Translations under genes and position numbers: made by a program | IMG/VR virus record: IMGVR_UViG_3300028591_000071 | Direction: 5' to 3' (one strand) | Length of the DNA: 64,000 nucleotides | Source: a virus | Lineage: Duplodnaviria > Caudoviricetes | The notes under the pieces: model-generated | Told to the model about the DNA's origin: nothing | The model's input: the letters and a program-made list of their open reading frames with translations, nothing else | Databases searched by the model: none | Shown: positions 1 through 64,000 of the stretch, piece by piece | Numbering within the stretch: the first letter of the stretch is position 1 | Layout of the letters: the number at the start of each line of letters is the position of its first letter

Positions 1-124
1 ATTGTAAAGTTCTTCAACAACTTTACAATTATTTTATATCCATCCGCGATGCTTCTGGGTGTAAGACCTTCCAAGAGTATCAAGAGTGGCTTATGAATAA
101 TCAGGGATTTAGAATGTAACGAAT

Positions 125-418
125 ATGCCAGCATTTTATTTTAAGCAGCCGAACGGCTTATTTGGACGATTTTCCACAGTGGTTGATTGTCCAACAGATT
201 ATAACTGCACCAAGGAAGAACTCATTGAAGACGCGGTTGAAACTTATCGCCAAGAACTCATGGAAGACTTCGACAAGCGTTGCAAGAGTTTTGACTATAT
301 GGTTTCGATGTTCTATGACAATAATATGACGAATAAGGAGTGGAAAGAAATGCAAAAATTAATGAAAACTCCAATAGAAGAACTAAACGAAAATAGAGAT
401 GGAAGAAAAGAAGATTAA
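125..418 (+). CDS. hypothetical phage protein
   Basis: 97-aa ORF, overlaps the start of the next gene. Confidence 0.6.
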   Translation: MPAFYFKQPNGLFGRFSTVVDCPTDYNCTKEELIEDAVETYRQELMEDFDKRCKSFDYMVSMFYDNNMTNKEWKEMQKLMKTPIEELNENRDGRKED

Positions 419-1205
419 ATGGTTAGTAATACCTGATGTACACGGGCGTGATTTTTGGATTGAACCCGTTAACCGGGTGCTTGAAGAGACAGACGCAAAA
501 ATTTGTTTCTTGGGTGATTACCTCGACATCTATCCTTATGAATTCGATTGGTCTCAAGACATAAATTGGAACATGGTTGCAGTTGACAGGTTCAAGAACA
601 TCATTGAACTTAAACGGTCAAATCCCGATAGAATAACCCTACTTCTCGGAAACCATGACGGGTCTTATGCCATAGGCGATGATATTTGTTCTTGCCGTAT
701 GGACCATGCGAACAGGAGAGAGATTGAAGGGCTGTTCATAGAAGACAAAGACTTGTTCCAAATTGCGGAAGAGATTGACATTAACGGAAAACACTTTGTA
801 TTCAGCCACGCTGGCATCCTTAAGGGGTGGGTTAAGGCCGTTTGGGGAGAAGAGGATATGAACCGCGAAGGATTCAATATCGTCGATGAACTCAACAATG
901 CTTGGCTTACAGACCATTATGGCATTCTTGATTCTCTTGGAGACTATGACAGATATCGCGGATGGGGCGGGTTCCAATATGGCTCGCCTGTTTGGTCTGA
1001 CATAAGGTCTTGGGTTAAAGCAACCCCCGAAGATACATACGGGTTCAACATCGTTGGGCATACCCAATGTGATGACAAGCCGATAATATTCGACACGATT
1101 GCAGACCTTGATTGCAGGAAAGCATTTTATCTCGATGACGAGGGCAATATTGTGGATTATGAAACCGACGAAGTTCAGAATCCAACAAAAATCGGAGAAG
1201 AATAA
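399..1205 (+). CDS. calcineurin-like metallophosphoesterase
   Basis: DVHG, GDYLD, GNHD, HAG and GHT motifs. Confidence 0.9.
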   Translation: MEEKKIKWLVIPDVHGRDFWIEPVNRVLEETDAKICFLGDYLDIYPYEFDWSQDINWNMVAVDRFKNIIELKRSNPDRITLLLGNHDGSYAIGDDICSCRMDHANRREIEGLFIEDKDLFQIAEEIDINGKHFVFSHAGILKGWVKAVWGEEDMNREGFNIVDELNNAWLTDHYGILDSLGDYDRYRGWGGFQYGSPVWSDIRSWVKATPEDTYGFNIVGHTQCDDKPIIFDTIADLDCRKAFYLDDEGNIVDYETDEVQNPTKIGEE

Positions 1206-1208
1206 GTT

Positions 1209-1223
1209 TGGCACGATATTTGC
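1209..1223 (+). promoter_or_regulatory. sigma54-like -24/-12 promoter (representative copy)
   Basis: TGGCACGATATTTGC with exact GG/GC spacing. Other copies at 5216, 6021, 12488, 16143 (+) and about 32091, 52178, 54542, 57464, 57605 (-), all intergenic and facing the downstream genes. Confidence 0.65.
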
Positions 1224-1247
1224 TATATAAAAAGCAAACACCAAAAA

Positions 1248-1556
1248 ATGAGTAAAATGAAAGGAAACTGTATGATGGGCTGCAAGCACTGTGCCTACAA
1301 AGACATCTACAAGAAACGTGAATTTAAGGACAGCGATGGAACTGTTTATGGCGTTATGAACGAATTTGTTGGCAGAGAGCATTATTGTGATGAAAACAAC
1401 GAATCGTATCAGGCGTGGCGCGAAAGGAACGCGAATAACACATATGATGTTTATAAGAACGATATCATGGAATGTTTTGAGCCTAATGAATTTACGGACT
1501 CTCTAAACAGCATGATTGACACTGCGAACGAAATTTTATCTTTAATGAAGAAGTGA
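1248..1556 (+). CDS. hypothetical protein with CxxC
   Basis: ORF directly after the promoter motif. Confidence 0.6.
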   Translation: MSKMKGNCMMGCKHCAYKDIYKKREFKDSDGTVYGVMNEFVGREHYCDENNESYQAWRERNANNTYDVYKNDIMECFEPNEFTDSLNSMIDTANEILSLMKK

Positions 1557-1557
1557 T

Positions 1558-3087
1558 ATGAAGAAACTTATATTGAAAGAAGGGGCAAACCCAAACTACC
1601 TTGCAACAATTTGCAAGATTGGCGAAACTCAGCCGATTGAGGGCGCAGACCGCCTTGTAAAGACCGTTATCAACGGCTACGACATTGTTATTTCCAAGGA
1701 TATGAAGCCTGGGACTATCGTTGTGTATTTCCCTGTGGAGTGTGCGATTTCTCAGGAGTTCCTGTCTGCCAACAACCTGTTTGAGCGTGGCGAATTCTAT
1801 CGTAACGCAAATGCCGAAGAGGTCAAGGCCATGATTGAAAAGGTGGAAAAAATCGGCCTTAAACAGTCTTGGTCTTGGGACGAAGAGAAAGGTAGCGAAA
1901 ACCCATACCGTGAGTTAACCAAGGAAGAGGTTGAAGAGCGTGATAAGATTCTTGCCGAGATTAAGTCCATGTGTGGCTTCTTCGGGAAGAACGGGCGTGT
2001 CCGTATCCTCAAACTCCGTGGTCAATATTCTCAGGGATTCATCGCAGGCGTTGACGCTCTCGTGAACTTTGCACCTGAACTCGCTGATGCCGATTGGGAG
2101 TCCCTTGTCGGTACGCAGTTCAACTTCGTTGGCGAGAAAGAGATTTGCTGGAAGTATGTTCCTGCGACAAAAGAAGTTCGCAGTGGCGGCGGTTCCGAGC
2201 GTGAGTGGAAGAAGAGGATGAAGCACCTCAAGAAGTTTGACCGCCTTATTGACGGGCAGTTCGCCTTTCATTATGACACCAAAATGCTCGCTGAGCATAT
2301 CAGCGAGATTAGTCCAGACGACAATGTGTCTATTACCGTAAAGGTTCACGGAACTTCTGTCATCATTGCAAACATCCTTTGCAACCGAAAGTTGTCCGTT
2401 TGGGAGAAGGTTAAGAAGTTCTTCGGCTTCAAGGTGAAGGACAAGGAGTACAGCAACATCTATGCTTCCCGTTCCGTTATCAAGAACCGTTACATCAATC
2501 CCGACAAGCACGACTTCTATGGCGGCGACCCTTGGGGCTGCGTGGAGCGCGATTTCGGGCCGTATCTTGAGGAAGGAATGACCGTTTACGGAGAAATTGC
2601 AGGATATGTTGAGGGTTCTCAAAGCATGATTCAAGCAAAGCACGACTATGGCTGTAAGCCCGGCCAGTGGAAATTCATGCCTTACCGAATCACAATGACC
2701 GATGAACTCGGGAACAAGACCGAGTGGGATGTTGCACAGGTTGACAAGTGGACCCGCGACCTTGTTGTGGCACACCCTGAACTCGCCGAGAAGACGATGT
2801 TCCTCACCATCCTTTATCATGGCCGCTTCGGTGACCTCTATCCTGACCTCGACGAGAGTCAACATTGGCATGCTAATGTTCTCGCTCGCATGAAGACCGA
2901 CAGGACGAACTTCCTTATGGAAGAGGACGAGCCGCTTTGCAAGAACAAGGTTCCTCGTGAGGGTATTGTCATCCGCATTGACGGCGACAAGTTCGCTCGT
3001 GCATGGAAACTCAAGACTCTCCGCCATTACGGAAAGGAGGCCGAGCAGCACGACAAGGGTGAGGTTGACATGGAAGAGGATGCTTAA
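1558..3087 (+). CDS. RNA ligase, DRB0094/Rnl5-like, with N-terminal OB domain
   Basis: N-terminal PIEGADRL...LRGQYSQG; motif I KVHGT, III VYGE, IV REGIVI, V WKLK. Confidence 0.8.
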   Translation: MKKLILKEGANPNYLATICKIGETQPIEGADRLVKTVINGYDIVISKDMKPGTIVVYFPVECAISQEFLSANNLFERGEFYRNANAEEVKAMIEKVEKIGLKQSWSWDEEKGSENPYRELTKEEVEERDKILAEIKSMCGFFGKNGRVRILKLRGQYSQGFIAGVDALVNFAPELADADWESLVGTQFNFVGEKEICWKYVPATKEVRSGGGSEREWKKRMKHLKKFDRLIDGQFAFHYDTKMLAEHISEISPDDNVSITVKVHGTSVIIANILCNRKLSVWEKVKKFFGFKVKDKEYSNIYASRSVIKNRYINPDKHDFYGGDPWGCVERDFGPYLEEGMTVYGEIAGYVEGSQSMIQAKHDYGCKPGQWKFMPYRITMTDELGNKTEWDVAQVDKWTRDLVVAHPELAEKTMFLTILYHGRFGDLYPDLDESQHWHANVLARMKTDRTNFLMEEDEPLCKNKVPREGIVIRIDGDKFARAWKLKTLRHYGKEAEQHDKGEVDMEEDA

Positions 3088-3093
3088 ACGAAC

Positions 3094-3124
3094 AATCCCG
3101 GGCTTAACGCTCGGGATTTGTTTT
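3094..3124 (+). terminator. intrinsic terminator
   Basis: AATCCCGGGC..GCTCGGGATT hairpin followed by a T-rich tail. Confidence 0.6.
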
Positions 3125-3152
3125 ACTCCGCATTTTTTTGTATATTTGGAAC

Positions 3153-3866
3153 ATGAGTGTGAATTGTTATTTTTTAATTGAAGTAAAAGGTGCTGACGGA
3201 AAATGGCATCTCGTAAAATGGTATTCAAACGAACCCTTTGATGAGTTTGACAAGGATACCGCAATATATTCATTCGAAACCGAAGCAGAAATAAATGGAA
3301 AGAAGACCATTGAAAAACACGAAATTTGGACGGGCCTTCAGTGGCGCGACGAATTGTCTTGGAGCCGAAATTTTGATAGGGATATATCCACAGAGGGCCT
3401 TCCAAAAGATATCAGTGAAGAACTTGACGCACTTATAAAAAAAAGATGGGAAAAAGAAAAAGAACGCCGCGTTGAACTCTATGGGAGCTCAGAAAGTGAA
3501 TACGAATACAAAACAAGATTCTATTACACCTACCTGAATGAAATGTGGGGTGTTTGCGATGAAAGGATGAAACAATGGAAAGATTCATTGCTTAAATGCG
3601 TCCGCGACACCCAACTTGATGAGATAAATGACAAACTTGATGACCTTAAAAAACTCGTTCAAGGAAAGGAAGTGAAAGCCAAAAAGAAGAAGGATGATGA
3701 CGAAGAGTTCTATGAAGACACGCTTGAATATCATCTTGATGAACATCTTGAAGATGTCATCGCTCTTCGTAAGGAAACGAAAATGTTGTCCACTATAGCG
3801 GAGACATTTGTTGGCGACAGATGGCTTGACAGCGAGAGAGTTAGAGTATATTTTTATTTTTCATAA
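3153..3866 (+). CDS. hypothetical protein
   Basis: ORF after a TATATTTG -7 box; ATG at 3153. Confidence 0.65.
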   Translation: MSVNCYFLIEVKGADGKWHLVKWYSNEPFDEFDKDTAIYSFETEAEINGKKTIEKHEIWTGLQWRDELSWSRNFDRDISTEGLPKDISEELDALIKKRWEKEKERRVELYGSSESEYEYKTRFYYTYLNEMWGVCDERMKQWKDSLLKCVRDTQLDEINDKLDDLKKLVQGKEVKAKKKKDDDEEFYEDTLEYHLDEHLEDVIALRKETKMLSTIAETFVGDRWLDSERVRVYFYFS

Positions 3867-4552
3867 TGGAACCGATTAACACCAAATATCCAAGGACCTA
3901 CCACCTTCCGTGGTCTCCGGGAACGACATCCGATGACAGGAAGTTGTCGGGAGATTGGTTTTTATCGTATCATGGCAAAGAAATTGTAATTTCTGAAAAA
4001 TGCGACGGAGAAAATTTGGCAATTAACCACTACGATTGCTTTGCCCGTTCACACGGAGCACCAACTCGTTCTCCATGGTCAAGGAATATTTGGGATAAAG
4101 ATGGTTTACTTTGGCAATTAAAAGATAAAATCGGAGAAAACGAAACGATTTATGGAGAAAATTTATACGGAGAGCATTCAATCCATTACGATAAACTTAC
4201 CTCATATTGGCATATATTTGCTGTAACAAACGGAAATGTTTGGTATTCATGGGATGATGTTTGTACAATCGCCGAAATATTAAAACAACCAACAGTTCCC
4301 GTGCTTTGGAGGGGGATTGTCAACACCGAAGAAGAACTCAGGGCTCTTGTGGATAGATTCGTTTCGGAGCCGTCAGTTTATGGCCCTACGCGGGAAGGAG
4401 TTGTTATAAGGGTATCTAACGAGTTCCCAATTGACGAGTTCAATACACATGTTTGTAAATGGGTTCGCCCAAACCATATTCAAACCGATGAACACTGGAC
4501 AAAGAATTGGAAAAGGGCAAAATTAATGTGGGAAAATGAAACACTACGATAG
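3866..4552 (+). CDS. RNA ligase family protein
   Basis: KYPRTYHLPWSPG N-terminus; EKCDGEN, YGEN, REGVVIR, CKWVR motifs. Confidence 0.85.
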   Translation: MEPINTKYPRTYHLPWSPGTTSDDRKLSGDWFLSYHGKEIVISEKCDGENLAINHYDCFARSHGAPTRSPWSRNIWDKDGLLWQLKDKIGENETIYGENLYGEHSIHYDKLTSYWHIFAVTNGNVWYSWDDVCTIAEILKQPTVPVLWRGIVNTEEELRALVDRFVSEPSVYGPTREGVVIRVSNEFPIDEFNTHVCKWVRPNHIQTDEHWTKNWKRAKLMWENETLR

Positions 4553-5213
4553 CATACCAAGAATACAAGATGATGGAACACTGAAAGGAGAGACCGTATG
4601 GGGGTTTAACAAACTCGACGGCCAAAACTTCTGTGTCACTTACAATTGTAGGAAAAAGACTTGGGGGCCTTATGGTTCAAGGACGGTCAGCGTTGATGAG
4701 AACAGCGAACAATTCGGCCCTGTTGTAAAGTGGTTCAACGCATCTCCGTATCGTGAAATTCTTTCAGGCATAATGAAAGAAAACAGCGGAAAGAAAGGTA
4801 TATTCAATGGCGTGGAGGAAGTGACATTTTTCTTTGAATGGTACGGAGAGAATTCGTTTGCGGGAAAGCATCAGGAGGGCGATGAAATGCATCTCGCCCT
4901 TATTGATGTATTCCTTAAGAAGCGCGGGTATATGGAGCCAGGTGACTACTATAACCTGTTTAACAACAGCGGAATCGAGATGCCCGAATTGATATACAAA
5001 GGCCCGCTCAATGAGGAAATAATCAGATGTGTTCAAGAATGTGATTGGACCAAGTCAAATGATGTGCTCGGTACAATTAAGGAGGGTGTGGTTTTCAAGC
5101 GTAGCACCCTGATGAAGGGGCAGAGAAGGCCAAGCGTAAAAGTAAAAACAAAGTGGTGGCTCAATAAACTCCATTCAATGTATAGTGAAGAAGAATGTAA
5201 GAAACTTGAATAG
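4536..5213 (+). CDS. RNA ligase-like nucleotidyltransferase
   Basis: NKLDGQN, FFEW, KEGVVFK and KVKT ligase motifs. Confidence 0.7.
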   Translation: MKHYDSIPRIQDDGTLKGETVWGFNKLDGQNFCVTYNCRKKTWGPYGSRTVSVDENSEQFGPVVKWFNASPYREILSGIMKENSGKKGIFNGVEEVTFFFEWYGENSFAGKHQEGDEMHLALIDVFLKKRGYMEPGDYYNLFNNSGIEMPELIYKGPLNEEIIRCVQECDWTKSNDVLGTIKEGVVFKRSTLMKGQRRPSVKVKTKWWLNKLHSMYSEEECKKLE

Positions 5214-5401
5214 TTTGGCACGGTTTTTGAATAAAAAAAGTGTTATGATTAAAAAAGGAAAATATCAAATTTACATGCAATGTTTTGCTTGTGGACGGGT
5301 ATATATGCTTAGAGTAATCAGACTTCTCAGCAATATCAAGAAGGGAAGATTGACTGTTTGGTGCAACAACGAATTTACATTAATTCATTAAAATAAAGGA
5401 A

Positions 5402-5833
5402 ATGAAAGCACCGATTAGATTTGTTAAGGTAGGAAAAAAGAAGATTCAGGTTTGGTTTGATAATTTTGAATACTATCAGCCGAACGACCATGTAACGGGA
5501 GACTGCGGAATCAGGGCCGTGTCAAAGGCTCTTGACTGCTCTTGGGAGGATGCCCTCACCAAACTTTATGACTCCGCGATGAAGATAAAGGAGGCTCCCG
5601 GTTCAAGAGAAAACATAGAGAATACGCTCAAGGTCTACGGATTCAAATGGGTTCCAATCACTCCAAAGCGCGGAGAAAAAAGGCCAACCGTATCTAATTT
5701 TGCAAAAGATAACAACGAAGGGACATATGTGCTTAGCCTCGCAAGTCATGTGGTCTGTGCAAAAAATGGGAAATATTACGATATTTGGGATAGCGGGGAT
5801 AAATCAATGTATGGTTATTGGAAAAAGGATTAA
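5402..5833 (+). CDS. conserved phage protein (GDCGIRA...SHVV...YYDIWDS)
   Basis: Cys/His/Asp arrangement suggests a papain-like fold (inference). Confidence 0.6.
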   Translation: MKAPIRFVKVGKKKIQVWFDNFEYYQPNDHVTGDCGIRAVSKALDCSWEDALTKLYDSAMKIKEAPGSRENIENTLKVYGFKWVPITPKRGEKRPTVSNFAKDNNEGTYVLSLASHVVCAKNGKYYDIWDSGDKSMYGYWKKD

Positions 5834-6073
5834 ATATGTATTACTATATTATTAAACACGAAGATTTTGAACTGCCGTTCATGGTATTTGCCGGCACTAT
5901 TGCCGAAGCGGTTAATAAAGTGATGGCTTACTTGTCTGAAGACATGATTTGTAGCGAAGAAGGTATCAAAAGCATAGAAAGAGTAGATTTTGATGGGATT
6001 ATTCTGAAATAAGAATAGTTTGGCACGGTTTTTGAATAGTGATAAGAATATAACTTAAAAAGAAAATTTAGAC

Positions 6074-6946
6074 ATGAGTACAATGATTTCTTTCAGCAAC
6101 AACAATCTCGCAAACGAATTTATGACAATGGATGAACTCCGCAAGGCTTGCCCTATGGCCTTCAAGTCTAACCCCACCAACCCTGATGTGTCTGACAGAT
6201 ACGTTCATGCCAATACGGCAACGGTTATCGAAGACCTTGGAAAACTCGGATGGATGCCCGTTCAGGCAAAGCAGTGCAGGGCTAAGAAAAACTCTTCCGG
6301 CATCAGGTCTTTCCACATGCTCGCCTTTCAGAATCCGAATGTGAAAATCGTCAAGCAGAATGCGGACGGCACGGAGACAACCGATGCTTACCCTCGCATC
6401 ATCCTCACGAACAGCCACGATGGGTTCAACTCGTTCAAGTTTATGATGGGCATTTATCGCCTTATCTGCAGCAACGGCCTTGTCGTTGCCGATGGTGAAA
6501 TGATTAACATGACCATCCGTCACATCAACTACTCCTTTGATGAACTCCGCAAGGTTGTCAATGAAGCCATCAAGCAGGTTCCTAATATCGTGATGACGAT
6601 GAATACGATGAAGAACACGGAGGTCACTGACGAGCAGAAGCGTGAAATGGCTACGGAGGTCGTCAAGATTCGCAAAAACATTGAGGACGACAAGAAGTTC
6701 AGTCTTGACGAGGATACCATCAGGGAAATTCTCATGCCCGTCCGTGAAGAGGACAACGGCAATGACCTATGGACAGTGTTCAACATCTGTCAGGAGAAAC
6801 TTATCAAGGGTGGCTACATGGCACTCGGTAACAATAACAAGGTGCGTAAACAGCGTAGCATCACTTCCATCAAGAAGGACATTGACTACAATCAGCGTCT
6901 GTGGGATGTGGCTATGCGTTATATGCCCACTACGGTAGCAGCGTAA
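6074..6946 (+). CDS. DUF932/DUF945 family protein
   Basis: NSHDG...GIYRLICSNG...IRH and LWTVFN motifs. Confidence 0.85.
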   Translation: MSTMISFSNNNLANEFMTMDELRKACPMAFKSNPTNPDVSDRYVHANTATVIEDLGKLGWMPVQAKQCRAKKNSSGIRSFHMLAFQNPNVKIVKQNADGTETTDAYPRIILTNSHDGFNSFKFMMGIYRLICSNGLVVADGEMINMTIRHINYSFDELRKVVNEAIKQVPNIVMTMNTMKNTEVTDEQKREMATEVVKIRKNIEDDKKFSLDEDTIREILMPVREEDNGNDLWTVFNICQEKLIKGGYMALGNNNKVRKQRSITSIKKDIDYNQRLWDVAMRYMPTTVAA

Positions 6947-6947
6947 T

Positions 6948-7172
6948 ATGACACGAAAAGAAGCGCAGGGAATACTGCTCAACTCGCTTGAGAATGACGG
7001 AAAAGGATGGGACGACATCGTTTTCTCTGCTGTCAAAAAGGGAAAGAACTCTTGGACAAAGCGGGAGGTTTATGATGCAGTAGTCGAAGATAGGAGCGTC
7101 GAAGGGGATAATTATAATCCGATTGACAGTCTCCTGCGGTTTGAAGAATGGAAAAAGAACGGAAGAAAATGA
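6948..7172 (+). CDS. hypothetical protein
   Basis: tightly packed operon ORF. Confidence 0.55.
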   Translation: MTRKEAQGILLNSLENDGKGWDDIVFSAVKKGKNSWTKREVYDAVVEDRSVEGDNYNPIDSLLRFEEWKKNGRK

Positions 7173-7402
7173 GCGTACAAAAAGATTGGTTTATGAATGT
7201 AGAGGACGCAAAGGCCATAATGCGTGCTCAGGATGATTGGGAGTGGAACAAATTCACCGCCAATGCAGCAAAAGACATTCTTGTTGGGCTTATCGGAAGG
7301 AAATATGATGCGGTACACGCGGATAAAAAATGCGCAGAAATAGCAGTAAGGTATGCAATGGCCCTTACAGAAGAATTAAGAAACAAATTAGGAGAACAAT
7401 GA
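7148..7402 (+). CDS. hypothetical protein
   Basis: operon ORF with ATGA overlaps; true start possibly 7169. Confidence 0.55.
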   Translation: MEKERKKMSVQKDWFMNVEDAKAIMRAQDDWEWNKFTANAAKDILVGLIGRKYDAVHADKKCAEIAVRYAMALTEELRNKLGEQ

Positions 7403-7758
7403 AACAGATAGGAACTGATTTTCAGGGATGGCCGGTGACTGCGATGACCCTCGGTGAGATTCTTCACCGACTTGGTTTCAAGAAACGCTTCGGTTTGGTT
7501 TGCATCAATGCCAATGACCCGATTCTCAAGGCGTATCCGCGACTACTCACAGACGATGGGATGGGCTATGGCATCAGACCCGAATTTGTGACTGAAGCGG
7601 ACCGAAACACGTATGAGGTGGGCATCAACGCCATTGACTATGAGACCGGAGAAGACCCGAAGTTGAGCATCACCCCTTATGTAAAACAGGAAACGATTAA
7701 GGTGTTCAATCTCTTCAGAGATGTTCCCGAACACCCGTTAGAAGAAGATGACGAATAG
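7399..7758 (+). CDS. hypothetical protein
   Basis: ATGA-coupled start at 7399. Confidence 0.55.
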   Translation: MKQIGTDFQGWPVTAMTLGEILHRLGFKKRFGLVCINANDPILKAYPRLLTDDGMGYGIRPEFVTEADRNTYEVGINAIDYETGEDPKLSITPYVKQETIKVFNLFRDVPEHPLEEDDE

Positions 7759-8020
7759 TCTTTTACTTTACATCATTATTGCGTTCATCAATGTGTTCCT
7801 GCATATCTTCAGGAGCATTTTGGTGATTAAGAGCGGGAAGTTTGTTGCATCGTTCTTCAACTGCGTATGCTACACCTTCTCCGCCGTGGTAATCAAGTTC
7901 ATTGCCGAATTTGACATGCTCACGGCGATATTGGTTCAGGCTGGCACGAATTTTGTAGGATGTTATGTGGCTATGTGGGCTGCAGAGAAATTTTTAAAAC
8001 AAAAAGGAAATGAGACTTAG
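7748..8020 (+). CDS. small membrane protein
   Basis: three hydrophobic segments. Confidence 0.6.
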   Translation: MTNSLLLYIIIAFINVFLHIFRSILVIKSGKFVASFFNCVCYTFSAVVIKFIAEFDMLTAILVQAGTNFVGCYVAMWAAEKFLKQKGNET

Positions 8021-9167
8021 GAAACTTATAAACACCGAAAAGTGTGAATACAACTGGAAGAAAATTGAAAAGATAAAAGAGTTCGACGCGCTAAAGCATG
8101 CCGAACAGAGTCCTCGTTGGCATAAGGAAGGGAATGCGTGGAATCACACCGTTGCGGTCTGTAACGAAGCCATAAAAATGGCCAAAGACGAATACTTCAG
8201 TGACGAAGACCGCCTTATCTTCCTTGCCGCCGCTCTCTTCCACGATATCGGAAAGAGTGTTACCACCAAAATTGGCAAGGACGGAAATTGGCATTCCTAC
8301 GGCCACGAGTTTGAGGGCGAGAAGATGACCCGTCTCCTTCTTTGGAACGAGGATGTGTGGCTAAGGGAGCGTATCTGTTCCCTTGTCCGTTATCATATGG
8401 AAATTGAATTCATTGCCGAATCCGAGAAGTTCCTTACCAAACTCGTATCCATCTCCAAGGCAGTTAAGAATCTTGATATGCTTATCAAGTTGAAAGAATG
8501 CGACCTTCGTGGAAGTATTCAGGCTGACGAGGAAGGAAAGCAGATTGAACTTATCAAAATGCAGGACATTAGAGACACTGCCCACTCTCTTGGCTTCCTT
8601 TATGGAATGGCGTCAGTGCCTGAATTCTACCAATATACTTGGCAGAAAACGCTAAAGGCGAAGAACAGCGGGAAGCCGTTCACAGTCGTCGTTCCAATTG
8701 GAATCAGCGGTGCGGGAAAGAGCACTTGGATTAAGGAGAATTACCCCGATGCGGTTGTCATCAGCCGTGACGCAATCCGTGAGGAACTTGGCTATGTGAA
8801 GCCCGGCAGGAAGGCAGTCCTTTCCCGTCAGAAGGAAGACAAGGTTTCAACGATTTTCAATCAGCGTCTTACGGATGCGGCCCGTGACGGTAGTAAGACC
8901 ATCGTCCTTGATAACCTAAACCTCAAGAAAAAATACAGGGACGCTTATAAGGAGCAACTTTCTCTTTACGCCGTTAATTGGGTTTACGCCTACATTGAGG
9001 CCCGTGGTGGCCTGCAGGTGAACCTTGAGCGAAGGGACGGTGACCTTGACATGGAAACTCTCAAGGGAATGGTTTCTGTGCTTGAATGGCCTCGTCCTGA
9101 CGAGTACGACAAGTTCGGCATCTTCACCAACGGTGGCGAAGTAGAAGACGAAAATAATAACTTTTAA
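8010..9167 (+). CDS. HD phosphohydrolase fused to polynucleotide kinase (HD-Pnk)
   Basis: H.EG...HT, FHDIGK, HM, D motifs; C-terminal GISGAGKST, SRD.IR, LDNLNL. Confidence 0.85.
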   Translation: MRLRKLINTEKCEYNWKKIEKIKEFDALKHAEQSPRWHKEGNAWNHTVAVCNEAIKMAKDEYFSDEDRLIFLAAALFHDIGKSVTTKIGKDGNWHSYGHEFEGEKMTRLLLWNEDVWLRERICSLVRYHMEIEFIAESEKFLTKLVSISKAVKNLDMLIKLKECDLRGSIQADEEGKQIELIKMQDIRDTAHSLGFLYGMASVPEFYQYTWQKTLKAKNSGKPFTVVVPIGISGAGKSTWIKENYPDAVVISRDAIREELGYVKPGRKAVLSRQKEDKVSTIFNQRLTDAARDGSKTIVLDNLNLKKKYRDAYKEQLSLYAVNWVYAYIEARGGLQVNLERRDGDLDMETLKGMVSVLEWPRPDEYDKFGIFTNGGEVEDENNNF

Positions 9168-9182
9168 AAACATTCAGTAAAA

Positions 9183-9785
9183 ATGCGTGATGAAAGCATT
9201 TTCAGGGTTTCTGACGAGGCGATGAGCGAAAACATCGGTGACTTCCTTGACCGTACCATGTACAAGGAGAATACTACTGATTTTGAAAGAGTATATGACA
9301 AGGAAAGGCAGGTAAAAGGTATCGACACCATTTTTACCCTGTTTGACGAAAAGTATCACTGCGACGAGAAAGCGTCCGTGAGGTGGAGGAACCTTAACAC
9401 CTTTTCCTTGGAAATTTCATTCATCAACCGGAGGGGAGACGTAGTTGACGGGTGGTTCGTAAGCGATAAGTGCGAGAACGATTCCTATCTCTTCATTTGG
9501 ATTGACGACCACGGCGACGGGGAGAAGGTCGAGGCTGCTCTCGTAAGAAAAAAGAACCTTATGGACTACATCGAAAGCATCGGGTGGACAAAGGAGAAGA
9601 TGAAGGAGAAAAGTCAACAGATTAGGGAACAGGACGGGATTGGGATAAATTTCGGTAACCTTAAGAAAAACGGCTGCAAGTTCTCCTTCTCGAGGAAATT
9701 GGTTGAAAAACCGATAAACATCCTCCTTCCGAGGGAAACACTCATCAATCTTGCCGATTTCGTCTTCAGGAGGGATTTGTCCTAA
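9183..9785 (+). CDS. putative PD-(D/E)XK-like nuclease
   Basis: Q.KGID...DEK motif. Confidence 0.45.
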   Translation: MRDESIFRVSDEAMSENIGDFLDRTMYKENTTDFERVYDKERQVKGIDTIFTLFDEKYHCDEKASVRWRNLNTFSLEISFINRRGDVVDGWFVSDKCENDSYLFIWIDDHGDGEKVEAALVRKKNLMDYIESIGWTKEKMKEKSQQIREQDGIGINFGNLKKNGCKFSFSRKLVEKPINILLPRETLINLADFVFRRDLS

Positions 9786-9890
9786 AAAACACGCTCCTCA
9801 TCAACGGGGAGCGTTTATTATCTTTTTTTACTTGCATTTCCGCCATATTTTTTGTACATTCACAGAAATAACCGAATTAAAATATATAAA

Positions 9891-10823
9891 ATGCCATTAG
9901 GTAATGATTATCTTATAAACGCAAGAAAAGAAAAAAATGATGAGTTTTATACTCAATATGAAGACATCTCGTCAGAAATAAATAAATTCTCGGAGCACTT
10001 CAAGGGAAAGGTGGTATACTGTCCTTGCGACGGCCATCTATCAAATTTTCCGAAGTTTTTTAAGGATAACTTTGAAACGCTCGACCTTAAAGGTTTATAC
10101 TATACGAGCCTGACGGAAGACTGCCGTTACTATGACGGCAGGGATGATATTGTGTCGGGCGGCCCCATTGACATCACTTCCGAAGAATTTCTCAAGAAAC
10201 TCGACGAATGCGACATTGTTGTGACCAACCCTCCGTTCAGTCTTTTTGTGGATTTTCTCAACAATATCATCACACACAAGAAGGAATATCTCATTATCGG
10301 CTCACAGAATACCATCAGTTGTAAGGACGTGTTTCAGCATCTTATGAATGAAGAGACCTACCTTGATTACGGATTCAAGGGTATTGCAGGATGGTTTATG
10401 GTTCCATCACATTATGAAGACAGGGCTACCGCGGGTGAGCACAAAGAGGGTAGGATAAGGGTATCGGGTGTCATTTGGTATACAAGTTTCAATGCCTTCG
10501 AAAATAAGCCATTTATCACCCTTAAAGAAACATATTATAACGAGGATGGAACGACCAAGGATGATGAATATCCGAAGTACGACCATTTTCGACAAATATC
10601 CGGATTGGACGAGGATGCCATCGAGGTTAAATATGTAAAAAAAATTCCCAAGGACTACTACGGTTATATGGGTGTTCCGATATCTTTCTTCGGTAAATAT
10701 AACCCGAAACAATTTGAACTGATTCAATTGGACCACTACGGACCACTCGGCAATCAGGATAATGTTGTAAACGGGGAGCAAAAATACAGGAGAATCTATG
10801 TCAAAAGAAGGAAAATCTGTTAA
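9891..10823 (+). CDS. EcoRI-family adenine DNA methyltransferase
   Basis: KNDEFYT, VYCPCD, VTNPPFS, GVPISF motifs. Confidence 0.9.
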   Translation: MPLGNDYLINARKEKNDEFYTQYEDISSEINKFSEHFKGKVVYCPCDGHLSNFPKFFKDNFETLDLKGLYYTSLTEDCRYYDGRDDIVSGGPIDITSEEFLKKLDECDIVVTNPPFSLFVDFLNNIITHKKEYLIIGSQNTISCKDVFQHLMNEETYLDYGFKGIAGWFMVPSHYEDRATAGEHKEGRIRVSGVIWYTSFNAFENKPFITLKETYYNEDGTTKDDEYPKYDHFRQISGLDEDAIEVKYVKKIPKDYYGYMGVPISFFGKYNPKQFELIQLDHYGPLGNQDNVVNGEQKYRRIYVKRRKIC

Positions 10824-11676
10824 ACCGCACTGTATTCAAAATAAGGCGATGGATAGAATGACGGATTTTATTTATGGTTGTGAAACCTTAGATGAAGTAA
10901 TAGCCGCCACAAATAAGAAATCTTTAAATGAGGAACAAACCGACTACGCTGTTTGGCGATGGTATAACTTTAAATCCGAGAAATTTTATAACGAAGAAAT
11001 AGTGGCCCAAAGTCGAATATTCAACGGCTCTTGGCCCGTTGCCCGCGTTAGCCCGATACCAAGAATGGAGAATAACAAAGAAGATTATTCTCAATATTAT
11101 CCTTTTCTTGATGCTATATACAACAAAAAAAGACAGGTAGTAGGATATAAGGATTGTTTTCCTTGGGATTTAATGATTGAATATCCCGATGGACGGCATG
11201 TGAGATATTTTGATACAAAGTGTACTTCAATATGTGGCCGTTATTTTAATAAGTTGCAAGAGGATGTAATCAGAGAATATAAAGAATCGGCATCCGTTAG
11301 TCTTGAAACAAGCAGCCGTCTTGTTGAAGAACTATATGGACAACAGAGTGGAAATCCAGGCATGGAGTCATCAAGGCGATACAGTAATGGCCCAAGGCTT
11401 TTTATTTGTTTTATATCATTAAAAGACGGAGTAAGCGTTAAGGATTTAAAAATCGACGACAATATTAGAGAAAATTTTGTTAAATGGTTATTAAATGAAA
11501 CAGACTTTCTTACAAACCCCATGTTTGCTACCATAAAGCACTCTATTATAAAAATAAATGAGCAATTAATAAAAGATGGAAAGAAGTCAAATAACTTCGA
11601 CCATGTAAAAGCGGCAATATACTATGTGATTATGGATGAAATAGGAAATGTTCATTTTGTTAACGGAAACAAATAA
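10798..11676 (+). CDS. AT-rich hypothetical protein, possible restriction endonuclease
   Basis: overlaps the MTase stop; WDL...FDTK resembles PD-(D/E)XK. Confidence 0.4.
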   Translation: MSKEGKSVKPHCIQNKAMDRMTDFIYGCETLDEVIAATNKKSLNEEQTDYAVWRWYNFKSEKFYNEEIVAQSRIFNGSWPVARVSPIPRMENNKEDYSQYYPFLDAIYNKKRQVVGYKDCFPWDLMIEYPDGRHVRYFDTKCTSICGRYFNKLQEDVIREYKESASVSLETSSRLVEELYGQQSGNPGMESSRRYSNGPRLFICFISLKDGVSVKDLKIDDNIRENFVKWLLNETDFLTNPMFATIKHSIIKINEQLIKDGKKSNNFDHVKAAIYYVIMDEIGNVHFVNGNK

Positions 11677-11681
11677 GAAAT

Positions 11682-11714
11682 AAAACGGGTAGGTTCAATA
11701 CCTACCCGTTTTTA
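11682..11714. terminator. bidirectional terminator
   Basis: AAAACGGGTAGGT..ACCTACCCGTTTTT between convergent genes. Confidence 0.75.
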
Positions 11715-11721
11715 TGCTTAT

Positions 11722-12441
11722 CTATGCCTTCTTCCTTTTAACCCATTCAAGGTTTTCTACATTGTTATTCCGCCAATCACCGTCCTTATGTTTTACAACC
11801 CATTCTGCGGGGTCATGTTCGCCGAGAAAAGCGTTTGCTACCATATACGAAACACTCGGCGTAGTACGTAATCTTTCTCCTTCCTTCCCGTTACCTATCA
11901 TTGTAAACTGCATTGCCTTTCGCGTTTCTGCTGGATATGGATAGTTAATACTTGAACGAAGAACATCGTTGTGGTTAATAACTTTCAATCTTCCTTTGTT
12001 TGAGATTTCATAGTCACACCCATAGTCGGCCTCTCCGCCAAAATACCTTCCACCATTAATTATTGGGCGAAATTCTTCATCAGTATATTTTGATATTTCA
12101 TCGCGATATTTTTCGTTGTTCGGGATTACAAGTTTTTCCTCGTATTCTTGGTCAGACATTCCTTCTGGTTTTGATATTTTAAGCTTCGGCACAGATTTTG
12201 GTTTTTTCTTATCGTTGTGTCTTAGCGTGTCACCAACCCATTGAAAACCATTGGGGTCAAGGTCGGGATGCTTTTCAGCCTCCTTTCTTATTCTCTCGGC
12301 CTTCCATTCGCTTCCTTTGCCGGCAACAAAGCCCGGAGGAAACTTCATTATGTCTGAATATTCTTTGAGAATTCTTTTTGTTGCTTCAGCAACCATTTCT
12401 CTAATTTGAGATTCGTTTATCTTGACTATTTTCTTTTCCAT
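11722..12441 (-). CDS. NUMOD4/HNH-like protein with N-terminal KINESQIREMV motif
   Basis: YEISNKGR (NUMOD4), VANAF...HKDGD..NN.VENLEW; ACTATTTATA upstream. Confidence 0.75.
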   Translation of the reverse strand: MEKKIVKINESQIREMVAEATKRILKEYSDIMKFPPGFVAGKGSEWKAERIRKEAEKHPDLDPNGFQWVGDTLRHNDKKKPKSVPKLKISKPEGMSDQEYEEKLVIPNNEKYRDEISKYTDEEFRPIINGGRYFGGEADYGCDYEISNKGRLKVINHNDVLRSSINYPYPAETRKAMQFTMIGNGKEGERLRTTPSVSYMVANAFLGEHDPAEWVVKHKDGDWRNNNVENLEWVKRKKA

Positions 12442-12515
12442 ATCGTAAAAACCATTTTTGTATAAATAGTTCTTTGATTTGCATTTGTGGCACGTTTTTT
12501 GTATATTAATAAAGT

Positions 12516-12725
12516 ATGGAAGGAGTAAGAATAAAATTGTGGGTAGCTCGCGACGACGATGGGATGTTGAATGCATTCCAATGCAAACCTGTTAGAGGGG
12601 AACACATGTGGTTTGGACATGGCGAAATCCCCCTTGATGAAGAGTCGTTCCCCTATATTGACTGGGCAAGTGAACCTATACCGATGATGATGAAATTAAT
12701 TCCTGAAGATGACGAAGACATATAG
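12516..12725 (+). CDS. hypothetical protein (WVARD.DG motif)
   Basis: follows the sigma54-like motif at 12488. Confidence 0.6.
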   Translation: MEGVRIKLWVARDDDGMLNAFQCKPVRGEHMWFGHGEIPLDEESFPYIDWASEPIPMMMKLIPEDDEDI

Positions 12726-12951
12726 GTTTGACTACATTCGCAAATGGGTTGAAAAATGGAATCCAGATATTCCAAGAACTGTAGAGCGAATAGAAATGAC
12801 TCCGTGGGATATTTTTATATGGAGTTGGCCCCAAATAGACCATTATGGGGAAATAATTGAGGATTTTGAGGAGTGGTATAAGCAGCGGCACGATTTTTGC
12901 ATTAAATTAGCAGAAGAATATGAAAGCAGAAACATTTCAGAAAATAACTGA
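12709..12951 (+). CDS. hypothetical protein
   Basis: operon ORF. Confidence 0.5.
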   Translation: MTKTYRFDYIRKWVEKWNPDIPRTVERIEMTPWDIFIWSWPQIDHYGEIIEDFEEWYKQRHDFCIKLAEEYESRNISENN

Positions 12952-14239
12952 TTACCTCAGGGAGATAACCAAGGGCACGAAGTACGACAAGCATGTGTAC
13001 GCCGTTGGCGGGTGCTGCCGTGATTACCGTGTAGGAAGGGAGATTAAGGACATTGACCTTGTAATCGACCTTCCTGATGGTGGTATTAAGTTCGCAAAGT
13101 ACCTTGAAAGAAAAGGCATTACAACGGGAACCGTCGTTACTTACGAGCATTTCGGCACGGCGATGTTCCACCTGAAGGAATTTCCCGAATACGAACTTGA
13201 AGCGGTGCAAACGAGGAAGGAGGCGTACAGGGACATGGAATCAAGGAATCCTGAAACTGCGTATGGAAGCCTCTCGGACGACTGTATGAGGAGGGATTTT
13301 ACCTACAACGCAATCTATTTCCGAATTTCCGATAGAGTGTTCATGGATTTCAATGGGCATTCATACGAAGACCTTAAGAACAATGTGCTTCGCACCTGCG
13401 GAAACCCTGATGTAATCTTTACCGAAGATTCGCTCAGGATTCTTCGTGCCGTTAGGTTTTCTTCCCGTTTCGGTTCAACCATCGAGGAAAAGACATATAA
13501 TGGGATGGTGAAGTTCGTTGACCGACTCAGCATTATCAGCCGCGAGCGCATCTATGATGAGTTCAAAAAGATGATATCAACGGGTGATTATTATAAGACG
13601 CAATACGCAATCTGCACCCTTTGGGATATTGGGGCATTCAAGTATATTCTTCCTCACCTTCATACGATGAAAATGCTTGACAGAATGTACCTTCTCAATA
13701 GGATTGGAAGAACATGCCAACACTACCCTCCTAAGTTCGAAGAAGTCATGGCTGCTATTATGTGTGGCTATGATGATGCTGAGACAGAATTGCGGGACCT
13801 TAAGTTATCGAATGATGAGGTTAAGGAAATTCTTTTCTACATCAACGAGAACAAGACCCTACAGGCAATCATAGGAAACGAAGACATTGAAATGTACCTG
13901 TCAAGAAAGGTGATGAACGATTGTGGGGACGAAAGGCGTTTTCTTACAACAACAATTATTGGCAGTGCTGAACTTTACCATGAGTTTCATACGGTCTGTG
14001 AAGATGGCTTTGATGGATATAATTCTTTGTATGATAGTATCATTGAGCATGAGAAAGAGTATTTCACATATGAACTTCCACTTACGGGAGAAGATGTGAT
14101 GGCCGAATTGGGAATCGGGCCATGTGAAAAGGTTGGCAAAGCACTTGACAGGCTTAAGAAGTTTGCGTTCATCAACAAAGACCATAAGAGCAGGGAAGAC
14201 TTGCTTGATTACCTTAAATATCTTAAGACAGAATTATGA
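12920..14239 (+). CDS. cca: class II CCA-adding tRNA nucleotidyltransferase
   Basis: VGGCCRD, DIDL, RRDFTYNA, EDSLRILRAVRF, SRERI motifs; most tRNA genes here lack encoded CCA. Confidence 0.88.
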   Translation: MKAETFQKITDYLREITKGTKYDKHVYAVGGCCRDYRVGREIKDIDLVIDLPDGGIKFAKYLERKGITTGTVVTYEHFGTAMFHLKEFPEYELEAVQTRKEAYRDMESRNPETAYGSLSDDCMRRDFTYNAIYFRISDRVFMDFNGHSYEDLKNNVLRTCGNPDVIFTEDSLRILRAVRFSSRFGSTIEEKTYNGMVKFVDRLSIISRERIYDEFKKMISTGDYYKTQYAICTLWDIGAFKYILPHLHTMKMLDRMYLLNRIGRTCQHYPPKFEEVMAAIMCGYDDAETELRDLKLSNDEVKEILFYINENKTLQAIIGNEDIEMYLSRKVMNDCGDERRFLTTTIIGSAELYHEFHTVCEDGFDGYNSLYDSIIEHEKEYFTYELPLTGEDVMAELGIGPCEKVGKALDRLKKFAFINKDHKSREDLLDYLKYLKTEL

Positions 14240-14733
14240 TTGATTTGACTGACAAAAAATTTGAAATAACGCCGGATAACGAATTTATTGAAAGAATCAC
14301 GCCTGTGATGAAAGAGATAAACGACTTATCTAAGGGAAAGAAAGCCTATGACTTCTTTGTACAAGAGTTGATGACCGCCCTCGACAACACGGCGAAAAAC
14401 ACTGACGTTGCAGCATTTGACGCGGCTATGAGTGGCAACATTTTCGACTACTATCGCCTTGAAGGAAAATCTGCGGCTTTCAAGGAAATATATGAAAGAG
14501 TGGCTAAGGAATATGGACTTGCGTATAATTATAAACTTAGGCCCGAAATGAATTCCCATCGTGAATTGTTCTCAATGGTCGATGATTATTGCGAAAAAAT
14601 TCTTCCTTGGGACAGATGTCGTGGAAGAGCGGAAACAGAAATGCTTAGGCGTAAGTTTTCTATGGCTATCGCCGATGCCATGTATGAAGCATATATCGCG
14701 GGTAAAATGGAGTCAATTTTGACAGAAAATTAA
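14236..14733 (+). CDS. hypothetical protein
   Basis: ATGA overlap. Confidence 0.6.
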   Translation: MIDLTDKKFEITPDNEFIERITPVMKEINDLSKGKKAYDFFVQELMTALDNTAKNTDVAAFDAAMSGNIFDYYRLEGKSAAFKEIYERVAKEYGLAYNYKLRPEMNSHRELFSMVDDYCEKILPWDRCRGRAETEMLRRKFSMAIADAMYEAYIAGKMESILTEN

Positions 14734-14837
14734 TGGAAAAGGCCAATAATTCCGTTCAAAAGGCGATTGAAAAGTGGGAAGGAAAAAGCCCGATTTAATC
14801 ACCACAACACAAAATTTGTTTTTAAGGAAAATTAATT

Positions 14838-14848
14838 GTATATTTGCA
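14838..14848 (+). promoter_or_regulatory. Bacteroidota primary-sigma -7 box (representative copy)
   Basis: GTATATTTGCA matches TAnnTTTG; also near 3140, 18626 (+) and 31030, 32945, 33745, 36090, 44998, 51041, 56631, 60478 (-). Confidence 0.75.
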
Positions 14849-14874
14849 ACAGACAACTTTTTTAATTTAGTATT

Positions 14875-15459
14875 ATGAGAAAATTTTTGTACATTGTTTC
14901 GGCCATTATCATGGCGCTTATGGTTTTCAGTTGCGGCGCAAGCAAAAAGGCCACACAAGTAGTTCCCGAATCCAAGGACGAGGTTGAGGTTGTTGTTCCG
15001 CTGAAAAACATCAGTGACACCAAGGATTCTTGGGTGGTATTTTCCAAAGCAGAGTCTCATGACCTAACACAGGCTAAACTCATCGCAGAAAATGATTGCC
15101 GTGGGCAGTTGGCCCTCAAGGTGAGTTCCCGCGTACGCGCTGCGGTTGAGACCTATCGCGGTCAGACCGACGCAAGCAGCCTCGGAGGCATGAATATGGA
15201 CTATGAGCAGATTAATGAGAATTATGTGAGAGCCGTGGCAAAGGAAACCCTTAATGGAGCGTCGGTCACCGAATACCGAATTTTCCGAAACAAGAAAAAT
15301 GGGCATTACATTTATTGGGCGTCCATGTCTATGCCAAAGAAAAGCGCCGCGGAAGAAGCAGTAAATCCAAACACCCTAAGGGAATTGGATGGCTATACAC
15401 GGGCGGCAATTGAACAGCACAGAAACGAATTTATCAGTCGAATCGAGAATGAGGAATAA
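14875..15459 (+). CDS. lipoprotein (LPP20-like)
   Basis: signal peptide with VFSC lipobox. Confidence 0.65.
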   Translation: MRKFLYIVSAIIMALMVFSCGASKKATQVVPESKDEVEVVVPLKNISDTKDSWVVFSKAESHDLTQAKLIAENDCRGQLALKVSSRVRAAVETYRGQTDASSLGGMNMDYEQINENYVRAVAKETLNGASVTEYRIFRNKKNGHYIYWASMSMPKKSAAEEAVNPNTLRELDGYTRAAIEQHRNEFISRIENEE

Positions 15460-16138
15460 TATGATTGTGGTGCTTGCGATGATTTTCGTTAGCGCCACAT
15501 TGTTCTCAAAGCCGAAAATTGACACATCCTTTATCGGGAACGAAAATTATATTTACGGAGAAGGATGGGGTAAGACGAAGGAAGAGGCGGACAAAAACGC
15601 CCTCGCAGACTTATCCCACAATATTCAAACCGAAGTAAAGTCCGTTATTTCCACGAGAATGGTCAATGGGCATAGGGAAATCTTTACAAAAACAACATCT
15701 GTAAGTGAATCAATCATCCAAGGGTCAATACCCGTCATCGAAAAGGCAAAAAGGCAGTATCACGCATATCGTTATGTAAATGTGAAAATGCATGTTATTT
15801 CGCATATGTCCAATTATAATAATATAATGGACGATTACTTTAACGAGGGTGATTCAGAACTTCAGGCAGGATACCTTTATCTCGCTTATGCGGCGTTGGA
15901 CGACCCGATAATGGATAGATTCAACAACGGAAATGAGGAAATGAAGAAAAATATTCTTTCCCGTTTGAATTATCTTAAGGATATGACTGCAGCAATAGTA
16001 TTAGCCTTTAAGGATTCTGAGGGAAACGAGACGACAATAGGAAACATTGATGAAATCGTAGAGTCGATTGGAAAAAAGAAAGAGCCGGAGCGACAAATGG
16101 AACGCGTTGTGTTTGCACCATGGGCTAAATTTAGATAG
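15449..16138 (+). CDS. secreted LPP20-like protein
   Basis: signal peptide; GEGWGKT.EEA...ALADLS..I. Confidence 0.6.
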   Translation: MRNNMIVVLAMIFVSATLFSKPKIDTSFIGNENYIYGEGWGKTKEEADKNALADLSHNIQTEVKSVISTRMVNGHREIFTKTTSVSESIIQGSIPVIEKAKRQYHAYRYVNVKMHVISHMSNYNNIMDDYFNEGDSELQAGYLYLAYAALDDPIMDRFNNGNEEMKKNILSRLNYLKDMTAAIVLAFKDSEGNETTIGNIDEIVESIGKKKEPERQMERVVFAPWAKFR

Positions 16139-16172
16139 CGCTTGGCATAATTATTGCATAAATTATTTCGAT

Positions 16173-17453
16173 ATGAAACTAACGATAGAAGAACTTAGAA
16201 AGAAAGGATGGATTGCCTACGAGTATCGCAGGGGTTCACACATGTACCATCTCAATACGGAAACCTCAGATATTGACACGGGCGGTGTTTTTATTTGCCC
16301 GCAATCATACATTTACGGGCTTCGCTCAGAATATCCTGAACAGGTTTCTGACGAGAAGAACGATACCGTATTCTACGAGTTTGGACGATGGATTGAACTT
16401 CTCCTTAAGTCAAACCCTACGGCACTTGAGAGCCTTTTTGCTCCCGAGGATTGTATTATCGGTGATGTGCATCCCGCCGTTCAATATGTTCTTGACCACA
16501 AGTGGGATTTTGTCTCAAAAGAGTGTTTCAAGACATTCTACGGCTATGCGGTAAGCCAGATTGGGAAGGCGCGTGGCCTTAACAAGAAGATTGTAAATCC
16601 AGTTACCGAGCGTAAGGACATCCTTGACTTCTGCTACACATTCAAGGGACAGGGCAGTCAGCCAATCAAGGACTTCCTTAAGGAGCATAATCTTGACCAA
16701 AAATATTGTGGATTGGTGAAGATTCCGAACATGTGCGATGGAAACAGCAGCATATATGGCGTTTACTACGATTGGGCCGCTTACCTCAAGTTCGAACATT
16801 TGTCTTTTAAAGAGCATGACGAAGTTGTGAAGTTTGCAACCACACTTATGACCGGTGTCAATTTTGAAAAAGAAAATCTGGAAGATAGGCATTATTTTGC
16901 GAAGGCATATAATGAGTATTATCGTGTTTCAAATCTAATCAACGAAAGGATTGAAAAGAAAAAATTCTTTGGCTATTCAGGCATTGTTCATCCGGACGAG
17001 ATTACAAGGTCAAACGATGTTCGTCTTTCTTCAGTCCCAAAGGGTGAGAAGCCAATTTGTGTAATGACCTACAACAAAAATGGATACGAAAGCCATTGCC
17101 GCGACTATAAAGAGTACAAGGAGTGGGAGGAAAAGCGTAACCCTGTCCGCTATGAGGGTAACCTTGGGCATAACTACGATGCGAAAAATGTAATGCATTG
17201 CATGCGCCTCGTCCGCATGGCTAAGGAACTTGCTCAGGGCAAGGGATTCAATGTTGTTCGTGATTGGGACAGGCAGTATCTCCTTGACATCAGAAACCAC
17301 AAGTTTGAATACGAGGATGTTATGGCCCAACTTGAAAAGGAGAAAGCGGAAATGGAAGATGCCATCAAGACCTGCACCCTACCCGACTATGTGGATATCG
17401 AGAAGGTTAACAGGATGCTCATCGAGGCAAGAGAAAGGGTTTATGAAGATTAA
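16173..17453 (+). CDS. predicted nucleotidyltransferase (YcgL/Nuc-transf family)
   Basis: GSH.Y.L....SDID, KSNP..LE.L, YDAKN..H..RL motifs. Confidence 0.8.
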   Translation: MKLTIEELRKKGWIAYEYRRGSHMYHLNTETSDIDTGGVFICPQSYIYGLRSEYPEQVSDEKNDTVFYEFGRWIELLLKSNPTALESLFAPEDCIIGDVHPAVQYVLDHKWDFVSKECFKTFYGYAVSQIGKARGLNKKIVNPVTERKDILDFCYTFKGQGSQPIKDFLKEHNLDQKYCGLVKIPNMCDGNSSIYGVYYDWAAYLKFEHLSFKEHDEVVKFATTLMTGVNFEKENLEDRHYFAKAYNEYYRVSNLINERIEKKKFFGYSGIVHPDEITRSNDVRLSSVPKGEKPICVMTYNKNGYESHCRDYKEYKEWEEKRNPVRYEGNLGHNYDAKNVMHCMRLVRMAKELAQGKGFNVVRDWDRQYLLDIRNHKFEYEDVMAQLEKEKAEMEDAIKTCTLPDYVDIEKVNRMLIEARERVYED

Positions 17454-17502
17454 AAAGCCACGGTCTAAATGGCCGTGGTTAAACTATTTATGGTAAAAAG
17501 CG

Positions 17503-17772
17503 ATGAAACGATTAAAAATTACAAGACAAGTTTGTCATGGTCACCCAACATCTGAAAATGATTGGGACGATGTAGAAGACAGAATTAATCATGAGCATAA
17601 GGCATCACCAAAAGAAACGGCGATAACAATACTTAAACATATTGATAGTTGTGAGAAAAGGGGAAAGGATATTAAGAACATTATTGAGTCTGAAAAATAT
17701 ACTGACCCTGAATATACTGAAGGTGAAGTAATTTCCAATATTGCTTCTTTACATCCCGACGCATTATTATGA
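17503..17772 (+). CDS. hypothetical protein, probably late
   Basis: ACTATTTAT upstream. Confidence 0.45.
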   Translation: MKRLKITRQVCHGHPTSENDWDDVEDRINHEHKASPKETAITILKHIDSCEKRGKDIKNIIESEKYTDPEYTEGEVISNIASLHPDALL

Positions 17773-18588
17773 TACCATCATATCATATTTTATTTTCAAT
17801 GCCTTTTTCTTAAATGAATTAAGGCGTTTTTTTAATATTGAAATAATCTTTTGCTTTTGAACATTAAATTCAGATTCAGACATGCCGTCCAAAAATGCGC
17901 TCCTTTCGTAACCTCCTCCGCGTTTTTTTACTCTATCGCAGCTTGCAGAATTTGCCAATATTTGAACTATTTCGCCTGATGTCTTATAATACTCAGTCCC
18001 TTCAACAATTTCAATAAGTATTGACATATATTCTGTTTTTAAAACTTTTTCGTTTTCGATTGAAGTCAAATCTTTTCTTGCACAATCAGGGTTGTTCTTT
18101 AGAAAATATGTAAACTGAGTTAGTCTTGCCTGCATTTCTGTTGGTCTGAAAAAATACAAGATGTCATTTGAGAATTTTACGGGTAAATCTGTCGGCCCAT
18201 TTGGTGTGTACTGAGTAGGAGGGTTTATTGGTTTTGTCCTTGCATTCAAATCGATAAAATGGGACAATTCGTGCATAATTAATTCTTTTGACGAAAATCT
18301 ACCATTGTACTTTTTTTCGTTTATCTCTATTTCGTTTGTTTTTTCATTATATGACGCAGCAAACTCATCATTAGAAACAACAGACACAACTATCGGAGAA
18401 TTGACAGAAAAATATGGATTTATTGAATTTATTTCTTCTACCGAAATAGCCCCTCCTCCTTCGTGATACTTCTCGTCTATTAAATCCGCAAGTTTTTCAA
18501 GTGATTTATCAATGGCATGGTGATGCTCCAATATCATTGAAACACACTCCATAACCATTGACCTTATTTCGCGCTCTGATAATACCAT
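17767..18588 (-). CDS. HExxH zincin-like protein with N-terminal LSEREIRSMV motif
   Basis: HELSH plus a downstream E.QA; late-type motif upstream. Confidence 0.65.
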   Translation of the reverse strand: MVLSEREIRSMVMECVSMILEHHHAIDKSLEKLADLIDEKYHEGGGAISVEEINSINPYFSVNSPIVVSVVSNDEFAASYNEKTNEIEINEKKYNGRFSSKELIMHELSHFIDLNARTKPINPPTQYTPNGPTDLPVKFSNDILYFFRPTEMQARLTQFTYFLKNNPDCARKDLTSIENEKVLKTEYMSILIEIVEGTEYYKTSGEIVQILANSASCDRVKKRGGGYERSAFLDGMSESEFNVQKQKIISILKKRLNSFKKKALKIKYDMMVS

Positions 18589-18652
18589 ACTATGATAAAT
18601 AGTTTGTTTTCTCACATTTATTTTGTATATTTGCATTGTATAATATTGTAAT

Positions 18653-19531
18653 ATGGGAAGAAAAAAGAAGATAGTTGAACCACTGCTTTTCTCGGAAGCC
18701 GAACTCGCTGAGATGATTGTCGATTCTCTGCCTGAGGAAACAACGGGAAGTACGGAAGAGGTGGTTGATGACGGGAAACTGTCAAATGCGACAATTATTC
18801 GTAATATATCATATGACCAGACGGAAATCCTTCACAACATAGGGCGGCTGTATAATAACGGTTCTGACCAATTCGATGCCGATATGACCGCAAGTTCTCT
18901 CGGCTTCTACGGCGGATGCCACGGAGGGAAGTACAATATCCCTGAGCCGAAGATACTGATGGATGTGTTTCCACAGAGGGAAGACATTATAAAGATTGAA
19001 AGATGGGGCAAATTGCCTATCGAAGACGATTCGGTTCATTCAATCGTTATCGACCTTCCGTTTGTCATATCCCCCGAAAACGCACCTTCTGCAGTATCCA
19101 AAAAAGAGGGCGCAAGCCTGATTTATAAGCGGTTTGCAGGCTATTATCCCGTTGATAACCTTTATCTGAGTTACTACCATTGGCTATCAGAAGCGTATAG
19201 GGTGCTTGATAAGGACGGAATCTGTATCTTCAAGTGTCAGTCCTGTATATCGGGCGGAATACGGCATAATATTGAAGAGTTCAGTTTTATGGCAGCACAG
19301 AGGCTCGGCTTCAAAATGGAAGACAAATTCACCCTTCTTGCAAAGGCCCGTCTCATATCACCGAACAGGTACAAGAGCGGACAGCAGCATTCAAGGTCTT
19401 ACACATCTCAGTTCTTGGTGTTCATCAAAGACACGGGAAAGAGAAAGAAGAAAGACTTCTTTTTCGAAGACATGCTTGACAGATGTGAAAGGGAAGAAGG
19501 AGAAGCATATGTGAATGTAGTTGAAAAATAA
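18653..19531 (+). CDS. putative DNA amino-methyltransferase
   Basis: ADMT, LP..DDSV.SIVIDLPF (DPPF-like), EAYRVL...G..IFKCQ. Confidence 0.7.
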   Translation: MGRKKKIVEPLLFSEAELAEMIVDSLPEETTGSTEEVVDDGKLSNATIIRNISYDQTEILHNIGRLYNNGSDQFDADMTASSLGFYGGCHGGKYNIPEPKILMDVFPQREDIIKIERWGKLPIEDDSVHSIVIDLPFVISPENAPSAVSKKEGASLIYKRFAGYYPVDNLYLSYYHWLSEAYRVLDKDGICIFKCQSCISGGIRHNIEEFSFMAAQRLGFKMEDKFTLLAKARLISPNRYKSGQQHSRSYTSQFLVFIKDTGKRKKKDFFFEDMLDRCEREEGEAYVNVVEK

Positions 19532-19563
19532 GGGAGAGCATCAAGCCCTCCCTTGTTTTGTCA

Positions 19564-22500
19564 TTATAGTTCAAGTTTATCTTCAAGTCTCTTTATCCTC
19601 TCCTTGAGTTCTTCATTCTCCCTATGGAGTTTGTCGATTGCCGCAAGAGCGATGATTGAGAGTCTGTCGTAAGATACACCGAGAACATCATTCTCTTCGT
19701 TTACTATCTCAGGATAAACCTTAGCGAGTTTCTGAGCGGATGTACCGATGTTCTTTGAACCGTGTCCGTCCTTCCAAGTGAAGTACTTCTTAGGTATTCC
19801 ACGAAGTGTTTCGAAATCAACGTCCACATCACCAATGAAGTCCTTGAGCCTTTCATCTGATGACTCATAGAGAAGTCCGTCATAGTACCAAGTGCTTGTC
19901 TCATAATGGACATTGTCGTAATTCTGAGAAGTGTTTCCTTGAACACCGAGGACATAATGCTTTGAAGTATTTGCGGTTATGGATGTTCCGGTTGAGATTG
20001 CACCCTCAGGCATTATGGCAGGTCCCTGTGGGCCTTGGTCTCCTATTGGCCCCTGAGGTCCCTGTGGTCCTACCGGTCCTTGTGGTCCCTGAGGTCCTAC
20101 CGGACCCTGAGGTCCCTGTGGTCCTACCGGTCCTTGTGGTCCCTGAGGTCCTACCGGACCCTGAGGTCCCTGAGGCCCTACCGGTCCTTGCGGTCCCTGA
20201 GGCCCTACCGGTCCTTGCGGTCCCTGAGGCCCTACCGGTCCTTGCGGTCCCTGAGGCCCTACCGGTCCTTGTGGTCCCTGAGGTCCTACCGGACCCTGAG
20301 GTCCCTGTGGTCCTACCGGACCCTGAGGTCCCTGTGGACCTTCCGGACCCTGTTTACCCACGTTAGCAACAACGGTAGACATGGTTTTACCGCTAATTAT
20401 TCCCGTCGATGGATTCTTTCCAGTAATTTTTACAACATTGAGATGTCCGTTTCCTTCGGTGTCGGTTCCGTAGAAAGTGAACATATCGCCAACTCTCGCT
20501 TGGAATCTAACATCGTTGGATTCCAATCCTGTTATATAAACAGTTTGTCCGGAACCTGAGTTGGAACCCGTAGTACCGGTCCATACAGTGTTACTCTTGT
20601 CATCCAGCGGTTCCGAGAACTTAATTGTGTAACCATCATCACCTACATATCCATCTTCTCCCTTAGGACCTTGACTACCTACGTTAGCAACAACGGTAGA
20701 TATCGTTTTACCGGTAATTCTTCCCTCTAATGGATTCTTTCCAGTAATTTCTACAACATTGAGATGTCCGTTTCCTTCGGTGTCGGTTCCGTAGAAAGTG
20801 AACATATCGCCAACTCTCGCTTGGAATCTAACATCGTTGGATTCTAAATTTGTTAAATAAACATATCGGCCAACACCTGAGTTGGAGCCCGTGGTACCTG
20901 TCCATACATCTTCTGACATACCATCCAGCGGTTCCGAGAACTTAATTGTGTAACCATCATCACCGACATATCCATCTTCTCCCTTAGGGCCTTCCGGACC
21001 CTGTGGTCCCTGACTACCCACGTTAGCCTTAACCGCAGACACGGTTATACCTGTGAGTCCTGTTCTATTGGTTTCTATATCAACTATCTGAACAACATTC
21101 AAGTGGCCATTTCCGTCAGTATCTGTTCCATAAAGTGTAAAATAATCGCCATTATCTACATCTATTAAATCAAGCGATTTAAGATTTGTTAAAAATACAT
21201 ATCGGCCAACTCCAGAATTGGAACCTGTAGTACCTGTCCATACGGTGTCGCTCTTGCCATCCAACGGCCTAGAGAATTTGATTCCACTACCATCATCACC
21301 GACATATCCATCTTCTCCCTTAGGGCCTTCAGGACCTTGTGGTCCTTGCTTACCATCTATTGCGTGAGGAATAACAAACTGTGCCATCGTGGCGTTAGCG
21401 TCATCATATGCAATTTTCACTAACACATCCCTGTTGGTCTGTTGAATACCACTGATACCGGCGATTCCACGTCCGTCGCCTCCCTTGTCACCCGTAGGCC
21501 CCTGAGGACCTTGGTCGCCCTTAAGTCCATAAGGACCCTGAGGGCCTTGGTCACCCTTAGAACCCTGTACACCGTCATAAATCGTAAATGCTGATTCAAG
21601 TCCATTGGACAACCTTAGGGTTGTGGTCACCGAACTCTCAATTCTTGTAGGGCTAACGCTCTCCACGCCAATACCTTGAGGTCCCTTCAATGAAACGGTC
21701 CTGACAAAGTTTTCATCGATAAGGATATTCAAGAATCCATCATCTCCGATGTATGCGTCACCATTTTCCTGACATAGCGCTGATGAAGATTTGACGCTGA
21801 GAGCGTATGTGTTATTTGTTGCACCCTGCTCATATTTAGCAGTTCCTATCATATCCCAATTAAGGCCACCGTCATATGATGCATATACTTTACCATCACT
21901 CCTTACATCGAGTTGAGGGGTAGTACCGTTAACACCGTTTGTTACAGTAAATGAACTGCTTGTATTATCAGTAAACCAAGTCTTATAAATGGTCTTTGCA
22001 GAATCGCTTTCAATTTCTACGGAGTGGATACCACGGCCCGTATCTCCCTTAGGTCCTAACGGGCCTTGTGGTCCCTGAGGACCTTGAGGGCCTAACGGGC
22101 CTTGTGGACCGTTCGTGAGAGTAAATGATGATGTAACATTATCACTGAGGACAATGTCGATTTGCTTTCCTTCACTTATGTCTGTAATGTTGACTTCTCC
22201 AACACCCCTTCCTTCAGGTCCCTGATGACCCTGAGGACCCTTTACATAGATATCGGTCTTGACCAAGGTGTTTGAAGAGAATACATAAATATATCCGTCT
22301 TCATCGCCAATGGTCATATCGCCCTCGTTCACACATTCGCCACTATTTGGTTTGAAATTGGTTGAAAAATAACTATTCGTTGCACCTTCTTCGAATCTGG
22401 CTGTGCCAATGGCTTCCCACGTAATACCGCTGTCATAAGATACTTCGACAGTTCCGTCGTTCCCGTCTATGCGGAGGTGTGGTTTTTCTCCCTGAGGACC

Positions 22501-23886
22501 CTGTTTACCGTTGCTATATTCAAATCCTGCGGTCAATCCATCGGTTGTTATGACATAAACGGTTCCTCCACTTCTATCAGGGCTAATTTCGCTCGTAATC
22601 TGCGAGATTCCCACGCTCTGCGGGCCCTGCCTACCCTGCAATCCATTCGTTATGGTAAATGCAGAAGACGTACCGTCACCAAGTACGATTTCAACTTCTT
22701 TTCCGTCATCCGTATCCGTTACATTAACCTCATCAATGCTTGTGCCCTTGAATCCCTGAGGTCCTAACGGGCCTTGTGGTCCCTGAGGTCCTACCGGACC
22801 CTCTGGTCCTTGAGGACCGTCCACTCCGATATGGCCATCCTCACCCTTGAGACCCTGAGGCCCTACTGGTCCTTGTGGTCCCTGAGGTCCGTCCACTCCG
22901 ATATGGCCATCCTCACCCTTGAGACCCTGTGGGCCTTGTGCACCGTCGTTTCCTACTATCTTCACGGTCTTGTCAAACCTTGTTCCGTTGAAGATATAGA
23001 GATATCCGTCATCACCAATGTATGCGTCTCCAATCTCAGTACAGTCTTCAGGGGTCGGCTTAACCGATAGGCTGAACACATTTAGGTTCTTGAAGGAAAC
23101 ATTGTCTCCATTCGGCTTCGTAATAACCACTTCCTGGGTTTCACTGTTCACTACGACATCAATGTTTGCCATCTCTTTCTCGAGAGTAACCGTAGATGAT
23201 GATAGTTCCCTAACGTCACCGGAGAGATTGTATAAATTTGTTTCAATGTTTACCGTCGATGCGGACAGTTCACTGACATCCCCCGAAAGGGTGTACAAAT
23301 TCCCTTCGATGTTTACCGTTGATGCTGATAATTCTGAAACATCTCCCGAAAGGGTGTACAAATTTCCTTCAATTACTACGGTAGATGCTGACAACTCGCT
23401 TACATCACCTGAAAGGGTATATAAGTTCCCCTCGATATTCACCGTGGATGCCGACAGTTCCCCAACATCGCCCGAAAGGGTGTATAGATTACCCTCAATT
23501 ATTACGGTAGATGCCGACAGTCCCGATACGTCGGTTGAAAGTCCTGTCACCTGATTGATAAGCGATATCGTCTCTCCGCTATGGGCTTCAATCCACGCAT
23601 AGATTTCCTGAAGCGTATCAAATGCCTCCGGTGCACCGCTGACGATAAAGTTGACAACCCTTCCGCTTGCCGCCGCGATTTGAGACATTATCGCCTCGCT
23701 TGAATCGAAAGGAATCAACTCGCCATATGAATTTCTTATGTATAACTGCTCGTTTCCGTCCTGAGCGTTAATCACCAACTCGCCTACTTCTATTCGTGGA
23801 CTGTTATATTTACTTTCTATTGAAAGAATCGTCGAATCGTTTTCTGAGATAGAATAAACAATTGGTAATGAAACCTGTCTTCTCAT
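19564..23886 (-). CDS. collagen-like tail fibre with C-terminal S74 intramolecular chaperone
   Basis: many GPQ triplets, coiled-coil repeats, SSDERLK...V.YDRL C-terminus. Confidence 0.85.
20023..20357 (-). repeat. 27-bp tandem repeat encoding GPVGPQGPQ collagen units
   Basis: about 11 near-identical copies. Confidence 0.9.
20360..21330 (-). repeat. three ~100-aa domain repeats in the fibre
   Basis: [17 protein letters not shown]...[10 protein letters not shown]...[12 protein letters not shown] occurs three times. Confidence 0.85.
23185..23530 (-). repeat. 63-bp (21-aa) coiled-coil tandem repeat
   Basis: [21 protein letters not shown] about five times. Confidence 0.85.
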
Positions 23887-23918
23887 ATGATTAATAACTT
23901 ATAATCGCATTATTTTAC

Positions 23919-23928
23919 TATAAATAGT
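23919..23928 (-). promoter_or_regulatory. putative late promoter ACTATTTATA (representative copy)
   Basis: same motif just upstream of starts near 12461, 18594, 24342, 25040, 28038, 43561, 50837, 56316, 61356 (-) and 17483, 36147, 60517 (+). Confidence 0.65.
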
Positions 23929-23998
23929 TAGAATACGAAGAAAACAGATTACCCCCGTAAAAATAAAAAAACGGACAATCGCTTGCCCGTTGGATTAT

Positions 23999-24322
23999 CT
24001 AAAATAAAACTAATGAGAGATTTGCCGAACCGAGTATCACACCCGCTATGACACCTATCAAGGAACAGATAAAATCGTGTTCTTCGTGCTCGCTTCCCCG
24101 TTTCTTGTCAAAAATACATTTACTGCTCACAAGCAGAAAACTTATGGCCATAGCGATAAGCGGCTTAAAGAAAATCATAAAAAATATTACGAGAAGCCCG
24201 GATGTCTCCATATTGATGAGCCCGTCTTTTCCTATCCAGTCAATTCCCCGACGGCTTCTTTCCTTCAATTGTTCAAACTGTCCCTTAAAGAATTGGCAAA
24301 TTTTGTTAAATGTTTTACTCAT
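23999..24322 (-). CDS. small membrane protein
   Basis: hydrophobic segments; late motif. Confidence 0.55.
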   Translation of the reverse strand: MSKTFNKICQFFKGQFEQLKERSRRGIDWIGKDGLINMETSGLLVIFFMIFFKPLIAMAISFLLVSSKCIFDKKRGSEHEEHDFICSLIGVIAGVILGSANLSLVLF

Positions 24323-24360
24323 AGTGCATTATGTTTCCAGCTATAAATAGTAGGAAAACA

Positions 24361-25023
24361 CTAAAATTTCAAGATACCTGATACCCCGATATAGTCATTT
24401 TTAGAATTGAAGCCCCGTTGATACCTAAGCGATGCTCCGTACTTCTCATTATAAAAAATACCCGTACCAATTTCTCCGACATTATCAGGCATCTCACTCC
24501 AAGGATTAGTCGAGTAACCAACTTCCACGAACGGAGACCATTTCTTTACGCTGTATATCGTTTTCGTCACTTCCTTTATTGCAGGAGAATATTCATATCC
24601 GATAGATTTCAGCCTGTTATACTGAACCGTGGCATTGACTGAACACTTCCCGAGCGTATCGAAATCGAACAGTTTCTCATTGTATTCCCTCGCAGTCGCC
24701 CAATCTCTCAATATTGCGGTGGTATCATCCTTCGTTATCTCGATTATCTCCTTCTCCTTCGGCCATAATTCCTTATAGACGCCATCGGCGATGCATTTCC
24801 TTATAATGTCCAACGTATCGGCAGGCGTCTTTACCGCATATGGCTTAAGATTGTATAAGGTATCGTGAATCGATTCCCCTTCAATATATTCTACTACGGT
24901 TTTAGGCTCGGGAATTTTGACTGTCTTCCTTCCGCTGACCCATCCGGCAGCAAAAAGAAGTGTGCATATGCCCGCATAAAACCCATACTTTAAGATGTTT
25001 GCTATATTTTTTAATGCTCCCAT
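24361..25023 (-). CDS. membrane-anchored protein, possibly spanin-like
   Basis: N-terminal TM, beta-rich C-terminus ending in F. Confidence 0.5.
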   Translation of the reverse strand: MGALKNIANILKYGFYAGICTLLFAAGWVSGRKTVKIPEPKTVVEYIEGESIHDTLYNLKPYAVKTPADTLDIIRKCIADGVYKELWPKEKEIIEITKDDTTAILRDWATAREYNEKLFDFDTLGKCSVNATVQYNRLKSIGYEYSPAIKEVTKTIYSVKKWSPFVEVGYSTNPWSEMPDNVGEIGTGIFYNEKYGASLRYQRGFNSKNDYIGVSGILKF

Positions 25024-25110
25024 AACGTGTATATTTTTATATAAATAGCACGGACCTCGCAAGAAGCCCGTGCCATCATTTACTTAACTATTATGTCGTA
25101 CAAAGCGCTA

Positions 25111-27012
25111 CTACGCCTTTGAAAATGGATTGGAACCACCGGAGAAGTCCATACCCGAGAAAGGATTTCCCTGTGCTCCACTTCCCGGCTCACTATTTCC
25201 CCCTCCAGATTTGTACAATCCTTCGGCAATAGGATTCCATACCTTTTCGAGTTCGCCGACTCCGCTCTCAGCGTCTTCAACCCTCTTTTCATTTACTGCA
25301 TCTCTAATAACCTTTATTTTCTCTTGGAGTTCCTTCTTCTGTTCCTCGGTAATCTTACCTTCTTCGAGGTCATTGACCGCCTTCTCAACCATGAAAGCAT
25401 AAGCATCTGCATTGTTAAGTTTTGATGCTGTTTCAAGGGTCTTCTTATCCTCTTCAGCGTGCTCCTCCGCTTCTTTCTTCATCCTCTCAATATCCTCGTC
25501 CGTGAGTGATGATTTTGATTCAATCTTGATATGCTGTTCCTTACCCGTTCCCTTGTCTGTCGCGGATACGGAGAGAATACCGTTCGTGTCAATGTCAAAG
25601 GTAACCTCAATCTGTGGGATGCCTCTCCTTGCAGGCGCAATTCCGTCAAGGGTGAATACACCAATCTGCTTATTATCATTAGTCATCGGCCTGTTGCCCT
25701 GTGCGACAACGATGGTAACCGCAGGCTGATTGTCTTCCGCAGTTGTGAATATCTGACTCCTCTTGCAAGGGATTGTGGTATTGGCCTCAATGACCTTCGC
25801 CATGACTCCGCCAAGGGTATCGATACCAAGCGAAAGTGGAGTTACATCAAGTAGAAGGATATCGGTAACTTCGCCGGCAATGATTCCACCTTGAATTGCT
25901 GCACCAAGAGCGACAGCCTCATCCGGATTTACTCCCTTATTTGGCTCTTTTCCAAATAATTTTTTAACCTCTTCTTGTATTTTAGGAATACGCGTTGAAC
26001 CGCCAACGAGTATTACCTCGTCAATGTCTGATGGAGAAAGATTTTTATCAGATAAAGCCTTTTTACAAGGGGCAACGGTTTTTTCAATCAAATCAGAAAT
26101 TAATGACTCAAATTTTGCTTTTGTCAATGTTTTTACCAAATGTTGCGGCTGTCCGTCAATTGCTGTTATATAAGGAAGATTGATTTCTGTTGAATTTTGG
26201 TTTGACAGTTCTATCTTTGCCTTTTCTGCAGATTCTTTAATTCTCTGAAGAGCCATAGGGTCTTTCTTAAGGTCAACGCCAGTGCCTTTTTTGAAATCTT
26301 CACATAGCCAATCAATTATTTTTTGGTCAAAATCATCTCCGCCGAGATGTGTGTCTCCATTTGTGGACAAAACCTCAAAAACGCCATCGCCTATTTCAAG
26401 AATTGAAATATCGTAAGTTCCCTGTCCGATATCAAACACAGCTATTTTTTTGTTTTCACCTATTTTGTCCATTCCATATGCCAATGCTGCTGCTGTCGGC
26501 TCATTAATTATTCGTCTGACATTAAGCCCGGCTATTATACCGGCCTCCTTTGTGGCTTCTCTTTGTGAATCCGAAAAATAAGCCGGAACGGTTATGACGG
26601 CATCCGTTACCTCTTCACCAAGATAATCTTCCGCGCTCTTTTTAAGGTTTTGAAGAACCATGGCGGATATTTCCTGTGGGGTATATTCTTTTCCGTCGAT
26701 TTTAACTATTGGGTATCCGTTCTTATTCTTTTCAATGTCATATGTCACCCTTGATTTTTCTTCTTTTACCAGGTCGTATGGCTCACCCATAAGTCTTTTT
26801 ATTGAATAGACAGTGTTCTTTGGATTCGTCACCGATTGCCTTTTTGCAGAAGAACCAACTTTTCGTTCATCTTTGGAAAACCCAACAACAGACGGGGTTG
26901 TTCTATTTCCTTCTGAATTTATTATTACAACTGGTTTACCGCCCTCCATTACCGCAATACACGAATTTCCGGTACCAAGGTCAATTCCTACTATCTTTTT
27001 ACTTTTGCTCAT
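25111..27012 (-). CDS. dnaK: Hsp70 chaperone DnaK
   Basis: [38 protein letters not shown]. Confidence 0.97.
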
Positions 27013-28030
27013 TTTTATAAGTGTTTATAATTTCAATTATTTTTTCTCTAAATTCTTTTTCATTGAGATATACTTTGTCAATAAATGTGCTAAAATCTAC
27101 ATTTTTTTCGTATGAAAAATAAAGTATTGTTATTCCATTCGCCCTGCACTCATTATATTTTTCCGAATCAAGTTCTATAGTTCTAAGATGTTTCTCAATC
27201 CCCCCGAGATATTTAACCGGATTAACATGCTGCGCACCTTGATGCTCAATTGCGAGATTATATTTTGGAATATAAAAATCTATTGATTTGTTATTCGATA
27301 ACCACGAATCTTTATATTGTCTTACAATATCTTGTTCATTAAAAATAGTTAGTAGAAAAATGTATAATCTGTTTTCGTATACAAATCCTTCCGCTTTACA
27401 AATTGGGCATCCACGGCCCCTTAAATGGTTGTGTGGAGCACATAAAAAATCTCCATGTTTCCTACATGTTATAATAACTTTTGTGGATGTGTTATAATAA
27501 ACAACTTTGTCATAGTCGTACTTTCCGTTAAATAATTCTGTGGCCTCTTTAACAAAATCTTCTCCCTTTTTTACAAAAAAATCATGCCTTTTTTTGTTTG
27601 CACATTCAGGACACCCAGATTTTTGGTTAAGATGTTCGTATGGCCGCTGCAAAAATTCTCCGTGTGTTGGACATATGATGCGTACGGGAGTATTCTTATT
27701 TTTATAAACTACTTTAGAATAGTCATACTTATCTCCGTGAATTTCCTTCGCTTCGTTTATGAATGATTCTGTGTTGTATTTTTTTCGTAAATTATAAGTC
27801 TTTTTCTTATTTTTATTAACTTCACTGCATTTTTTATTACCACACAATCTACATCCATGCCCATTTAAATGGGCTTTTGGTGTTTGCAAAAATTCTCCAT
27901 GCTCTGGACAAACAATGACTACCTTCGTTAATTGATTTACATATTCAACCTTAGAGTAATCATATTTATCCCCATGCACAGCCCTTGCATCAGCAATAAA
28001 CTCTTCCTTTGTTTTTCTTTTTGTACTCAT
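26999..28030 (-). CDS. DUF723-type zinc-ribbon repeat homing endonuclease
   Basis: three [17 protein letters not shown]...GC..C repeats plus C-terminal IDFY....AIE.QG.QH nuclease. Confidence 0.8.
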
Positions 28031-28074
28031 ACTATTAATAAATAGTACCTAATACCAAAAAATTAGGTAGTACG

Positions 28075-28521
28075 TTAAAACAATTTTTCTTTTATATATT
28101 CACTTGCCGTTTTTCCGTCATATTGGCCAGCATAACGCTCCCTGAGCAACTTCATTACATTGCCCATATCTTTCATTGAAGATGCACCAAGTTCTACTAC
28201 AATATCGTCAATCGCCGAATGTAGTTCTTCTTCACTAAGCGACTTTGGAAGATAATTCATTAGAACAAACATCTCTTTCTGTTCCTTATCAGCCAATTCG
28301 TGCCTTCCTGCCTGTGCATAGATTTCTATACTCTCCTGACGCTGCTTAACGAGTTTCTGAATCAATTTAACAATGTCGTTGTCAGTCAATTCATGATAAA
28401 CCCCATTAACCTTTTCATTCTGAATCGCAGCCTTTACAGACCTCAATGCAGCAATGGCATTTTCCTGATGCCCCTTCATGGCAGAAACCAAATCTGCCTG
28501 TAATGTCTTTTCAAATTCCAT
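28075..28521 (-). CDS. GatB/YqeY domain protein
   Basis: KQRQESIEIY...GR.ELA.KE, YLPK.LSEEE, KDMGNVM. Confidence 0.9.
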   Translation of the reverse strand: MEFEKTLQADLVSAMKGHQENAIAALRSVKAAIQNEKVNGVYHELTDNDIVKLIQKLVKQRQESIEIYAQAGRHELADKEQKEMFVLMNYLPKSLSEEELHSAIDDIVVELGASSMKDMGNVMKLLRERYAGQYDGKTASEYIKEKLF

Positions 28522-28611
28522 ACTTTTAATATACAAAATTTTTAAGCAAAAACAAACAAAAATGGCGAGGAAAAACCTCGCCACCCCTGCTAAATCACAC
28601 CTAATTATAAA

Positions 28612-29808
28612 TTATTCCTTAACGCTCGTGGTTACGATTGAAACACGGCTTGCCTCAGGAACATCATTTACATCGAACTTCACATCGGTCGTGACGCTCT
28701 TCACACCCTTTGATTTAAGGTATGCAGCAACAACATCTGCACGATTCTTTGCGAGTTTGTCATTGAAAGCACGAGTGCCTGTTCCGAGGTCGGCTGAGCC
28801 AGTAACAAGGACGACATCACCCTCTCCGAGACTTTCAACGAAAGCATCAAGAAGACCCTTGTCGGACCTGTCAAGAGCATATGACCCACGCTTGAAAACT
28901 ACGGTAGTTGCAGGCTTTGCTTCTGCATAGACAACCTTCTCGTGCTCAACAACACGCTCGGTAACAACTTCCTTGGTAACTTCCTTAACCTTAGGATTCT
29001 GCTCAAGTTCGGCAATACGAGCAAGTGCAGCGTCATAATCTGACTGTGTTACGGAATAAGGGCAAAGGACAAAATTATGGCTCTTCTTTGAACGTGAACC
29101 AAACTTATAGGTTACGCCTGCCTGAACACCAACGCGAGCGTCCTTTCCCCAAGTTGCGAGGGGCTGATACTCACCATTCTTCTTGTTGAACCAAGTAACA
29201 TTAGGACGAACGGTAATCTGCCATGCACGAGCCTTACCAAGATTGGTATTCAGTTCAAGACCCGCCCTGTAAGCAACATAATTCTTATCGGTTGCAGGTA
29301 CAACGGTATTCTCAATATTGACATCGCGTCCATACACGGTCTCGAGGCCGTCGGAAGGATAACTTGTCCAAGTCTGTCCTTCGCCAACATAATCATGACC
29401 CCATCCGAGTCCGCCGACAAGCACGAGTTCAACCCTGCGTGGCTGTCCCTTATATCCGCCAAACCAATTGGAGAGATTCAACTTTCCATTTCCAAGAACA
29501 AGACTCTCGTTGAAGAAAGTGGTTGAAGTAGTAGTGCCTATATAACCAAGGCCCTCTACGCTGAATCCAACTGTAGGGGTGATATATTTTCCGAGTTCAA
29601 CACCGATTGTCGGGCGAACACCATTGAATATACCCTTTGCGCCATCCCAGAAGAAAGGAGTGGTGACATTCTGAAATTGTCCCGTGGTTGTTGCGCCGCC
29701 AAGGACCGTAACATAAGTGTTTTCAAAGAGCTTTGAGCTCTGAACCGTTTGTGCGGAAGCCATTACAACAATGAGCAAACCCGCAATAATTGCAAAAATT
29801 TTTTTCAT
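28612..29808 (-). CDS. OmpA-family outer membrane protein
   Basis: signal peptide, beta-barrel, G.AD..TG...N.KLA..RA..V...L C-domain. Confidence 0.85.
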   Translation of the reverse strand: MKKIFAIIAGLLIVVMASAQTVQSSKLFENTYVTVLGGATTTGQFQNVTTPFFWDGAKGIFNGVRPTIGVELGKYITPTVGFSVEGLGYIGTTTSTTFFNESLVLGNGKLNLSNWFGGYKGQPRRVELVLVGGLGWGHDYVGEGQTWTSYPSDGLETVYGRDVNIENTVVPATDKNYVAYRAGLELNTNLGKARAWQITVRPNVTWFNKKNGEYQPLATWGKDARVGVQAGVTYKFGSRSKKSHNFVLCPYSVTQSDYDAALARIAELEQNPKVKEVTKEVVTERVVEHEKVVYAEAKPATTVVFKRGSYALDRSDKGLLDAFVESLGEGDVVLVTGSADLGTGTRAFNDKLAKNRADVVAAYLKSKGVKSVTTDVKFDVNDVPEASRVSIVTTSVKE

Positions 29809-29854
29809 ATTTTTTGATGTTAAAAAATGGGGGAGATTTCTCTCCCCGTTATTA

Positions 29855-31006
29855 TTAATAGTCGTAGTAAGGGTCCGTATATGAACGGGAAGTATCGTAA
29901 ACGCTCGGTTTCGTGTCAGGATTCTCGACATAGACATGGCGATAGCGATGCTGACGTTCCTTGTCCTTCAAGAGAAGATACCCCTCTTCGAGGTCAATAT
30001 CCACGAGTGTATACCTACTGTCTTTGCAGATAGGATAGCCTTTCTTGAGGGACTTTAACGGCTTATTGGTATAAAGCGTGTCATATGACGGTCTCCAATC
30101 CGCGTCGATGGAATAGGACAGTTTGCACTGCTTCATGAACTTGTCCTTGTCAACGCCATCTGCGGGCTTGCCGTCGTAGATGTCCACAAACCAACTCCTG
30201 ATATAGTAGGAGTAATTCGCCTCCTTGACATTGAAGAACCTCTTAAACTCCTCGACTCCGCAGTCGTGCAGATTCACCTCATCAACGATACTCTTTACGA
30301 TGTCGATGGTCGCCATGGTGAGTGTATCGATGAACTCCATAATCTCATCCTTGTACTTAGGACGACGGAGATTGTCATTGACATACTCCTCAAGGATATT
30401 GCGGTCAATCACATCGCCGAAAGACTTGAGATAACGGATACGGGACGGGCGACTGAGAAGATTGTCGTTGACCTTCAACTCGTTGGTCGTGAGAAGGAAC
30501 ACATGACAGTTGTTGCCGCTATAAACACCGTCCATGACGGAAAGAAGGTCCTCGCCTGCACAGTTGTCGTCGTCTCCGCACTCAACGCGGAAGTTCTTCT
30601 CGAACTCGTCGAAGAAAAATACGCAGTCGTGATTGATAGATGCAAGGAAATTTGCGAGACCGCCATAAGGCTTATCACAAATGATAACAGGCAGGCCGAG
30701 TTTGTTAGCAAGATACTTGGCGGTAACGGTCTTACCCGTTCCCTTTGCGCCGTTCAACAGGACGCCAAGATTGTGTTTGTGCTCCTGCTTGTTATAAGTT
30801 GTAAGAACATGGTTGACGAGTTTTTCATCAATACCATAAAGCTTGAACCCGAATTCAAACTTATCACCAATCTTCTCAAGGAATATCTCACCCGTAATTG
30901 GGTTCTGAACGGTCTGATAAATGCCGTCATCAAGTGTCTCGGAAACATTGAAATTTCCATCGGTCATCGTATAAATCGGACCTCTCTGCAAAAAAACTTT
31001 TCCCAT
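29855..31006 (-). CDS. AAA+ ATPase
   Basis: GAKGTGKT, FFDEFEK, TTN, RPSR. Confidence 0.85.
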   Translation of the reverse strand: MGKVFLQRGPIYTMTDGNFNVSETLDDGIYQTVQNPITGEIFLEKIGDKFEFGFKLYGIDEKLVNHVLTTYNKQEHKHNLGVLLNGAKGTGKTVTAKYLANKLGLPVIICDKPYGGLANFLASINHDCVFFFDEFEKNFRVECGDDDNCAGEDLLSVMDGVYSGNNCHVFLLTTNELKVNDNLLSRPSRIRYLKSFGDVIDRNILEEYVNDNLRRPKYKDEIMEFIDTLTMATIDIVKSIVDEVNLHDCGVEEFKRFFNVKEANYSYYIRSWFVDIYDGKPADGVDKDKFMKQCKLSYSIDADWRPSYDTLYTNKPLKSLKKGYPICKDSRYTLVDIDLEEGYLLLKDKERQHRYRHVYVENPDTKPSVYDTSRSYTDPYYDY

Positions 31007-31062
31007 ACTAAATTTTTATCAAGTTTATCAAATATACAATATTAGTTTTAGAAATCAAAATC

Positions 31063-31287
31063 TCAATCAACTATTTTGACAAATACCCCGTATGAATACC
31101 ACATCGTGTCGGACAAATCATCCTCAGACTTACACATGTACTGTTCAAGATATCGGTCTAAATTGCTCCTGTGAATGGTCATTGAACCATTATCGAAATC
31201 TATCACATCCGAAGCACCCTTTATGCGGTCGGAGAAGTTTTGGTCTGTCTTGACCAAATCCTTGAATGCGTCAAGCGTCAATTTCAT
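31063..31287 (-). CDS. hypothetical protein
   Basis: ATGA overlap. Confidence 0.55.
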   Translation of the reverse strand: MKLTLDAFKDLVKTDQNFSDRIKGASDVIDFDNGSMTIHRSNLDRYLEQYMCKSEDDLSDTMWYSYGVFVKIVD

Positions 31288-31715
31288 TTTGAAATGTCTA
31301 TTCTGATTGTTCTTCCGTTCTGTTCTACCGCCTCTATGGCCGAATTACTTATCACCTTCATCGACCTGTACCTGCATGGTATCACGGGCTGTTCGCTCAT
31401 ATGTGAGTAACATAGCGACAGGTCAACCGCACCCCATAGTCCGTTTTTCTTCACCGGCACCAATGTGAATCTGCTGTTGTACATATCATCATATTGTGCA
31501 GGGATAACCACTCCGAGGTGACCGCTGTTGTGACAGAACCCTATCTTGCCCGTTTGGTCATCCTGAAATGCAAGCAATCGATATCCTATCGGCGGAAGGA
31601 TAAGGGTGACATCTTCCTTGGAAATCTCGGCGCCGACCCCGTACCTTACATACGGGGCAAACGACGCTGCAAGAATGATAATAAAAAAGAATAGAATGTA
31701 GAACGGTTTTCTCAT
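31284..31715 (-). CDS. WG-repeat secreted protein
   Basis: signal/TM; VIPAQYD and NGLWG repeats. Confidence 0.6.
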   Translation of the reverse strand: MRKPFYILFFFIIILAASFAPYVRYGVGAEISKEDVTLILPPIGYRLLAFQDDQTGKIGFCHNSGHLGVVIPAQYDDMYNSRFTLVPVKKNGLWGAVDLSLCYSHMSEQPVIPCRYRSMKVISNSAIEAVEQNGRTIRIDISK

Positions 31716-31717
31716 CT

Positions 31718-32062
31718 TTATCGGCACATCTTGACGAAAATGTTCCTCTTCACCCGATAAGGTATTTCAATCTCCTTGTTGAGGGCGTTGTTTACGAAAA
31801 GAAGGACCGCTGCATAGTCGTTTGCGGACAAGTCTTCAATCTTCTCGCCGCATCTGTTGCCGTTCCATCCATAAGCGTTGATGTAACCGTCCTGAAGGTC
31901 GAGTTTGACAGAATGTACCTTCGGTCTTGAGAGATTTCCGCCGTTGGCGTTGAGCCAATTGACATAGTTGGCTATAGAGATGGTGCGAAGGCCACGAACC
32001 TTCATAATCTGCTTCAGAGTTCCGCGACTCTGTTCCTTGTTGTAATCAAATTTGTTCTTCAT
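31718..32062 (-). CDS. hypothetical protein
   Basis: follows the sigma54-like motif at 32091. Confidence 0.55.
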   Translation of the reverse strand: MKNKFDYNKEQSRGTLKQIMKVRGLRTISIANYVNWLNANGGNLSRPKVHSVKLDLQDGYINAYGWNGNRCGEKIEDLSANDYAAVLLFVNNALNKEIEIPYRVKRNIFVKMCR

Positions 32063-32107
32063 AACCGTAAAAAAATATAAATAAACTACTTCAAATATCG
32101 TGCCAAA

Positions 32108-32938
32108 CTAAAACGGAAGGTCATCAATTGCCGGCTCGTTTGACTGAATCGACTCGGGTTGATGGGCTGTCTCTGTAACCGCCTGTTTTTTATCGCCCTC
32201 TCCATAAAGGTATTTCCTTGCCATATCCTGTGCTTCCCTGTTGAAAAAATCCACCTGTTCAACCATCCAATCAAGGTATCCGGTCGGCTCGACCTCTTTC
32301 AGGGTCTTTCCCTTATGCTTTCCGAATGTGAGCACATACTCCGCGGGGTTAACCTCTTCCTTGACAATTTCCACATCTTCAGTAGGACGGAAATTGAAAC
32401 TGAGAATATCCTTCCTGCTTGCGATGTAGTCTGCGGCCTGAAGGCATTTGTCAAATTCCGTTTCTGGAACTGGAAGCCCGTCCTTACCTCCCCACTTCCC
32501 CATATGGGAGCGAACGGCGTGTGCCATTACATACAACTCTTCTTCAGTAAAGGCATCAGGAACTTCCTTAGCAATCCTCATCAAATAATCGGCGGCGAGA
32601 ATTGGGTGCTCGATAACAGTGTGCTTACCAACTCCGTCTCCCTGTTTCTTGATGTCATGTGCCAAAGCGGACACAATCATCATGTCCCTCTGCCGTGCGT
32701 TGAAATTAAACGATTCAGATATGCACTCTCCATAATAAACGACACATCTTGTATGTCTGACTAATCCACCGTCTCCAAGGTCAAACGACGGGTGGTACTT
32801 TCCGCTTGAAGATGCGGGCACGATGAAGAAATAATCGTCGGCCTCCTCTATCATCTTCTTTGCGAATTCCCGAATCTTGTTATCGCTAATGTCTGAAAGT
32901 TCATTAGCAAAGAACTTAACTTTATCTTCCTTATTCAT
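32108..32938 (-). CDS. HD-domain hydrolase (YhaM-like) with C-terminal FGKHKG domain
   Basis: PASSSGKYH, GGLVRHT, AHDI.K, HMG, ADY. Confidence 0.8.
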   Translation of the reverse strand: MNKEDKVKFFANELSDISDNKIREFAKKMIEEADDYFFIVPASSSGKYHPSFDLGDGGLVRHTRCVVYYGECISESFNFNARQRDMMIVSALAHDIKKQGDGVGKHTVIEHPILAADYLMRIAKEVPDAFTEEELYVMAHAVRSHMGKWGGKDGLPVPETEFDKCLQAADYIASRKDILSFNFRPTEDVEIVKEEVNPAEYVLTFGKHKGKTLKEVEPTGYLDWMVEQVDFFNREAQDMARKYLYGEGDKKQAVTETAHQPESIQSNEPAIDDLPF

Positions 32939-33069
32939 AGTACTGCAAATATACAAAATAAAAATCATAAAACAAAAATGGCTCCGAACAATCGAAGCCA
33001 TAAAACCCACTGAAGTCCTTGCAAAGAAAGGATGTTTTTGAAAGTCCTCATTATAATCAATAATAGTCT

Positions 33070-33480
33070 TTGCTGCCACCGCCCTATCTCCCACCAAGTC
33101 CCATGCTCAGCTCTGCACAGAAAAGTCACTGTAACTCTATGGTTTAGTTCTACCTTCCGTTGTTACTCTTCCACTCAGCACCACGATGGCTCGGTGGTTT
33201 ATCCATACTCGTATGGAAGTACGCTGAATGCTTCGCAACGGACCCTCAAATGCTCCGGCATCCGCCCCTAAACAGCATTGGGGCCTTTCGCTCCGGTCAC
33301 GCATCAGCCCACATACCTCATTCGCAGTAATAGGGCCCGGTTGGATAACTCCTCCGAATAGGATTGTGCAAGACCTTTCAACCTTACAAGCACCTTGCTA
33401 AGTACGGTGCAATTCGTTACGGCCAGTAACCCACGGCCAACTCCGTGGACCATGTCTTAAAGGCAGGCATGGAGACTTCT
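33070..33480 (-). ncRNA. candidate large structured ncRNA
   Basis: GC-richer non-coding block with hairpins, downstream of a -7 promoter (33745) and boxA-like GTTCTTTGAT (33731). Confidence 0.4.
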
Positions 33481-33779
33481 CTTTAATAAAACAAAAAACT
33501 ATGTTGCAAAAAACTTATTCCACACACGGATTTCTTATACTACGCGACGATTTTGCCCGTGTGGATAAAAATACGGCACTTAGGTCGTTCTTCCACTCTT
33601 ACTGTTGAAATCAGCCCGTATCTTTACTAATCGAGAAAAAGTGCCTTAATTCCCCCGGTAATGTACAAAAACATGAAACGAATTTTTCATTACCCATTTT
33701 GGGTTTAATCCCTCAACTTAGTTTTGTTTATCAAAGAACTATTGCAAATATACATCTTATTTTTCAGAAAAACAAATTT

Positions 33780-34511
33780 CTATTCGAAAAAGTTTCTTGT
33801 CTCCTCATTATAAGATATCTTAAGGATTGAATACGTAGGACGATAATCCTCGTTAATATACGACACATTGGCAGCATAAGTATCGCCAATCTTCTGAACG
33901 TCGTGGTTTCCGCTGTGGAAATGACCACTGACAAACAACTTCGGATGAACTCGCTCGATGTGCTTTGCAAGAATCTTATTCCCGGTCGTATCGTTCTTCC
34001 ACGCACCTTCGAGGATTGCCCCAATCTTTCCGATATTAGGACTATCATGAGATACAAGAATGTCAACTCCTTCGGGAATCTGCGAAAATTTCTTGTCAAG
34101 AGCCTCGTCGTTTAGCATAAATGCCCAATGGCCGAATATTGAACAATATGGTGTTCCGAAAATTGTCAGGCTATCAAGACCATCACTAACAGGGTACTCA
34201 AATTCATAGATGTCATGGCGGAGGAACTTAAGACGGTCATCACAAGCGGCTTCAAATTCTTTTATCTGTTCATGGTTAATTCGCTCTAACGCGAAATCGT
34301 GGTTTCCGGGAACAAGAATCACCTTACTCCATGGATGTGCAAAAGGAAGTGATTTTACCCACTCAACAAAATCATTCATTAACCATTCAATTTGAAATGC
34401 ATAATAGTGACTATGCGCCGGAACAATATCGCCGGCAATTAGCATCAAATCAAATGGCTCTTCAATCAACGGTAAATTTCCGTGTAAATCAGACGTCGCT
34501 AATATTTTCAT
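33780..34511 (-). CDS. metallophosphoesterase
   Basis: SDLHG, AGDI, GNHD, SH, GHFH. Confidence 0.88.
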   Translation of the reverse strand: MKILATSDLHGNLPLIEEPFDLMLIAGDIVPAHSHYYAFQIEWLMNDFVEWVKSLPFAHPWSKVILVPGNHDFALERINHEQIKEFEAACDDRLKFLRHDIYEFEYPVSDGLDSLTIFGTPYCSIFGHWAFMLNDEALDKKFSQIPEGVDILVSHDSPNIGKIGAILEGAWKNDTTGNKILAKHIERVHPKLFVSGHFHSGNHDVQKIGDTYAANVSYINEDYRPTYSILKISYNEETRNFFE

Positions 34512-35467
34512 AATACTTCTTTCAATGGTTCGTTAAATGTTGCCAATTGGTCTTCAAAAAAGAAAACAAGGTCTTTCTTGTCAATCGGCAAATGCTTCCA
34601 AATCTTATAAATCTGAGGATAAAAAGTTGTGGATGCCTTTTTGAGAACTTCTTCCCGTGTGAACATATTCTTCTTCACATATGCGTCTACCTTATTACCG
34701 TTCGCATTGACGATTTTAAGGCCTTTAACAACGATATTTTCAACCCTTACATCAATTCCGAGGCGACTTTTTATTTCTTCTTCCATTTTCTTTCCCTCGT
34801 CTTTAGTCAGGAAATCATATGGAGTCCTTTGCTTGAACACGATTTCGTCGCTATTCATCGAATACAGGTCATAAAAGTGGCTTTCAAATACATTGCGAAC
34901 CATTTTATAAATTTCGCCCATAATATGCTTTTCAACCTTGATGGTTCTTCCCGGATTCATCTTCCCGAAGATTACTTGACGAAGATACTTTGAATTGATG
35001 ATATAATCATCTCCGCCGTACTTACTGATAAACGAATTGTAAGTATCATCGTCGATAACACCAGCATACTTCAACGCCTGAAAATTGGCTTTTTTCATGT
35101 CGATTGAGACAAACCCATTTCCGTCGCACTCGTCGTTGTAGATGCTATGCTCTCCAATCTTCGGAACAGACGGGTCAATGTCCCACTTAAACATATCACA
35201 TGTATTGAACTCCTTGTATGCTTCTGTATTCATAACGCCAAATATGGCAGCATCGCGGACATCGGCACAATCGTCAAGCCAAAGTTGCACATTTCCGTCA
35301 TACTCCTTCTCAATCTTCTCACACAGATTTTCCCACCTTTCCTTAGGGAAGAAATCATACAACTCGGAATAATAGGAGAACATCTCCTCGTTAAACACAT
35401 TAATAGGGAGATTATAATCCTTGCAGAATCTCTGCATCAATTTCTTGTTTTCTCTAATATTGCCCAT
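34508..35467 (-). CDS. hypothetical protein with polymerase-palm-like acidic motifs
   Basis: SIDMKKANF and NSDEIV. Confidence 0.5.
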   Translation of the reverse strand: MGNIRENKKLMQRFCKDYNLPINVFNEEMFSYYSELYDFFPKERWENLCEKIEKEYDGNVQLWLDDCADVRDAAIFGVMNTEAYKEFNTCDMFKWDIDPSVPKIGEHSIYNDECDGNGFVSIDMKKANFQALKYAGVIDDDTYNSFISKYGGDDYIINSKYLRQVIFGKMNPGRTIKVEKHIMGEIYKMVRNVFESHFYDLYSMNSDEIVFKQRTPYDFLTKDEGKKMEEEIKSRLGIDVRVENIVVKGLKIVNANGNKVDAYVKKNMFTREEVLKKASTTFYPQIYKIWKHLPIDKKDLVFFFEDQLATFNEPLKEVL

Positions 35468-36083
35468 TGAAAAGTCTTCTTAAACGGTTGTTGTATTCGA
35501 TTGCTTCTGTTTCGTCAGAAGCGTGGAAAAGCCCACACCTGCCGATGATATAATGATTCTCAAACTCCTCTTCGGTCATCTTTTCAATACTATAATCAAG
35601 GTATGAGATTTCTTCTACATAGCCACTTTCGCGCTCGTTGGTAAATACATATGCCTTATAATTTCCGTCCTTCACTTTTTTGAACTCGTAACACAAGGAA
35701 TACAACTTATAATCCTTGTTATGCATGCCCGTAATGGTAATGAAGAGCGGAACTCCGTCGGAAAACATCTTCTCCATCTTCTCTTTGTTCTCCGTGGCCC
35801 TTTCCCAATATGCGTCAACCTCGGCATTCGTTTTTTTATCCAATTCAAGTATTTCATTGTACTTGTCCCGAAGTTCGTCATTTGTGAGGTATTTTCGGTC
35901 ATGCCATGAAAAGGCCATGCTATCAATATACCACGCCTTGTTCCAAACAAACCTACTATCTACAAGTTCTTCACTCAGTTCTTCGGCGTGTTTGAAAACC
36001 TTTTTCTTACACTCACTGAGAGCATCGTCAATAAGGGAAATGAGGCGTTCTCTTTCCTTTTGTTCTTTTCTTTTCCTAAACAT
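35454..36083 (-). CDS. hypothetical protein
   Basis: ATG after a -7 box. Confidence 0.6.
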   Translation of the reverse strand: MFRKRKEQKERERLISLIDDALSECKKKVFKHAEELSEELVDSRFVWNKAWYIDSMAFSWHDRKYLTNDELRDKYNEILELDKKTNAEVDAYWERATENKEKMEKMFSDGVPLFITITGMHNKDYKLYSLCYEFKKVKDGNYKAYVFTNERESGYVEEISYLDYSIEKMTEEEFENHYIIGRCGLFHASDETEAIEYNNRLRRLFNGQY

Positions 36084-36223
36084 AACACTGCAAATATACA
36101 AAGAATAATCCGATAAACAAAACCGGCGACTAATTGCAAGCAGCAAACTATTTATCGAAGAATAGATGGTCCTCTTTCAATATGGGAGAGGTACTGATAT
36201 ATAATGATGTAATTTTTGAGATA

Positions 36224-37843
36224 ATGGCATATATCGATATTACGCAATACTTTCTCGACCACGGCTTAAGTACATATTACCAACACCTCGCAGGTGAACC
36301 TGTTGTAGAGATATATAATAAAGACCGTTCCGATTATGGATTTATATCATCCGGATATGACGGAACGAACTATATCGCATCCAGTAACAGGGGATTGGGA
36401 AGCACCGTCGCCACGATGAAACTAACCGTGAGATTTACAGGATACCCAATTACGAACAATGTGTCCACCGCTTCCGGATTAAATATTAGGATAACCTACA
36501 TATCCAATGGCGAGGATAACTATGACTATGCCCTTTTCTCTAAAAGCGGACTTACCGAGTACGATTTTCCAGCATCAGTCGAATATAATGACCCTAACGT
36601 TTATAAAAGCGCATATGGGGAGTCATCAGATGAAGAACAAACGTTATATTATTACATCCCGAACAATGGTGACCAAACCGATATATTCATAAACTACAGA
36701 AAGGATAGTAGCGTTGACCATGGATTGGACCGACTATACATGAGAATAGCGATTGAAGCAACGAAAGACCATTCGGGCTATTACTTTATTGGGGAAAAAT
36801 ATAGATTTCATGGATATAAGACTAAATATTATAATTACGCTCATCCAGAAGACTATAACCTAAGGCCTGCAGACGCTGATTGCTATGTGCACATAACATC
36901 AGGATGGCCGGCATTGGACAGTGGGATTCAATCAGGAATAACAAATGATGGACTTTCTTTATATGTTTGGTCAAGCGGATATACGACTGGCGTTCCGACT
37001 AATGTGGTAATGGAAATCGGGGCTCGTGGGCATATAAGTGCTACAACAATAGAATGCCCAGATTTCGTCTCAGGCACTACGGCATGGGATGTGCGTACTA
37101 ATATAAATTCCAGCTTTGATATTAATTATAGCCACTTTTATTTAATGCAATTCCTGTGGAAATTCGTCATGTGGGGCGGAAATGATGTTAGTGATTGGGG
37201 AAACCGATGGTCTCACGTTACCTTTAAGATAAGTGACGAAGATGGGAACTTTGTGTCAGGAAAAACAGGGTTATATGGTCTATCGTTTGTATTCTCATCG
37301 GCGATTACATCTGACATTTCAGGTAAAACGGTAACGTGGTCAAGACCAGGAGGAATATCTTCATCAGCCACAATTGAATGGCTTCCTTATGGGGAAGAAT
37401 ATGTCTATTATTGGTCGAGTTCATCGTATATTCACGGACTTCAGAGACAAGCATCCGTAGGAAATAGGAGCCTTGCCATGTATAGCGGAAATGGCGTTTC
37501 CGTTCATATGAATCCACCAAAAAATAGCGGACAGATTGCTACATGGAAATTCATCAAAGAAGAAATTGGTGCGGACGACAAATGGGGCTACTACGGTCAG
37601 ACATCGGCTTCCACCGCATATAGTGAGACAATTCGATGGTATAATACAACAATTAATAGTTATTTTACTTTTGATAAGAGCGGAAATTACCCATTATCCA
37701 ACAATAATGAACTGCTTTGTTTGGGATATGTAATGTCTTTCTCCGGCGCATCCGATGCATCTGATGTTTACTTTTTCGATGGTTTGTCTGCCGAGACTTC
37801 TTATAACATATGGACAGGCAATACGGGTTGCACCGAATCTTAA
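36224..37843 (+). CDS. putative virion protein (S/G/T/Y-rich)
   Basis: late motif upstream; SG-rich composition like the fibre; start uncertain. Confidence 0.55.
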   Translation: MAYIDITQYFLDHGLSTYYQHLAGEPVVEIYNKDRSDYGFISSGYDGTNYIASSNRGLGSTVATMKLTVRFTGYPITNNVSTASGLNIRITYISNGEDNYDYALFSKSGLTEYDFPASVEYNDPNVYKSAYGESSDEEQTLYYYIPNNGDQTDIFINYRKDSSVDHGLDRLYMRIAIEATKDHSGYYFIGEKYRFHGYKTKYYNYAHPEDYNLRPADADCYVHITSGWPALDSGIQSGITNDGLSLYVWSSGYTTGVPTNVVMEIGARGHISATTIECPDFVSGTTAWDVRTNINSSFDINYSHFYLMQFLWKFVMWGGNDVSDWGNRWSHVTFKISDEDGNFVSGKTGLYGLSFVFSSAITSDISGKTVTWSRPGGISSSATIEWLPYGEEYVYYWSSSSYIHGLQRQASVGNRSLAMYSGNGVSVHMNPPKNSGQIATWKFIKEEIGADDKWGYYGQTSASTAYSETIRWYNTTINSYFTFDKSGNYPLSNNNELLCLGYVMSFSGASDASDVYFFDGLSAETSYNIWTGNTGCTES

Positions 37844-37874
37844 ACCCACAAATCTCAAAGATAAATAAACGAAG

Positions 37875-37902
37875 AAACGCATCCTATTCGGGTGCGTTTT
37901 TC
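37875..37902. terminator. bidirectional terminator
   Basis: AAACGCATCC..GGGTGCGTTTTT between convergent genes. Confidence 0.6.
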
Positions 37903-38198
37903 TTTGCTTTTCGCTCAAGATATTTGTCAAGTGCCTTCAGGCAGACGTCCCTGTATTTCTTCGCCATCTTCATTGCTTCTTTCACCTGTTCAGCCGATTC
38001 CTGAACATAGTAATGACGGGAACATGACGGGTCTTCTACATATGCAACTATACACCCGTTTTCACTCTCTCCGTTAAGCGGATAGATTTCACCTATCTTC
38101 CTTACATCAAACTGACTCTCCATATCAAAATTCTCAACATGGAGGTAAATGGTCGGGACGATATTCATCCCTATCTCAATTCCGCAATTCTCACTCAT
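37884..38198 (-). CDS. hypothetical protein
   Basis: ATGA-coupled start. Confidence 0.5.
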   Translation of the reverse strand: MSENCGIEIGMNIVPTIYLHVENFDMESQFDVRKIGEIYPLNGESENGCIVAYVEDPSCSRHYYVQESAEQVKEAMKMAKKYRDVCLKALDKYLERKAKKNAPE

Positions 38199-38422
38199 AA
38201 CAGCTTTCCAATAAGACCGATAAGGAATACCAAGAAGAAAACAGCCAAAAAGAGAATCGCGGGCATCCACAGCGGGGCCGTAACCCACCACCAAGACCAC
38301 GATGCCACCGCACCGACTCCTGCTAATTTCAACACAAGGAAGATTACGAACAGCAACCCCAAAAGACTGTTGCTCACGGAATAAGTTACGATTCCGTCAT
38401 TTCTCTTAAACTTAACTATCAT
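38195..38422 (-). CDS. small phage membrane protein (WSWWWV.APLW)
   Basis: motif common in phage membrane proteins. Confidence 0.7.
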   Translation of the reverse strand: MIVKFKRNDGIVTYSVSNSLLGLLFVIFLVLKLAGVGAVASWSWWWVTAPLWMPAILFLAVFFLVFLIGLIGKLL

Positions 38423-40428
38423 ATCCCATACTTGTTATAAAAATCATGTTCTTCAATAATCTCAATCCCAAGTTCCTTTGCCTTGGCCACCTTTGAACCG
38501 CCCGGCTTCGCTCCCGTGATAAGGAAATTCAGTTTCCCGTTGACCCCGTGAATGCATTTCGCCCCATTGCCCTCAAGGAACTCTTCCACCGCATCACCCT
38601 TGAACCTGTCAGAAGAACCCGTGAAACACACATTGAGCCCGCTCAGGGCCGTTCCTTTCTCTTCTTCGGCTGTAACCCCCGAGCCCATATCAAGCCCATA
38701 ATTGTCCAACGCAAAACAAAGTTCCCTGTTTGGCGAATATTCGAACCACGAATGAATGCCGTGCGCCATAACCTGTCCGATTCCTTCAATCTTGGATAGG
38801 TCATCCTCCGTCGCATTAATCAAGTCCTCACAACTATATTTCTTTGCAAGCGTCCTCGCCACCACTTTTCCTACGCCAGGAATGGACAAGCCCGCAAGAA
38901 CCCTCTCCCAAGGCTGCCGCTTGCTCTTTTCGATTTCGTCAAGCATCTTTTCAACCTTCTTCTTTCCGTATCCGGACCCAAGTGCGTTCATTATCTCATC
39001 AACTCCGCGGTTTTTCAGCGAATAGATAAGGCTGACATCCGACACCCCAAGTTTTCCATATAAATCATTGGCAACCGCCTCGCCAATCGAACGGATATCC
39101 ATACAATCCTTCGAACAGAACTGTATGAGACGGCCCCTGATAGATGCGGGACAGGATGGATTCACGCACTTCACCAAGGCCCCTTCCTTGACCGCCACGC
39201 CGCCGCACTCCGGACAGAAATATGGCTCGATGGCCGGATTATTCCCGTCACCGTCGTTTTTCGTCCCCAACACATATGGAATGACGCCCCCGCTCCTTGT
39301 AATCCTTAACGTATCGCCGACACAGATACCAAGGCCCTTGATGAAGTCGATGTTGTTCAGGGTTACGTTGCTGATGACGACACCACCGCACTCGACGGGC
39401 TCGAGCCTTCCCACCGGTGTCAAAACACCCGTCCTTCCGACCTGCCAATCGATGCCCTTCAGTCTCGTCTCTACGATATACTCCTCATTCCACTTCCTCG
39501 CAATTGCCCACTCAATGGCCCTCGTGTCCTTCGTCCCAATCTCATCCTGAATATCAACCCTGTCCACCTTTACGACAATCCCGTCATAATCGAAATCAAC
39601 TACATCATTGTCAGCAAGATGGTGTTTCATCTCTCCGACCCGGCGCATAACCTGTTCCTTCCCCTTAGCTGTAACGGGCTCGGTAAACGGCTCATAATAA
39701 AACCCGCAAAGTTCCAAGACTTCGGTTTTCCTTTCCATATTCCATAACCCCACGTCGCCGAAGCAATCCCAAGCCCTGAAGATAAGCCCACGCTTTGCCG
39801 TAACCTTCGGGTCAAGTTGCTTGATGGAGCCGCTGCAGGCGTTCCTCGTATTGGAAAAAGGCGTTTCTCCGTTTGCTGCTCGTTCATCATTGATAGCCGC
39901 AAGCCTTGATTTCGGAAGGAGGATTTCACCGCGGACATAGAAATGGTGTAAATTGTGCCTGTTGTCAGCGAGAACCATAGGGATGGTCTTGATGGTCTTC
40001 ACGTTCTCGGTGATGTCATCCCCAACCATCTTATCCCCACGGGTAAGTGCCTGAACAAACACCCCGTCAACATAATGCAACTCACAGGAGATACCGTCAT
40101 ATTTCACGGATACGTTGAATTCCGTGACCCCGTACTCCTTTTCCATCTTGTCAACCCACTTCTCAAGGCCATCGTCATCATACACATTCTCGATAGTGTA
40201 CATCGGCTTCGGATGCGTTCCTTTCTTGAACCCGTCCTGAATATCCGACCCGACGCGGACCGTCGGGGAATTTGGGTATACCACGCCGCTCTCACCCTCC
40301 ATCGCCTGCAATTTCTTCAACAGGCCGTCAAACTCGGTATCCGTAAACTGAGACTGCTGCCCGTTATAATACTGCCTTGATGCAAGGTCCAACGCATCGG
40401 TTAGTTTTCTCTGTGACCACTTTTTCAT
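38419..40428 (-). CDS. ligA: NAD-dependent DNA ligase
   Basis: KYDG, TRGD, VRGE, DGIVVK, VGRTG, Zn finger, HhH, BRCT. Confidence 0.95.
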   Translation of the reverse strand: MKKWSQRKLTDALDLASRQYYNGQQSQFTDTEFDGLLKKLQAMEGESGVVYPNSPTVRVGSDIQDGFKKGTHPKPMYTIENVYDDDGLEKWVDKMEKEYGVTEFNVSVKYDGISCELHYVDGVFVQALTRGDKMVGDDITENVKTIKTIPMVLADNRHNLHHFYVRGEILLPKSRLAAINDERAANGETPFSNTRNACSGSIKQLDPKVTAKRGLIFRAWDCFGDVGLWNMERKTEVLELCGFYYEPFTEPVTAKGKEQVMRRVGEMKHHLADNDVVDFDYDGIVVKVDRVDIQDEIGTKDTRAIEWAIARKWNEEYIVETRLKGIDWQVGRTGVLTPVGRLEPVECGGVVISNVTLNNIDFIKGLGICVGDTLRITRSGGVIPYVLGTKNDGDGNNPAIEPYFCPECGGVAVKEGALVKCVNPSCPASIRGRLIQFCSKDCMDIRSIGEAVANDLYGKLGVSDVSLIYSLKNRGVDEIMNALGSGYGKKKVEKMLDEIEKSKRQPWERVLAGLSIPGVGKVVARTLAKKYSCEDLINATEDDLSKIEGIGQVMAHGIHSWFEYSPNRELCFALDNYGLDMGSGVTAEEEKGTALSGLNVCFTGSSDRFKGDAVEEFLEGNGAKCIHGVNGKLNFLITGAKPGGSKVAKAKELGIEIIEEHDFYNKYGI

Positions 40429-40832
40429 ACCCCCAATATACAAAATTTATGCATAAAAAACAAAAGAGCAGCATCATTTGTCTTCTTCCGACTTCTGACA
40501 CTGCTCTTGCACCATTTCTTCCAAAGCGGCTTTCAGGCATTGATATAACTCGCTGTTTATCTCGATATAGCCCATTATAAGCCCGTTTCCCTTAAATTCG
40601 CCCATAAATCAAATAATTTTGAAAACGGCCATACGATGACGACAGCAAGAAACAGGAACGGATATACAACCGCCCCCAATAATATCTTCGCTATTTTCAT
40701 CGTCGTCGCCATGGCCTTGTTATTAATCTAAAAATAACACGAACGGATTATACCCGCTCGCGTTCATTTTACATCAGTTCGGATGTAATTATGCCCTTTC
40801 GGGGCCATTTTACATCCATTCTAATTTAATTG

Positions 40833-41016
40833 TGGCTCCGAAGAGGATTCGAACCTCCATTCAGACAGTAACCTTCCGGATTGGCACTTATCCATGTGCT
40901 TATTCAATACCCAACCTTCGGCGGTTCGCGACCCCGTTACTCCTCATTGTCAGATACAACATATATCACACTTCCCTCATATCGCAAGGGCGGCTTTACC
41001 ATTTGCCTACCAAGCC
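40833..41016 (-). ncRNA. tRNA-like RNA with ~120-nt insertion replacing the anticodon arm
   Basis: acceptor, D-arm GGC AAATGGTAAA GCC and T-arm GGAGG TTCGAAT CCTCT flank the insertion. Confidence 0.55.
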
Positions 41017-41053
41017 ATATATATCTTATTGTGAAACTATTATAATCACCAAG

Positions 41054-41140
41054 CGGAGAGGAGAGGATTCGAACCTCCGGGCCCCGAAAGGGACCAACAC
41101 CTTAGCAGGGTGCCGCTTTAGACCACTCAGCCACCTCTCC
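41054..41140 (-). tRNA. tRNA-Ser(GCT)
   Basis: cloverleaf, long variable arm, G73. Confidence 0.92.
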
Positions 41141-41256
41141 GTATAAACAAACAAGTGTGCTGTAGATTAGATGGATATATTTGCCACATTCGTCCATCTA
41201 CGCCTTTTCATTACAACACCGATTAACACCTGTCGGCAAACGAGGTGACCTGTCTG

Positions 41257-41427
41257 TTATTTCATTAGAGTTTTAGGAGCATCACCCATTGTCTTGGCGT
41301 AAACCTTCTTTATAACGGGCAACTCCTTACATTCACTTGAAAATAGTTTTGCAACATTTTCTTTCACTTTTCCTTGCAATTCCTTGGGAATACCAAGGGC
41401 TTCCCATCTTTTTTCGCTTTCCGTCAT
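41257..41427 (-). CDS. 56-aa ORF resembling a major-capsid N-terminus
   Basis: RWEALG..QGKVKENVAKLF..LPVIKKVY; similar to 60793-61338. Confidence 0.4.
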   Translation of the reverse strand: MTESEKRWEALGIPKELQGKVKENVAKLFSSECKELPVIKKVYAKTMGDAPKTLMK

Positions 41428-41441
41428 AATTAAAAAATTAG

Positions 41442-41526
41442 GGGGCAGGGCGGGATTCGAACCCGCGTATGGGCTTTCGCCCCCGGAGCCACAATCCGGT
41501 ACCTGAACCTCTCGGCCACCTGACCC
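41442..41526 (-). tRNA. tRNA-His(GTG) with long variable arm
   Basis: G-1:C73, CCGGA TTGTGGC TCCGG, variable hairpin GGGC GAAA GCCC. Confidence 0.85.
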
Positions 41527-41585
41527 ATATTAGTGGGATTTTTTTTGCCACCCACAGCACGTTTCGAACCGTGCTATTACGCAGT

Positions 41586-41673
41586 TGGTGCGGTGACCGG
41601 GACTCGAACCCGGACGGGATTACTCCCACTACCCCCTCAAGGTAGCGCGGCTACCAGATTACGCCATCACCGC
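41586..41673 (-). tRNA. tRNA-Leu(GAG)
   Basis: cloverleaf, CCA encoded. Confidence 0.92.
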
Positions 41674-41700
41674 GTATTTGATTGATTATTAAATAGTTAG

Positions 41701-42066
41701 TGGAGGTGAAGCGAGTCGAACGCTTGTCTTACGAAGCAGCAAAATGCTTTCTACATGCTTAGTCCAATTTCAAATACCCATCAGGAATCTAATTGAACGA
41801 ACTTCCTGACTTCCTGAATCCCATTCTTTATGCCACCTTATTTGAATTACACCTTCAGGTGGAAGAATAATAAGGAAAATCTTCCGAAGATGTCCGCCTC
41901 CCACGCCTTGCGAGGGATTAGTTAATCACAACCTTGTTGAGATTAAGCAGCGAATGCATAGGCATAGTTGCCAATTAATTGTTCGAAGTTCTGATTAAAG
42001 TGGTTTTCTCCAATCCACTGCATGCTTACATTCCTCAATCATCGCAATCAAAACCAAAACACCCCC
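41701..42066 (-). ncRNA. ssrA: tmRNA, tag GNYAYAFAA*
   Basis: GGGGGTG/CACCTCC acceptor with G3:U70, T-arm, AAGCATG boxes, Gly-initiated tag ending AA. Confidence 0.92.
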
Positions 42067-42076
42067 ATAAATTTTG

Positions 42077-42193
42077 TCGGAACAAAAGGAATCGAACCTC
42101 TTCTAGCGGCTCCCATAGCAAAAACGAAAATTGCTGTAGATAACCTTGCCAGATTACACGATAAACGCTGTGCTACCATTACACTATATTCCG
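42077..42193 (-). ncRNA. Pro-like tRNA scaffold carrying an ACAGCAA module in the anticodon arm
   Basis: C1-G72/A73, D and T arms intact; insert ...GGTTATCTACAGCAATTT. Confidence 0.6.
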
Positions 42194-42298
42194 AAATTTC
42201 TCATCTGCGCGGGCCCCTATCCCGTTCGGCGGGGTTGCTTCGGCACAAAAGGTGTTATGACGGGGGTGTGCCGATTGTTATTCCACAGATGAGATAAG

Positions 42299-42370
42299 TT
42301 GCCGTTACCTGAATCGAACAGATATCTTCAGAGCCAGAATCTGACATAATAGCCTTTATACTAAACGGCA
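42299..42370 (-). tRNA. tRNA-Gln(CTG)
   Basis: cloverleaf. Confidence 0.88.
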
Positions 42371-42529
42371 ATAAACAGGGCCCGTCAGCAATCTTCGTAC
42401 CTCGGGCCCCGAAACTCCTTCCAACATTGGATGAGCATACCACCCTAACAACACTCCTATGGAATTACCCAATGGTCTGTCACCTATTAACTTGGTTAGA
42501 ATTTTTAAGCCCGCATTGCACTGCCGTCG

Positions 42530-42597
42530 GAAATCATTTTTCAGAGTGTATTTTGCAGATACCCATAAACTTTGTTTGAAATTTGCTGTCTGATTTC
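42530..42597 (-). ncRNA. ACAGCAA (skipping-rope-like) RNA with Cys-like loop
   Basis: GAAATCA/TGATTTC stem, GACAGCAA, GTAT CTGCAAA ATAC hairpin. Confidence 0.6.
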
Positions 42598-42659
42598 AAG
42601 ACCCAAGCAAGTTAGGTTCAGGGTTCCTGGTTTGGTGGCCGTATTGTGAACCCTTGTTG

Positions 42660-42733
42660 TGGTCGGAGTGACAAGACTCGAACCTATAATTTATCTTTCA
42701 GAGAGACATGTGTTACCATTACACCATGCCCCA
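42660..42733 (-). pseudogene. degenerate or chimeric tRNA (CTG loop, Pro-like 3' end)
   Basis: D, anticodon and T arms present; acceptor poorly paired. Confidence 0.45.
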
Positions 42734-42738
42734 AAATG

Positions 42739-43548
42739 TTAAAGTGTCTTATAAAATTCCAAAAAATCGTTTATTTTCTGTCTCATTTTGGCTTTACCAT
42801 CTTCTGTGTTTATTGTATTCCACTCAACGCGATAAACAATAAATCCATTTTCTTTAAGAAAAAAATCTCTTTCTTTATCGTGCTCAACTCTTTCTTTGTG
42901 TTGCTTTCCATCAATTTCTAAATCAATTTTTTTATCACCTTTTGTAATCAAAAAATCAAGAAAATATTTCTTTGTTGAAAAATCTTCTGAAACGAAATCG
43001 ATTGAGTTACCATTAAGGACTCCCTCCCAAAATATTTCCGGATAAGAGCGAACATTCCTCGTTTTCCATCCCGAAAAAGTGCCATCAGAAATCCTTTGAT
43101 ATGCCCTTTCTTTGATTTTTAATTTTGTTTCTTCGCTATCATGAGAACACTTAACAGAACAAAATTTTCTATTATTTCTATTTGATGTGAATTCTTTACC
43201 ACAATTTTCACAAATGAAAGTGTGTTTTATTCTCCCCTTTTTTAACGAATTAGATATTTTTTCTTTTGTTTTGTCGCTTAACGTTCTCCGCTTATTATTA
43301 TATTTTGCTGCACATGAAGAATTGCAAAATTTTTTACCTGTTTCTACGGGAGCTCCACACTCAAGACAAAAATGTTGATTGTTCTTTTTAATGTTTTCAA
43401 TAATATCTAAATCATATACACGATTACAATAGTTGATAATATCTTTTTTTACACGGCCATTTGTATAATTTATCCCGTATAAAAGACGCGCACAATCAAC
43501 CAAAGTTTTACATTCTAAAAGTGTTTCTAGCTCGTTCTTATTTTCCAT
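42739..43548 (-). CDS. DUF559/Vsr-like homing endonuclease with Zn ribbons
   Basis: CLECG..FCNSSC repeats, YFLDF..LEIDGKQH..D.ERD. Confidence 0.75.
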   Translation of the reverse strand: MENKNELETLLECKTLVDCARLLYGINYTNGRVKKDIINYCNRVYDLDIIENIKKNNQHFCLECGAPVETGKKFCNSSCAAKYNNKRRTLSDKTKEKISNSLKKGRIKHTFICENCGKEFTSNRNNRKFCSVKCSHDSEETKLKIKERAYQRISDGTFSGWKTRNVRSYPEIFWEGVLNGNSIDFVSEDFSTKKYFLDFLITKGDKKIDLEIDGKQHKERVEHDKERDFFLKENGFIVYRVEWNTINTEDGKAKMRQKINDFLEFYKTL

Positions 43549-43611
43549 TTATCTTTTTATTATAAATAGTAAATTAGTCGAAAAAAGTCAAGTCGAACTT
43601 AAAAAAATATG

Positions 43612-43686
43612 TCGGGAAGGTGAGATTCGAACTCACGAATGTCCGGTTCCCAAAACCGGCCGCTTAGACCGCTGGCGCACTTCCCG
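43612..43686 (-). tRNA. tRNA-Pro(TGG)
   Basis: cloverleaf. Confidence 0.9.
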
Positions 43687-43762
43687 ATATTTAATAGGGC
43701 TTCAGCGTTTCACTCATTCCGCCTTCATTATTGTGAACTCCTGAGTTGGAATACCCTATTTG

Positions 43763-43834
43763 TGGAGCCGAAGGGACTCGAACCCTCAATCCCCAGAATG
43801 CAAATCTGGTGCGTTACCATTACGCCACAGCCCC
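43763..43834 (-). tRNA. tRNA-Ala(TGC)
   Basis: cloverleaf, G3:U70. Confidence 0.93.
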
Positions 43835-44032
43835 AATAATGTGATTTTTGAGAATTTTGCCTCTTCCCCATTTCTCATTTCGTTAACCTTTCGTAATGTG
43901 CCCTCGGCGTTCACATGCCTACTACTAAACCCTAGTTTTAAGGAGTAGCGCTAAATCTCCCTTAGCCACTTTCTTTCAGTAGTCTATGACCTTGCTACAC
44001 ATGTTTAAAGACCATGCAGTCTATAATTCAAC

Positions 44033-44096
44033 GGAAAACAATTTAAACTTGTCTGATTTTGAGTCGGATGTTCTTAAATTTTGCTGTCTGTTTTCC
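44033..44096 (-). ncRNA. ACAGCAA RNA with Leu(CAA)-like loop
   Basis: GGAAAACA/TGTTTTCC stem, TCCGA CTCAAAA TCAGA hairpin. Confidence 0.6.
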
Positions 44097-44120
44097 TTTT
44101 TACCTTGCCAGGTCGAGTAG

Positions 44121-44199
44121 AAGCGGGGGTAGGATTCGAACCGTTTGAGACGACCTCCTGCTTATGAGACAGGCGAGCTGACCACTGCTCCACCCCGCA
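44121..44199 (-). tRNA. tRNA-Met(CAT), initiator-like, with T-arm insertion
   Basis: 1:72 mismatch, CAT anticodon, bulged T stem. Confidence 0.65.
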
Positions 44200-44207
44200 A
44201 TATTTTG

Positions 44208-44323
44208 CTACGATAGTAGGATTCGAACCTACATTATGAACTGAATCATCCACTTTTACGGGGAACACCTTCCTCCCTCTCCCTTATCAGGCGTCGGTAT
44301 TCCAATTCCCGACCATATCGTAG
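44208..44323 (-). ncRNA. tRNA-like RNA with extended D arm and no canonical anticodon arm
   Basis: TACGATA/TATCGTA acceptor, GTAGG TTCGAAT CCTAC T-arm. Confidence 0.5.
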
Positions 44324-44362
44324 TGTTTGCCCGTCTTTCCGGGCCGCCTTTAATTTGTTGGG

Positions 44363-44968
44363 TTACTTAACCACCTCGACCTTCTCGAAGTCAAAAACAG
44401 GATTGGTGTCAGTGACATCACCGGTTACTGCATCAACATAGAGTTGTGCTTCTGTGTTTCCGAAAATGTACTGAGGGTTAACACCCGGTTTCGGACCGAC
44501 TTCCTTACGCAAAACAACCTGCTTTGAATGTGGCTTTGGATAGTTAGCCATATACATACGCCCCATTGCATCAGCAAAAGTCAATACAATCTGTGCCTTG
44601 TCAAGAGGCATATCCTCAATCACAAAAGTGTCGATTGGGTCAGGCATCACATCCTCCACTCCAAGTTCGTGGGTGAACACATAGACCTTGGTATCAATAC
44701 CGGTTGAGTCCTTCTTAATCTCCTGAAAAACCGATGCAACCTTCGAAACTACGAAGGTGGTATCCTCATCAAAGAAATTATCATACTCAACACTTGTCTC
44801 ATACCAAACATAGTCAGCGGAATCTGCGACTGCGATTTCAGCCACCTTGACGCTGTCTACTGCGATGGTCTTCTCGGGAACCAATATGTTATTGTCCCTT
44901 GTGCATTTGCAAGAAGCGAGTCCTGCAACGACGGCCATAGCCGCCAAGAAATAAATTACTTTCTTCAT
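44363..44968 (-). CDS. lipoprotein inserted in the tRNA array
   Basis: LASC lipobox; own -7 promoter near 44998. Confidence 0.75.
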   Translation of the reverse strand: MKKVIYFLAAMAVVAGLASCKCTRDNNILVPEKTIAVDSVKVAEIAVADSADYVWYETSVEYDNFFDEDTTFVVSKVASVFQEIKKDSTGIDTKVYVFTHELGVEDVMPDPIDTFVIEDMPLDKAQIVLTFADAMGRMYMANYPKPHSKQVVLRKEVGPKPGVNPQYIFGNTEAQLYVDAVTGDVTDTNPVFDFEKVEVVK

Positions 44969-45036
44969 ACTTTTAATTGTTTATAAAATTATGTTTTGCA
45001 AATATACATAAATATATTGAAAAAAACAAATTTTTG

Positions 45037-45108
45037 TAGCCGGTAGCAGAATCGAACTGCTCTTCCAAGAATGAAAATCTTGTGTCCTCACCGATAGACG
45101 AACCGGCC
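45037..45108 (-). tRNA. tRNA-Glu(TTC)
   Basis: cloverleaf. Confidence 0.9.
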
Positions 45109-45113
45109 ATATC

Positions 45114-45248
45114 AGGAACCCTTTGCCTTCACATTGGACTCGAACCATTATCTCCCGATTTCTCGGACATGCTAACCGATTGCACCATCTGACCTGAAGG
45201 ACTTAAGTGGCGGTCAAAAAATGTTTCTTACCCTGCTGCAAGGTTCCT
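45114..45248 (-). ncRNA. GCAGCAG-variant RNA enclosing a tRNA mimic
   Basis: AGGAACC/GGTTCCT stem; inner D arm, GAAA-capped anticodon stem, T arm. Confidence 0.5.
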
Positions 45249-45282
45249 TATCTTTCTCAGTTAAGATATAACTGTATGTTGC

Positions 45283-45373
45283 AGGAAGCGATTGAGTTTG
45301 CAGACTCGAACTGCATAGTTTTTAATTGGAAGTAAAAAACATTATCCTGATTCAAACTTGCTGTATGCTTCCT
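45283..45373 (-). ncRNA. ACAGCAA RNA enclosing a Gly-like loop and T-arm
   Basis: GGAAGC/GCTTCC stem, CTTCCAA loop, GCAG TTCGAGT CTGC. Confidence 0.55.
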
Positions 45374-45387
45374 TCATATAAGTCTAC

Positions 45388-45483
45388 AGGGAACATTAGT
45401 GCCTCCATTGGCTTTATCCAAATTTTTGGCGGATAAAAAGAGAATCGAACTCATAATTGTTTAAAAATTGCTGTAAGTTCCCT
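45388..45483 (-). ncRNA. ACAGCAA RNA enclosing a circularly permuted tRNA mimic
   Basis: order is T-arm, TTATCCGCCA, loop, TGGATAA, D-arm, all inside an AGGGAAC/GTTCCCT stem. Confidence 0.55.
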
Positions 45484-45492
45484 TGAACTGAG

Positions 45493-45565
45493 CGGTGCGT
45501 AGGGGACTCGAACCCCTGAGCCCCTGAGTGACAGTCAGGGATGATAACCACTTCACTAACGCACC
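45493..45565 (-). tRNA. tRNA-Asp(GTC)
   Basis: cloverleaf. Confidence 0.92.
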
Positions 45566-45682
45566 GTAAATAATCCCCCGTTATCGCCGGAGGATATCCC
45601 ACGCTACTTTACCTATAAGTAGTAACTACGAACTCGATAACGGATTAGTCGCCTCCGTCAGGTTTATCATGATTTGCCTGAG

Positions 45683-45753
45683 AGCGGGTAAGCAGAATCG
45701 AACTGCCGTATCCAGAATGGGAATCTGGTGTACTACCACTGTACTATACCCGC
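45683..45753 (-). tRNA. tRNA-Gly(CCC)
   Basis: cloverleaf, U73. Confidence 0.9.
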
Positions 45754-45870
45754 AAAGTGCCTTTTTAGACCAACCCCTGAAGGCTAACAGTGCCAACCTA
45801 CGATTTGGAGGAAAGTAAGCATTCTTGAAGAGGCCTTCCCATCTTCGTTCCCGCTGCAGTCGGGCCAATA

Positions 45871-46165
45871 AAATTGCAGAAAACCCGTTAAAAACTGCAT
45901 TTCCCGAATTTCTTTTTATCCGATTACTCAGATATTATTACCTACGCTCTTGCTGTTCCCCCCGTTACTGAGGGCTTTCGGGTAGTCAGACATCATGTAA
46001 CGCAGTGTCTGACAATGGATTTTGTTTAACACTTTTTCGGTTGAGTGATAACCGTATCGTGCCCGCCAGTATCGCAGCGCGGTCCCCTCGTCCGGTTCCA
46101 ACGGAAGGTTTCTGCTTTCAGGCTAGCACTTACTTGCATAATACCCAAATATTCGCTATGCTTTC
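45871..46165 (-). ncRNA. unknown ~295-nt ncRNA, copy A
   Basis: shares ordered sequence blocks with 47691-47959. Confidence 0.5.
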
Positions 46166-46589
46166 ACGGATTTGCATTAACCGTATGACTGGGGTTTTTG
46201 TATCGCACATCCCCCTAGTGCGTCCGAATCTCACGGAAGCCTTACTATCGCGAATAAAGTCAACTTAAGGCTACTACCAAGGTGACTTGCGGCGCGTGGC
46301 GTCCCATCGTTACTACCGCAATGCGCTTGGTTTATATTCCGCCCTTTTTTGGGAAACCACCGCGTTGAGGAGTCGAACACTCGCCGCTTGGGGATTCGAA
46401 CCACCGCCCAAAGGGACCCTACTACCGTTCGGGATTTTGCTAAATTAAGAGCCATATAAGATTTGCAACTCTTATATGTTGTTACTTGATGTGCTTGTCA
46501 ATCTTTACACCATTTCCCGATAAGAGACCTTGCCCAACCATTTAACCGGTGTCTTTGGGATGGAGGGCTCACCTTCCAGTATCTCTTTT

Positions 46590-46688
46590 GCGAACCTAAG
46601 AGGACTCGAACCTCTCATCTTTGCCTTCGGGCAATGTTTTAACCACTCTCCACAAGGAAATTTCATCCTTGCTTCACCACTATAGGTT
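46590..46688 (-). ncRNA. tRNA mimic without an anticodon
   Basis: GAACCTA/TAGGTTC acceptor, TTGCC CGAA GGCAA, T-arm. Confidence 0.5.
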
Positions 46689-46751
46689 CTGACACCTTCT
46701 TTCCTATGGCCTTTAACGCGTATCATATACCATCATACTTAAAGTTGTTTG

Positions 46752-46913
46752 TGGGCGATAATGGAGTCGAACCATTGACCCCCTGCTTGTGTTGGTAGAT
46801 TACGCTTCGAACGTAAACAACATAAGCGCGTTTTCTCCCGTTCTACCAAAAACCCGTCACAGTGGGTTAATCTGTAGAAGGCAGGTGCTCTGAACCAACT
46901 GAGCTAATCGCCC
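46752..46913 (-). tRNA. tRNA-Val(TAC) with 87-nt intron (46791-46877)
   Basis: removing the insert restores CCTGC CT TAC AA GCAGG. Confidence 0.85.
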
Positions 46914-47090
46914 TAATTCCCGCGTTTGTTGGCCGCGGGAGGCCTCGATAGACGCTTTGCGCGATGGCCCCGTTCATCCCATCATTTATATCGGGGTTTA
47001 GTGTTAACGCAATGCGCTCTTTTAAGTCCCGAAGGACTACCGCATTTACGGTAATGCGGTCAACCAATTAACCACTCTTCGAGTGATATG

Positions 47091-47267
47091 CGGGCACAGT
47101 AGGACTCGAACCTACAACCTACGGATTAGGCATACTATTCAGAATCGAACTGAAATCACTACTGCCACGGCTTCGGGTCCTCGCCATTAGACGATAGTAT
47201 GCTTAAGTTCATTTTCGGCGAACTATTCCTTATACAGTCCGTTGCTCTACCATTGAGCTATGTGCCC
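47091..47267 (-). tRNA. tRNA-Asn(GTT) with 105-nt intron (47129-47233)
   Basis: removing the insert restores ACGGA CT GTT AA TCCGT; G73. Confidence 0.85.
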
Positions 47268-47418
47268 TTGTTAATAAAAAGCCATTTAATCGCCTGTTGG
47301 ATTCAATACTCGGCGGAGCTAACAATACTTTAAGTCACCATAATGAGTTACCTACCAACTTACTCCCGGTAAAATCCGGGGCTTCATTCCTAAAAGCCTA
47401 GACGATTGTGGCTTATTG

Positions 47419-47499
47419 TGGGCTCGGTGGGACTCGAACCCACACCCCCGAAGGGACCAGCTCCTAAGGCTGGCGTGTCTACCATTCCACCACGAGCCC
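47419..47499 (-). tRNA. tRNA-Leu(TAG)
   Basis: cloverleaf, variable arm. Confidence 0.92.
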
Positions 47500-47614
47500 A
47501 TTTTGGCCACGGGGACTTATGACCACGGTCAATTAACCCATCAACTATTGACCTTTCCTACTCATGGGCTGTTGGGCGTCTCCACTTTCGGCGTTTTCTC
47601 TGCGTTCCCCTTTG

Positions 47615-47687
47615 TACTCCTATCGGGAGTCGAACCCGAATCCCCGGACTGAGAATCCGGTCGCCTAAACCATTAGCAGATAGGAGC
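47615..47687 (-). tRNA. tRNA-Glu(CTC)
   Basis: cloverleaf. Confidence 0.88.
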
Positions 47688-47690
47688 ATA

Positions 47691-47959
47691 AATTGCAGAA
47701 ACCCGTAAACTGCCGTATCATTTACCAGTACGAAACCTATTCTGCCATAGGCGATACTTTTATCCGAATCTGTGCAGACCATTGATTCGGAAGGGTCGTT
47801 TTTATAGTTCGTTTACAGGAGTCGAACCTGCACCTCCCGCCTTCGGGCATGCTTCCGCTACACCAAACCGATTTTACGAAGTATCGTCCCTTGATTAACC
47901 CTGCACGGTTATTCTCGGTATTGTCCAACGCCAATTACTCGCATTGTGCAGATGCTTTC
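47691..47959 (-). ncRNA. unknown ~270-nt ncRNA, copy B, with an embedded tRNA mimic
   Basis: shares blocks with copy A; tRNA-like module at about 47806-47871. Confidence 0.5.
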
Positions 47960-47960
47960 G

Positions 47961-48035
47961 TGGAGCGGGTAATCAGAATCGAACTGACATCCCAGGCTTG
48001 GAGGGCCTATGCACTAACCGTTGTGCTATACCCGC
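47961..48035 (-). tRNA. tRNA-Gly(TCC)
   Basis: cloverleaf, CCA encoded. Confidence 0.9.
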
Positions 48036-48176
48036 TTATAAACACATACCCTCAAGGGTTTTGAAATTTAAACTATGTACCCACATCGGGCCCACCTCCG
48101 ATTCTCACGGCGAACTTTTGAGGTTAAGTCACGGGAAGTTATTCCCACCGACATATATGTGTATCTTTTCTTTATG

Positions 48177-48248
48177 AGCCTCTTGACAGAATCGAACTGT
48201 CATCTAGGCGTTACGAATGCCTTATAATAACCGTTATACTAAAGAGGC
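48177..48248 (-). tRNA. tRNA-Thr(CGT)
   Basis: cloverleaf. Confidence 0.87.
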
Positions 48249-48258
48249 GATTCTTTTG

Positions 48259-48331
48259 AGCCGGAGACAGGAGTCGAACCTGCAACCCCCTGATTACAAG
48301 TCAGGTGCTCTACCATTAAAGCTACTCCGGC
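48259..48331 (-). tRNA. tRNA-Thr(TGT)
   Basis: cloverleaf. Confidence 0.92.
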
Positions 48332-48339
48332 AAAATCCC

Positions 48340-48990
48340 ACATATTCTCCGCCCGTGGGGAGGCTCCTTGCACCCCTATTTATTAGTCGCCCGCCATAAT
48401 TGCGACACCATACAGTACTGTTGATAGGTAAAAGTCTGTGGTTCAGTGCCCTTATTACCGCCTTACCCCCTGAATGATTGGAACATTTCTGTCGTGCTGC
48501 CTATACGGGGCTTACGCCCACCTGGGGTACATCATCGAAACGAAATCTTGCGCAAGTTACCATCTAGCGGAAGATGCGGAATATCAGCCCGCCCCAACTA
48601 ATTGGTAATTTCATCTCGTGAACGAACCGGGGAGGATAACTTTCATTTGCAACCCGGCTCTTAGCCCGCCAATCTTTTTACCACAGTAAGAAAAGTGCCA
48701 TACTACATCGCTGCGACTGAGGAACCTCGGCTTCACGAGGATTGCATGACCATTGGGATTTCTCCTTTACATGGTTTTACCACTCTGTTGGCAGGGCGCT
48801 TCAATTGTGGTTTATGAATTATATCCACAATCTCAAGGTTCATGAGCAGCCTGACATTAATTATTCGCGCGGTCAGTTTCATATCTTGGCAGACTTGCGA
48901 TTAAGCAACATTTAAGTATCTCTCCTCGGTCAACCACCAAGTTTCCTCATTACTACTTGGCAAGGTCCTACCCTAAAATAGGACGCGGCA
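48340..48990 (-). ncRNA. candidate ~650-nt large ncRNA
   Basis: no ORF of 60 aa or more starts in the block; GC-richer; embedded in the tRNA operon. Confidence 0.4.
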
Positions 48991-49005
48991 CTTTATAAAT
49001 TTAAC

Positions 49006-49060
49006 AGGAAACGGTTTTCAGAATATTAAAAGTCCTTGAAAAAATTGCTGTCTGTTTCCT
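49006..49060 (-). ncRNA. minimal ACAGCAA RNA with Lys-like loop
   Basis: AGGAAAC/GTTTCCT stem, GACTTTTAAT. Confidence 0.55.
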
Positions 49061-49081
49061 TAATTGTAACTCAATTTCGTG

Positions 49082-49792
49082 TGGCCCAGGCGGGACTCGA
49101 ACCCGCACGGCCCTTTCGGGCCAAGGGATTTTCGTACCACTATAGCTTTCGCTACCAATTAGTCTGTAGTGCTCGCAGTGCGGCAACCTCAGGATTTACA
49201 ATCACAATTCCCGGTGGGAAGATACACCTTCTTATACTAATTGTTTGTGGTCTGGACTGTATCTTAACCATATTGAAATCTTGCAAGATATCTATTGCGG
49301 AAGTTACGGATTCGAACCGCCTATAAGCCATTTCTCCGGTTTCACCAGTGCATACAATACAATAGATAATTTCAACTTAGGTTCCTCCTGTATCTCGTCT
49401 CTACACACTGTCTAAAAATTGCTGCGTTCATTTCCTTAAATTTAACAGCACCCACTCACGGGCTTAAGGCTGCAATTTTATAACATTGGCTCGGTATTGG
49501 CTTGACTCATTAGGCAAGCAACTTTAATGACGTACTCTGCTCTATTTCATCAGAGATATTCAACCTAATAAATTTTAGCTTTCACCGAATTAGGGAGGTT
49601 CTGCATCCAAGGTTTCCCTTGGTGCACTCAAATTTTACTTAATAAGTGAGAAATATCACAGGTTGCGTACCTTATTACGTTGGACTTTCACCAACCTCCT
49701 GCCTAGCTCAACATCCCGTCGAATGCGTATCGCAATATTTCCCTTTAAGTAACGTTAAAGTCCCTTGCGTCTACCAATTCCGCCACTGGGCC
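49082..49792 (-). tRNA. tRNA-Leu(TAA) split by a group I intron
   Basis: exons 49758-49792 and 49082-49132 join as AGGGA CT T^AA AA TCCCT. Confidence 0.9.
49133..49757 (-). mobile_element. group I intron, 625 nt, no convincing ORF
   Basis: 5' exon ends in U, intron ends in G; P AATTCGGTGAAA, Q AATACCGAGC, R GTAGAGAC, S AAGATACAGTCC. Confidence 0.88.
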
Positions 49793-49800
49793 ATTATTTG

Positions 49801-49918
49801 CAACCATGACAGGACTCGAACCTGCGACACGCGGATTATCAGTCAATAAACATTGCTGTAAATTTCCATAACCTGTAAACATAAAAGTACGCCGCTCTAC
49901 CCTCTGAGCTACATGGTC
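49801..49918 (-). ncRNA. tRNA scaffold with ACAGCAA insertion (Lys-like and Ile-like loop remnants)
   Basis: GACCATG/CATGGTT acceptor; insert GGAAATTTACAGCAATG. Confidence 0.6.
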
Positions 49919-49953
49919 ACCGTTAACTTAAAACATAATCCTTCGATTATTTG

Positions 49954-50041
49954 CGGAGAAGGCCGGATTCGAACCGACGGGGCGCTCATCACGCCCGCAT
50001 GTTTTCAAGACATGTGCAATAAACCACTCTGCCACTTCTCC
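49954..50041 (-). tRNA. tRNA-Ser(TGA)
   Basis: cloverleaf, variable arm, G73. Confidence 0.92.
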
Positions 50042-50820
50042 TTATTCATTTTGCGCCCTTTTGACCATCCTTTGTTGAGAAAAATATTGATGTCTTCTTT
50101 TTTGATTTTCTTGTTTTCAACTCCATTGGTTATCCAACAAGTTCCAAATTGGCTATTCTTTTCTCCTGATTGGTCATTATTAGCTTTATGTGTTTTTGAC
50201 ATTTTATCTTTTGTCTCTTGAGTGTGCTTCCTACCCCTCCAAAAAGGAATTAAATCACCATTAATGTATCGTTCATCATCAAAAGAAACTCTAGTGGCCA
50301 TCCCGTTTTTATCCTTAACAATGATGGTCCCATTACACACATGTATGTATTTATCATTATTGGACGAATAATCTTCTTTTTCAACCAATTTAAAAGAACA
50401 TGATTGTTTATCATAAACAGGAACCATTCCTTTTGAAACTGGTATTAGTTCTCCGCTTTCTAATCTCTTGTCATTCGGCAAAACTCTCAAGAATTTTGAA
50501 CTATAATCCTTAACTAAAATTGTTCCAACTGTTGTTCCAAAATCTCCGCCAATCTTCATATTATAACAATTTTCATCAAGAACACAAGATTCTGTAACCA
50601 TTTCGGATTCATATTCTGACGCAAGTTCTCGGCTTTTAAAATATTTTATGATTGTTTTTACGAAATTTTCTTTTCCGTAAATTTTATAATCACGATTCAA
50701 ATTCTTTCCAGAACCCATATACCCATCGTCAAGATTATTGGTAGAATGAATGCCGTAATAATATTTTCCGTTAATGATGTTTTCTATTCTATAGAAATAA
50801 TGATACTTATACTTTCCCAT
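50005..50820 (-). CDS. GIY-YIG (Seg-like) homing endonuclease with NUMOD3
   Basis: YFYRI.N.INGKYYYGIH...YMGSG; GRKHTQETK; its 3' end runs into tRNA-Ser. Confidence 0.85.
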   Translation of the reverse strand: MGKYKYHYFYRIENIINGKYYYGIHSTNNLDDGYMGSGKNLNRDYKIYGKENFVKTIIKYFKSRELASEYESEMVTESCVLDENCYNMKIGGDFGTTVGTILVKDYSSKFLRVLPNDKRLESGELIPVSKGMVPVYDKQSCSFKLVEKEDYSSNNDKYIHVCNGTIIVKDKNGMATRVSFDDERYINGDLIPFWRGRKHTQETKDKMSKTHKANNDQSGEKNSQFGTCWITNGVENKKIKKEDINIFLNKGWSKGRKMNKEKWQSGLLHMS

Positions 50821-50879
50821 ATGTTCGAATTACTATATATAAATAGTATCGAACAGGTGAAAAGTCAAATATTTTTTTG

Positions 50880-50963
50880 CGGAAGCCTGAGGTGTCGAGC
50901 CCCATGCCATGTGGCACGCATCGCTTTCGAGGCGAGCCAAGAAGCCGTTCTTGTTAGACTTCC
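50880..50963 (-). tRNA. tRNA-Ser(CGA) with a tRNA-Sec-like 8/5 body
   Basis: 8-bp acceptor, 6-bp D stem with 4-nt loop, variable arm, G73. Confidence 0.7.
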
Positions 50964-51209
50964 GTTTTATCCGCATTCCATATCACATTTCGTGCAGATT
51001 ATAATAGTTTCACAATATGTCAAAGACCTTCAAGTGTTTATGCAAATATACATAGTTTGTTTTGCAAAAACAAATGTTTTTAATCACTTTTTGTCTATTT
51101 ATCTTAAGTAGACATATCTCGGGGTCGGGATTAAACAAGGAATTTCGCTACCTTATTAACGGACCGTGAGTAGAGGGATGGGAGTGATGAACCTGTCCCT
51201 CGTTTTTTG

Positions 51210-51284
51210 TTGCGTAGGTGAGATTTGAACTCACGACCCCGAGGATATGAATCTCGTGCTCTACAACCACTGAGCTACTACGCA
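51210..51284 (-). tRNA. tRNA-Met/Ile2(CAT)
   Basis: cloverleaf. Confidence 0.85.
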
Positions 51285-51300
51285 ATATTCAAAGAACTTT

Positions 51301-51380
51301 TGGCATATAGACAGGACTCGAACCTGCGTGGGCTGTTCCTACCCGAACCCGACATATGTGTGCACTTACATCCTATATGC
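51301..51380 (-). ncRNA. tRNA-like RNA with aberrant D and anticodon arms
   Basis: GCATATAG/CTATATGC stem, then CA, T-arm present. Confidence 0.45.
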
Positions 51381-51384
51381 TTTG

Positions 51385-51460
51385 TGGTCTGCCTGAGACT
51401 CGAACTCAGAACCTCCTGTGTATCAGACAGGTGCTCTCAAACCAATTGAGCTAACAGACC
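51385..51460 (-). tRNA. tRNA-Ile(GAT)
   Basis: cloverleaf. Confidence 0.9.
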
Positions 51461-51465
51461 ATATT

Positions 51466-51540
51466 TGGAGCGGGTAAGCAGAATCGAACTGCCATCCCCA
51501 GCATGGCAAGCTGGTGCACTAACCGTTGTGCTATACCCGC
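51466..51540 (-). tRNA. tRNA-Gly(GCC)
   Basis: cloverleaf, CCA encoded. Confidence 0.92.
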
Positions 51541-51545
51541 ATATT

Positions 51546-51845
51546 TCAATAGACATCCGTCTCAATCACAAACCTCTTCTCCCTCTTTCCTCTGAACGGG
51601 CCGTCTTTGGTGTGTACCGTTTCAATTCCATAGAGAATGCTTCCCTTGAAAATCCACCCGTACTCATACATTTCGCCCGTTATATCAACGGAGTGAAAAG
51701 AATCTTCGCCTTCAAGACGCTTTTGTCCTTCAATGCAATCGTCAATGAACTTCTTTGCCTTATCAAGGCTGTCAAATGTCTCAATGCCGTTCTGATGGTG
51801 GCCATCCCCATCAAGGCTTTGAATGATAACTGTGTAAATTTTCAT
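51546..51845 (-). CDS. hypothetical protein
   Basis: ORF on the array strand. Confidence 0.55.
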   Translation of the reverse strand: MKIYTVIIQSLDGDGHHQNGIETFDSLDKAKKFIDDCIEGQKRLEGEDSFHSVDITGEMYEYGWIFKGSILYGIETVHTKDGPFRGKREKRFVIETDVY

Positions 51846-51857
51846 ATCTTCAAAATT

Positions 51858-52145
51858 TTAACGGCTCATTCTCTTTTCCTGCCATTCCAAGAACTCGGAG
51901 AATAAAACTATTTTCCTTACAACGTCCCCGACGCTTCTCAGAATAAACAATTCGATGAAGTCTTCGTCAAACTCGTCGTACTGCGGCTCCCACTCAGCAT
52001 CACGAAAATGCAGTTTCGCACCAACTAACTCGTCCCATAATGATTCCCACTGTTTTGTTCTCTTCAAATACAATTCGAACATTACATAAAGAAAGTGTGC
52101 GTCCTCCATCCTTTCGGACCATTTTTCTTTTTCAGTCTTTTCCAT
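51858..52145 (-). CDS. hypothetical protein
   Basis: follows the sigma54-like motif near 52178. Confidence 0.55.
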   Translation of the reverse strand: MEKTEKEKWSERMEDAHFLYVMFELYLKRTKQWESLWDELVGAKLHFRDAEWEPQYDEFDEDFIELFILRSVGDVVRKIVLFSEFLEWQEKRMSR

Positions 52146-52199
52146 TTCCAAAATTTTCAAATTCCGATATATTATCTACAAATATCGTACCAAACTTTG

Positions 52200-52358
52200 T
52201 GGGAGCGGGAGGACTCGAACCTCCGAAGGCCGAAGCCGAGGGATTGTGGGTATAGGAATGTACGATACTCCGAAACTTCCTTTATTTATACCCAATCAAT
52301 TTGTACAGTTTTATTCTGTTATTACAGTCCCTTGCAATTGCCACTATGCGACGCTCCC
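52200..52358 (-). tRNA. tRNA-Tyr(GTA) with 77-nt intron (52246-52322)
   Basis: removing the insert restores AGGGA CT GTA AA TCCCT; Tyr variable arm. Confidence 0.85.
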
Positions 52359-52375
52359 ATATATTATTCTATTTT

Positions 52376-52693
52376 TTACCCTTCATTAACTCTCTTAATC
52401 TTCTTCTTCAATTCTTCAATATCCTTCTTAATCTCGTCAATAAGGTCTTCGTCAGCACCTTCTTCGTGAAGCATGCTAAGTACCTTGCTGAGACCGAGAA
52501 ATTCACCCTTCAATATCTCCTCAACCTCCCCGTCGGAAGATACCATCTCGTTATTCATCAGTCGCTCGATATCGCGTTTCTTATCCTCGAACGCCGCCCT
52601 CATCTTATGAAGTTCATGTATCTTCGCCTCCTTGTAGGCAGCATAACACCCTGCCACCATGCAAATCAAAAATCCTATCAATATCCAAATCAT
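52376..52693 (-). CDS. membrane-anchored coiled-coil protein
   Basis: N-terminal TM. Confidence 0.6.
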   Translation of the reverse strand: MIWILIGFLICMVAGCYAAYKEAKIHELHKMRAAFEDKKRDIERLMNNEMVSSDGEVEEILKGEFLGLSKVLSMLHEEGADEDLIDEIKKDIEELKKKIKRVNEG

Positions 52694-52696
52694 AAT

Positions 52697-53488
52697 TTAA
52701 TAATTCAATTTTATTCTTTCAAGTTCACTGTCGTCCATCACCCTTATCGCCGAACTTGGTATCGGTTCAAACGTAAAGATAGAATTTTTCCATCTTGCAT
52801 CAAAGAAGAACGACTGCTTCTTGTTTAACTTATTTAAATCAACTTCCACCACAACCGGCGGAGCGTTATCACCTTTCATTAAGTTCAGGTCATATGCTTG
52901 TTCCTTGGACGGGATATCTGCCCTGAAATAAATCCTCGGCTCATTATCAAACCCGGGTGTCTTTGATTTCTTCGGCACTAACCCCTGACCCAATATTTTT
53001 TTCTTCAGTCTTGACGATGTTACGTGATAAATCTTATCTGTCATATTGAGAAGTTGCCCAACAGTAAACCTGTCACCAAACTTCTTTTCAAACATATATT
53101 CAATATTATCGCCATTGCCATCTGTTCTGTAATTAAACCAACCATATTTCAGCATATGTGCGTTTATCTTGTCAAACAACTCGCTTCCCCTTGGTAATGT
53201 AACCACTATAATTTCGCCAGTCCCGTTTGGCTTTGATATCCTTATATTGCCGTTCGGTTCATTTTCCTTTCCTCGCATAGAATCAATCGTATCCTTCCAT
53301 TTCCCGTTTATCGAAAGCCCGTTATGCTCTGCTATGGAATCTATAACCGATTCTGTCGGGTAGGTAGTTATTAACCCTTCTTTTATCAGCAATGGCCTTT
53401 TTTCAACCATCACATCGAAAAGAGTGTGGGATGTTACATTCTCCCCTATTCTCTCCATAAGGGAAAGTATTTTGTATAACTCATCCAT
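52697..53488 (-). CDS. ADP-ribosyltransferase/Tpt1-fold protein
   Basis: IYHVTS..IL.QGL.P..RIYF..VEVD..FTFEPIP..AI. Confidence 0.55.
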   Translation of the reverse strand: MDELYKILSLMERIGENVTSHTLFDVMVEKRPLLIKEGLITTYPTESVIDSIAEHNGLSINGKWKDTIDSMRGKENEPNGNIRISKPNGTGEIIVVTLPRGSELFDKINAHMLKYGWFNYRTDGNGDNIEYMFEKKFGDRFTVGQLLNMTDKIYHVTSSRLKKKILGQGLVPKKSKTPGFDNEPRIYFRADIPSKEQAYDLNLMKGDNAPPVVVEVDLNKLNKKQSFFFDARWKNSIFTFEPIPSSAIRVMDDSELERIKLNY

Positions 53489-53501
53489 TTCCTATAATTT
53501 G

Positions 53502-53573
53502 TAGCCCCAATGCGACTCGAACGCATATTGTAGGTTTAGGAAACCTAAGTTCTATCCCTTGAACTATGGGACC
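53502..53573 (-). tRNA. tRNA-Arg(CCT)
   Basis: cloverleaf, A20. Confidence 0.88.
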
Positions 53574-53676
53574 ATATCATTCAGCAACAGTTTACACTTA
53601 GCTTATCGGCAACGCCCTTCTCCTGTCCGGGACTTACTCGCCTTGCGTGTCGTTAATACGCATATCGCTGAATTTG

Positions 53677-53751
53677 AGCCCTCGGTCGGATTCGAACCAA
53701 CACCTCTGCCATACCACAGCAGCGTACTCAGCCATTAAATACTACGAGGGC
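53677..53751 (-). tRNA. tRNA-Thr(GGT)
   Basis: cloverleaf. Confidence 0.82.
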
Positions 53752-53757
53752 TTCTCG

Positions 53758-53828
53758 TTGAAGGCAGAGGAATCGAACCTCTATTCTGGGAACCAAAATC
53801 CCATGTCTTACCTTTAGACGAGCCTTCA
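53758..53828 (-). tRNA. tRNA-Gln(TTG)
   Basis: cloverleaf. Confidence 0.9.
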
Positions 53829-53837
53829 ATACCTTGC

Positions 53838-53957
53838 AGGAATAGCGGGATTCGAGCCCGCGAGTGGTGATTAACTCCACATCCTTCCGTCAGCATGACA
53901 TCTGAGCCTTTATGCGCAATATTATGCTCAGCCGCTATTATATCTATCCCTTATTCC
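53838..53957 (-). ncRNA. degenerate tRNA-like RNA
   Basis: GGAATA/TATTCC stem, T-arm and variable hairpin; 5' half aberrant. Confidence 0.35.
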
Positions 53958-54001
53958 AACGGATTCCAACCGTATATCGGTAATCACTTCCGATATTAGC
54001 G

Positions 54002-54075
54002 TACCTCGGATGCGATTCGAACGCATGACCTACAGATTAGAAGTCTGTTGCACTATCCAGCTGCGCTACCGAGGC
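54002..54075 (-). tRNA. tRNA-Arg(TCT)
   Basis: cloverleaf. Confidence 0.92.
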
Positions 54076-54080
54076 ATAAA

Positions 54081-54510
54081 TAACCTATTATGTGCTTTTA
54101 CGCTTAATGCTCCAACGGCGGTTTCACAGACATTCCAGTGAATCAATTAACCTAGCGTTGATTCCGCGCCCATCATCCTCATGAATGGTACGCCATGGCT
54201 ATCGAGTAGCCACTTAAGGTTAAGTGCTCGTTCCTCCCGTACTGGGGCACCTTATCTGTCTTACCTGTCTCCGACTCCCATAATATCCTTCACGAAACCG
54301 AGGAACGGCGGGCATTTCAGCCCGTCCTTTAAAACGGCCCATCCGGTATTGGTGCTTATGACTCCGTGCGGCGTCGCATGGCGTGTAGGTTCACTACCAT
54401 ACTGTGTTCTTGAGACCACCACTATTCGCCGCGTGTACCTGTCGGCATAGTCTCTTCCGCTCGCAACTCCTTAGCTGATGGCTGCTTCCAAGCCTACAGT
54501 TAATAGGTTA
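54081..54510 (-). ncRNA. 430-nt RNA mimicking 23S rRNA H43/H44 (L11-binding GTPase centre)
   Basis: 10-bp closing stem; GTAGGCTTGGAAGCAGCCATCAGCTAAGGAGT ... AAGCGTAAAAGCACAT. Confidence 0.7.
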
Positions 54511-54572
54511 TAAAATATTTCAATGAACTTCTTTTTATACTTCAAATATCGTGCCAACACACACAAATTTTG

Positions 54573-54647
54573 TGGCCCCGACGGGACTCGAACCCGTAAC
54601 CCACTGTTTAAGAGACAGTTGCGCTCAACCAATTGCGCCACAAGGCC
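54573..54647 (-). tRNA. tRNA-Lys(CTT)
   Basis: cloverleaf. Confidence 0.9.
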
Positions 54648-54654
54648 ATATTTG

Positions 54655-54775
54655 TTGATGGCTACGGATTCGAACCGCCCCCCGTTCTCCATAAGAAATA
54701 GCGAATAAATTGCTGTCTGTTTCCATGTCTGTAAACGGTTTTTGCATTCGTGTGCTACCACTACACTAACCATCA
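54655..54775 (-). ncRNA. tRNA scaffold with ACAGCAA insertion
   Basis: TGATGGT/GCCATCA acceptor; insert GGAAACAGACAGCAATTT. Confidence 0.6.
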
Positions 54776-54787
54776 AATTTCAAGTCG

Positions 54788-54916
54788 TTGCGAGTGAAAG
54801 AGTCGAACTTCCCCTAGTCCCTTATGATGGAGTTTTTGCTTGTAAAATTTGCTGTATAATCTCCTACTCGGAAATCGGATGCATTTTTTACCGTGCTACC
54901 GCTACACTAACTCGCA
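54788..54916 (-). ncRNA. tRNA scaffold with ACAGCAA insertion
   Basis: TGCGAGT/ACTCGCA acceptor; GATTTCC..GGAGATT then ATACAGCAAATTT. Confidence 0.6.
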
Positions 54917-54926
54917 ATATTTTTTG

Positions 54927-55000
54927 TACCCTCGAAGGGACTCGAACCCCCAACCTCTTGGTTCGTAGCCAAGTGCTCTAATCCATTGAGCTACGAGAGC
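54927..55000 (-). tRNA. tRNA-Arg(ACG)
   Basis: cloverleaf. Confidence 0.92.
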
Positions 55001-55096
55001 ATTTTGACAGGCGAAGCTAACCTGTCCACGGATTCCCTACAGGCGCCCGGGTTCCGCAATGGAGATGTTCACGCCCCTTCATCATCCAATTAAAGC

Positions 55097-55420
55097 TTAC
55101 TTTTTCATTTTCCTATAATATTCATCGTCAATCCTTTCGATATAATCCAACGGTGATTCCCCTTCCTTGAGGGTGTGAATCTTGTCAAATCCCGCATCTT
55201 CTGTTATCATCGACTCTTCAGGTCTGATGCTTCCCTTGTACTTCCCGTAGTTGGATGTCTCAAATGACTTTGTCGCAGGATTGTAATCTCCCCAACTTGT
55301 CTTTTCCTTTCCATCTATGGGTTCAACAAAATAAGTCTTTCCCGTTTTCGACGACTTGACGATGAATCTTCCTGTATCATCTCGGTTCATTAAGAACCGC
55401 TTTGTAAAATCTTTATCCAT
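55097..55420 (-). CDS. conserved hypothetical protein
   Basis: TGRF.V.S.KTGK.YFVEPI, WGD.NPAT motifs. Confidence 0.65.
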   Translation of the reverse strand: MDKDFTKRFLMNRDDTGRFIVKSSKTGKTYFVEPIDGKEKTSWGDYNPATKSFETSNYGKYKGSIRPEESMITEDAGFDKIHTLKEGESPLDYIERIDDEYYRKMKK

Positions 55421-55422
55421 AG

Positions 55423-55597
55423 TGACCCCTGCGGGGCTCGAACCCGCGACCCCGACATTAGAACCGTTAACGGGACTTGCACCCGTGCCTCACCTGTTTC
55501 CCAAGTGTTTCCCACTGCTCGAATTCTAACGGTTTGGTTCGTTACGGTGAACCACTCCTTATAAAGTGTCGTGCTCTACCAACTGAGCTAAGAGGTC
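55423..55597 (-). tRNA. tRNA-Lys(TTT) with 102-nt intron (55461-55562)
   Basis: removing the insert restores CGACA CT TTT AA TGTCG. Confidence 0.85.
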
Positions 55598-55602
55598 TTT
55601 CC

Positions 55603-56298
55603 TTATTTTTTAATACCGTATCTTTTTATCCACTTATCAACTGTATGGTACGAAACCCCAAAAATTTTAGCAATCTTATTAACAGATTCTGTTTCCATCA
55701 TTTCCAATAAATCTTTCTTCTGCGGGGGCTCTATCTTCCTCTGTTTTTTTCTAGCACAAGAAGCACAAAGACCGCTTTTTGACCACCTACTGATTTCTTT
55801 ACCACACTCAGTACATTTTTTAGTTGTTTTCTTTTTGATTTTTTTACCTCTATAATTTTCTGTTTTTGCGTGGCAATTTGGACAAAGTAGCGCTAGGTTT
55901 GATAAATCGTTATTGAAATGGTTTCCATCTTTATGGTGCAATTCTAATGGTATCTTGTCGCCCATCCATTCCGTATTTTTACAGCACTCACACTTCCATT
56001 CCTTTAAATTTTCCTTTATTAATTTTCCTAATAAAGTAGAACTTTTAACATAAGAATTTTTAACATATTCATCAAAAGTTTTTTCTTTGTTGGTGTTCAA
56101 ACGATTACCAATGTTACTTTTGATGCCATCAAAATGTGAAGTGTCTAGGTTATATTCCTTTTCATATTTATGAAAAATCTTATAATTGTCACCTCTCGGA
56201 ACCCACCCAACTGCACGACAAAAATCAGCAATTGACTTACATTTCTTTACTATCTCCGTTGCTTCTTCTTTACTTATCTTGTTTTTCCTCGCATACAT
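55603..56298 (-). CDS. HNH homing endonuclease
   Basis: CECC..W....LELHHKDGN..NN...L..LCPNCH; C-terminal HTH. Confidence 0.85.
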   Translation of the reverse strand: MYARKNKISKEEATEIVKKCKSIADFCRAVGWVPRGDNYKIFHKYEKEYNLDTSHFDGIKSNIGNRLNTNKEKTFDEYVKNSYVKSSTLLGKLIKENLKEWKCECCKNTEWMGDKIPLELHHKDGNHFNNDLSNLALLCPNCHAKTENYRGKKIKKKTTKKCTECGKEISRWSKSGLCASCARKKQRKIEPPQKKDLLEMMETESVNKIAKIFGVSYHTVDKWIKRYGIKK

Positions 56299-56373
56299 AA
56301 CTACATATATTTTATATATAAATAGTTGTTTTAAACCAAAAAGTAAACATTTTTATTTCAAAGAACTATTTTG

Positions 56374-56445
56374 TGCTCCCATCCAGACTCGAACTGGAAC
56401 CCCTGGATTAAAAGTCCAGTTGACTAACCTTTATCCTATGAGAGC
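56374..56445 (-). tRNA. tRNA-Lys(TTT), intronless
   Basis: cloverleaf. Confidence 0.8.
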
Positions 56446-56719
56446 TTTACCGACACCATATAATGGTTTAATTTAATTACCTATAGCCAAATGGTGTCTA
56501 TTTGTTGGCTCTCACATTTAAGAGTCAACTATTAATGCTTTTGTTTACCGTGTTTCATCGTCTTCATATATCTTAATAAATTTGTTTTCGCACTACTGCT
56601 TCTGTTAAAGATGAAGTCAGCAAGATTCTTTGCAAATATACGAACTTATTTTCAAATTCCAAAATATCTACTTTTCTTTAGATATTCGTCAATTATCTAA
56701 TATATGCTCGATAATTTTG

Positions 56720-56792
56720 TGGTGCGGGGCAGAGTTGAACTGCCGACACTTAGATTTTCAGTCTAATGCTCTACCAGCTGAGCTACCGCACC
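56720..56792 (-). tRNA. tRNA-Phe(GAA)
   Basis: cloverleaf. Confidence 0.92.
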
Positions 56793-56797
56793 ATATT

Positions 56798-56983
56798 TCA
56801 TTCTTGGAACGGGGTCTTTTGACCCTTCATATACGCCCTGTAATACAACCTTTGTGTGCCCGTGATATTTTCATACCACTCGTCAAAGTATTTGTAATAC
56901 TTTTTTAATACATTGTACCTAAATTCGTTCCAAAGGTACTCTTTCAATAAATCGTTATGCCCCGCTTTCCATATTACTATCAT
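56798..56983 (-). CDS. hypothetical protein
   Basis: fills the gap between two tRNAs on the same strand. Confidence 0.5.
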   Translation of the reverse strand: MIVIWKAGHNDLLKEYLWNEFRYNVLKKYYKYFDEWYENITGTQRLYYRAYMKGQKTPFQE

Positions 56984-56994
56984 TTATAAATTTG

Positions 56995-57068
56995 AGTATG
57001 TGGCAGGATTCGAACCTGCGAATGGAGGGGTTGCGGCCCTCTGCGTTAGACCACTTCACCACACATAC
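56995..57068 (-). tRNA. tRNA-Cys(GCA)
   Basis: cloverleaf, U73. Confidence 0.88.
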
Positions 57069-57086
57069 ATATTTCAATGAACTAAA

Positions 57087-57161
57087 TGGCAGGAGTAGAA
57101 AGACTCGAACTCTCATCAAAGGTTTTGGAGACCCTTATGCTAACCATTACACCATACTCCT
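57087..57161 (-). tRNA. tRNA-Trp(CCA)
   Basis: cloverleaf, G73, CCA encoded. Confidence 0.92.
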
Positions 57162-57166
57162 ATTTG

Positions 57167-57242
57167 CGGGGACAACCGGTTTCGAACCGATGCCTTCTGC
57201 TCTTCAGGCAGACGCGCAACCACCAACCTACGCAATATCCCC
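57167..57242 (-). tRNA. tRNA-Phe(GAA), atypical second copy
   Basis: cloverleaf with G37 and G73. Confidence 0.7.
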
Positions 57243-57250
57243 AATTTTGC

Positions 57251-57325
57251 TTGTGGTGGATGAATCGAACATCCGTCTCCATGTGTCTTTCGACTAAGCG
57301 TCCTGTACCACTAGACGACCCACAA
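57251..57325 (-). pseudogene. degenerate tRNA-like element
   Basis: D and T arms present; anticodon arm replaced by GTC GAAA GAC. Confidence 0.35.
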
Positions 57326-57365
57326 GTTTTGACAGTTTTTGGCATGCCACTGACAAACCGACAGG

Positions 57366-57442
57366 TACTGGGGACGGGACTCGAACCCGCATTTACCGAC
57401 TTGAAAGGCCGATTACCTCAATCCAATTAGTAGACCCCAGCA
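57366..57442 (-). tRNA. tRNA-Glu(TTC), second copy
   Basis: cloverleaf. Confidence 0.8.
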
Positions 57443-57628
57443 TTTTATATTTCAATCAACTCTTCAAAAACCATGCCAAACTAAAAACTGGTCCCTACCA
57501 TTCGCCAGTGGTCATTGCAGGCCAACTCTTGTTCCCAGAGTGCATTGCAGCACTAACATATCTTTGCAGACTTTTCGGGACCTGTTTATTACGGTTCTTA
57601 TATATCAAATATCGTGCCAAACTTAAAA

Positions 57629-57676
57629 TAAAAAAACCTCTGATTTTGTTTTTGATTGGGAAACTTGTCAGAGGTT
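57629..57676 (-). terminator. attenuator-like terminator upstream of the tRNA array
   Basis: AACCTCTGA/TCAGAGGTT stem followed by a T-tract. Confidence 0.6.
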
Positions 57677-57733
57677 GGGAATATGTTGTGGTTAGAAACC
57701 TATGTGGTGCGTTTTAATCGTCCTGCTACTCGC

Positions 57734-57865
57734 TCAACTATTCCGCCTCTGCAAAAAGGGCTTTTCAATTCTACCTTCTGATGCTACGAGACATGCCCAA
57801 CCGCGATAGTTTTTATCACTATCGTGCCTTTGGGTAAAGATATTTGTAAACTGCATCGAAGTCAT
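57734..57865 (-). CDS. 43-aa leader peptide containing all 20 amino acids
   Basis: MTSMQFTNIFTQRHDSDKNYRGWACLVASEGRIEKPFLQRRNS*. Confidence 0.55.
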   Translation of the reverse strand: MTSMQFTNIFTQRHDSDKNYRGWACLVASEGRIEKPFLQRRNS

Positions 57866-57969
57866 AAGTCCTCTTTGTTATTATTTTAGATTTCTGCTTT
57901 TAATTCACATATAAATATAACATTTTCGAGAAAAAATTACTTTTTTACCTCAAAAATGTTAAAAATTTG

Positions 57970-58470
57970 TGCCAGATTCGGGATTCGAACCCGAGAAGCC
58001 CCACATGTGGGGGTCGTACTCCGTAGGGTTCCGTGGTTACCACGGGCCTTCGCGTCGCTCCGACATAATAAAGACAAAAGAACAGGACTCCTGACTACCT
58101 GCAAATCCTAATCCAAAGCGCGTTATTCAGCCACACTCACAACCGTTAGCTACTCGATTGCTTAACGAGTGGGAGGAATGCTTACCTCCAAGCGGATACA
58201 GCCATCATGAGCCTACTACGATTTGTCCGCTTCTTACGACCCTCACGGTTGGCCAACCGTGGGTGTTTCAGCCTTACGCTTCTTCAGACCTCTAACCGCC
58301 CCCGCCGCTTTTCAGCGGACGGATGTGTACCTTACGGGCAGGCTACCCGTTGTTCGGTCATCTTCGTCTTTATTGTAGTTACAAAGAACTCCCGTGATGT
58401 TTAGCGTCCACCACGACGACGGAATCCTAAACCACTTGGTGATATTTAAAGTCGCTACCAAGACGACTTG
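57970..58470 (-). ncRNA. candidate ~500-nt ncRNA ending in a tRNA-like T-arm
   Basis: GC-rich hairpins; 3' end TCGGG TTCGAAT CCCGA ATCTGGCA. Confidence 0.45.
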
Positions 58471-58537
58471 TCTAATGGTAAATTTGCCTTCTTTTCTATA
58501 AATATATATTAACTTTTACTAAAAATCAAATATTTTT

Positions 58538-58753
58538 TCACTTTTTTTCATATAATTCATCAATTTTCTGCAAAATTTCGCCCAAATATGCAGAAATTTC
58601 TGCCCCGCCATCAAGAAGAATTTCTTTTGCTTCGTCAATATTTTCCTTCTCAATAGCCTTTTTAGCATTGTATTCCATTTTGTCAATAACCACGCTTGCA
58701 CAGGCAAGTCGGTCGCCTGCAAGATTCTTAATCGTTAAAATTCTCTCATCCAT
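58538..58753 (-). CDS. hypothetical protein
   Basis: ORF after the suppressor tRNA. Confidence 0.5.
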   Translation of the reverse strand: MDERILTIKNLAGDRLACASVVIDKMEYNAKKAIEKENIDEAKEILLDGGAEISAYLGEILQKIDELYEKK

Positions 58754-58772
58754 AATATATTCTAAAAATTTG

Positions 58773-58845
58773 TGGTACATACAGGACTTGAACCCGTGCT
58801 TATCGGTTTTAGAGACCGTCGTGCAAACCGCTACACCAATGTACC
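58773..58845 (-). tRNA. amber suppressor tRNA (CTA)
   Basis: GGTACAT/ATGTACC acceptor, CGGT CT CTA AA ACCG, T-arm. Confidence 0.85.
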
Positions 58846-58882
58846 AATTTGGGGCAGTTAAGGAAGCCCCATCTCCTTCTCG

Positions 58883-59179
58883 TTACTTAACAGTCTGTAA
58901 GTTCTTAAACAGTTCCCCCGAATCGTCCCTGCACGCAAGAGCGGTAATTGAGTTATTCAAATCGGGCTCTTTGAAGACCGAGTATGAAACTCCCATCTTT
59001 GAAAGGCGTGAGGCCCATCGGTCAACATCGGCGTACAGGTAAATCAGGAATTCGTTGTTCCAAGTCTGATTTGGGTTTTCAAGCATCCATTGTGCGAGTG
59101 CGTGGCCACCCTGAACACAGCCATATATCGGATTAAGCTTTTTGTTCACAAGGACATACAATCGCTTCGATGTGTTCAT
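58883..59179 (-). CDS. peptidyl-tRNA hydrolase 2-like protein
   Basis: RLYVLV...VQGGHA..W..F.EPDL...TALA. Confidence 0.7.
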   Translation of the reverse strand: MNTSKRLYVLVNKKLNPIYGCVQGGHALAQWMLENPNQTWNNEFLIYLYADVDRWASRLSKMGVSYSVFKEPDLNNSITALACRDDSGELFKNLQTVK

Positions 59180-59582
59180 AGTCAAATTTTTTGATTTTCT
59201 GCCCCCAAAAGTTCTCTTTCTCTTCATATGGCAATTTATAACCGTACTGTTCCAAGTACTTATTTATTTCGCTCAGATAAAGGCACAGAGGGTGCTTTCC
59301 CCTAAGTTCCAAAGGAACATATGCAAAACGGTCATCATCTCCCATAATGGGCTTTGCTGCAGATTCCGTTACTTCAAATGGCTTTCCCCTCATGAGGCCA
59401 TACGCTGCGTACATCGCTCTAAGGGTTTCCTTATTTGACCTTACATATTCCGCAGCCACCAATGGGTGGACTGTCGCATTTTCAGGACGGCCATTAACGG
59501 TCTTTCTCTGTGGCTTTAATTCTTTCTGCTCTTTTTCTAACTTGGCAATTTCCTGCCTGAATTCTTTAATTTTCTCGTTCAT
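59133..59582 (-). CDS. hypothetical protein upstream of Pth2
   Basis: operon ORF; R..Y.AYGLMRGK motif. Confidence 0.65.
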   Translation of the reverse strand: MNEKIKEFRQEIAKLEKEQKELKPQRKTVNGRPENATVHPLVAAEYVRSNKETLRAMYAAYGLMRGKPFEVTESAAKPIMGDDDRFAYVPLELRGKHPLCLYLSEINKYLEQYGYKLPYEEKENFWGQKIKKFDYEHIEAIVCPCEQKA

Positions 59583-59659
59583 GATTTTGTTTCTTTATAT
59601 TCAATTATTTAATTTGTTTTTCACATACTAACTAACCCAACATAATGATACAAAACCAC

Positions 59660-59695
59660 TTACGGGGGTCCTGTCAAATAAACCTAGTGTTTCAT
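59660..59695 (-). promoter_or_regulatory. amber-containing leader minigene MKH*VYLTGPP*
   Basis: ATG AAA CAC TAG GTT TAT TTG ACA GGA CCC CCG TAA after an A-rich 5' region. Confidence 0.5.
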
Positions 59696-59720
59696 AACTC
59701 TTTTGTTTTTGTTGTTTATT

Positions 59721-59923
59721 TTATTCCTTGTACATACCACAACGGCAGTGTCCCGTCTCACGGTACTCCTTACACGGACAAATGGTGTCCTCGCTGTGTG
59801 CGAGAGGGGTTACACAAGGACAATAACCCTCCCCATATTTTTCTCTCTTCTCTCGATTCCTGCCTTTACGCGTTCGACCTTTTCCTTGTCGTCAACGTAA
59901 ACGTACTTCGCTGCTTCGCTCAT
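59721..59923 (-). pseudogene. ferredoxin-thioredoxin reductase catalytic-like gene, frameshifted
   Basis: ATGA-coupled start; GYCPC..ICPC..CRCG lies in the -1 frame after an A5 run near 59840. Confidence 0.65.
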
Positions 59924-60447
59924 TTATAATATCCATTAAACTTGGAAGTATCCGTCTCTCCCCTTATTTCCTCGAAAAAATCGGACATCTTCTTATACAC
60001 GTACTTATCCCACGTTCCGTGTTTATACATATCTCCTTCTGCAGATGTAATATCAAGTACAGGAACTAAATACCACACATACACCTCGTAGTGTTCGTTC
60101 GCCGGATGCGAAAAATCCGGCATCATCTTCTCTGCATTGAAAGGGCACATCCACGGGTCATGAGGATTCTTAATCCTGATACTATAAATTTTCTCGGACT
60201 CGCTTACGGACACGTGAATGTGTAAATTGTCATAAAACAGGTCGTACACTTCCTTGTCCTCTGAAACCCTTTTGAAATTTGCGTTTCCTGTAATCTCTGA
60301 AACGGACCCGTTGGGAAGTACCTTGTTGATGTCAGTCGGGTCATCCCATGAGCCATATTTCTCGATAGTCTTAATAGCATTCTTAATGCTCATGCTGTAA
60401 TTCCTTGCCTTAGTTTCCGCAAGCCACTGATAAATAAGTTTACACAT
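59920..60447 (-). CDS. hypothetical protein
   Basis: follows a -7 box at 60478. Confidence 0.6.
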   Translation of the reverse strand: MCKLIYQWLAETKARNYSMSIKNAIKTIEKYGSWDDPTDINKVLPNGSVSEITGNANFKRVSEDKEVYDLFYDNLHIHVSVSESEKIYSIRIKNPHDPWMCPFNAEKMMPDFSHPANEHYEVYVWYLVPVLDITSAEGDMYKHGTWDKYVYKKMSDFFEEIRGETDTSKFNGYYK

Positions 60448-60548
60448 ATAACGTTCAAAATTTTAATTGTAACTAATGCAAATATACAAAATAATTAGTT
60501 TAAAACAAATTATGTCACTATTTATATTTTGATAAACATCTAAACAAT

Positions 60549-60698
60549 ATGGCATGTTCTTGTAAAAATGGGGCTTCAAAGAAGCAAGTAACCTCTGTTA
60601 AGCAGGTTGTTAAAAAACCCGCTACGGTAACTCCCTCTACTTCTGAGCCGCAGCGAAAGACTTTGACTAAGAGAGTTATTTTAAGGAGGCATATCTAA
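60549..60698 (+). CDS. small basic protein MACSCK..., probably late
   Basis: late motif at 60517; terminator at about 60712-60745. Confidence 0.55.
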   Translation: MACSCKNGASKKQVTSVKQVVKKPATVTPSTSEPQRKTLTKRVILRRHI

Positions 60699-60792
60699 TT
60701 TGAAGACAAACAAAGGAGGGTAATCATCAACCCTCCTTTTCTTTTTACATTCAAAGATGGCCTTGATATGAATGTAGTCTTCCAAACTAAAC

Positions 60793-61338
60793 TTATTTGC
60801 AATTCCTTTCAACGAATATATCAGTGGCAGCAGAAAGAAGTTCTGCTTCAAAATCGAAGACACCCTTCATCAAAACGCCGAACATTTTTTCTGTGTCCGA
60901 GTCTCCGTCCCTAATACCGTCTATAAAATCGGTTATTGAAGAATCGTTTGCATGCATAGTTATGTTGGCATAATTAACATAATTTTCGAATACCCCAAGT
61001 AGTGCTTTACCAATTGGATTCTTAACTTTGCTTTTCATTTCAGTTAAACATTCTTCAACCGTAACGCCACTAAGAAAATCACACACTTCTTCGCCTGTGA
61101 GTATTCTATGCATTCTTTTTTTACCAGTACAAAGAACTTTTCTAACGAACGGAAATGAAAAGGTCTCAAGTGACTGACTATTTTTTTCTTGTGAGAGCAA
61201 ATAGTTCGCAACATTGTCAAATGACTTAGCACATCTCCATTCATTAATACTACCTTCCTTCAACCCCTGAAGGAAACCAAGTTTTCTCCATCTGTTGAGA
61301 ATTTCTTCGTTTACTTGTTTCATTTCTTCTGTTTCCAT
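60793..61338 (-). CDS. short protein resembling the major capsid protein N-terminus
   Basis: RW.KLGFLQGL...A.YLL...ETFSFPFVRKV; late motif. Confidence 0.5.
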   Translation of the reverse strand: METEEMKQVNEEILNRWRKLGFLQGLKEGSINEWRCAKSFDNVANYLLSQEKNSQSLETFSFPFVRKVLCTGKKRMHRILTGEEVCDFLSGVTVEECLTEMKSKVKNPIGKALLGVFENYVNYANITMHANDSSITDFIDGIRDGDSDTEKMFGVLMKGVFDFEAELLSAATDIFVERNCK

Positions 61339-61414
61339 AATAGTTACCTTTTTCTAATAAATAGTAACCAATTTCAAAAATAGTTACTAAAAATTAAAAA
61401 ATGGTAATTATTTT

Positions 61415-63019
61415 TTATAGGCCCACACTTAGTGGATATTTTACTGAAGGATAAGACCTATAGCCTTCAATTTTAATGTCCTCATACTTGAAATTATCTA
61501 TTTCCTTTATATCAGGGTTAAGCAATAGCGTTGGTAACGGGTACATATGAGGATTATTATCCTTCTGAGAACGCGTATATTCTTCAATCTGATTCTCATA
61601 GACATGTACATCTCCGCCATTGAATATAAGTTCATCCACATCCATGTTTACACAATGTGCAATGATATGAGTTAAAATGCTATAACTCAATATGTTGAAC
61701 GGGAGCCCGAGCAGGCTGTCAACCGACCTTTGATTCCACATACAGCTCAACTTTCTCGTAGGGACACCCGCATTGTCAAATATCTTACTGCTCCTTTCCT
61801 CATCATCAGGATACCAAACGACAGAACCGTCGGCGTAGTTGTCAACAACATACTGTTCCCTTTCCTTGAAAGTCATCTTCTTGGTATAGAACTGACAGCA
61901 GTAATGGCAAGGAGGAAGAGCCATATCCTTAATCTCACCAACATTCCACGCACTAAGCATAATACGCCTATCGTCAGGATTGTTGCGAAGCTTTTCAATA
62001 ACTTCCTTCACTTGGTCAACACCACCAAAGTTACGCCACTGCTTTCCATAGACGGGGCCGAGGTCTCCATATTTATAATATGTATAGCCTTCATCATTTA
62101 TCCTAAATCCGTGATGGAAATTCAACGGGTCTTTCACCTTTTCCAAGAACTCCTCTTTATTAAGAGGATTATCAATTTTAATTTCAACGCCCGTTGGGTC
62201 AACTATCTTGTATTTCTTCATCAATTCAAGATAATATCTATATGCATCATCATCCCAAATATGGACTCCGTTGTCTACGAGGTACTTAATATTGGTATCA
62301 CCCTTCAGAAACCAAAGTAGTTCATGGATGACACCCTTCGCAAACATCTTCTTCGTGGTAAGCATAGGAAGTCCTTCCTTAAGGTTGAACCTCATCTGCA
62401 CGCCGAAGATAGAACGGGTTTTTCCTGCACGAGTGTCTTTCTCCGCCCCATCGCTAATAATCCTATTCACAAGGTCAAGATATTGCGAATCAACATTGTT
62501 GTTTCTTCCTCGCATCTTAACAAACTGCATGGCATAGGCCTTCTTCGGCTCAATCTCCACGGGTCTTCCAATTTCTTCCCAACAATTGTCAGTTACGATG
62601 TCTCGCGGGAAAAATGTGTCTGCATCCTTAGCATCCTCAGAAAGCATGTCAATATAAATCCTATCGACAAGGTCATTTGACAGGGCATAATTATAGATGC
62701 TTGCTCCGCCGATGATGAAAACCTCTTCATCAAGTGTTTTTGCAAAATTTATTGCCCCTTCAAGATTGTCATAGACACGGATTCCGCTATTTTCTGTCCA
62801 AAGGTCTTTTCTTGTGCTTACAATGATGTTCGTCCTGTTCTTAAGCGGATGCCCTATCGCTTCGTAGGTCTTCCTTCCCATAATAACAGGATGGCCCGTA
62901 GTGGTGTCTTTGAACCACTTCAGGTCAGCCTTATTATTCCATGGCATCGCGCCGTTTTTACCCATCGGAAACCCTTTATTTACGATATAGTTTCCAACAG
63001 CGACAATGATGTTTACCAT
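61415..63019 (-). CDS. thyA: bifunctional dihydrofolate reductase-thymidylate synthase
   Basis: N-terminal MPW..DLKWFK..MGRKT, IGGA; C-terminal TTKK, ELLWF, PVYG.QWR, LPPCH, QRS.D..LG.PFN, HVYEN. Confidence 0.93.
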   Translation of the reverse strand: MVNIIVAVGNYIVNKGFPMGKNGAMPWNNKADLKWFKDTTTGHPVIMGRKTYEAIGHPLKNRTNIIVSTRKDLWTENSGIRVYDNLEGAINFAKTLDEEVFIIGGASIYNYALSNDLVDRIYIDMLSEDAKDADTFFPRDIVTDNCWEEIGRPVEIEPKKAYAMQFVKMRGRNNNVDSQYLDLVNRIISDGAEKDTRAGKTRSIFGVQMRFNLKEGLPMLTTKKMFAKGVIHELLWFLKGDTNIKYLVDNGVHIWDDDAYRYYLELMKKYKIVDPTGVEIKIDNPLNKEEFLEKVKDPLNFHHGFRINDEGYTYYKYGDLGPVYGKQWRNFGGVDQVKEVIEKLRNNPDDRRIMLSAWNVGEIKDMALPPCHYCCQFYTKKMTFKEREQYVVDNYADGSVVWYPDDEERSSKIFDNAGVPTRKLSCMWNQRSVDSLLGLPFNILSYSILTHIIAHCVNMDVDELIFNGGDVHVYENQIEEYTRSQKDNNPHMYPLPTLLLNPDIKEIDNFKYEDIKIEGYRSYPSVKYPLSVGL

Positions 63020-63022
63020 TCC

Positions 63023-63685
63023 TTACTTTTTCTTCGTAATTATTTCGTCGATGAGCCCATACTCAAGGGCTTCCTGAGCCATGAACCAATGGTCGCGGTC
63101 TGCATCCTCATTAATCTGGTCGAACGACTTTCCGGTGTTCTTTGAAAGGATGTTGTATAGCAAATTCTGCCACTTTTGGCTTTCCTTCGCCGCAATTTGA
63201 ATGTCAGCGTTCTGCCCATATGCCCCTGAACTTACTTGATGAATCATGATTGTTGAATTGGGAAGGGCATACCTCTTGCCTTTTTCTCCGGAAGAAACAA
63301 GGATTGAGCCCATTGACGCAGCCATACCCATGGTATAGGTCGCCACATCGCAATCAACCCAATTCATCACGTCATAAATTGCAAGTCCATCAATGACACT
63401 TCCTCCGGGAGAATTGATGAACATCTTAATATCTGACGACGGGTCAACGGAATTGAGGTACATCAACTGAGATGTAATGATGTTTGCAACATCGTCGTTG
63501 ATTGCCGTTCCAAGGAAGATAATTCTATCCCCCATAAGTCTGCTAAAGACGTCCATCGTCACCATGTTCAACGACCTTTCCTCAATAATAGTTGGACTGA
63601 TGATGCTATTCGTGTGTTTCTGGTAAGAATCGAGTGTATTAGAACTGATTCCTCTGCTTACTGCATATTTTTCAAAATCTCTCAT
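63023..63685 (-). CDS. clpP: ClpP protease proteolytic subunit
   Basis: DVFSRL..RIIFL, INSPGG, AASMG, MIHQ, RD.W. Confidence 0.93.
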   Translation of the reverse strand: MRDFEKYAVSRGISSNTLDSYQKHTNSIISPTIIEERSLNMVTMDVFSRLMGDRIIFLGTAINDDVANIITSQLMYLNSVDPSSDIKMFINSPGGSVIDGLAIYDVMNWVDCDVATYTMGMAASMGSILVSSGEKGKRYALPNSTIMIHQVSSGAYGQNADIQIAAKESQKWQNLLYNILSKNTGKSFDQINEDADRDHWFMAQEALEYGLIDEIITKKK

Positions 63686-63702
63686 ATTACAAATGTACAA
63701 AA

Positions 63703-63906
63703 TTAAACTGTTTTTTGCAAATAATCTGTCTCGTCCTTGATTACTTCTGTGCGGTATATCATTCCGAGAGAACAATGCTCCCTTGCCATAAACCGTTCCG
63801 TTTCATATTGGATTGCATCTATCTCATCGGAATTACTTCCAATGTATGTCTGCTCTTGGTCGGAATAATACGGGTCAATGGCTGTATATCTAACAGCTCT
63901 CTTCAT
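63703..63906 (-). CDS. hypothetical protein
   Basis: ORF on the operon strand. Confidence 0.5.
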   Translation of the reverse strand: MKRAVRYTAIDPYYSDQEQTYIGSNSDEIDAIQYETERFMAREHCSLGMIYRTEVIKDETDYLQKTV

Positions 63907-64000
63907 ATTTTTCTTTCCTAAGAATCATTTCGGCCTGATGCAACGCAATTATTGCATTTTGGATGTAAATTCTCGCCTCCAAATCAGCATCAGACGGAAA

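Follow-up and report, generated by a model that had tools for sequence, protein, structure and literature searches.

Four interrupted tRNA genes in a sheep-rumen phage

The window (the whole 64,000-nt stretch of DNA analyzed, IMG/VR record IMGVR_UViG_3300028591_000071) comes from a large sheep-rumen phage, in which four tRNA genes, all on the minus strand, are split within the anticodon by inserts. The coordinates and insertion points that an earlier note on this DNA had given for the four inserts were all confirmed:

46752-46913, minus strand: interrupted tRNA-Val(UAC) gene, split 34/35 (5' exon 46913-46878, 3' exon 46790-46752)
46791-46877, minus strand: Val intron (87 nt) with a pseudoknot leader (46877-46850), an acceptor formed by 46849-46842 and 46799-46792, a T arm (46816-46800) and C74 (46791)
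47091-47267, minus strand: interrupted tRNA-Asn(GUU) gene, split 35/36
47129-47233, minus strand: Asn intron (105 nt) with a leader (47233-47203), an acceptor formed by 47202-47195 and 47137-47130, a D-arm-like start, a T arm (47154-47138) and C74 (47129)
52199-52358, minus strand: interrupted tRNA-Tyr(GUA) gene, split 36/37
52246-52322, minus strand: Tyr intron (77 nt) with a Lak-type leader (52322-52295; 4-bp P1, A-rich loop and tail), an acceptor formed by 52294-52287 and 52254-52247, a T arm (52271-52255) and C74 (52246)
55423-55597, minus strand: interrupted tRNA-Lys(UUU) gene, split 35/36
55461-55562, minus strand: Lys intron (102 nt) with a pseudoknot leader (55562-55535), an acceptor formed by 55534-55527 and 55469-55462, a T arm (55486-55470) and C74 (55461)

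Deleting each insert leaves, as had been claimed, a 5-bp anticodon stem and a 7-nt loop, with anticodons UAC (Val), GUU (Asn), GUA (Tyr) and UUU (Lys); each insert does contain the 8-bp stem, the 5-bp/7-nt T arm and the single terminal C described earlier. Val, Asn and Tyr indeed occur only in interrupted form in the window, and Lys UUU has one intact copy (56373-56445). The isotype of the Val gene is the same as that of the nearest intact tRNAs. The same window also encodes tRNA-shaped RNAs with non-excisable anticodon-arm modules (42077-42193 and 49801-49918), as well as a group I intron in its tRNA-Leu (49133-49757).

Relatives of the individual introns were found in other loci: the Val intron is 75% identical to a tRNA-Thr intron, also at 34/35, in L123, the Lys intron is 93-98% identical to introns in L119, L122, L125 and L137, and the leader of the Tyr intron closely matches that of a Lak tRNA-Phe intron. 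Homologues without an intron exist for the Tyr gene (L104, 92% identity) and for the Lys gene (L126, 93% identity, flank included).

Shared anatomy of the intron class

Around 50 distinct relatives were recovered from gut and rumen phages, in tRNAs for 11 amino acids, with lengths of 65-167 nt and insertion sites ranging from 33/34 to 36/37. Pattern matches excluded from the class included many in which an intact tRNA is followed by an orphan T arm lacking a 5' exon. The members share one order of parts: the bases N-U-A follow the splice site, and after them come an H-type pseudoknot that covaries, a mimic of a pre-tRNA (with a T arm, GG in the D loop and a 7-bp acceptor plus a -1:73 pair) and an invariant C, which is tRNA position 74. 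The small hairpin of the earlier note is thus real, but in the Val, Asn and Lys introns it is P2 of the pseudoknot, its loop pairing with leader positions 4-6; likewise, the acceptor-like stem does have 8 bp, but reads as a normal 7-bp acceptor extended by the -1:73 pair.

The terminal C and the A at +3 are present in 50/50 introns, a set for which they served as selection filter, and in 34/34 of an unfiltered set. The first base is never G, U occupies +2 in 46/50, and the base preceding the intron can be any, being U in 29/45. Within the mimic, C56 is found in 34/34, the D-loop GG in 47/50 (null expectation 28.6, maximum 39) and a Watson-Crick -1:73 pair in 47/50. In ordinary tRNA genes this last pair occurs at chance level (0.53 observed, 0.55 expected), so we rejected it as a general signature of the tRNA genes of this phage. 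The spacing from T loop to 3' junction is 13 nt plus the C in 48/50. The features of an RNase Z substrate are present: a 12-bp acceptor/T helix, C56 in the T loop, the D-loop GG and a lineage-typical 3' end. Leader length ranges between 24 and 33 nt, with the pseudoknot stem beginning at +4 in nearly all and a fixed 3-nt spacing ahead of P1; their conserved core comprises ~27 nt and includes several invariant unpaired bases, P2 having only 2-3 bp in Lak-type leaders. MAFFT alignments of the introns misplace the variable middle.

Evidence against chance and for selection

The junction pattern gave 0 matches in 100 shuffles, and 8/8 Watson-Crick acceptor pairs were found in 28/34 introns compared with 5/6800 shuffled bodies. 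Single-sequence folding gives the inserts weak z-scores (-0.7 to -2.0), so support for the structure comes from covariation: in the pseudoknot, positions 5:17 pair as G-C in 16 and as A-U in 10 introns with 0 mismatches (n=26, counts that ignore phylogeny), and the covariation score, likewise taking no account of phylogeny, was 0.615 against 0.222 for shuffled sequences (0/500).

The exons are also under selection. Compensatory changes are kept across the intron and the exon stems covary, and at each of four different sites both parts of the divided anticodon are preserved. When introns were removed at the structural register, the anticodon isotype equalled that of the top intact neighbour in 31/34 cases, as opposed to 4/34 when the register was shifted one base upstream and the isotype was decided by majority vote. 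Moreover, in near-complete genomes the split gene is the sole copy of its anticodon in 13/14 cases. Exact alleles without the intron exist in relatives; such presence/absence fits a mobile, tolerated element equally well as anticodon hiding or timing of tRNA supply.

Relationship to the introns of Lak megaphages

The earlier note had proposed a candidate new class, which is not supported as such: the class has already been reported in Lak phages, although it was never defined. The "enigmatic" introns of these megaphages (Devoto 2019, PMC6784885) share the anatomy described above, one being 99% identical to a recovered intron. They are anticodon-loop inserts of 79-141 nt without an Rfam family (PMC6784885, Fig. 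4, Table S6), and inspection of the Table S6 sequences by eye revealed N-U-A, a P1 followed by an A-rich tail, a helix of 8+5 bp and the terminal C in all four Lak types. The Gly intron of Lak A2/C1, missing in Lak A1, is 99.4% identical to that of L077; introns identical or nearly so to Lak ones in L002, L048 and L077 were parsed alongside the four of the window. In that study a tRNA shape was remarked for the Thr intron only, neither a shared fold nor a mechanism was given, and presence/absence of introns was shown at the DNA level only (PMC6784885). Its boundaries, taken from tRNAscan, are 1-2 nt off, and its "Tyr GTA" genes are Asn GUU at the structural register (PMC6784885). Like the Lak introns, those of the window are short inserts in the anticodon loop of phage tRNAs whose relatives include intron-less alleles (L126 for Lys, L104 for Tyr); they differ in that three of the four have a fuller pseudoknot with a 5-bp P2. 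No follow-up on the Lak introns since 2019 was found in the searchable literature.

Gene 3' ends, sister class and distribution

Ordinary tRNA genes in loci of the class encode C74 in 99% and CCA in 5% of cases (n=223), and those of a Bacteroidota chromosome behave alike (C74 in 33/33, CCA in 3/33). We also found a leaderless sister class, without pseudoknot, whose inserts span +1 to CCA and whose loci have tRNA genes encoding CCA in 46/46; in L283, one of its members, a tRNA-Phe sits inside a tRNA-Arg gene. The 3' splice site therefore coincides with the usual 3' end of a pre-tRNA.

The class was seen solely in phage or phage-like contigs, with no member in the 401 Bacteroidota genomes searched; single matches in GTDB and in those 401 genomes were judged to be chance. 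Cultured phages gave no match to the Lys gene of the window or to two sister-class genes, and a search for related loci with a 263-aa protein found nothing.

Comparison with other intron and processing systems

That the inserts are neither group I nor group II introns and lack a BHB motif, as the earlier note had it, was upheld by their size, their ends and a BHB count of 0/45. Group I introns share the anticodon-loop site in bacterial and phage tRNAs, and are similarly mobile and patchy; they end in omega-G, follow a U at the 5' splice site, have a P3-P7 core and measure about 200 nt or more, whereas the inserts end in C, follow U in only the 29/45 cases given above, have no P3-P7 core and do not exceed 167 nt. 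Group II introns are marked by a GUGYG start, a domain V and a bulged branch A; the inserts start with N-U-A and are too short, and no Rfam intron model matched them. The archaeal and eukaryotic tRNA introns, processed by EndA/TSEN with RtcB or Trl1/Tpt1, are also short, cut-and-ligate and located in the anticodon loop, and TSEN likewise measures from a tRNA body, but they sit at 37/38, while the inserts lie at 33/34-36/37 and supply the tRNA shape themselves.

tRNA-shaped elements direct RNase P and RNase Z cuts in mascRNA/menRNA and in mitochondrial tRNA punctuation, and in the Pnk/Rnl1 repair of T4 a phage ligase seals anticodon-loop breaks. These systems release or repair RNA ends, whereas the inserts would need excision plus exon ligation, a combination for which we know of no precedent.

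Phage enzymes and RNA evidence

Several genes for RNA-end enzymes were identified in the window:

1558-5213, plus strand: three ATP-dependent RNA ligase genes (1558-3087, 3866-4552 and 4536-5213; Pfam PF09414)
8010-9167, plus strand: HD-Pnk end-healing enzyme (Pfam HD and AAA_33)
12920-14239, plus strand: CCA-adding/poly(A) polymerase family nucleotidyltransferase (Pfam PF01743)

The three ligases are candidate exon-joining enzymes, HD-Pnk would be needed only if the cut leaves a cyclic phosphate or a 5'-OH, and the nucleotidyltransferase fits tRNA genes that encode only C74. An ATP-dependent RNA ligase occurs in 6/6 near-complete class members compared and in 5/5 near-complete sister-class records; nevertheless, this co-occurrence does not discriminate, because the relative G032, which has no introns, carries the ligase/Pnk kit too. 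BLAST clustering of six carriers against this one non-carrier, an approach that would miss a fast-evolving nuclease, yielded no intron-specific phage protein: the families in 6/6 carriers and absent from G032 are dUTPase-like, IMPDH/GMP reductase and helicase-like (the first and last named by eye). A shared protein of ~205 aa was discarded as it is AEP-like and also present in the non-carrier. Upstream of tRNA-Tyr, at a distance of 340 nt, is a gene with a KptA/Tpt1 fold; it was rejected as an obligatory partner, occurring in 3/6 carriers only, and its family lacks the N-lobe catalytic motif.

Among the joints listed for sheep-rumen RNA contigs (X2, X21, X18), which are contigs only and of thin coverage, none falls at the four introns; most of the output concerns the group I intron. 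In X18, one Lys junction lacking the intron carries a mismatch and probably derives from a different organism.

Proposed splicing mechanism

Upon the observed anatomy, covariation, register, distribution and exon selection we propose the following steps of cleavage and ligation. The inserts would be mobile introns that borrow tRNA end-processing, each placing a mimic of a pre-tRNA inside the anticodon loop, with a separate signal for each splice site. At the 3' site, the elbow and acceptor/T helix of the mimic may recruit a host RNase Z-type pre-tRNA 3' endonuclease, whose cut after C74, as in the C74-only tRNA genes of the lineage, would leave a 5'-phosphate on the 3' exon. The 13-bp helix, put forward in the earlier note as a cleavage ruler, agrees with the constant distance at this junction but not with the 5' one, where leaders vary in length and the pseudoknot begins at +4. 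More tentatively, at the 5' site the pseudoknot might leave N-U-A unpaired for an endonuclease cutting just 5' of it, 3 nt ahead of P1; the best candidate would be host RNase E/G, given the U at +2 consensus and its 3'-OH product, some phage protein being the alternative. An RNase P cut at +1 of the mimic would be made less favourable by the selected -1:73 pair, as expected from general knowledge of RNase P. The host anticodon stem would hold the exons together while an ATP-dependent RNA ligase of the phage seals the 3'-OH to the 5'-P.

In spinach chloroplast tRNase Z is documented to cut after C74, and in T. maritima after CCA (PMC3161902); the U+2 rule of RNase E is documented as well (PMC5222698). 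RNase Z and RNase E/G are encoded by a Bacteroidota genome and by none of four complete phage genomes. Against these assignments, only 26/45 sites have the purine that the RNase E consensus places upstream, the invariant unpaired pseudoknot bases exceed what a generic RNase E site needs, and RNase Z of B. subtilis is inhibited by C74. We give this combination of host RNase Z, a pseudoknot-positioned 5' endonuclease and a phage ligase roughly an even chance of being correct, and retain as our best model the tRNA-processing nuclease and phage ligase suggested earlier.

Excision could instead be catalyzed or assisted by RNA, either with the pseudoknot acting as a small ribozyme at the 5' site, by itself or docked onto the mimic, or with the 3'-OH of the terminal C attacking the 5' site after the 3' cut and producing an intron circle, as omega-G does in group I, Pnk and ligase finishing the reaction. 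The invariant unpaired leader bases with their fixed spacing and the lack of an intron-specific protein in the six compared genomes speak for it, and a self-contained element would account for the 11 isotypes and the range of sites; yet the small core and the 2-3 bp P2 of Lak-type leaders, the lack of Rfam ribozyme matches up to E=1 and a sister class without a knot, together with a C74 already accounted for by the tRNA gene ends of the lineage, make it unlikely. Quite unlikely in our view is a dedicated, unrecognized phage endonuclease that reads pseudoknot and tRNA elbow and cuts both sites, Pnk and phosphoesterases healing the ends, ligase sealing them and a KptA/Tpt1-like protein possibly removing the 2'-phosphate. 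The restriction of the introns to phage or phage-like contigs, the presence of Pnk, phosphoesterases and ligase in all carriers and the KptA/Tpt1-fold gene near tRNA-Tyr favour such an enzyme, but EndA, RtcB and RNase Z-fold genes are absent from 20 phage records (EndA controls being positive), the only families setting the carriers apart from G032 are the three named above, and the KptA-like family is sporadic and lacks the N-lobe catalytic motif. Finally, the interrupted genes might not be spliced at all, yielding non-decoding decoy RNAs or tRNA halves, or being tolerated dead genes; spliced reads are missing among the RNA joints listed, tRNA-shaped RNAs with non-excisable modules exist in this very window and phage tRNAs are dispensable. 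Against this stand the register that restores a 7-nt loop and the matching isotype, the anticodon bases kept on both sides, exon covariation and the exact intron-less alleles, and we regard it as improbable.

Taken more broadly, a further tRNA splicing route, separate from those of group I and group II introns and from EndA/TSEN, is somewhat more likely than not, one combining a pre-tRNA disguise, host maturation nucleases and phage RNA-repair ligases in two lineage-adapted forms: +1-to-CCA inserts processed via RNase P, and, in phages of Bacteroidota, C74 inserts headed by a pseudoknot, the knot being a new processing signal or a minimal ribozyme. To our knowledge, no protein-dependent tRNA splicing is known in bacteria, nor has a nuclease-plus-ligase route via tRNA-trimming enzymes been demonstrated yet for any tRNA. 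If true, our model would add a tRNA splicing route, would give phage Pnk/Rnl kits a housekeeping role besides anti-defence repair, and would show how a mobile intron could arise once a tRNA has been sealed into a cleaved anticodon loop. The Lak introns had stood without explanation since 2019; a candidate signal for each splice site is now described for the class. The analysis also corrects annotation, as interrupted genes are otherwise missed or assigned the wrong amino acid; ARAGORN, for instance, miscalled the Asn intron plus 3' exon as a tRNA-Ser CGA (47090-47180).

Four tRNA introns of a reported kind

An earlier note had proposed that four tRNA genes of the window are interrupted in the anticodon loop, and all four inserts were found on the minus strand where it had placed them:

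46791-46877 (-), intron of tRNA-Val(UAC)
47129-47233 (-), intron of tRNA-Asn(GUU)
52246-52322 (-), intron of tRNA-Tyr(GUA)
55461-55562 (-), intron of tRNA-Lys(UUU)

Their excision yields canonical cloverleaves, and each contains the described 8-bp stem, T arm and single terminal C. Within the window there is no intact copy for Val, Asn or Tyr, and one for Lys. The inserts fail the defining tests of group I, group II and BHB introns.

The suggestion that the class might be new did not survive comparison with the literature: the inserts belong to the 'enigmatic' introns of Lak phages, all four published types of which share their anatomy (PMC6784885). That paper itself describes its Thr intron as tRNA-shaped, with an offset of 1 nt. 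Three window members (Val, Asn and Lys) are a fuller, pseudoknot variant of this type. No definition of the Lak-type fold or mechanism was found in the literature searched; the introns are of a kind already reported, yet undefined.

Removal, mobility and spread

The amino acid at the structure-defined register is that of the nearest intact tRNA in 31 of 34 cases, intron-less alleles are known for the window Lys and Tyr and the Lak Gly genes, and exon stems display compensating pair changes across the intron. For 13 of 14 split genes in six near-complete genomes, no other copy of the anticodon is present. Copies of the Lys intron are 93-98% conserved, against 72-75% identity for the gene next to it. 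The window Val intron shares 75% identity with the intron of a tRNA-Thr gene in locus L123, both inserted at 34/35, which implies movement between isotypes. Among the joints listed for sheep-rumen RNA contigs, none corresponded to the four introns. We conclude with high confidence that the inserts are a genuine, structured feature on which selection acts, and that splicing is very probable.

A search of IMG/VR with the 3'-junction pattern gave at least 115 matches, and an insert-agnostic scan of the matched loci added members that the pattern had missed, all having the same helix and terminal C. Leader-only searches, which took no account of the intron 3' end, returned tRNA anticodon loops followed by mimic and C, excepting scattered chance matches outside tRNA genes. 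The class totals 50 introns (<85% identical; 65-167 nt), spread over tRNA genes of 11 amino-acid specificities, with insertion points ranging from 33/34 to 36/37; no member was found in 401 Bacteroidota genomes.

Other features were also observed. Orphan T-arm-bearing fragments with no matching 5' half lie directly 3' of intact tRNA genes in L004, L007, L009, L010 and ~60 other IMG/VR loci, and probably represent array decay. Two window features are:

51302-51380 (-), free-standing tRNA-like RNA just downstream of tRNA-Ile, with the helix of the intron 3' module (8+5 bp) and C, lacking leader and host exons
55097-55420 (-), 107-aa ORF belonging to no known family, which begins 2 nt past tRNA-Lys and is found linked with the intron-containing tRNA-Lys gene in L122, L127 and L137

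Intron anatomy

The introns begin with (A/U/C)-U-A, and in nearly every one the first base of stem P1 is +4. An H-type pseudoknot leader is present in 26, including window Val, Asn and Lys; these show no mismatch at pair 5:17 (16 G-C, 10 A-U), and four pairs of P2 covary. The pseudoknot covariation score is 0.615, uncorrected for kinship, a level reached by 0/500 shuffles. The remaining introns, window Tyr and Lak included, have a longer P1, an A-rich tail and a short or doubtful P2.

The 3' module mimics a pre-tRNA: Watson-Crick pairs of several types occur at each of the 8 acceptor positions, C56 never varies, the D-loop GG is retained in 47/50 introns and the intron ends 13 nt + C past the T loop in 48/50. 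Since U8 directly follows the 8-nt strand in introns with a surviving D arm, the additional pair is numbered -1:73, with C74 as the final base; the -1:73 pair is Watson-Crick in 47 of the 50, versus chance level in ordinary tRNA genes.

A sister class and the route of excision

A second search revealed a leaderless sister class. Its ~14 distinct members each consist of exactly the body of a tRNA, +1 through CCA, and interrupt their host genes at 34/35-36/37 (L001, L103, L268, L270, L272, L275, L277, L282, L283, L286 and L296); in L283 a canonical tRNA-Phe is nested in tRNA-Arg. Ordinary tRNA genes of these loci all encode CCA (46/46), while those in loci of the pseudoknot/C74 class encode C74 in 99% and full CCA in 5% (n=223), the pattern also seen in a Bacteroidota chromosome (C74 33/33, CCA 3/33). 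One leaderless insert ending at C74, in L015, looks intermediate. The intron 3' end thus follows the pre-tRNA end that genes of its own lineage encode, as expected if a host 3' processing nuclease cuts there, and there are documented tRNase Z enzymes that cleave 3' of C74 or of CCA (PMC3161902).

We infer, with confidence about evenly divided, a route in which host nucleases that process tRNA ends act together with a phage ligase, which if true is new. The host 3' nuclease would cut at the pre-tRNA-like end. The 5' junction of the sister class is the RNase P site; that of the pseudoknot/C74 class lies 24-33 nt upstream of it, fixed by the pseudoknot, and the U at intron +2 is in line with the RNase E rule (PMC5222698). 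An RNase E-like cut positioned by the pseudoknot may operate there, this being the weakest step of the mechanism. The phage ligase would then join the exons.

EndA, RtcB and RNase Z were not encoded in the 20 phage records checked; a Bacteroidota genome encodes both RNase Z and RNase E/G. An ATP-dependent ligase is encoded by every near-complete carrier examined and also by a non-carrier phage.

The phage and other features of its tRNA region

The window derives from a large phage (42% GC, ~40 tRNA genes, a tmRNA, apparently code 11) present in gut sequencing runs of sheep, goat and cattle. Its RNA-enzyme genes encode three RNA ligases, HD-Pnk, a CCA-type nucleotidyltransferase and RlaP. Further features are:

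52697-53488 (-), 263-aa protein within the tRNA cluster, with a KptA/Tpt1-like C-terminal lobe (Foldseek E 5.5e-6), lacking the N-lobe catalytic motif; homologues in 3/6 compared phages
58772-58845 (-), tRNA of amber suppressor type, anticodon CUA
49081-49791 (-), tRNA-Leu(UAA) split at 34/35, missed by ARAGORN and Rfam
49133-49757 (-), its 625-nt group I-like intron, with U preceding the site and a terminal G
48404-49070, non-coding RNA region, contig depth 100-660, no Rfam match
42077-54916 (-), ACAGCAA-containing hairpin family, ~12 copies, some free-standing
54080-54511 (-), abundant RNA, contig depth ~200

Alongside the CUA tRNA, TAG ends 14 of the 53 long ORFs of the window, with no sign of code 15. 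Two complete phages of 168-177 kb (G014 and G015, loci L153-L171) read TGA as sense: under code 4 their coding cover is 0.70-0.73, up from 0.31-0.37, and they carry a tRNA whose anticodon is UCA.

The tRNA-Leu intron has by far the top RNA contig depth in the window and appears to contain a tRNA-like T arm and an ACAGCAA unit. Hairpins of this family are also grafted in the anticodon arm of tRNA-shaped RNAs (42077-42193, 49801-49918 and 54787-54917) and do not look excisable. The RNA at 54080-54511 matches Bacteroidota 23S rRNA (BLAST E 3e-5), by eye at the L11-binding GTPase centre, and visual inspection alone suggests a motif resembling the sarcin-ricin loop; the RNA is a possible decoy of the ribosome factor site.

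Follow-up and report, generated by a model that had tools for sequence, protein, structure and literature searches.

The GTPase-associated centre (GAC) of 23S rRNA was defined as H42-H44 (E. coli positions 1051-1108) and is the L11- and thiostrepton-binding domain, while the sarcin-ricin loop (SRL) is H95; EF-G binds isolated oligonucleotides of both the SRL and the thiostrepton domain, and activation of RelA requires L11. Three groups of described systems come close to an RNA that would copy these sites: (i) the r-protein leaders (L10 and L1/L11-operon), which are short cis-acting mRNA elements before bacterial r-protein genes and display a loose rRNA resemblance; (ii) the large RNAs GOLLD and ROOL, which adjoin tRNAs in phages (ROOL being of rumen origin) and neither of which, to our knowledge, contains rRNA-derived modules; and (iii) phage tRNA arrays and RNA-repair systems, which counter host ribotoxins, together with phage RNA anti-CRISPRs, which mimic crRNA repeats.

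A giant rumen phage was found to carry a genuine gene for a structured non-coding RNA in the window, namely the whole 64,000-nt stretch of IMG/VR virus record IMGVR_UViG_3300028591_000071 that was analysed here. The ends of this RNA reproduced the 23S H42-top/H43/H44 domain, and a large insert lay between them. No description of a phage RNA copying the GAC or the SRL was found in full-text literature searches in which subscription journals were thinly covered. The SRL-like hairpin of the insert, the covariation-supported family, the unannotated smaller forms in cultured phages, the contigs of its own in RNA libraries, and the SRL pseudoknot were new.

Genomic setting of the RNA gene

All strings quoted in an earlier sequence-only reading of the locus were found on the minus strand, and the RNA together with its flanking genes and inner parts was delimited on that strand (Table 1). 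The 3' end of the RNA (54076) directly adjoined the 5' end of tRNA-Arg (54075). ARAGORN found 34 tRNA genes plus a tmRNA gene from 41053 to 58845, all co-oriented with the RNA, and the Rfam gathering scan of the window gave 38 tRNA matches and one tmRNA match. No rRNA gene was present in the window in the same scan, as the sequence-only reading had noted for the neighbourhood of the RNA. The window additionally contained an RNA-repair cluster composed of three RNA-ligase-domain proteins, a Pnkp-like HD-kinase, a CCA-adding enzyme, and RlaP, and no r-protein domain was found among its 58 scanned ORFs.

The motif GTTCATTGAAA, located 5 nt upstream of the RNA 5' end, was found again at a distance of 4-9 nt before the 5' ends of two tRNAs in the window, and likewise upstream of several family members (see below); its six matches in the window versus 3.3 expected were not significant alone, and it was their positions that stood out. 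This motif could be a promoter or a processing signal. A coding reading was also considered, for which the ORFs 54181-54447 (+) and 54474-54776 (-) overlapped the RNA and a tRNA; it was rejected because family members differed there by 1-2-nt indels.

Table 1. Coordinates of the RNA, its parts and its flanking genes in the window
Feature	Coordinates	Strand	Remarks
Whole RNA	54076..54513	-	438 nt; bounds from circular RNA contig
Upstream tRNA-Lys (CUU)	54572..54647	-	same strand as RNA
Downstream tRNA-Arg (UCU)	54001..54075	-	its 5' end sets the RNA 3' end
Motif GTTCATTGAAA	54518..54528	-	upstream of the RNA 5' end
P1 5' strand	54501..54511	-	replaces top of 23S H42; 10/10 P1 pairs compensatory (23 sequences)
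P1 3' strand	54080..54090	-	pairs with 54501..54511
H43-like hairpin, two stem segments, UUGGAAGC loop	54475..54499	-	profile match to 23S; helix 2, 96.9% paired
Junction strand CUAAGGAGU	54466..54474	-	equivalent of E. coli 1082-1090; GAGU invariant in 23/23
P3 5' strand, base of inserted domain	54463..54465	-	helix 3, 100% paired; 3/3 pairs compensatory
P3 3' strand	54108..54110	-	pairs with 54463..54465
P4 5' strand	54457..54460	-	pairs with 54368-54371; helix 4, 94.3% paired
P6 5' strand ACGG	54364..54367	-	pairs with CCGU 54115-54118; helix 5
Hairpin with conserved UGAAAU loop, long-form subfamily	54310..54323	-	helix 6; 4/4 pairs compensatory in the 13 sequences having it
Pseudoknot/masking strand CGUUCCUC	54300..54307	-	complementary to SRL-like loop 3' half (54229-54236)
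P8 5' strand, closes SRL subdomain	54254..54259	-	pairs with 54126-54131; helix 7, 5/6 pairs compensatory
SRL-like hairpin, 5-bp covarying stem around CAGUACGGGAGGAACG (54244-54229)	54223..54251	-	helix 8, 100% paired; 4/5 pairs compensatory
H44-like hairpin GC-GUAAAA-GC	54094..54103	-	13/16 identical to E. coli over AAGCGUAAAAGCACAU

Likeness to the 23S GAC

The minus strand from 54510 to 54081 started with UAACCUAUUA and ended with UAAUAGGUUA, and one further pair extended these two ends into terminal stem P1 (ATAACCTATTA, 54511-54501, paired with TAATAGGTTAT, 54090-54080); the perfect terminal stem described by the sequence-only reading was thus confirmed, while its length had to be corrected from 10 to 11 bp. 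Inside P1, the 5' end displayed CUGUAGGCUUGGAAGCAGCCAUCAGCUAAGGAGU and the 3' end displayed AAGCGUAAAAGCACAU. The H43-like string (54499-54466) and the H44-like string (54105-54090) were separated by ~358 nt (54465-54108), close to the 350 nt or so by which the domain had been said to be split. The insert entered between the equivalents of E. coli 1090 and 1091, and the H42/H43/H44 three-way junction thereby became a four-way one.

Alignment to the E. coli 23S gene (L212) gave 26/35 identical positions for the H43 plus junction part, two of whose mismatches constituted one compensatory C-G pair, and 13/16 for the H44 part; L150, a more typical member of the family, was 30/35 identical to E. 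coli 23S over the 5' part. The RNA had the following features of the GAC fold: H42-like closing stem, two-part H43, 7-nt loop, H44 hairpin, 6-nt loop, and the junction bases. The equivalents of U1060, G1071, C1072, A1088, G1091, C1092, G1099, and C1100 were invariant in 23/23 distinct family sequences (see below), an invariance that was partly imposed at 1071/1072 and 1092/1099/1100 because these positions were fixed by at least one search pattern; 1060, 1071/1072, 1088, 1091/1100, and 1092/1099 are bases that we take to make up the tertiary fold of the L11-binding domain. The junction positions with GAGU were fixed by no search pattern. Exposed loop positions varied: the 1067 equivalent was G in 12 and A in 11 of the 23 sequences (G in the window, A in E. 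coli), and 1095-1097 varied too. The GAC mimicry proposed in the sequence-only reading was in this way borne out, and more strongly than first seen, by the invariant fold bases and by the SRL-like hairpin in the insert.

The family profile HMM was compared with 49 full-length 23S loci, which belonged to real 23S genes retrieved using a string from a family member. The H43 region was matched in 49/49 loci (best E 2.8e-11), the SRL in 43/49 with weak individual E-values (0.5-2.2), and every other profile region in at most three of the 49. Judged from these sequence matches, the rRNA likeness is specific to H43/H44 and the SRL. The Rfam LSU model matched member L149 over positions 1094-1147 with 23.8 bits (E 6e-4), below the gathering score of 50, while the window RNA gave no match to bacterial LSU rRNA (RF02541) either at gathering or at E ≤ 10; with no match at gathering level and no 23S region matched besides H43 and the SRL, the RNA did not belong to RF02541. 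The profile matches to 23S, the LSU model match, and the stem covariation (see below) together established that the rRNA resemblance exceeds chance.

Family in viruses, metagenomes and prokaryote genomes

The family included ~30 distinct phage and metagenome sequences, which were collected by motif patterns; every scan fixed some motif, and the invariance of parts of SRL, H43, and H44 in the alignment was accordingly partly imposed. The two-motif pattern (H43 core, gap of 218-248, SRL core) gave 16 metagenome and five viral loci and zero loci in one genome each of 185,579 prokaryote species. Twenty of these 21 loci were true members aligning over the whole length; the remaining one, L148, matched the pattern, had nothing else in common with the family, and was dropped. 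L164 and L166 (identical to L161) and L157 and L162 (near-identical to the window and L158) were likewise dropped before the counts over 23 sequences. The SRL plus H44 patterns gave 12 viral loci, all 12 matching the family profile at E ≤ 1e-23 and six of them being new, with variant H43 loops. The patterns of H43 plus H44 only gave 18 viral loci, representing 11 distinct sequences: four had an exact SRL core, five had a near one (tetraloop GAAA, AGAA or CAGC, or an altered bulged-G strand), and two carried other inserts without an SRL-like hairpin.

With relaxed patterns, the genomes of the 185,579 prokaryote species (596 Gb) gave one true member, on an 11.8-kb contig in an archaeal MAG with two same-strand tRNAs nearby, and this is probably a phage contig; three further pattern matches there had no further similarity and no tRNAs and were set aside as chance. 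Scans with 15-mers were mostly chance as well, only 5/146 loci, from three contigs, being real. Rfam 15 was also searched, and it contained no family for the window RNA even at E ≤ 10.

Eleven loci (the window plus ten relatives) had 2-6-kb flanks, and all 11 contained same-strand tRNAs: 5-28 tRNAs in ten of them and one abutting tRNA in L288. P1 lay at most 5 nt from a tRNA, on at least one side, in 7/11 of these loci, which fits release by tRNA-processing enzymes. Genes for L11 and for EF-Tu-type GTPases were each found in 0/5 carrier phage genomes; therefore, any partner of the RNA would be a host protein or an unrecognised phage protein. RNA ligases were found in some carriers (PF09414 in 2/8 and RtcB in 1/5), and a search among RNA ligases, L11, and GTPases gave no consistent co-occurring partner across carrier genomes. 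With no ligase universal to the carriers, circularisation (see below) may not be general or may be performed by host enzymes.

Smaller forms in cultured phages

The window RNA and L316 each had no blastn match among 50,697 cultured-phage records, and matches were obtained with the consensus-like L150 and then with the copy of phage GAP32 as queries. The GAP32-copy search gave 49 matching records. Twenty-seven were phage genomes of at least 86 kb, from Cronobacter phage GAP32; Xanthomonas phages XbC2, XaC1, and XacN1; Erwinia phages Kaldavass and six pEa_SNUABM; Pectobacterium phage CBB; Serratia phage BF; Yersinia phages fHe-Yen9-03 and -04; Acinetobacter phage ME3; Pseudomonas phage pf16; Aeromonas phage 4_4572; and Paenibacillus phage Pd_22F. 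The other 22 were short records or Salmonella contigs and were taken as real 23S rRNA because several were annotated as 23S rRNA under the match.

The GAP32, pf16, and XacN1 copies each contained the P1 stem, H43, the junction strand, an insert, and H44, and they occupied unannotated gaps of 253-361 nt: the pf16 copy lay between tRNA-Asn and tRNA-Pro, and the XacN1 copy lay after a gene annotated as 2'-5' RNA ligase. These three RNAs were ~190-250 nt in length, lacked the SRL hairpin, and had no Rfam match. Because the cultured-phage copies keep the frame but not the SRL hairpin, what the superfamily has in common is the GAC frame; the window belongs to a long form with an SRL-like hairpin in its insert.

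Fold and covariation

The single-sequence folding energy of the RNA was ordinary (z -1.18; 12/100 shuffles folded equally well), and therefore covariation was used as evidence for the fold. RNAalifold applied to 19 sequences predicted 40 pairs, 28 of which had compensatory changes. An all-against-all covariation scan was too noisy within poorly aligned variable regions, and some of the long-range pairs that RNAalifold proposed under ribosum scoring were spurious; therefore, a conservative hand-fixed core was chosen, which was composed of 46 pairs in 10 helices (P1, two H43 segments, P3, P4, P6, the UGAAAU hairpin, P8, the SRL stem plus a C-G pair, and H44). This core was scored on a MAFFT alignment of the 23 distinct sequences that had not been fitted to it. 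Changes on both sides were found in 35/46 core pairs, and 92.4% of the cells were paired, versus 68.5% in shuffles (0/500 shuffles reached the observed value) and 31-48% with slid partners. P4 surrounded a variable subdomain of two hairpins, and the second pair of P6 was G-C in 10 and C-G in nine sequences.

SRL-like hairpin and competing pairings

The insert, which the sequence-only reading had described as hairpin-rich, did carry hairpins, and one of them was SRL-like: CAGUACGGGAGGAACG (54244-54229) was 13/16 identical to the E. coli SRL, and the window displayed AGUAC-GGGA-GGAAC in a hairpin with a 5-bp covarying stem, the tetraloop being GGGA versus GAGA in 23S. The hairpin thus had the sequence features of the SRL motif, namely the bulged-G sequence AGUA...GGA(A/C), one C-G pair, and a GNRA tetraloop. 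The equivalent of A2660 was G in eight and A in 15 of the 23 sequences. Judged from sequence, it is very unlikely that a conserved 12-13-mer identical to the SRL should stand by accident in a hairpin on an RNA that also carries a GAC copy.

Two further sets of pairings involved the same hairpin. In set B, GAGGAACG (54236-54229, the 3' half of the SRL-like loop) was complementary to CGUUCCUC (54307-54300), and the partner strand of this type covaried with the SRL-like loop, the four variable bases occurring in 15 distinct variants; an uninterrupted run of 6 bp or more between the SRL 3' half and the upstream strand was available in 21/23 sequences (27/29 with six extra members), as compared with 25% for the 480 non-self pairings and 10% for the shuffles. 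In set A, the short forms had a second mid-loop stretch that formed 9-10 bp with AGUACG and the upper part of the SRL stem; set A pairings of at least 8 bp were found in 13/29 sequences and covaried, and the long forms, the window included, were without them.

Both sets are incompatible with the SRL fold, and the order of the complementarities allows a pseudoknot or intermolecular pairing, never one continuous helix. The non-canonical pairs of the SRL were invariant and hence silent on the fold by covariation, while the rival pairing of 6-8 bp covaried; among the evidence, this competing pairing speaks most strongly against a simple SRL mimic. The competing pairings may represent masked and exposed alternative states, one static pseudoknotted fold, or intermolecular contacts.

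RNA libraries, ends and probable circular form

The absence of a transcript, which would have spoken against the sequence-only reading, was not observed: the stretch was present in twenty public runs, six of which were RNA libraries from sheep and cattle gut, and the RNA formed contigs of its own in four runs of three studies. These four rumen metatranscriptomes (X2, X18, X19, and X20) were compared as Logan contigs, which do not display levels or true ends and come from RNA libraries that can contain DNA: (i) a 431-nt contig (54084-54514) in X19; (ii) a 402-nt contig (54098-54499) in X2, with a depth of 205 versus 2-20 in flanking contigs; (iii) a 391-nt contig in X20; and (iv) a 468-nt contig in X18, corresponding to 438 + 30 (k-1), with the same 30 bases at both ends and the joint 54513->54076. 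The last form is the output of a k=31 assembler for a closed 438-nt cycle. X19 and X20 also contained variant contigs running from the 5' end into 3'-end sequence. Position 54076 was the base before the mature tRNA-Arg 5' end, where the cut by RNase P is expected. On these contigs of RNA libraries, as assembled and not as raw reads, the RNA is probably covalently circular, a tandem copy in the DNA being the alternative source of the joint. There was no sign of excision of the insert, the RNA contigs holding the whole RNA with the insert included.

Elsewhere in the stretch, joints were observed around an intron-bearing tRNA (55423-55597), and parts of the stretch had no RNA cover.

Discussion

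The RNA is tentatively regarded as a stable molecule that mimics the factor-binding site of the 50S subunit or serves as its decoy, a putative role that its sequence and covariation suggest and to which we give a chance a little short of even. Because the 3' end adjoins the next tRNA, it would be cut by RNase P, and release by tRNA-processing enzymes would leave a 5'-phosphate and a 3'-hydroxyl brought close to each other by P1, a predicted substrate of an ATP-dependent RNA ligase. The RNA would then build up as a stable ~438-nt molecule, probably closed covalently into a circle, with P1 keeping the two ends together. Its predicted architecture would comprise a stem instead of H42, then H43 and H44, with the junction opened between 1090 and 1091 for the ~358-nt domain, and in the lineage of the window this domain would display a hairpin with the sequence of the sarcin-ricin loop. 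Such an RNA would work in trans, imitating the factor-binding site of the 50S subunit, and may bind host L11 and/or a protein that recognises this site, for example, a ribosome-inactivating host toxin, a translational GTPase or RelA; host ribosomes would thereby be spared or re-programmed during infection. The covarying pseudoknot, able to mask the SRL-like loop, suggests two conformations.

A faithful and stabilised GAC copy, often together with an SRL copy, that is expressed with tRNAs, tmRNA, and RNA-repair enzymes points to interference with a recogniser of the factor-binding site. Toxins acting at such sites have been described: according to PMC8661411, Tre23 ADP-ribosylates H44 at 1095-1098 and lowers EF-G GTPase activity, and VapC20 and VapC26 cleave 23S rRNA (VapC20 at the SRL according to the title of a paper cited there). 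The short summary of a preprint places Tre23 on the SRL, in disagreement with the primary paper (PMC8661411). Toxins that act at exactly the GAC and SRL sites, together with the design of the RNA, are the reason why the decoy or sponge reading is favoured. Several points stand against a mimic or decoy: the positions contacted by factors and drugs vary, two of 11 sequences and the cultured-phage copies are without the SRL hairpin, the SRL loop covaries with an upstream strand, and five carriers have no L11 or EF-Tu-type GTPase. The first three also complicate the putative decoy or scaffold for L11, RelA or toxins that the sequence-only reading proposed. A more far-reaching, circular 'ribosome-in-pieces' reading is fairly improbable; here, one RNA would unite working copies of the GAC and SRL, the two elements of the factor-binding site, and together with host L11 these would capture translational GTPases or RelA, or soak up ribosome-inactivating defence toxins, away from the ribosome, and the pseudoknot switch would expose the SRL only when active.

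That the RNA is a non-functional relic, composed of decaying host 23S rRNA pieces taken up by the phage or owing to chance resemblance, deserves hardly any credence: its ordinary single-sequence folding energy would fit a relic, but ~30 diverged homologues keep the fold via compensatory changes, the RNA has high-depth contigs of its own in RNA libraries and is conserved across cultured phages of several host genera, and the chance pattern matches in prokaryote DNA show no further similarity. It is unlikely, though with better grounds, that the GAC copy only recruits host L11 or folds stably, as a handle, while the variable insert does the main job, possibly multimer self-assembly via loop-loop complementarities. 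Such a scaffold would agree with the GAC frame as the sole constant of a superfamily with differing inserts and with the two covarying complementarities that link the mid loop and the SRL hairpin (13/29 and 27/29 sequences), and homo-oligomers are formed by GOLLD and ROOL (PMC12286853). The RNA had no Rfam GOLLD or ROOL match, however, and a scaffold leaves unexplained why 12-13 nt of the SRL, with which the GAC works as a functional pair on the ribosome, are copied in the insert.

The covariation also bears on a conformational switch or sensor, a rather improbable role in which the RNA would alternate between an SRL-exposed and a pseudoknot-masked state, and a factor bound to one would free the other strand for downstream action. 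The three-way covariation would be expected of it (SRL stem 100% paired, set B in 21/23 sequences versus 25% of non-self pairings, and set A of 9-10 bp in short forms); on the other side, no target was found for the released strand, the long forms including the window are without set A, and the pseudoknot may be part of a single static fold. We consider it very unlikely that the RNA modulates the stringent response by titrating L11 or RelA, so that uncharged tRNA from expression of the 34-tRNA array triggers no ppGpp synthesis. The constant module being the L11-binding domain and the location of the RNA inside a large tRNA array would both suit this purely inferential idea, but a decoy would not strip L11 already on ribosomes.

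If the mimic or decoy reading is true, large phages carry trans-acting RNAs that imitate a functional centre of the ribosome, and both this class of phage non-coding RNA and this form of host mimicry would be new; if the 'ribosome-in-pieces' reading is true, the GAC-frame superfamily would represent a level at which phages control host translation that had so far gone unseen. Function aside, this is a well-supported family of large structured RNAs (190-440 nt) absent from Rfam 15, and because some members lie unannotated in jumbo and T4-like phages that are in culture (pf16, the GAP32 group, and XacN1), it is testable at the bench now. The RNA is in addition a candidate natural circular RNA made from a tRNA array, the family shows how the domain that binds L11, thiostrepton, and EF-G varies in nature, and the finding bears on why phages combine tRNA arrays, tmRNA, and RNA-repair genes.

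Comparison with known systems

The comparison was applied to the 23S GAC and SRL, the r-protein leaders, GOLLD and ROOL, and phage RNAs directed at host or defence systems. The phage RNA and the 23S GAC shared near-identical H43/H44 and junction strands (26-30/35 and 13/16), the two-part H43 stem, the H44 hairpin, and covariation, and the phage RNA and the 23S SRL shared the core AGUACG-R-GAGGA in a hairpin closed by a covarying stem. They differed in that the phage RNA is free-standing (190-440 nt), has a stem of free sequence for H42 and an insert between 1090 and 1091, varies at 1067, 1095-1097, and 2660, and offers its SRL-like loop a rival pseudoknot partner. With the r-protein leaders it had in common the principle of an extra-ribosomal RNA imitating a protein-binding site of rRNA; such leaders, however, stand in the 5' UTR of r-protein operons, whereas this RNA lies in phage tRNA arrays and was flanked by tRNAs in the window, where r-protein genes were absent from its surroundings; five carrier genomes contained no L11 gene, and no Rfam leader family matched the RNA.

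GOLLD and ROOL resembled the phage RNA in being large and located beside phage tRNAs, and ROOL also in its rumen origin, but their Rfam models did not match it; among GOLLD, ROOL, and the other large RNAs of Rfam there was no match, the only matches in the flanks being tRNA, tmRNA, and one DUF3800-VII RNA. We know of no defence system that a phage GAC-frame RNA counters. As in phage tRNA arrays, RNA-repair systems, and RNA anti-CRISPRs, a phage-encoded RNA would replace or imitate an RNA of the host or of its defence, and RNA ligases, a Pnkp-like kinase, and a CCA-adding enzyme are encoded in the window too; the difference is that the phage RNA would imitate a functional centre of the ribosome.

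Genomic context of the RNA

The 34 tRNA genes and one tmRNA gene of the window were arranged on the same strand, and small ORFs, several of them (GIY-YIG, DUF559, and an HTH protein) homing-endonuclease-like, were scattered through this array. Five Rfam tRNA matches each spanned 117-177 nt and these tRNA genes therefore harbored large insertions, which were presumably introns. In RNA contigs from two runs, position 55453 was joined to 55571 within the gene at 55423-55597 (117 nt skipped); this junction could reflect either splicing or the presence of relatives carrying an intron-free version of the gene.

GTTCATTGAAA (allowing at most one mismatch) preceded the RNA, tRNA-Cys, and tRNA-Glu, at a distance of 4-9 nt from their 5' ends, and similar motifs were found upstream of several RNA family members (loci L147, L152, L154, L159, and L165); GTTCATTGAAA may serve either as a promoter of the phage or as a signal for processing. 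Two other family members were adjoined by different non-coding RNAs: a DUF3800-VII RNA (Rfam RF02967, 49.5 bits; L151, 119-205) and a tmRNA fragment (L163, 756-844).

The array also contained a TAG suppressor tRNA, and suppressor tRNAs with CUA and UUA anticodons were identified in relatives (L294, L295, and L299) as well, a hint that stop codons may be recoded in the late phase of infection. The phage genes of the window additionally included those for Hsp70/DnaK, YqeY (GatB-like), fused DHFR-thymidylate synthase, ClpP protease, and NAD-dependent DNA ligase.

Features of the window surrounding the RNA
Feature	Position	Strand	Remark
RNA-repair and tRNA-maturation cluster	399-17450	plus	
Metallophosphoesterase		plus	within cluster
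Three RNA-ligase-domain proteins	1558-5210	plus	within cluster
DUF932 protein		plus	within cluster
HD plus P-loop kinase	8010-9164	plus	within cluster; Pnkp-like
CCA-adding/poly(A) polymerase-family enzyme	12920-14236	plus	within cluster
RlaP	16068-17450	plus	within cluster
Hsp70/DnaK; YqeY; DHFR-thymidylate synthase; ClpP; DNA ligase	25114-27012, 28078-28584, 61418-63019, 63026-63775, 38422-40443		
tRNA array	41053-58845	minus	
tmRNA	41698-42066	minus	within array; tag GNYAYAFAA
Insertion-bearing tRNA genes	42077-42193, 46752-46913, 47091-47267, 49801-49918, 55423-55597	minus	Rfam tRNA matches
DUF559 ORF	42742-43548		within array
GIY-YIG ORF	50008-50820		within array
HTH protein ORF	55606-56298		within array
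tRNA, anticodon CUA	58772-58845	minus	tRNA-Pyl by ARAGORN
GTTCATTGAAA motif	54518-54528, 57072-57082, 57450-57460, 56356-56366	minus	at most one mismatch

RNA-repair genes and comparison with XacN1

The window encoded an RNA-repair and tRNA-maturation gene cluster. In Xanthomonas phage XacN1 (L324, 830-1480 and 1494-1733), the GAC-frame RNA, which belonged to the wider superfamily sharing the GTPase-associated-centre frame, immediately followed a gene that carries the annotation 2'-5' RNA ligase, and this adjoining gene makes a functional link of the XacN1 RNA to RNA end-healing or sealing possible.

Follow-up and report, generated by a model that had tools for sequence, protein, structure and literature searches.

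A putative ribosome-mediated attenuator with a pan-amino-acid leader before a phage tRNA/tmRNA array

INTRODUCTION

Why would a phage place, directly before a long array of tRNA genes, a short open reading frame (ORF) that uses every one of the 20 amino acids and that is followed by a transcription terminator? The question is raised by a locus on a stretch of 64,000 nt (IMG/VR virus record IMGVR_UViG_3300028591_000071; Duplodnaviria, Caudoviricetes), the whole of which is called the window here. An initial annotation, made from the sequence of the window, had read the locus as a translation-coupled attenuator that senses the loss of almost any tRNA and then allows read-through into the array. 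To our knowledge, every known leader-peptide attenuator responds to between one and three amino acids, and the genes under its control are for biosynthesis or resistance; our literature search found no description of a leader or attenuator before phage tRNA arrays. That phage tRNAs serve to counter tRNA-targeting defence is an active hypothesis (PMC10264068).

RESULTS

The locus and its phage

The features of the locus are collected in Table 1. The leader ORF lies upstream of, and co-oriented with, the first tRNA gene, tRNA-Glu, at a distance of 293 nt, and our recount agrees with the initial annotation that its 43 codons cover 20 different amino acids with 32 different sense codons. A spacer of 27 nt leads from the ORF to a conserved RNA block, and the pyrimidine-rich stretch 3′ of the block runs into the 9-bp terminator hairpin. 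The hairpin and T-tract that had been noticed behind the ORF were confirmed by folding (stem of 9 bp, then U7-A-U4; hairpin energy −8.8 kcal/mol); a simple terminator scan missed this hairpin because its loop limit was 8 nt. The loop of this terminator type is unusually long, at 20–35 nt.

Table 1. Features of the leader locus, in order of transcription, with positions in the 64,000-nt window
Feature	Position	Strand	Remarks
Promoter box ATATTTATA (class CTATTTATA)	57910..57918	(-)	45 nt upstream of leader ATG
Leader ORF	57734..57865	(-)	43 codons, ATG start, TGA stop
Region 2, purine-rich 3′ end of ORF with stop (CAGAGG..GGAAUAGUU)	57734..57752	(-)	Putative antiterminator 5′ strand
Conserved RNA block CACATAGGTTTCTAACCACAACATA	57682..57706	(-)	Small 4-bp hairpin GGUU-UCU-AACC at 57700-57690
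Region 3, CAACAUAUUCCCAACCUCUGA	57668..57688	(-)	Putative partner of region 2; last 9 nt are the terminator 5′ arm
Intrinsic terminator	57625..57676	(-)	Arms 57676-57668 and 57643-57635, 24-nt loop, U-tract 57636-57625
Sigma54-like -24/-12 promoter motif TGGCACGATATTTG	57606..57619	(-)	Directly after U-tract
Second sigma54-like motif	57465..57478	(-)	23 nt before tRNA-Glu
tRNA-Glu(UUC)	57364..57441	(-)	First gene of co-oriented array

Two classes of promoter motif recur around these features. For the box MTATTTATA, 11 occurrences were counted in the window where 1.6 are expected, and boxes of this kind stand 13–45 nt before a tail-fibre gene (19564-23886), homing endonucleases, an RNA of ~500 nt and the leader ORF; the CTATTTATA-type promoter probably represents a late class. 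The two sigma54-like promoters that the initial annotation placed downstream of the terminator belong to a motif, TGGYAYG-N4-TTG, found 10 times in the window (0.38 expected), where it precedes a kinase/ligase-like gene, the CCA-adding enzyme gene and tRNA sub-arrays.

The co-oriented array consists of 34 tRNAs (tRNA-Glu and 33 more) and then a tmRNA, and extends down to 41053. The position of the leader had been described as the head of the tRNA array; it is indeed directly upstream of the co-oriented array, but an amber-suppressor tRNA (58772-58845) and the structured RNA of ~500 nt (~57945-58470), which has a tRNA-like 3′ end, precede it on the same strand. The window also encodes a polynucleotide kinase/ligase-like protein and a CCA-adding enzyme, and judged by this gene content, tmRNA and suppressor tRNA included, the phage is heavily invested in tRNA supply and repair. 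With its tail-fibre gene, homing endonucleases and a DHFR-thymidylate synthase fusion, the source of the window looks like a large phage, of the rumen jumbo kind. Shine-Dalgarno sequences are mostly absent (present in 5 of 43 genes), several genes have TGTATATTTG-type boxes, and the only true match of the leader module in a genome collection lies on a Bacteroidales MAG contig; the phage probably infects a host of the Bacteroidota.

Taken by itself, a single ORF with all 20 amino acids is unremarkable, since 2 of 94 window ORFs of similar size (40–46 aa) are also complete in this sense, and the case therefore rests on relatives. In the wider size range of 35–55 aa, 5 of 279 window ORFs are complete. 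The complete ORFs of similar size all sit in the compositionally balanced tRNA region. The codons of the leader are not rare (26th percentile of CAI), and a Watson-Crick cognate exists among the phage tRNAs for 22 of its 43 codons, compared with 52% in phage genes; this ordinary CAI and the lack of a cognate-tRNA excess rule out a leader enriched in rare or phage-tRNA-matched codons. There are no runs of regulatory codons, nearly every amino acid being used once or a few times. Three leader peptides of the family gave no match in a Pfam search.

The family of related loci

A 149-aa protein encoded next to the leader in the window led to eight viral contigs. Exact-word scans of IMG/VR for the block then gave 17 loci on contigs of 90–390 kb, and a metagenome scan raised the total to 91 family-like loci, most of them in samples from the rumen or gut, which carry 54 distinct leader peptides between them. 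These loci share a common layout: a CTATTTATA-type promoter, an ATG ORF of 40–63 codons, the hairpin block, a covarying terminator, usually a sigma54-like promoter, and a tRNA array. Nearly all relatives have a TATTTATA box 25–45 nt before the leader ATG. The order of parts is identical in all family loci but one (L171), which is also the sole exception to the rule that a co-oriented tRNA array lies directly downstream wherever the sequence extends that far.

Two relatives are especially informative about what is kept and what is not. On a contig of ~208 kb (L002), an ORF of 47 codons and unrelated sequence, with 19 kinds of amino acid, stands just before the block; here block and terminator (57706-57627) are 91% identical to those of the window over 82 nt, whereas the proteins of the two phages are only ~45% identical. 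The closest relative at the protein level (L001), an addition to the 91 loci that was found via the neighbouring protein and not via the block, has a diverged module with the same promoter box, an ORF of 52 codons using 19 kinds of amino acid, and a terminator; it also keeps an UAUAUUCC...CCUCC tract and a perfect TGGCAC-N5-TTGCA. Its type of block was found in IMG/VR only on its own contig. No module was found before the tRNAs of two more distant relatives (L004 and L005), the proteins of which are 38–41% identical to those of the window.

An open frame with a drifting peptide

All 16 loci examined have an ATG-initiated ORF of 40 codons or more that ends no more than 40 nt from the block. As a null, the 180 nt upstream of the block were shuffled, and such an ORF then appeared in 0.75–3.5% of trials per locus. 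The frame is also open in nearly all further loci with enough upstream sequence, about 50 more distinct modules. Comparison of the loci thus indicates that the frame is under selection, being open in all 16 at a low chance for each. The apparent exceptions to the common form of the frame are few: one ends at the block's own UAG (L118), one has 27 codons (L148) and L171 has none.

The peptides, in contrast to the frame, barely align, with a median identity of 17%, and dN/dS in four close leader pairs is about 1 (0.46, 1.43, 1.11 and 1.68). Within the window's own clade the C-terminus switches frame, the 43-aa variants ending at a TGA inside region 2 and the variants of 50–52 aa carrying 9 extra codons beyond that TGA site. 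Peptide drift, near-neutral dN/dS and frame switching together point to conservation of translation rather than of the product, which is probably not the point of the leader.

The chance that this is simply an open frame in a non-coding spacer with an ordinary terminator behind it, for which the two complete ORFs among 94 of similar size in the window could be cited, is negligible, given frames open in 16 of 16 loci and some 50 further distinct modules, completeness that is enriched and maintained in the family, and an ORF end that co-evolves with the terminator.

Amino-acid completeness

All 20 amino acids are present in 27 of 53 distinct peptides, and in members of 8 of 17 clusters when peptides are clustered at a 45% identity threshold. 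At a length of 47 aa, complete sequences make up 1.4% of random ORFs and 2.6% of real protein windows from the same phages. A further null, drawn from the family's own and rather flat composition, gives completeness in 2.3% at 43 aa and 8.6% at 52 aa. The mean number of amino-acid kinds per cluster is 18.40, compared with 16.5–16.9 for the first nulls (z = 4–5) and with 17.45 for the family-composition null (z = 3.1, P = 7e-4). Completeness also appears to be maintained as the peptides diverge: in 15 independent pairs from within clusters, each with a complete peptide, the partner too had all 20 amino acids in 9, where random refilling of the diverged positions would predict 4.2 (P = 3e-4). 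Amino-acid completeness therefore looks to be under selection. It is a tendency and not a rule; some leaders have only 14–17 kinds of amino acid.

A test at the level of codons gives a different answer. Distinct codons per peptide number 32.1 on average, with 32.2 expected, given each peptide, from the synonymous usage of the phages, so that selection for codon or isoacceptor diversity is ruled out (z = −0.09). The initial annotation had asked whether homologues conserve codon diversity rather than sequence: diversity is indeed what is kept while the peptide drifts, but it is the full set of amino acids, codon diversity being ordinary. Its idea of a sensor for the loss of almost any tRNA must likewise be narrowed, because there is a completeness signal at the level of amino acids and none for codons or isoacceptors. 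With ordinary codon diversity and rarity, a leader of this kind would respond when a whole amino-acid family is lost and not when a single isoacceptor is.

A helix that competes with the terminator

The initial annotation proposed folding the leader to find an antiterminator, and a candidate was found. Region 2, which makes up the final ~19 nt of the ORF, is complementary to the segment that ends in the 5′ arm of the terminator (region 3), CAGAGG with CCUCUG and GGAAUAGUU with AAC-AUAUUCC, in a duplex of −20.5 kcal/mol (z = −5.0 relative to dinucleotide shuffles). Across 57 distinct modules the duplex has energies of −11 to −22 kcal/mol, always over the 5′ arm of the terminator, and z is below −2 in half of them. 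In folds of the nascent RNA, the 5′ arm pairs with the ORF in 12 of 12 representatives. The statistic for the duplex is weak (z from ~0 to −1.7) in the L002/L099, L093 and L167 clades; the L002 clade shows the switch once the terminator loop is included in the fold.

The two strands co-evolve. In an alignment-free comparison over 12 region-3 types, cognate pairs of regions 2 and 3 were more stable than swapped ones (permutation P = 5e-5), and compensatory versions of the two strands include CCUCCAAG/CUUGGAG, ACCACC/GGUGG and CUUUCUUCAA/UUGAAGAAG.

The placement of region 2 is equally constant. It lies inside the ORF or over its stop in all 57 modules, with its 3′ end between +9 nt and −28 nt of the stop, so that a ribosome finishing the leader must open it. 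We noticed no region 1 (an anti-antiterminator or pause hairpin) in the nascent-RNA folds, and the predicted default of the untranslated leader is therefore read-through.

The conserved block and the terminator

The terminator itself covaries at three pairs of its stem (RNAalifold, 35 diverse members), for example UA in 23 members and CG in 12. In the same 35 members the block is nearly invariant and its GGUU-UCU-AACC hairpin is invariant in 34; part of this invariance is an ascertainment effect, exact words of the block having been the query that led to most members. L001 did not come from that search; its hairpin has a different stem and a shifted register (CGGU-UUAG-ACCG) but is retained, as are the flanking words. 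Among family members, the block between regions 2 and 3 is thus conserved, to judge by its sequence, far beyond the needs of a loop, and the attenuator model does not require it. Such a block fits either a terminated RNA that acts in trans, as rnTrpL does, or a nut- or put-like site for processive antitermination.

An Rfam scan of 40000-64000 at E <= 1 gave no family in the leader region (57600-57900), and BLAST with block and terminator matched neither GenBank phages nor E. coli genomes. A scan of a genome collection gave 94 matches, nearly all of them chance 16-mers, with a single true member, on a Bacteroidales MAG contig; the block is therefore not a copied host element. A role as the upstream activator site of the adjacent sigma54-like promoter was considered and rejected, since the other nine such promoters of the window have no block and the L014 clade has the block yet no such promoter.

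DISCUSSION

Proposed mechanism

We read the locus as a ribosome-mediated transcription attenuator at the entrance of a phage tRNA/tmRNA island, and hold this reading to have slightly better than an even chance of being right. Its architecture (frame, terminator, competing helix, placement of the stop, and completeness) is well supported by sequence comparison. We infer that the ORF is translated and that read-through depends on this translation, and the physiological trigger of read-through would be as set out below. The translation-coupled attenuation proposed in the initial annotation gains support from the antiterminator pairing and from frames that drift yet stay open and complete.

The mechanism would run as follows. 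The CTATTTATA-type promoter would start a transcript whose first feature is the 43-codon leader ORF. As the RNA emerges, region 2 would pair with region 3 before the terminator can form, and the terminator would be blocked. A ribosome running smoothly to the stop would melt or cover region 2, the terminator would form, and the transcript would end at ~57625. If the ribosome stalled earlier in the leader, or never loaded, region 2 would stay free for its partner and the polymerase would enter the tRNA genes. A shortage of any one aminoacyl-tRNA family could trigger read-through in this way, because selection appears to keep nearly all 20 amino acids in the leader; starvation, host shut-off and tRNA-cleaving defence are possible causes of such a shortage.

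The initial annotation cautioned that promoters downstream of the terminator could bypass it, and the caution holds. Almost every locus has a promoter in the interval from the terminator to the first tRNA, mostly sigma54-like and in some loci of the host type (TAnnTTTG), so that read-through would be only one of several inputs to the array. Most plausibly, the attenuator controls how much the upstream promoter, probably a late one, contributes. In the L014/L077 loci the gap between the U-tract and a tightly packed set of 12 tRNAs is only 26 nt, too short for a promoter, and there the array must be fed by read-through. A terminator followed by a promoter is also the pattern of simple insulation between two transcription units.

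Alternative readings of the block

The alternative that survives best, which we nevertheless consider unlikely, is that the locus is an independent small unit whose product is the terminated RNA of ~240 nt, a dual-function molecule with an ORF and a trans-acting block. The terminator would then only insulate, and pairing of regions 2 and 3 would control exposure or stability of the block. The block is much more conserved than its surroundings, L171 has the block with its promoter and terminator but neither an ORF nor tRNAs (which suggests that the block can stand alone), nearly all loci have a promoter after the terminator, and attenuator-derived RNAs can act in trans, rnTrpL being an example (PMC6614838). 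A unit that needs only to terminate, however, would be ill served by a helix that ties up the 5′ arm of its own terminator and co-evolves with it, and this reading leaves unexplained the selection for amino-acid completeness, the constant place at the head of tRNA arrays and the L014 locus with no room for a promoter before its tRNAs. Nor was a convincing trans target seen: in the 64-kb window, sites complementary to the block did not rise above the background tail.

Still less probable, in our judgement, is that the block serves as a nut- or put-like processive antitermination site, to which the polymerase or a phage or host factor would bind, conferring resistance to this terminator and to later ones across the long, untranslated tRNA island. 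The primary sequence of the block is strongly conserved, unpaired positions included, and its hairpin is kept with a changed stem in L001, the most distant member. Its position, between promoter and terminator and upstream of ~17 kb of non-coding RNA genes, would suit such a site; untranslated operons need protection against premature termination, and the order of promoter, small ORF, RNA site and terminator resembles lambda pR-cro-nutR-tR1. An N-like partner is hypothetical in this phage, however; the block appears to match the E. coli rrn boxA consensus only weakly (~9 of 13 positions); and neither the neutral drift of an open, complete ORF nor the co-evolution of region 2 with the terminator arm is explained. 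A site of this type could coexist with an attenuator.

In a further variant, to which we give similarly little credence, the two ideas combine in a ribosome-gated processive antiterminator, in which the helix of regions 2 and 3 presents the hairpin block, as put or nut would, to RNA polymerase or to a Nus-like factor, so that one stalled ribosome would yield a terminator-resistant polymerase across the 17-kb island of tRNAs, tmRNA and decoy RNA. Were this true, the module would be a phage alarm circuit against host defences that cleave tRNA or target translation, and the terminated RNA might additionally act in trans.

Relation to known systems

Among known systems, the leader-peptide attenuators of amino-acid operons (trpL, hisL, leuL, thrL, ilvL, pheL) share with the locus a short leader ORF, an intrinsic terminator, and an earlier helix that sequesters the terminator 5′ strand and whose upstream strand is covered by the ribosome at the stop; in both, by analogy, the sequence of the leader would matter less than its translation. 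The known leaders are 14–32 codons long, contain runs for one to three regulatory amino acids and control biosynthetic genes, whereas those described here have 40–63 codons and no runs, use each amino acid roughly once, and stand before phage tRNAs and tmRNA. Unlike the amino-acid operon attenuators, they also have an extra conserved RNA block in the antiterminator loop.

The nearest precedent is the tet(M) leader (orf12) of Tn916, an attenuator on a mobile element proposed to sense the general level of charged tRNA rather than one amino acid (PMC3886932). That model works in the opposite direction, more charged tRNA leading to read-through; its leader is short and has rare codons, it controls resistance and transfer genes, and selection for a complete set of amino acids is not described for it.

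The remaining parallels are more partial. T-boxes also have a terminator/antiterminator switch, which in both cases would couple read-through to tRNA charging, but each T-box recognizes its particular uncharged tRNA by direct binding, independently of translation; T-box identity was rejected on finding no Rfam match at E <= 1 and seeing neither a specifier loop nor a T-box sequence. Lambda nutR (pR-cro-nutR-tR1) and the HK022 put RNA share a phage leader with a small ORF, a conserved RNA hairpin and then a terminator to overcome; here, in contrast, the upstream ORF encodes no conserved protein, and its end pairs with the terminator arm, a pairing for which nut and put have no need. As in rnTrpL, the attenuator-derived small RNA of Sinorhizobium (PMC6614838), the terminated leader transcript could be a functional RNA, with the difference that the conserved domain here is distinct from the terminator and antiterminator strands.

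Significance

The locus is best read as ribosome-mediated attenuation with a pan-amino-acid leader, of which both the sensing logic and the target, a phage tRNA set, would be new. The block module is a widespread, previously undescribed RNA element of rumen and gut jumbo phages. The near-complete tRNA sets of large phages have been variously attributed to codon compensation, to host shut-off and to escape from defences that cleave tRNAs; the matter is debated, and the module makes it testable. If it works as proposed, it would be a compact, portable sensor of translational stress for Bacteroidota. If the attenuator reading is true, the leader would be a general 'test strip' for translation, by which the phage makes more tRNA when the decoding of any amino acid fails.

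Promoter classes and the approach to the array

The sigma54-type -24/-12 motif TGGYAYG-N4-TTG occurs at 10 sites in the window against 0.38 expected. Downstream of these sites are a polynucleotide-kinase/ligase-like gene, the CCA-adding enzyme and tRNA sub-arrays, and the set looks like an RNA-repair/translation regulon served by a promoter class unusual in phage. A different box, CTATTTATA, is found 13-33 nt upstream of the tail-fibre gene and of HNH and GIY-YIG homing endonuclease genes, the endonuclease genes being dispersed within the tRNA array.

Between the terminator and the first tRNA gene, two of the sigma54-like promoters flank a stretch of ~110 nt without an ORF (57480-57604, minus strand), whose ends are closed by GGUCCC...GGGACC, followed by U5, features that make it a candidate small RNA. 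Close relatives have a short protein gene in its place, and some relatives have a small protein gene inserted downstream of the attenuator, before the first tRNA.

Coordinates of features in the window and in related contigs (L-numbers; L001, closest relative by protein; L002, ~208-kb relative)
Feature	Location	Strand	Remark
Sigma54-type motif	window 1209, 5216, 6021, 7942, 12488	+	TGGYAYG-N4-TTG
Sigma54-type motif	window 32105, 52192, 54556, 57478, 57619	-	TGGYAYG-N4-TTG
Genes preceded by CTATTTATA box	window 19564-23886, 42739-43548, 50005-50820, 55603-56298	-	
Inserted ORF, 81 aa	L002:11147-11392		between attenuator and first tRNA
Inserted ORF, 97 aa	L001:10464-10757		CxxC...CxxC-like motif; downstream of sigma54-like promoter
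Long Rfam tRNA matches	window 42077-42193, 46752-46913, 47091-47267	-	
Long Rfam tRNA matches	window 49801-49918, 52200-52358, 55423-55597	-	
Structured RNA, ~500 nt	window 57945-58470	-	3' end is a tRNA-like T-arm
ATATTTATA box of structured RNA	window 58497-58505		
Stand-alone conserved block	L171:1530-1640	+	
Suppressor tRNA, UCA	L014:1679-1751		
Suppressor tRNA, UUA	L024:2229-2555		
Suppressor tRNA, UUA	L118:2069-2149		
Suppressor tRNA, CUA	window 58772-58845		

Structured RNAs and tRNA genes with probable insertions

The conserved RNA block that separates leader and terminator also stands alone. In L171, a 6.2-kb contig with neither leader ORF nor tRNA, the order is GTATATTTATAA promoter box, ~12 nt, conserved block, terminator. 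Upstream of the window's leader lies a structured RNA of which ~270 nt are 71-74% identical to sequences of Prevotella Lak megaphages and of one 735-kb uncultured phage; its homologue in L001 is at another location (7571-7849), and its sole Rfam match, to manA RNA, is weak and sub-threshold.

At six sites in the window, where ARAGORN made no call, Rfam tRNA matches extend over 117-177 nt and therefore point to tRNA genes carrying long insertions. A weak group I intron-like match covers 49234-49646.

Suppressor tRNAs and leader stops

Stop-codon suppressor tRNAs vary in type among members of the module family, the CUA anticodon of the window recurring in L035, L038 and L066. Of 16 leaders, five have TAG as their stop codon, among them that of L038, where the CUA suppressor tRNA lies directly upstream of the leader. 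In phages with both a TAG-ending leader and a CUA suppressor, suppression would take ribosomes on into the block and terminator.
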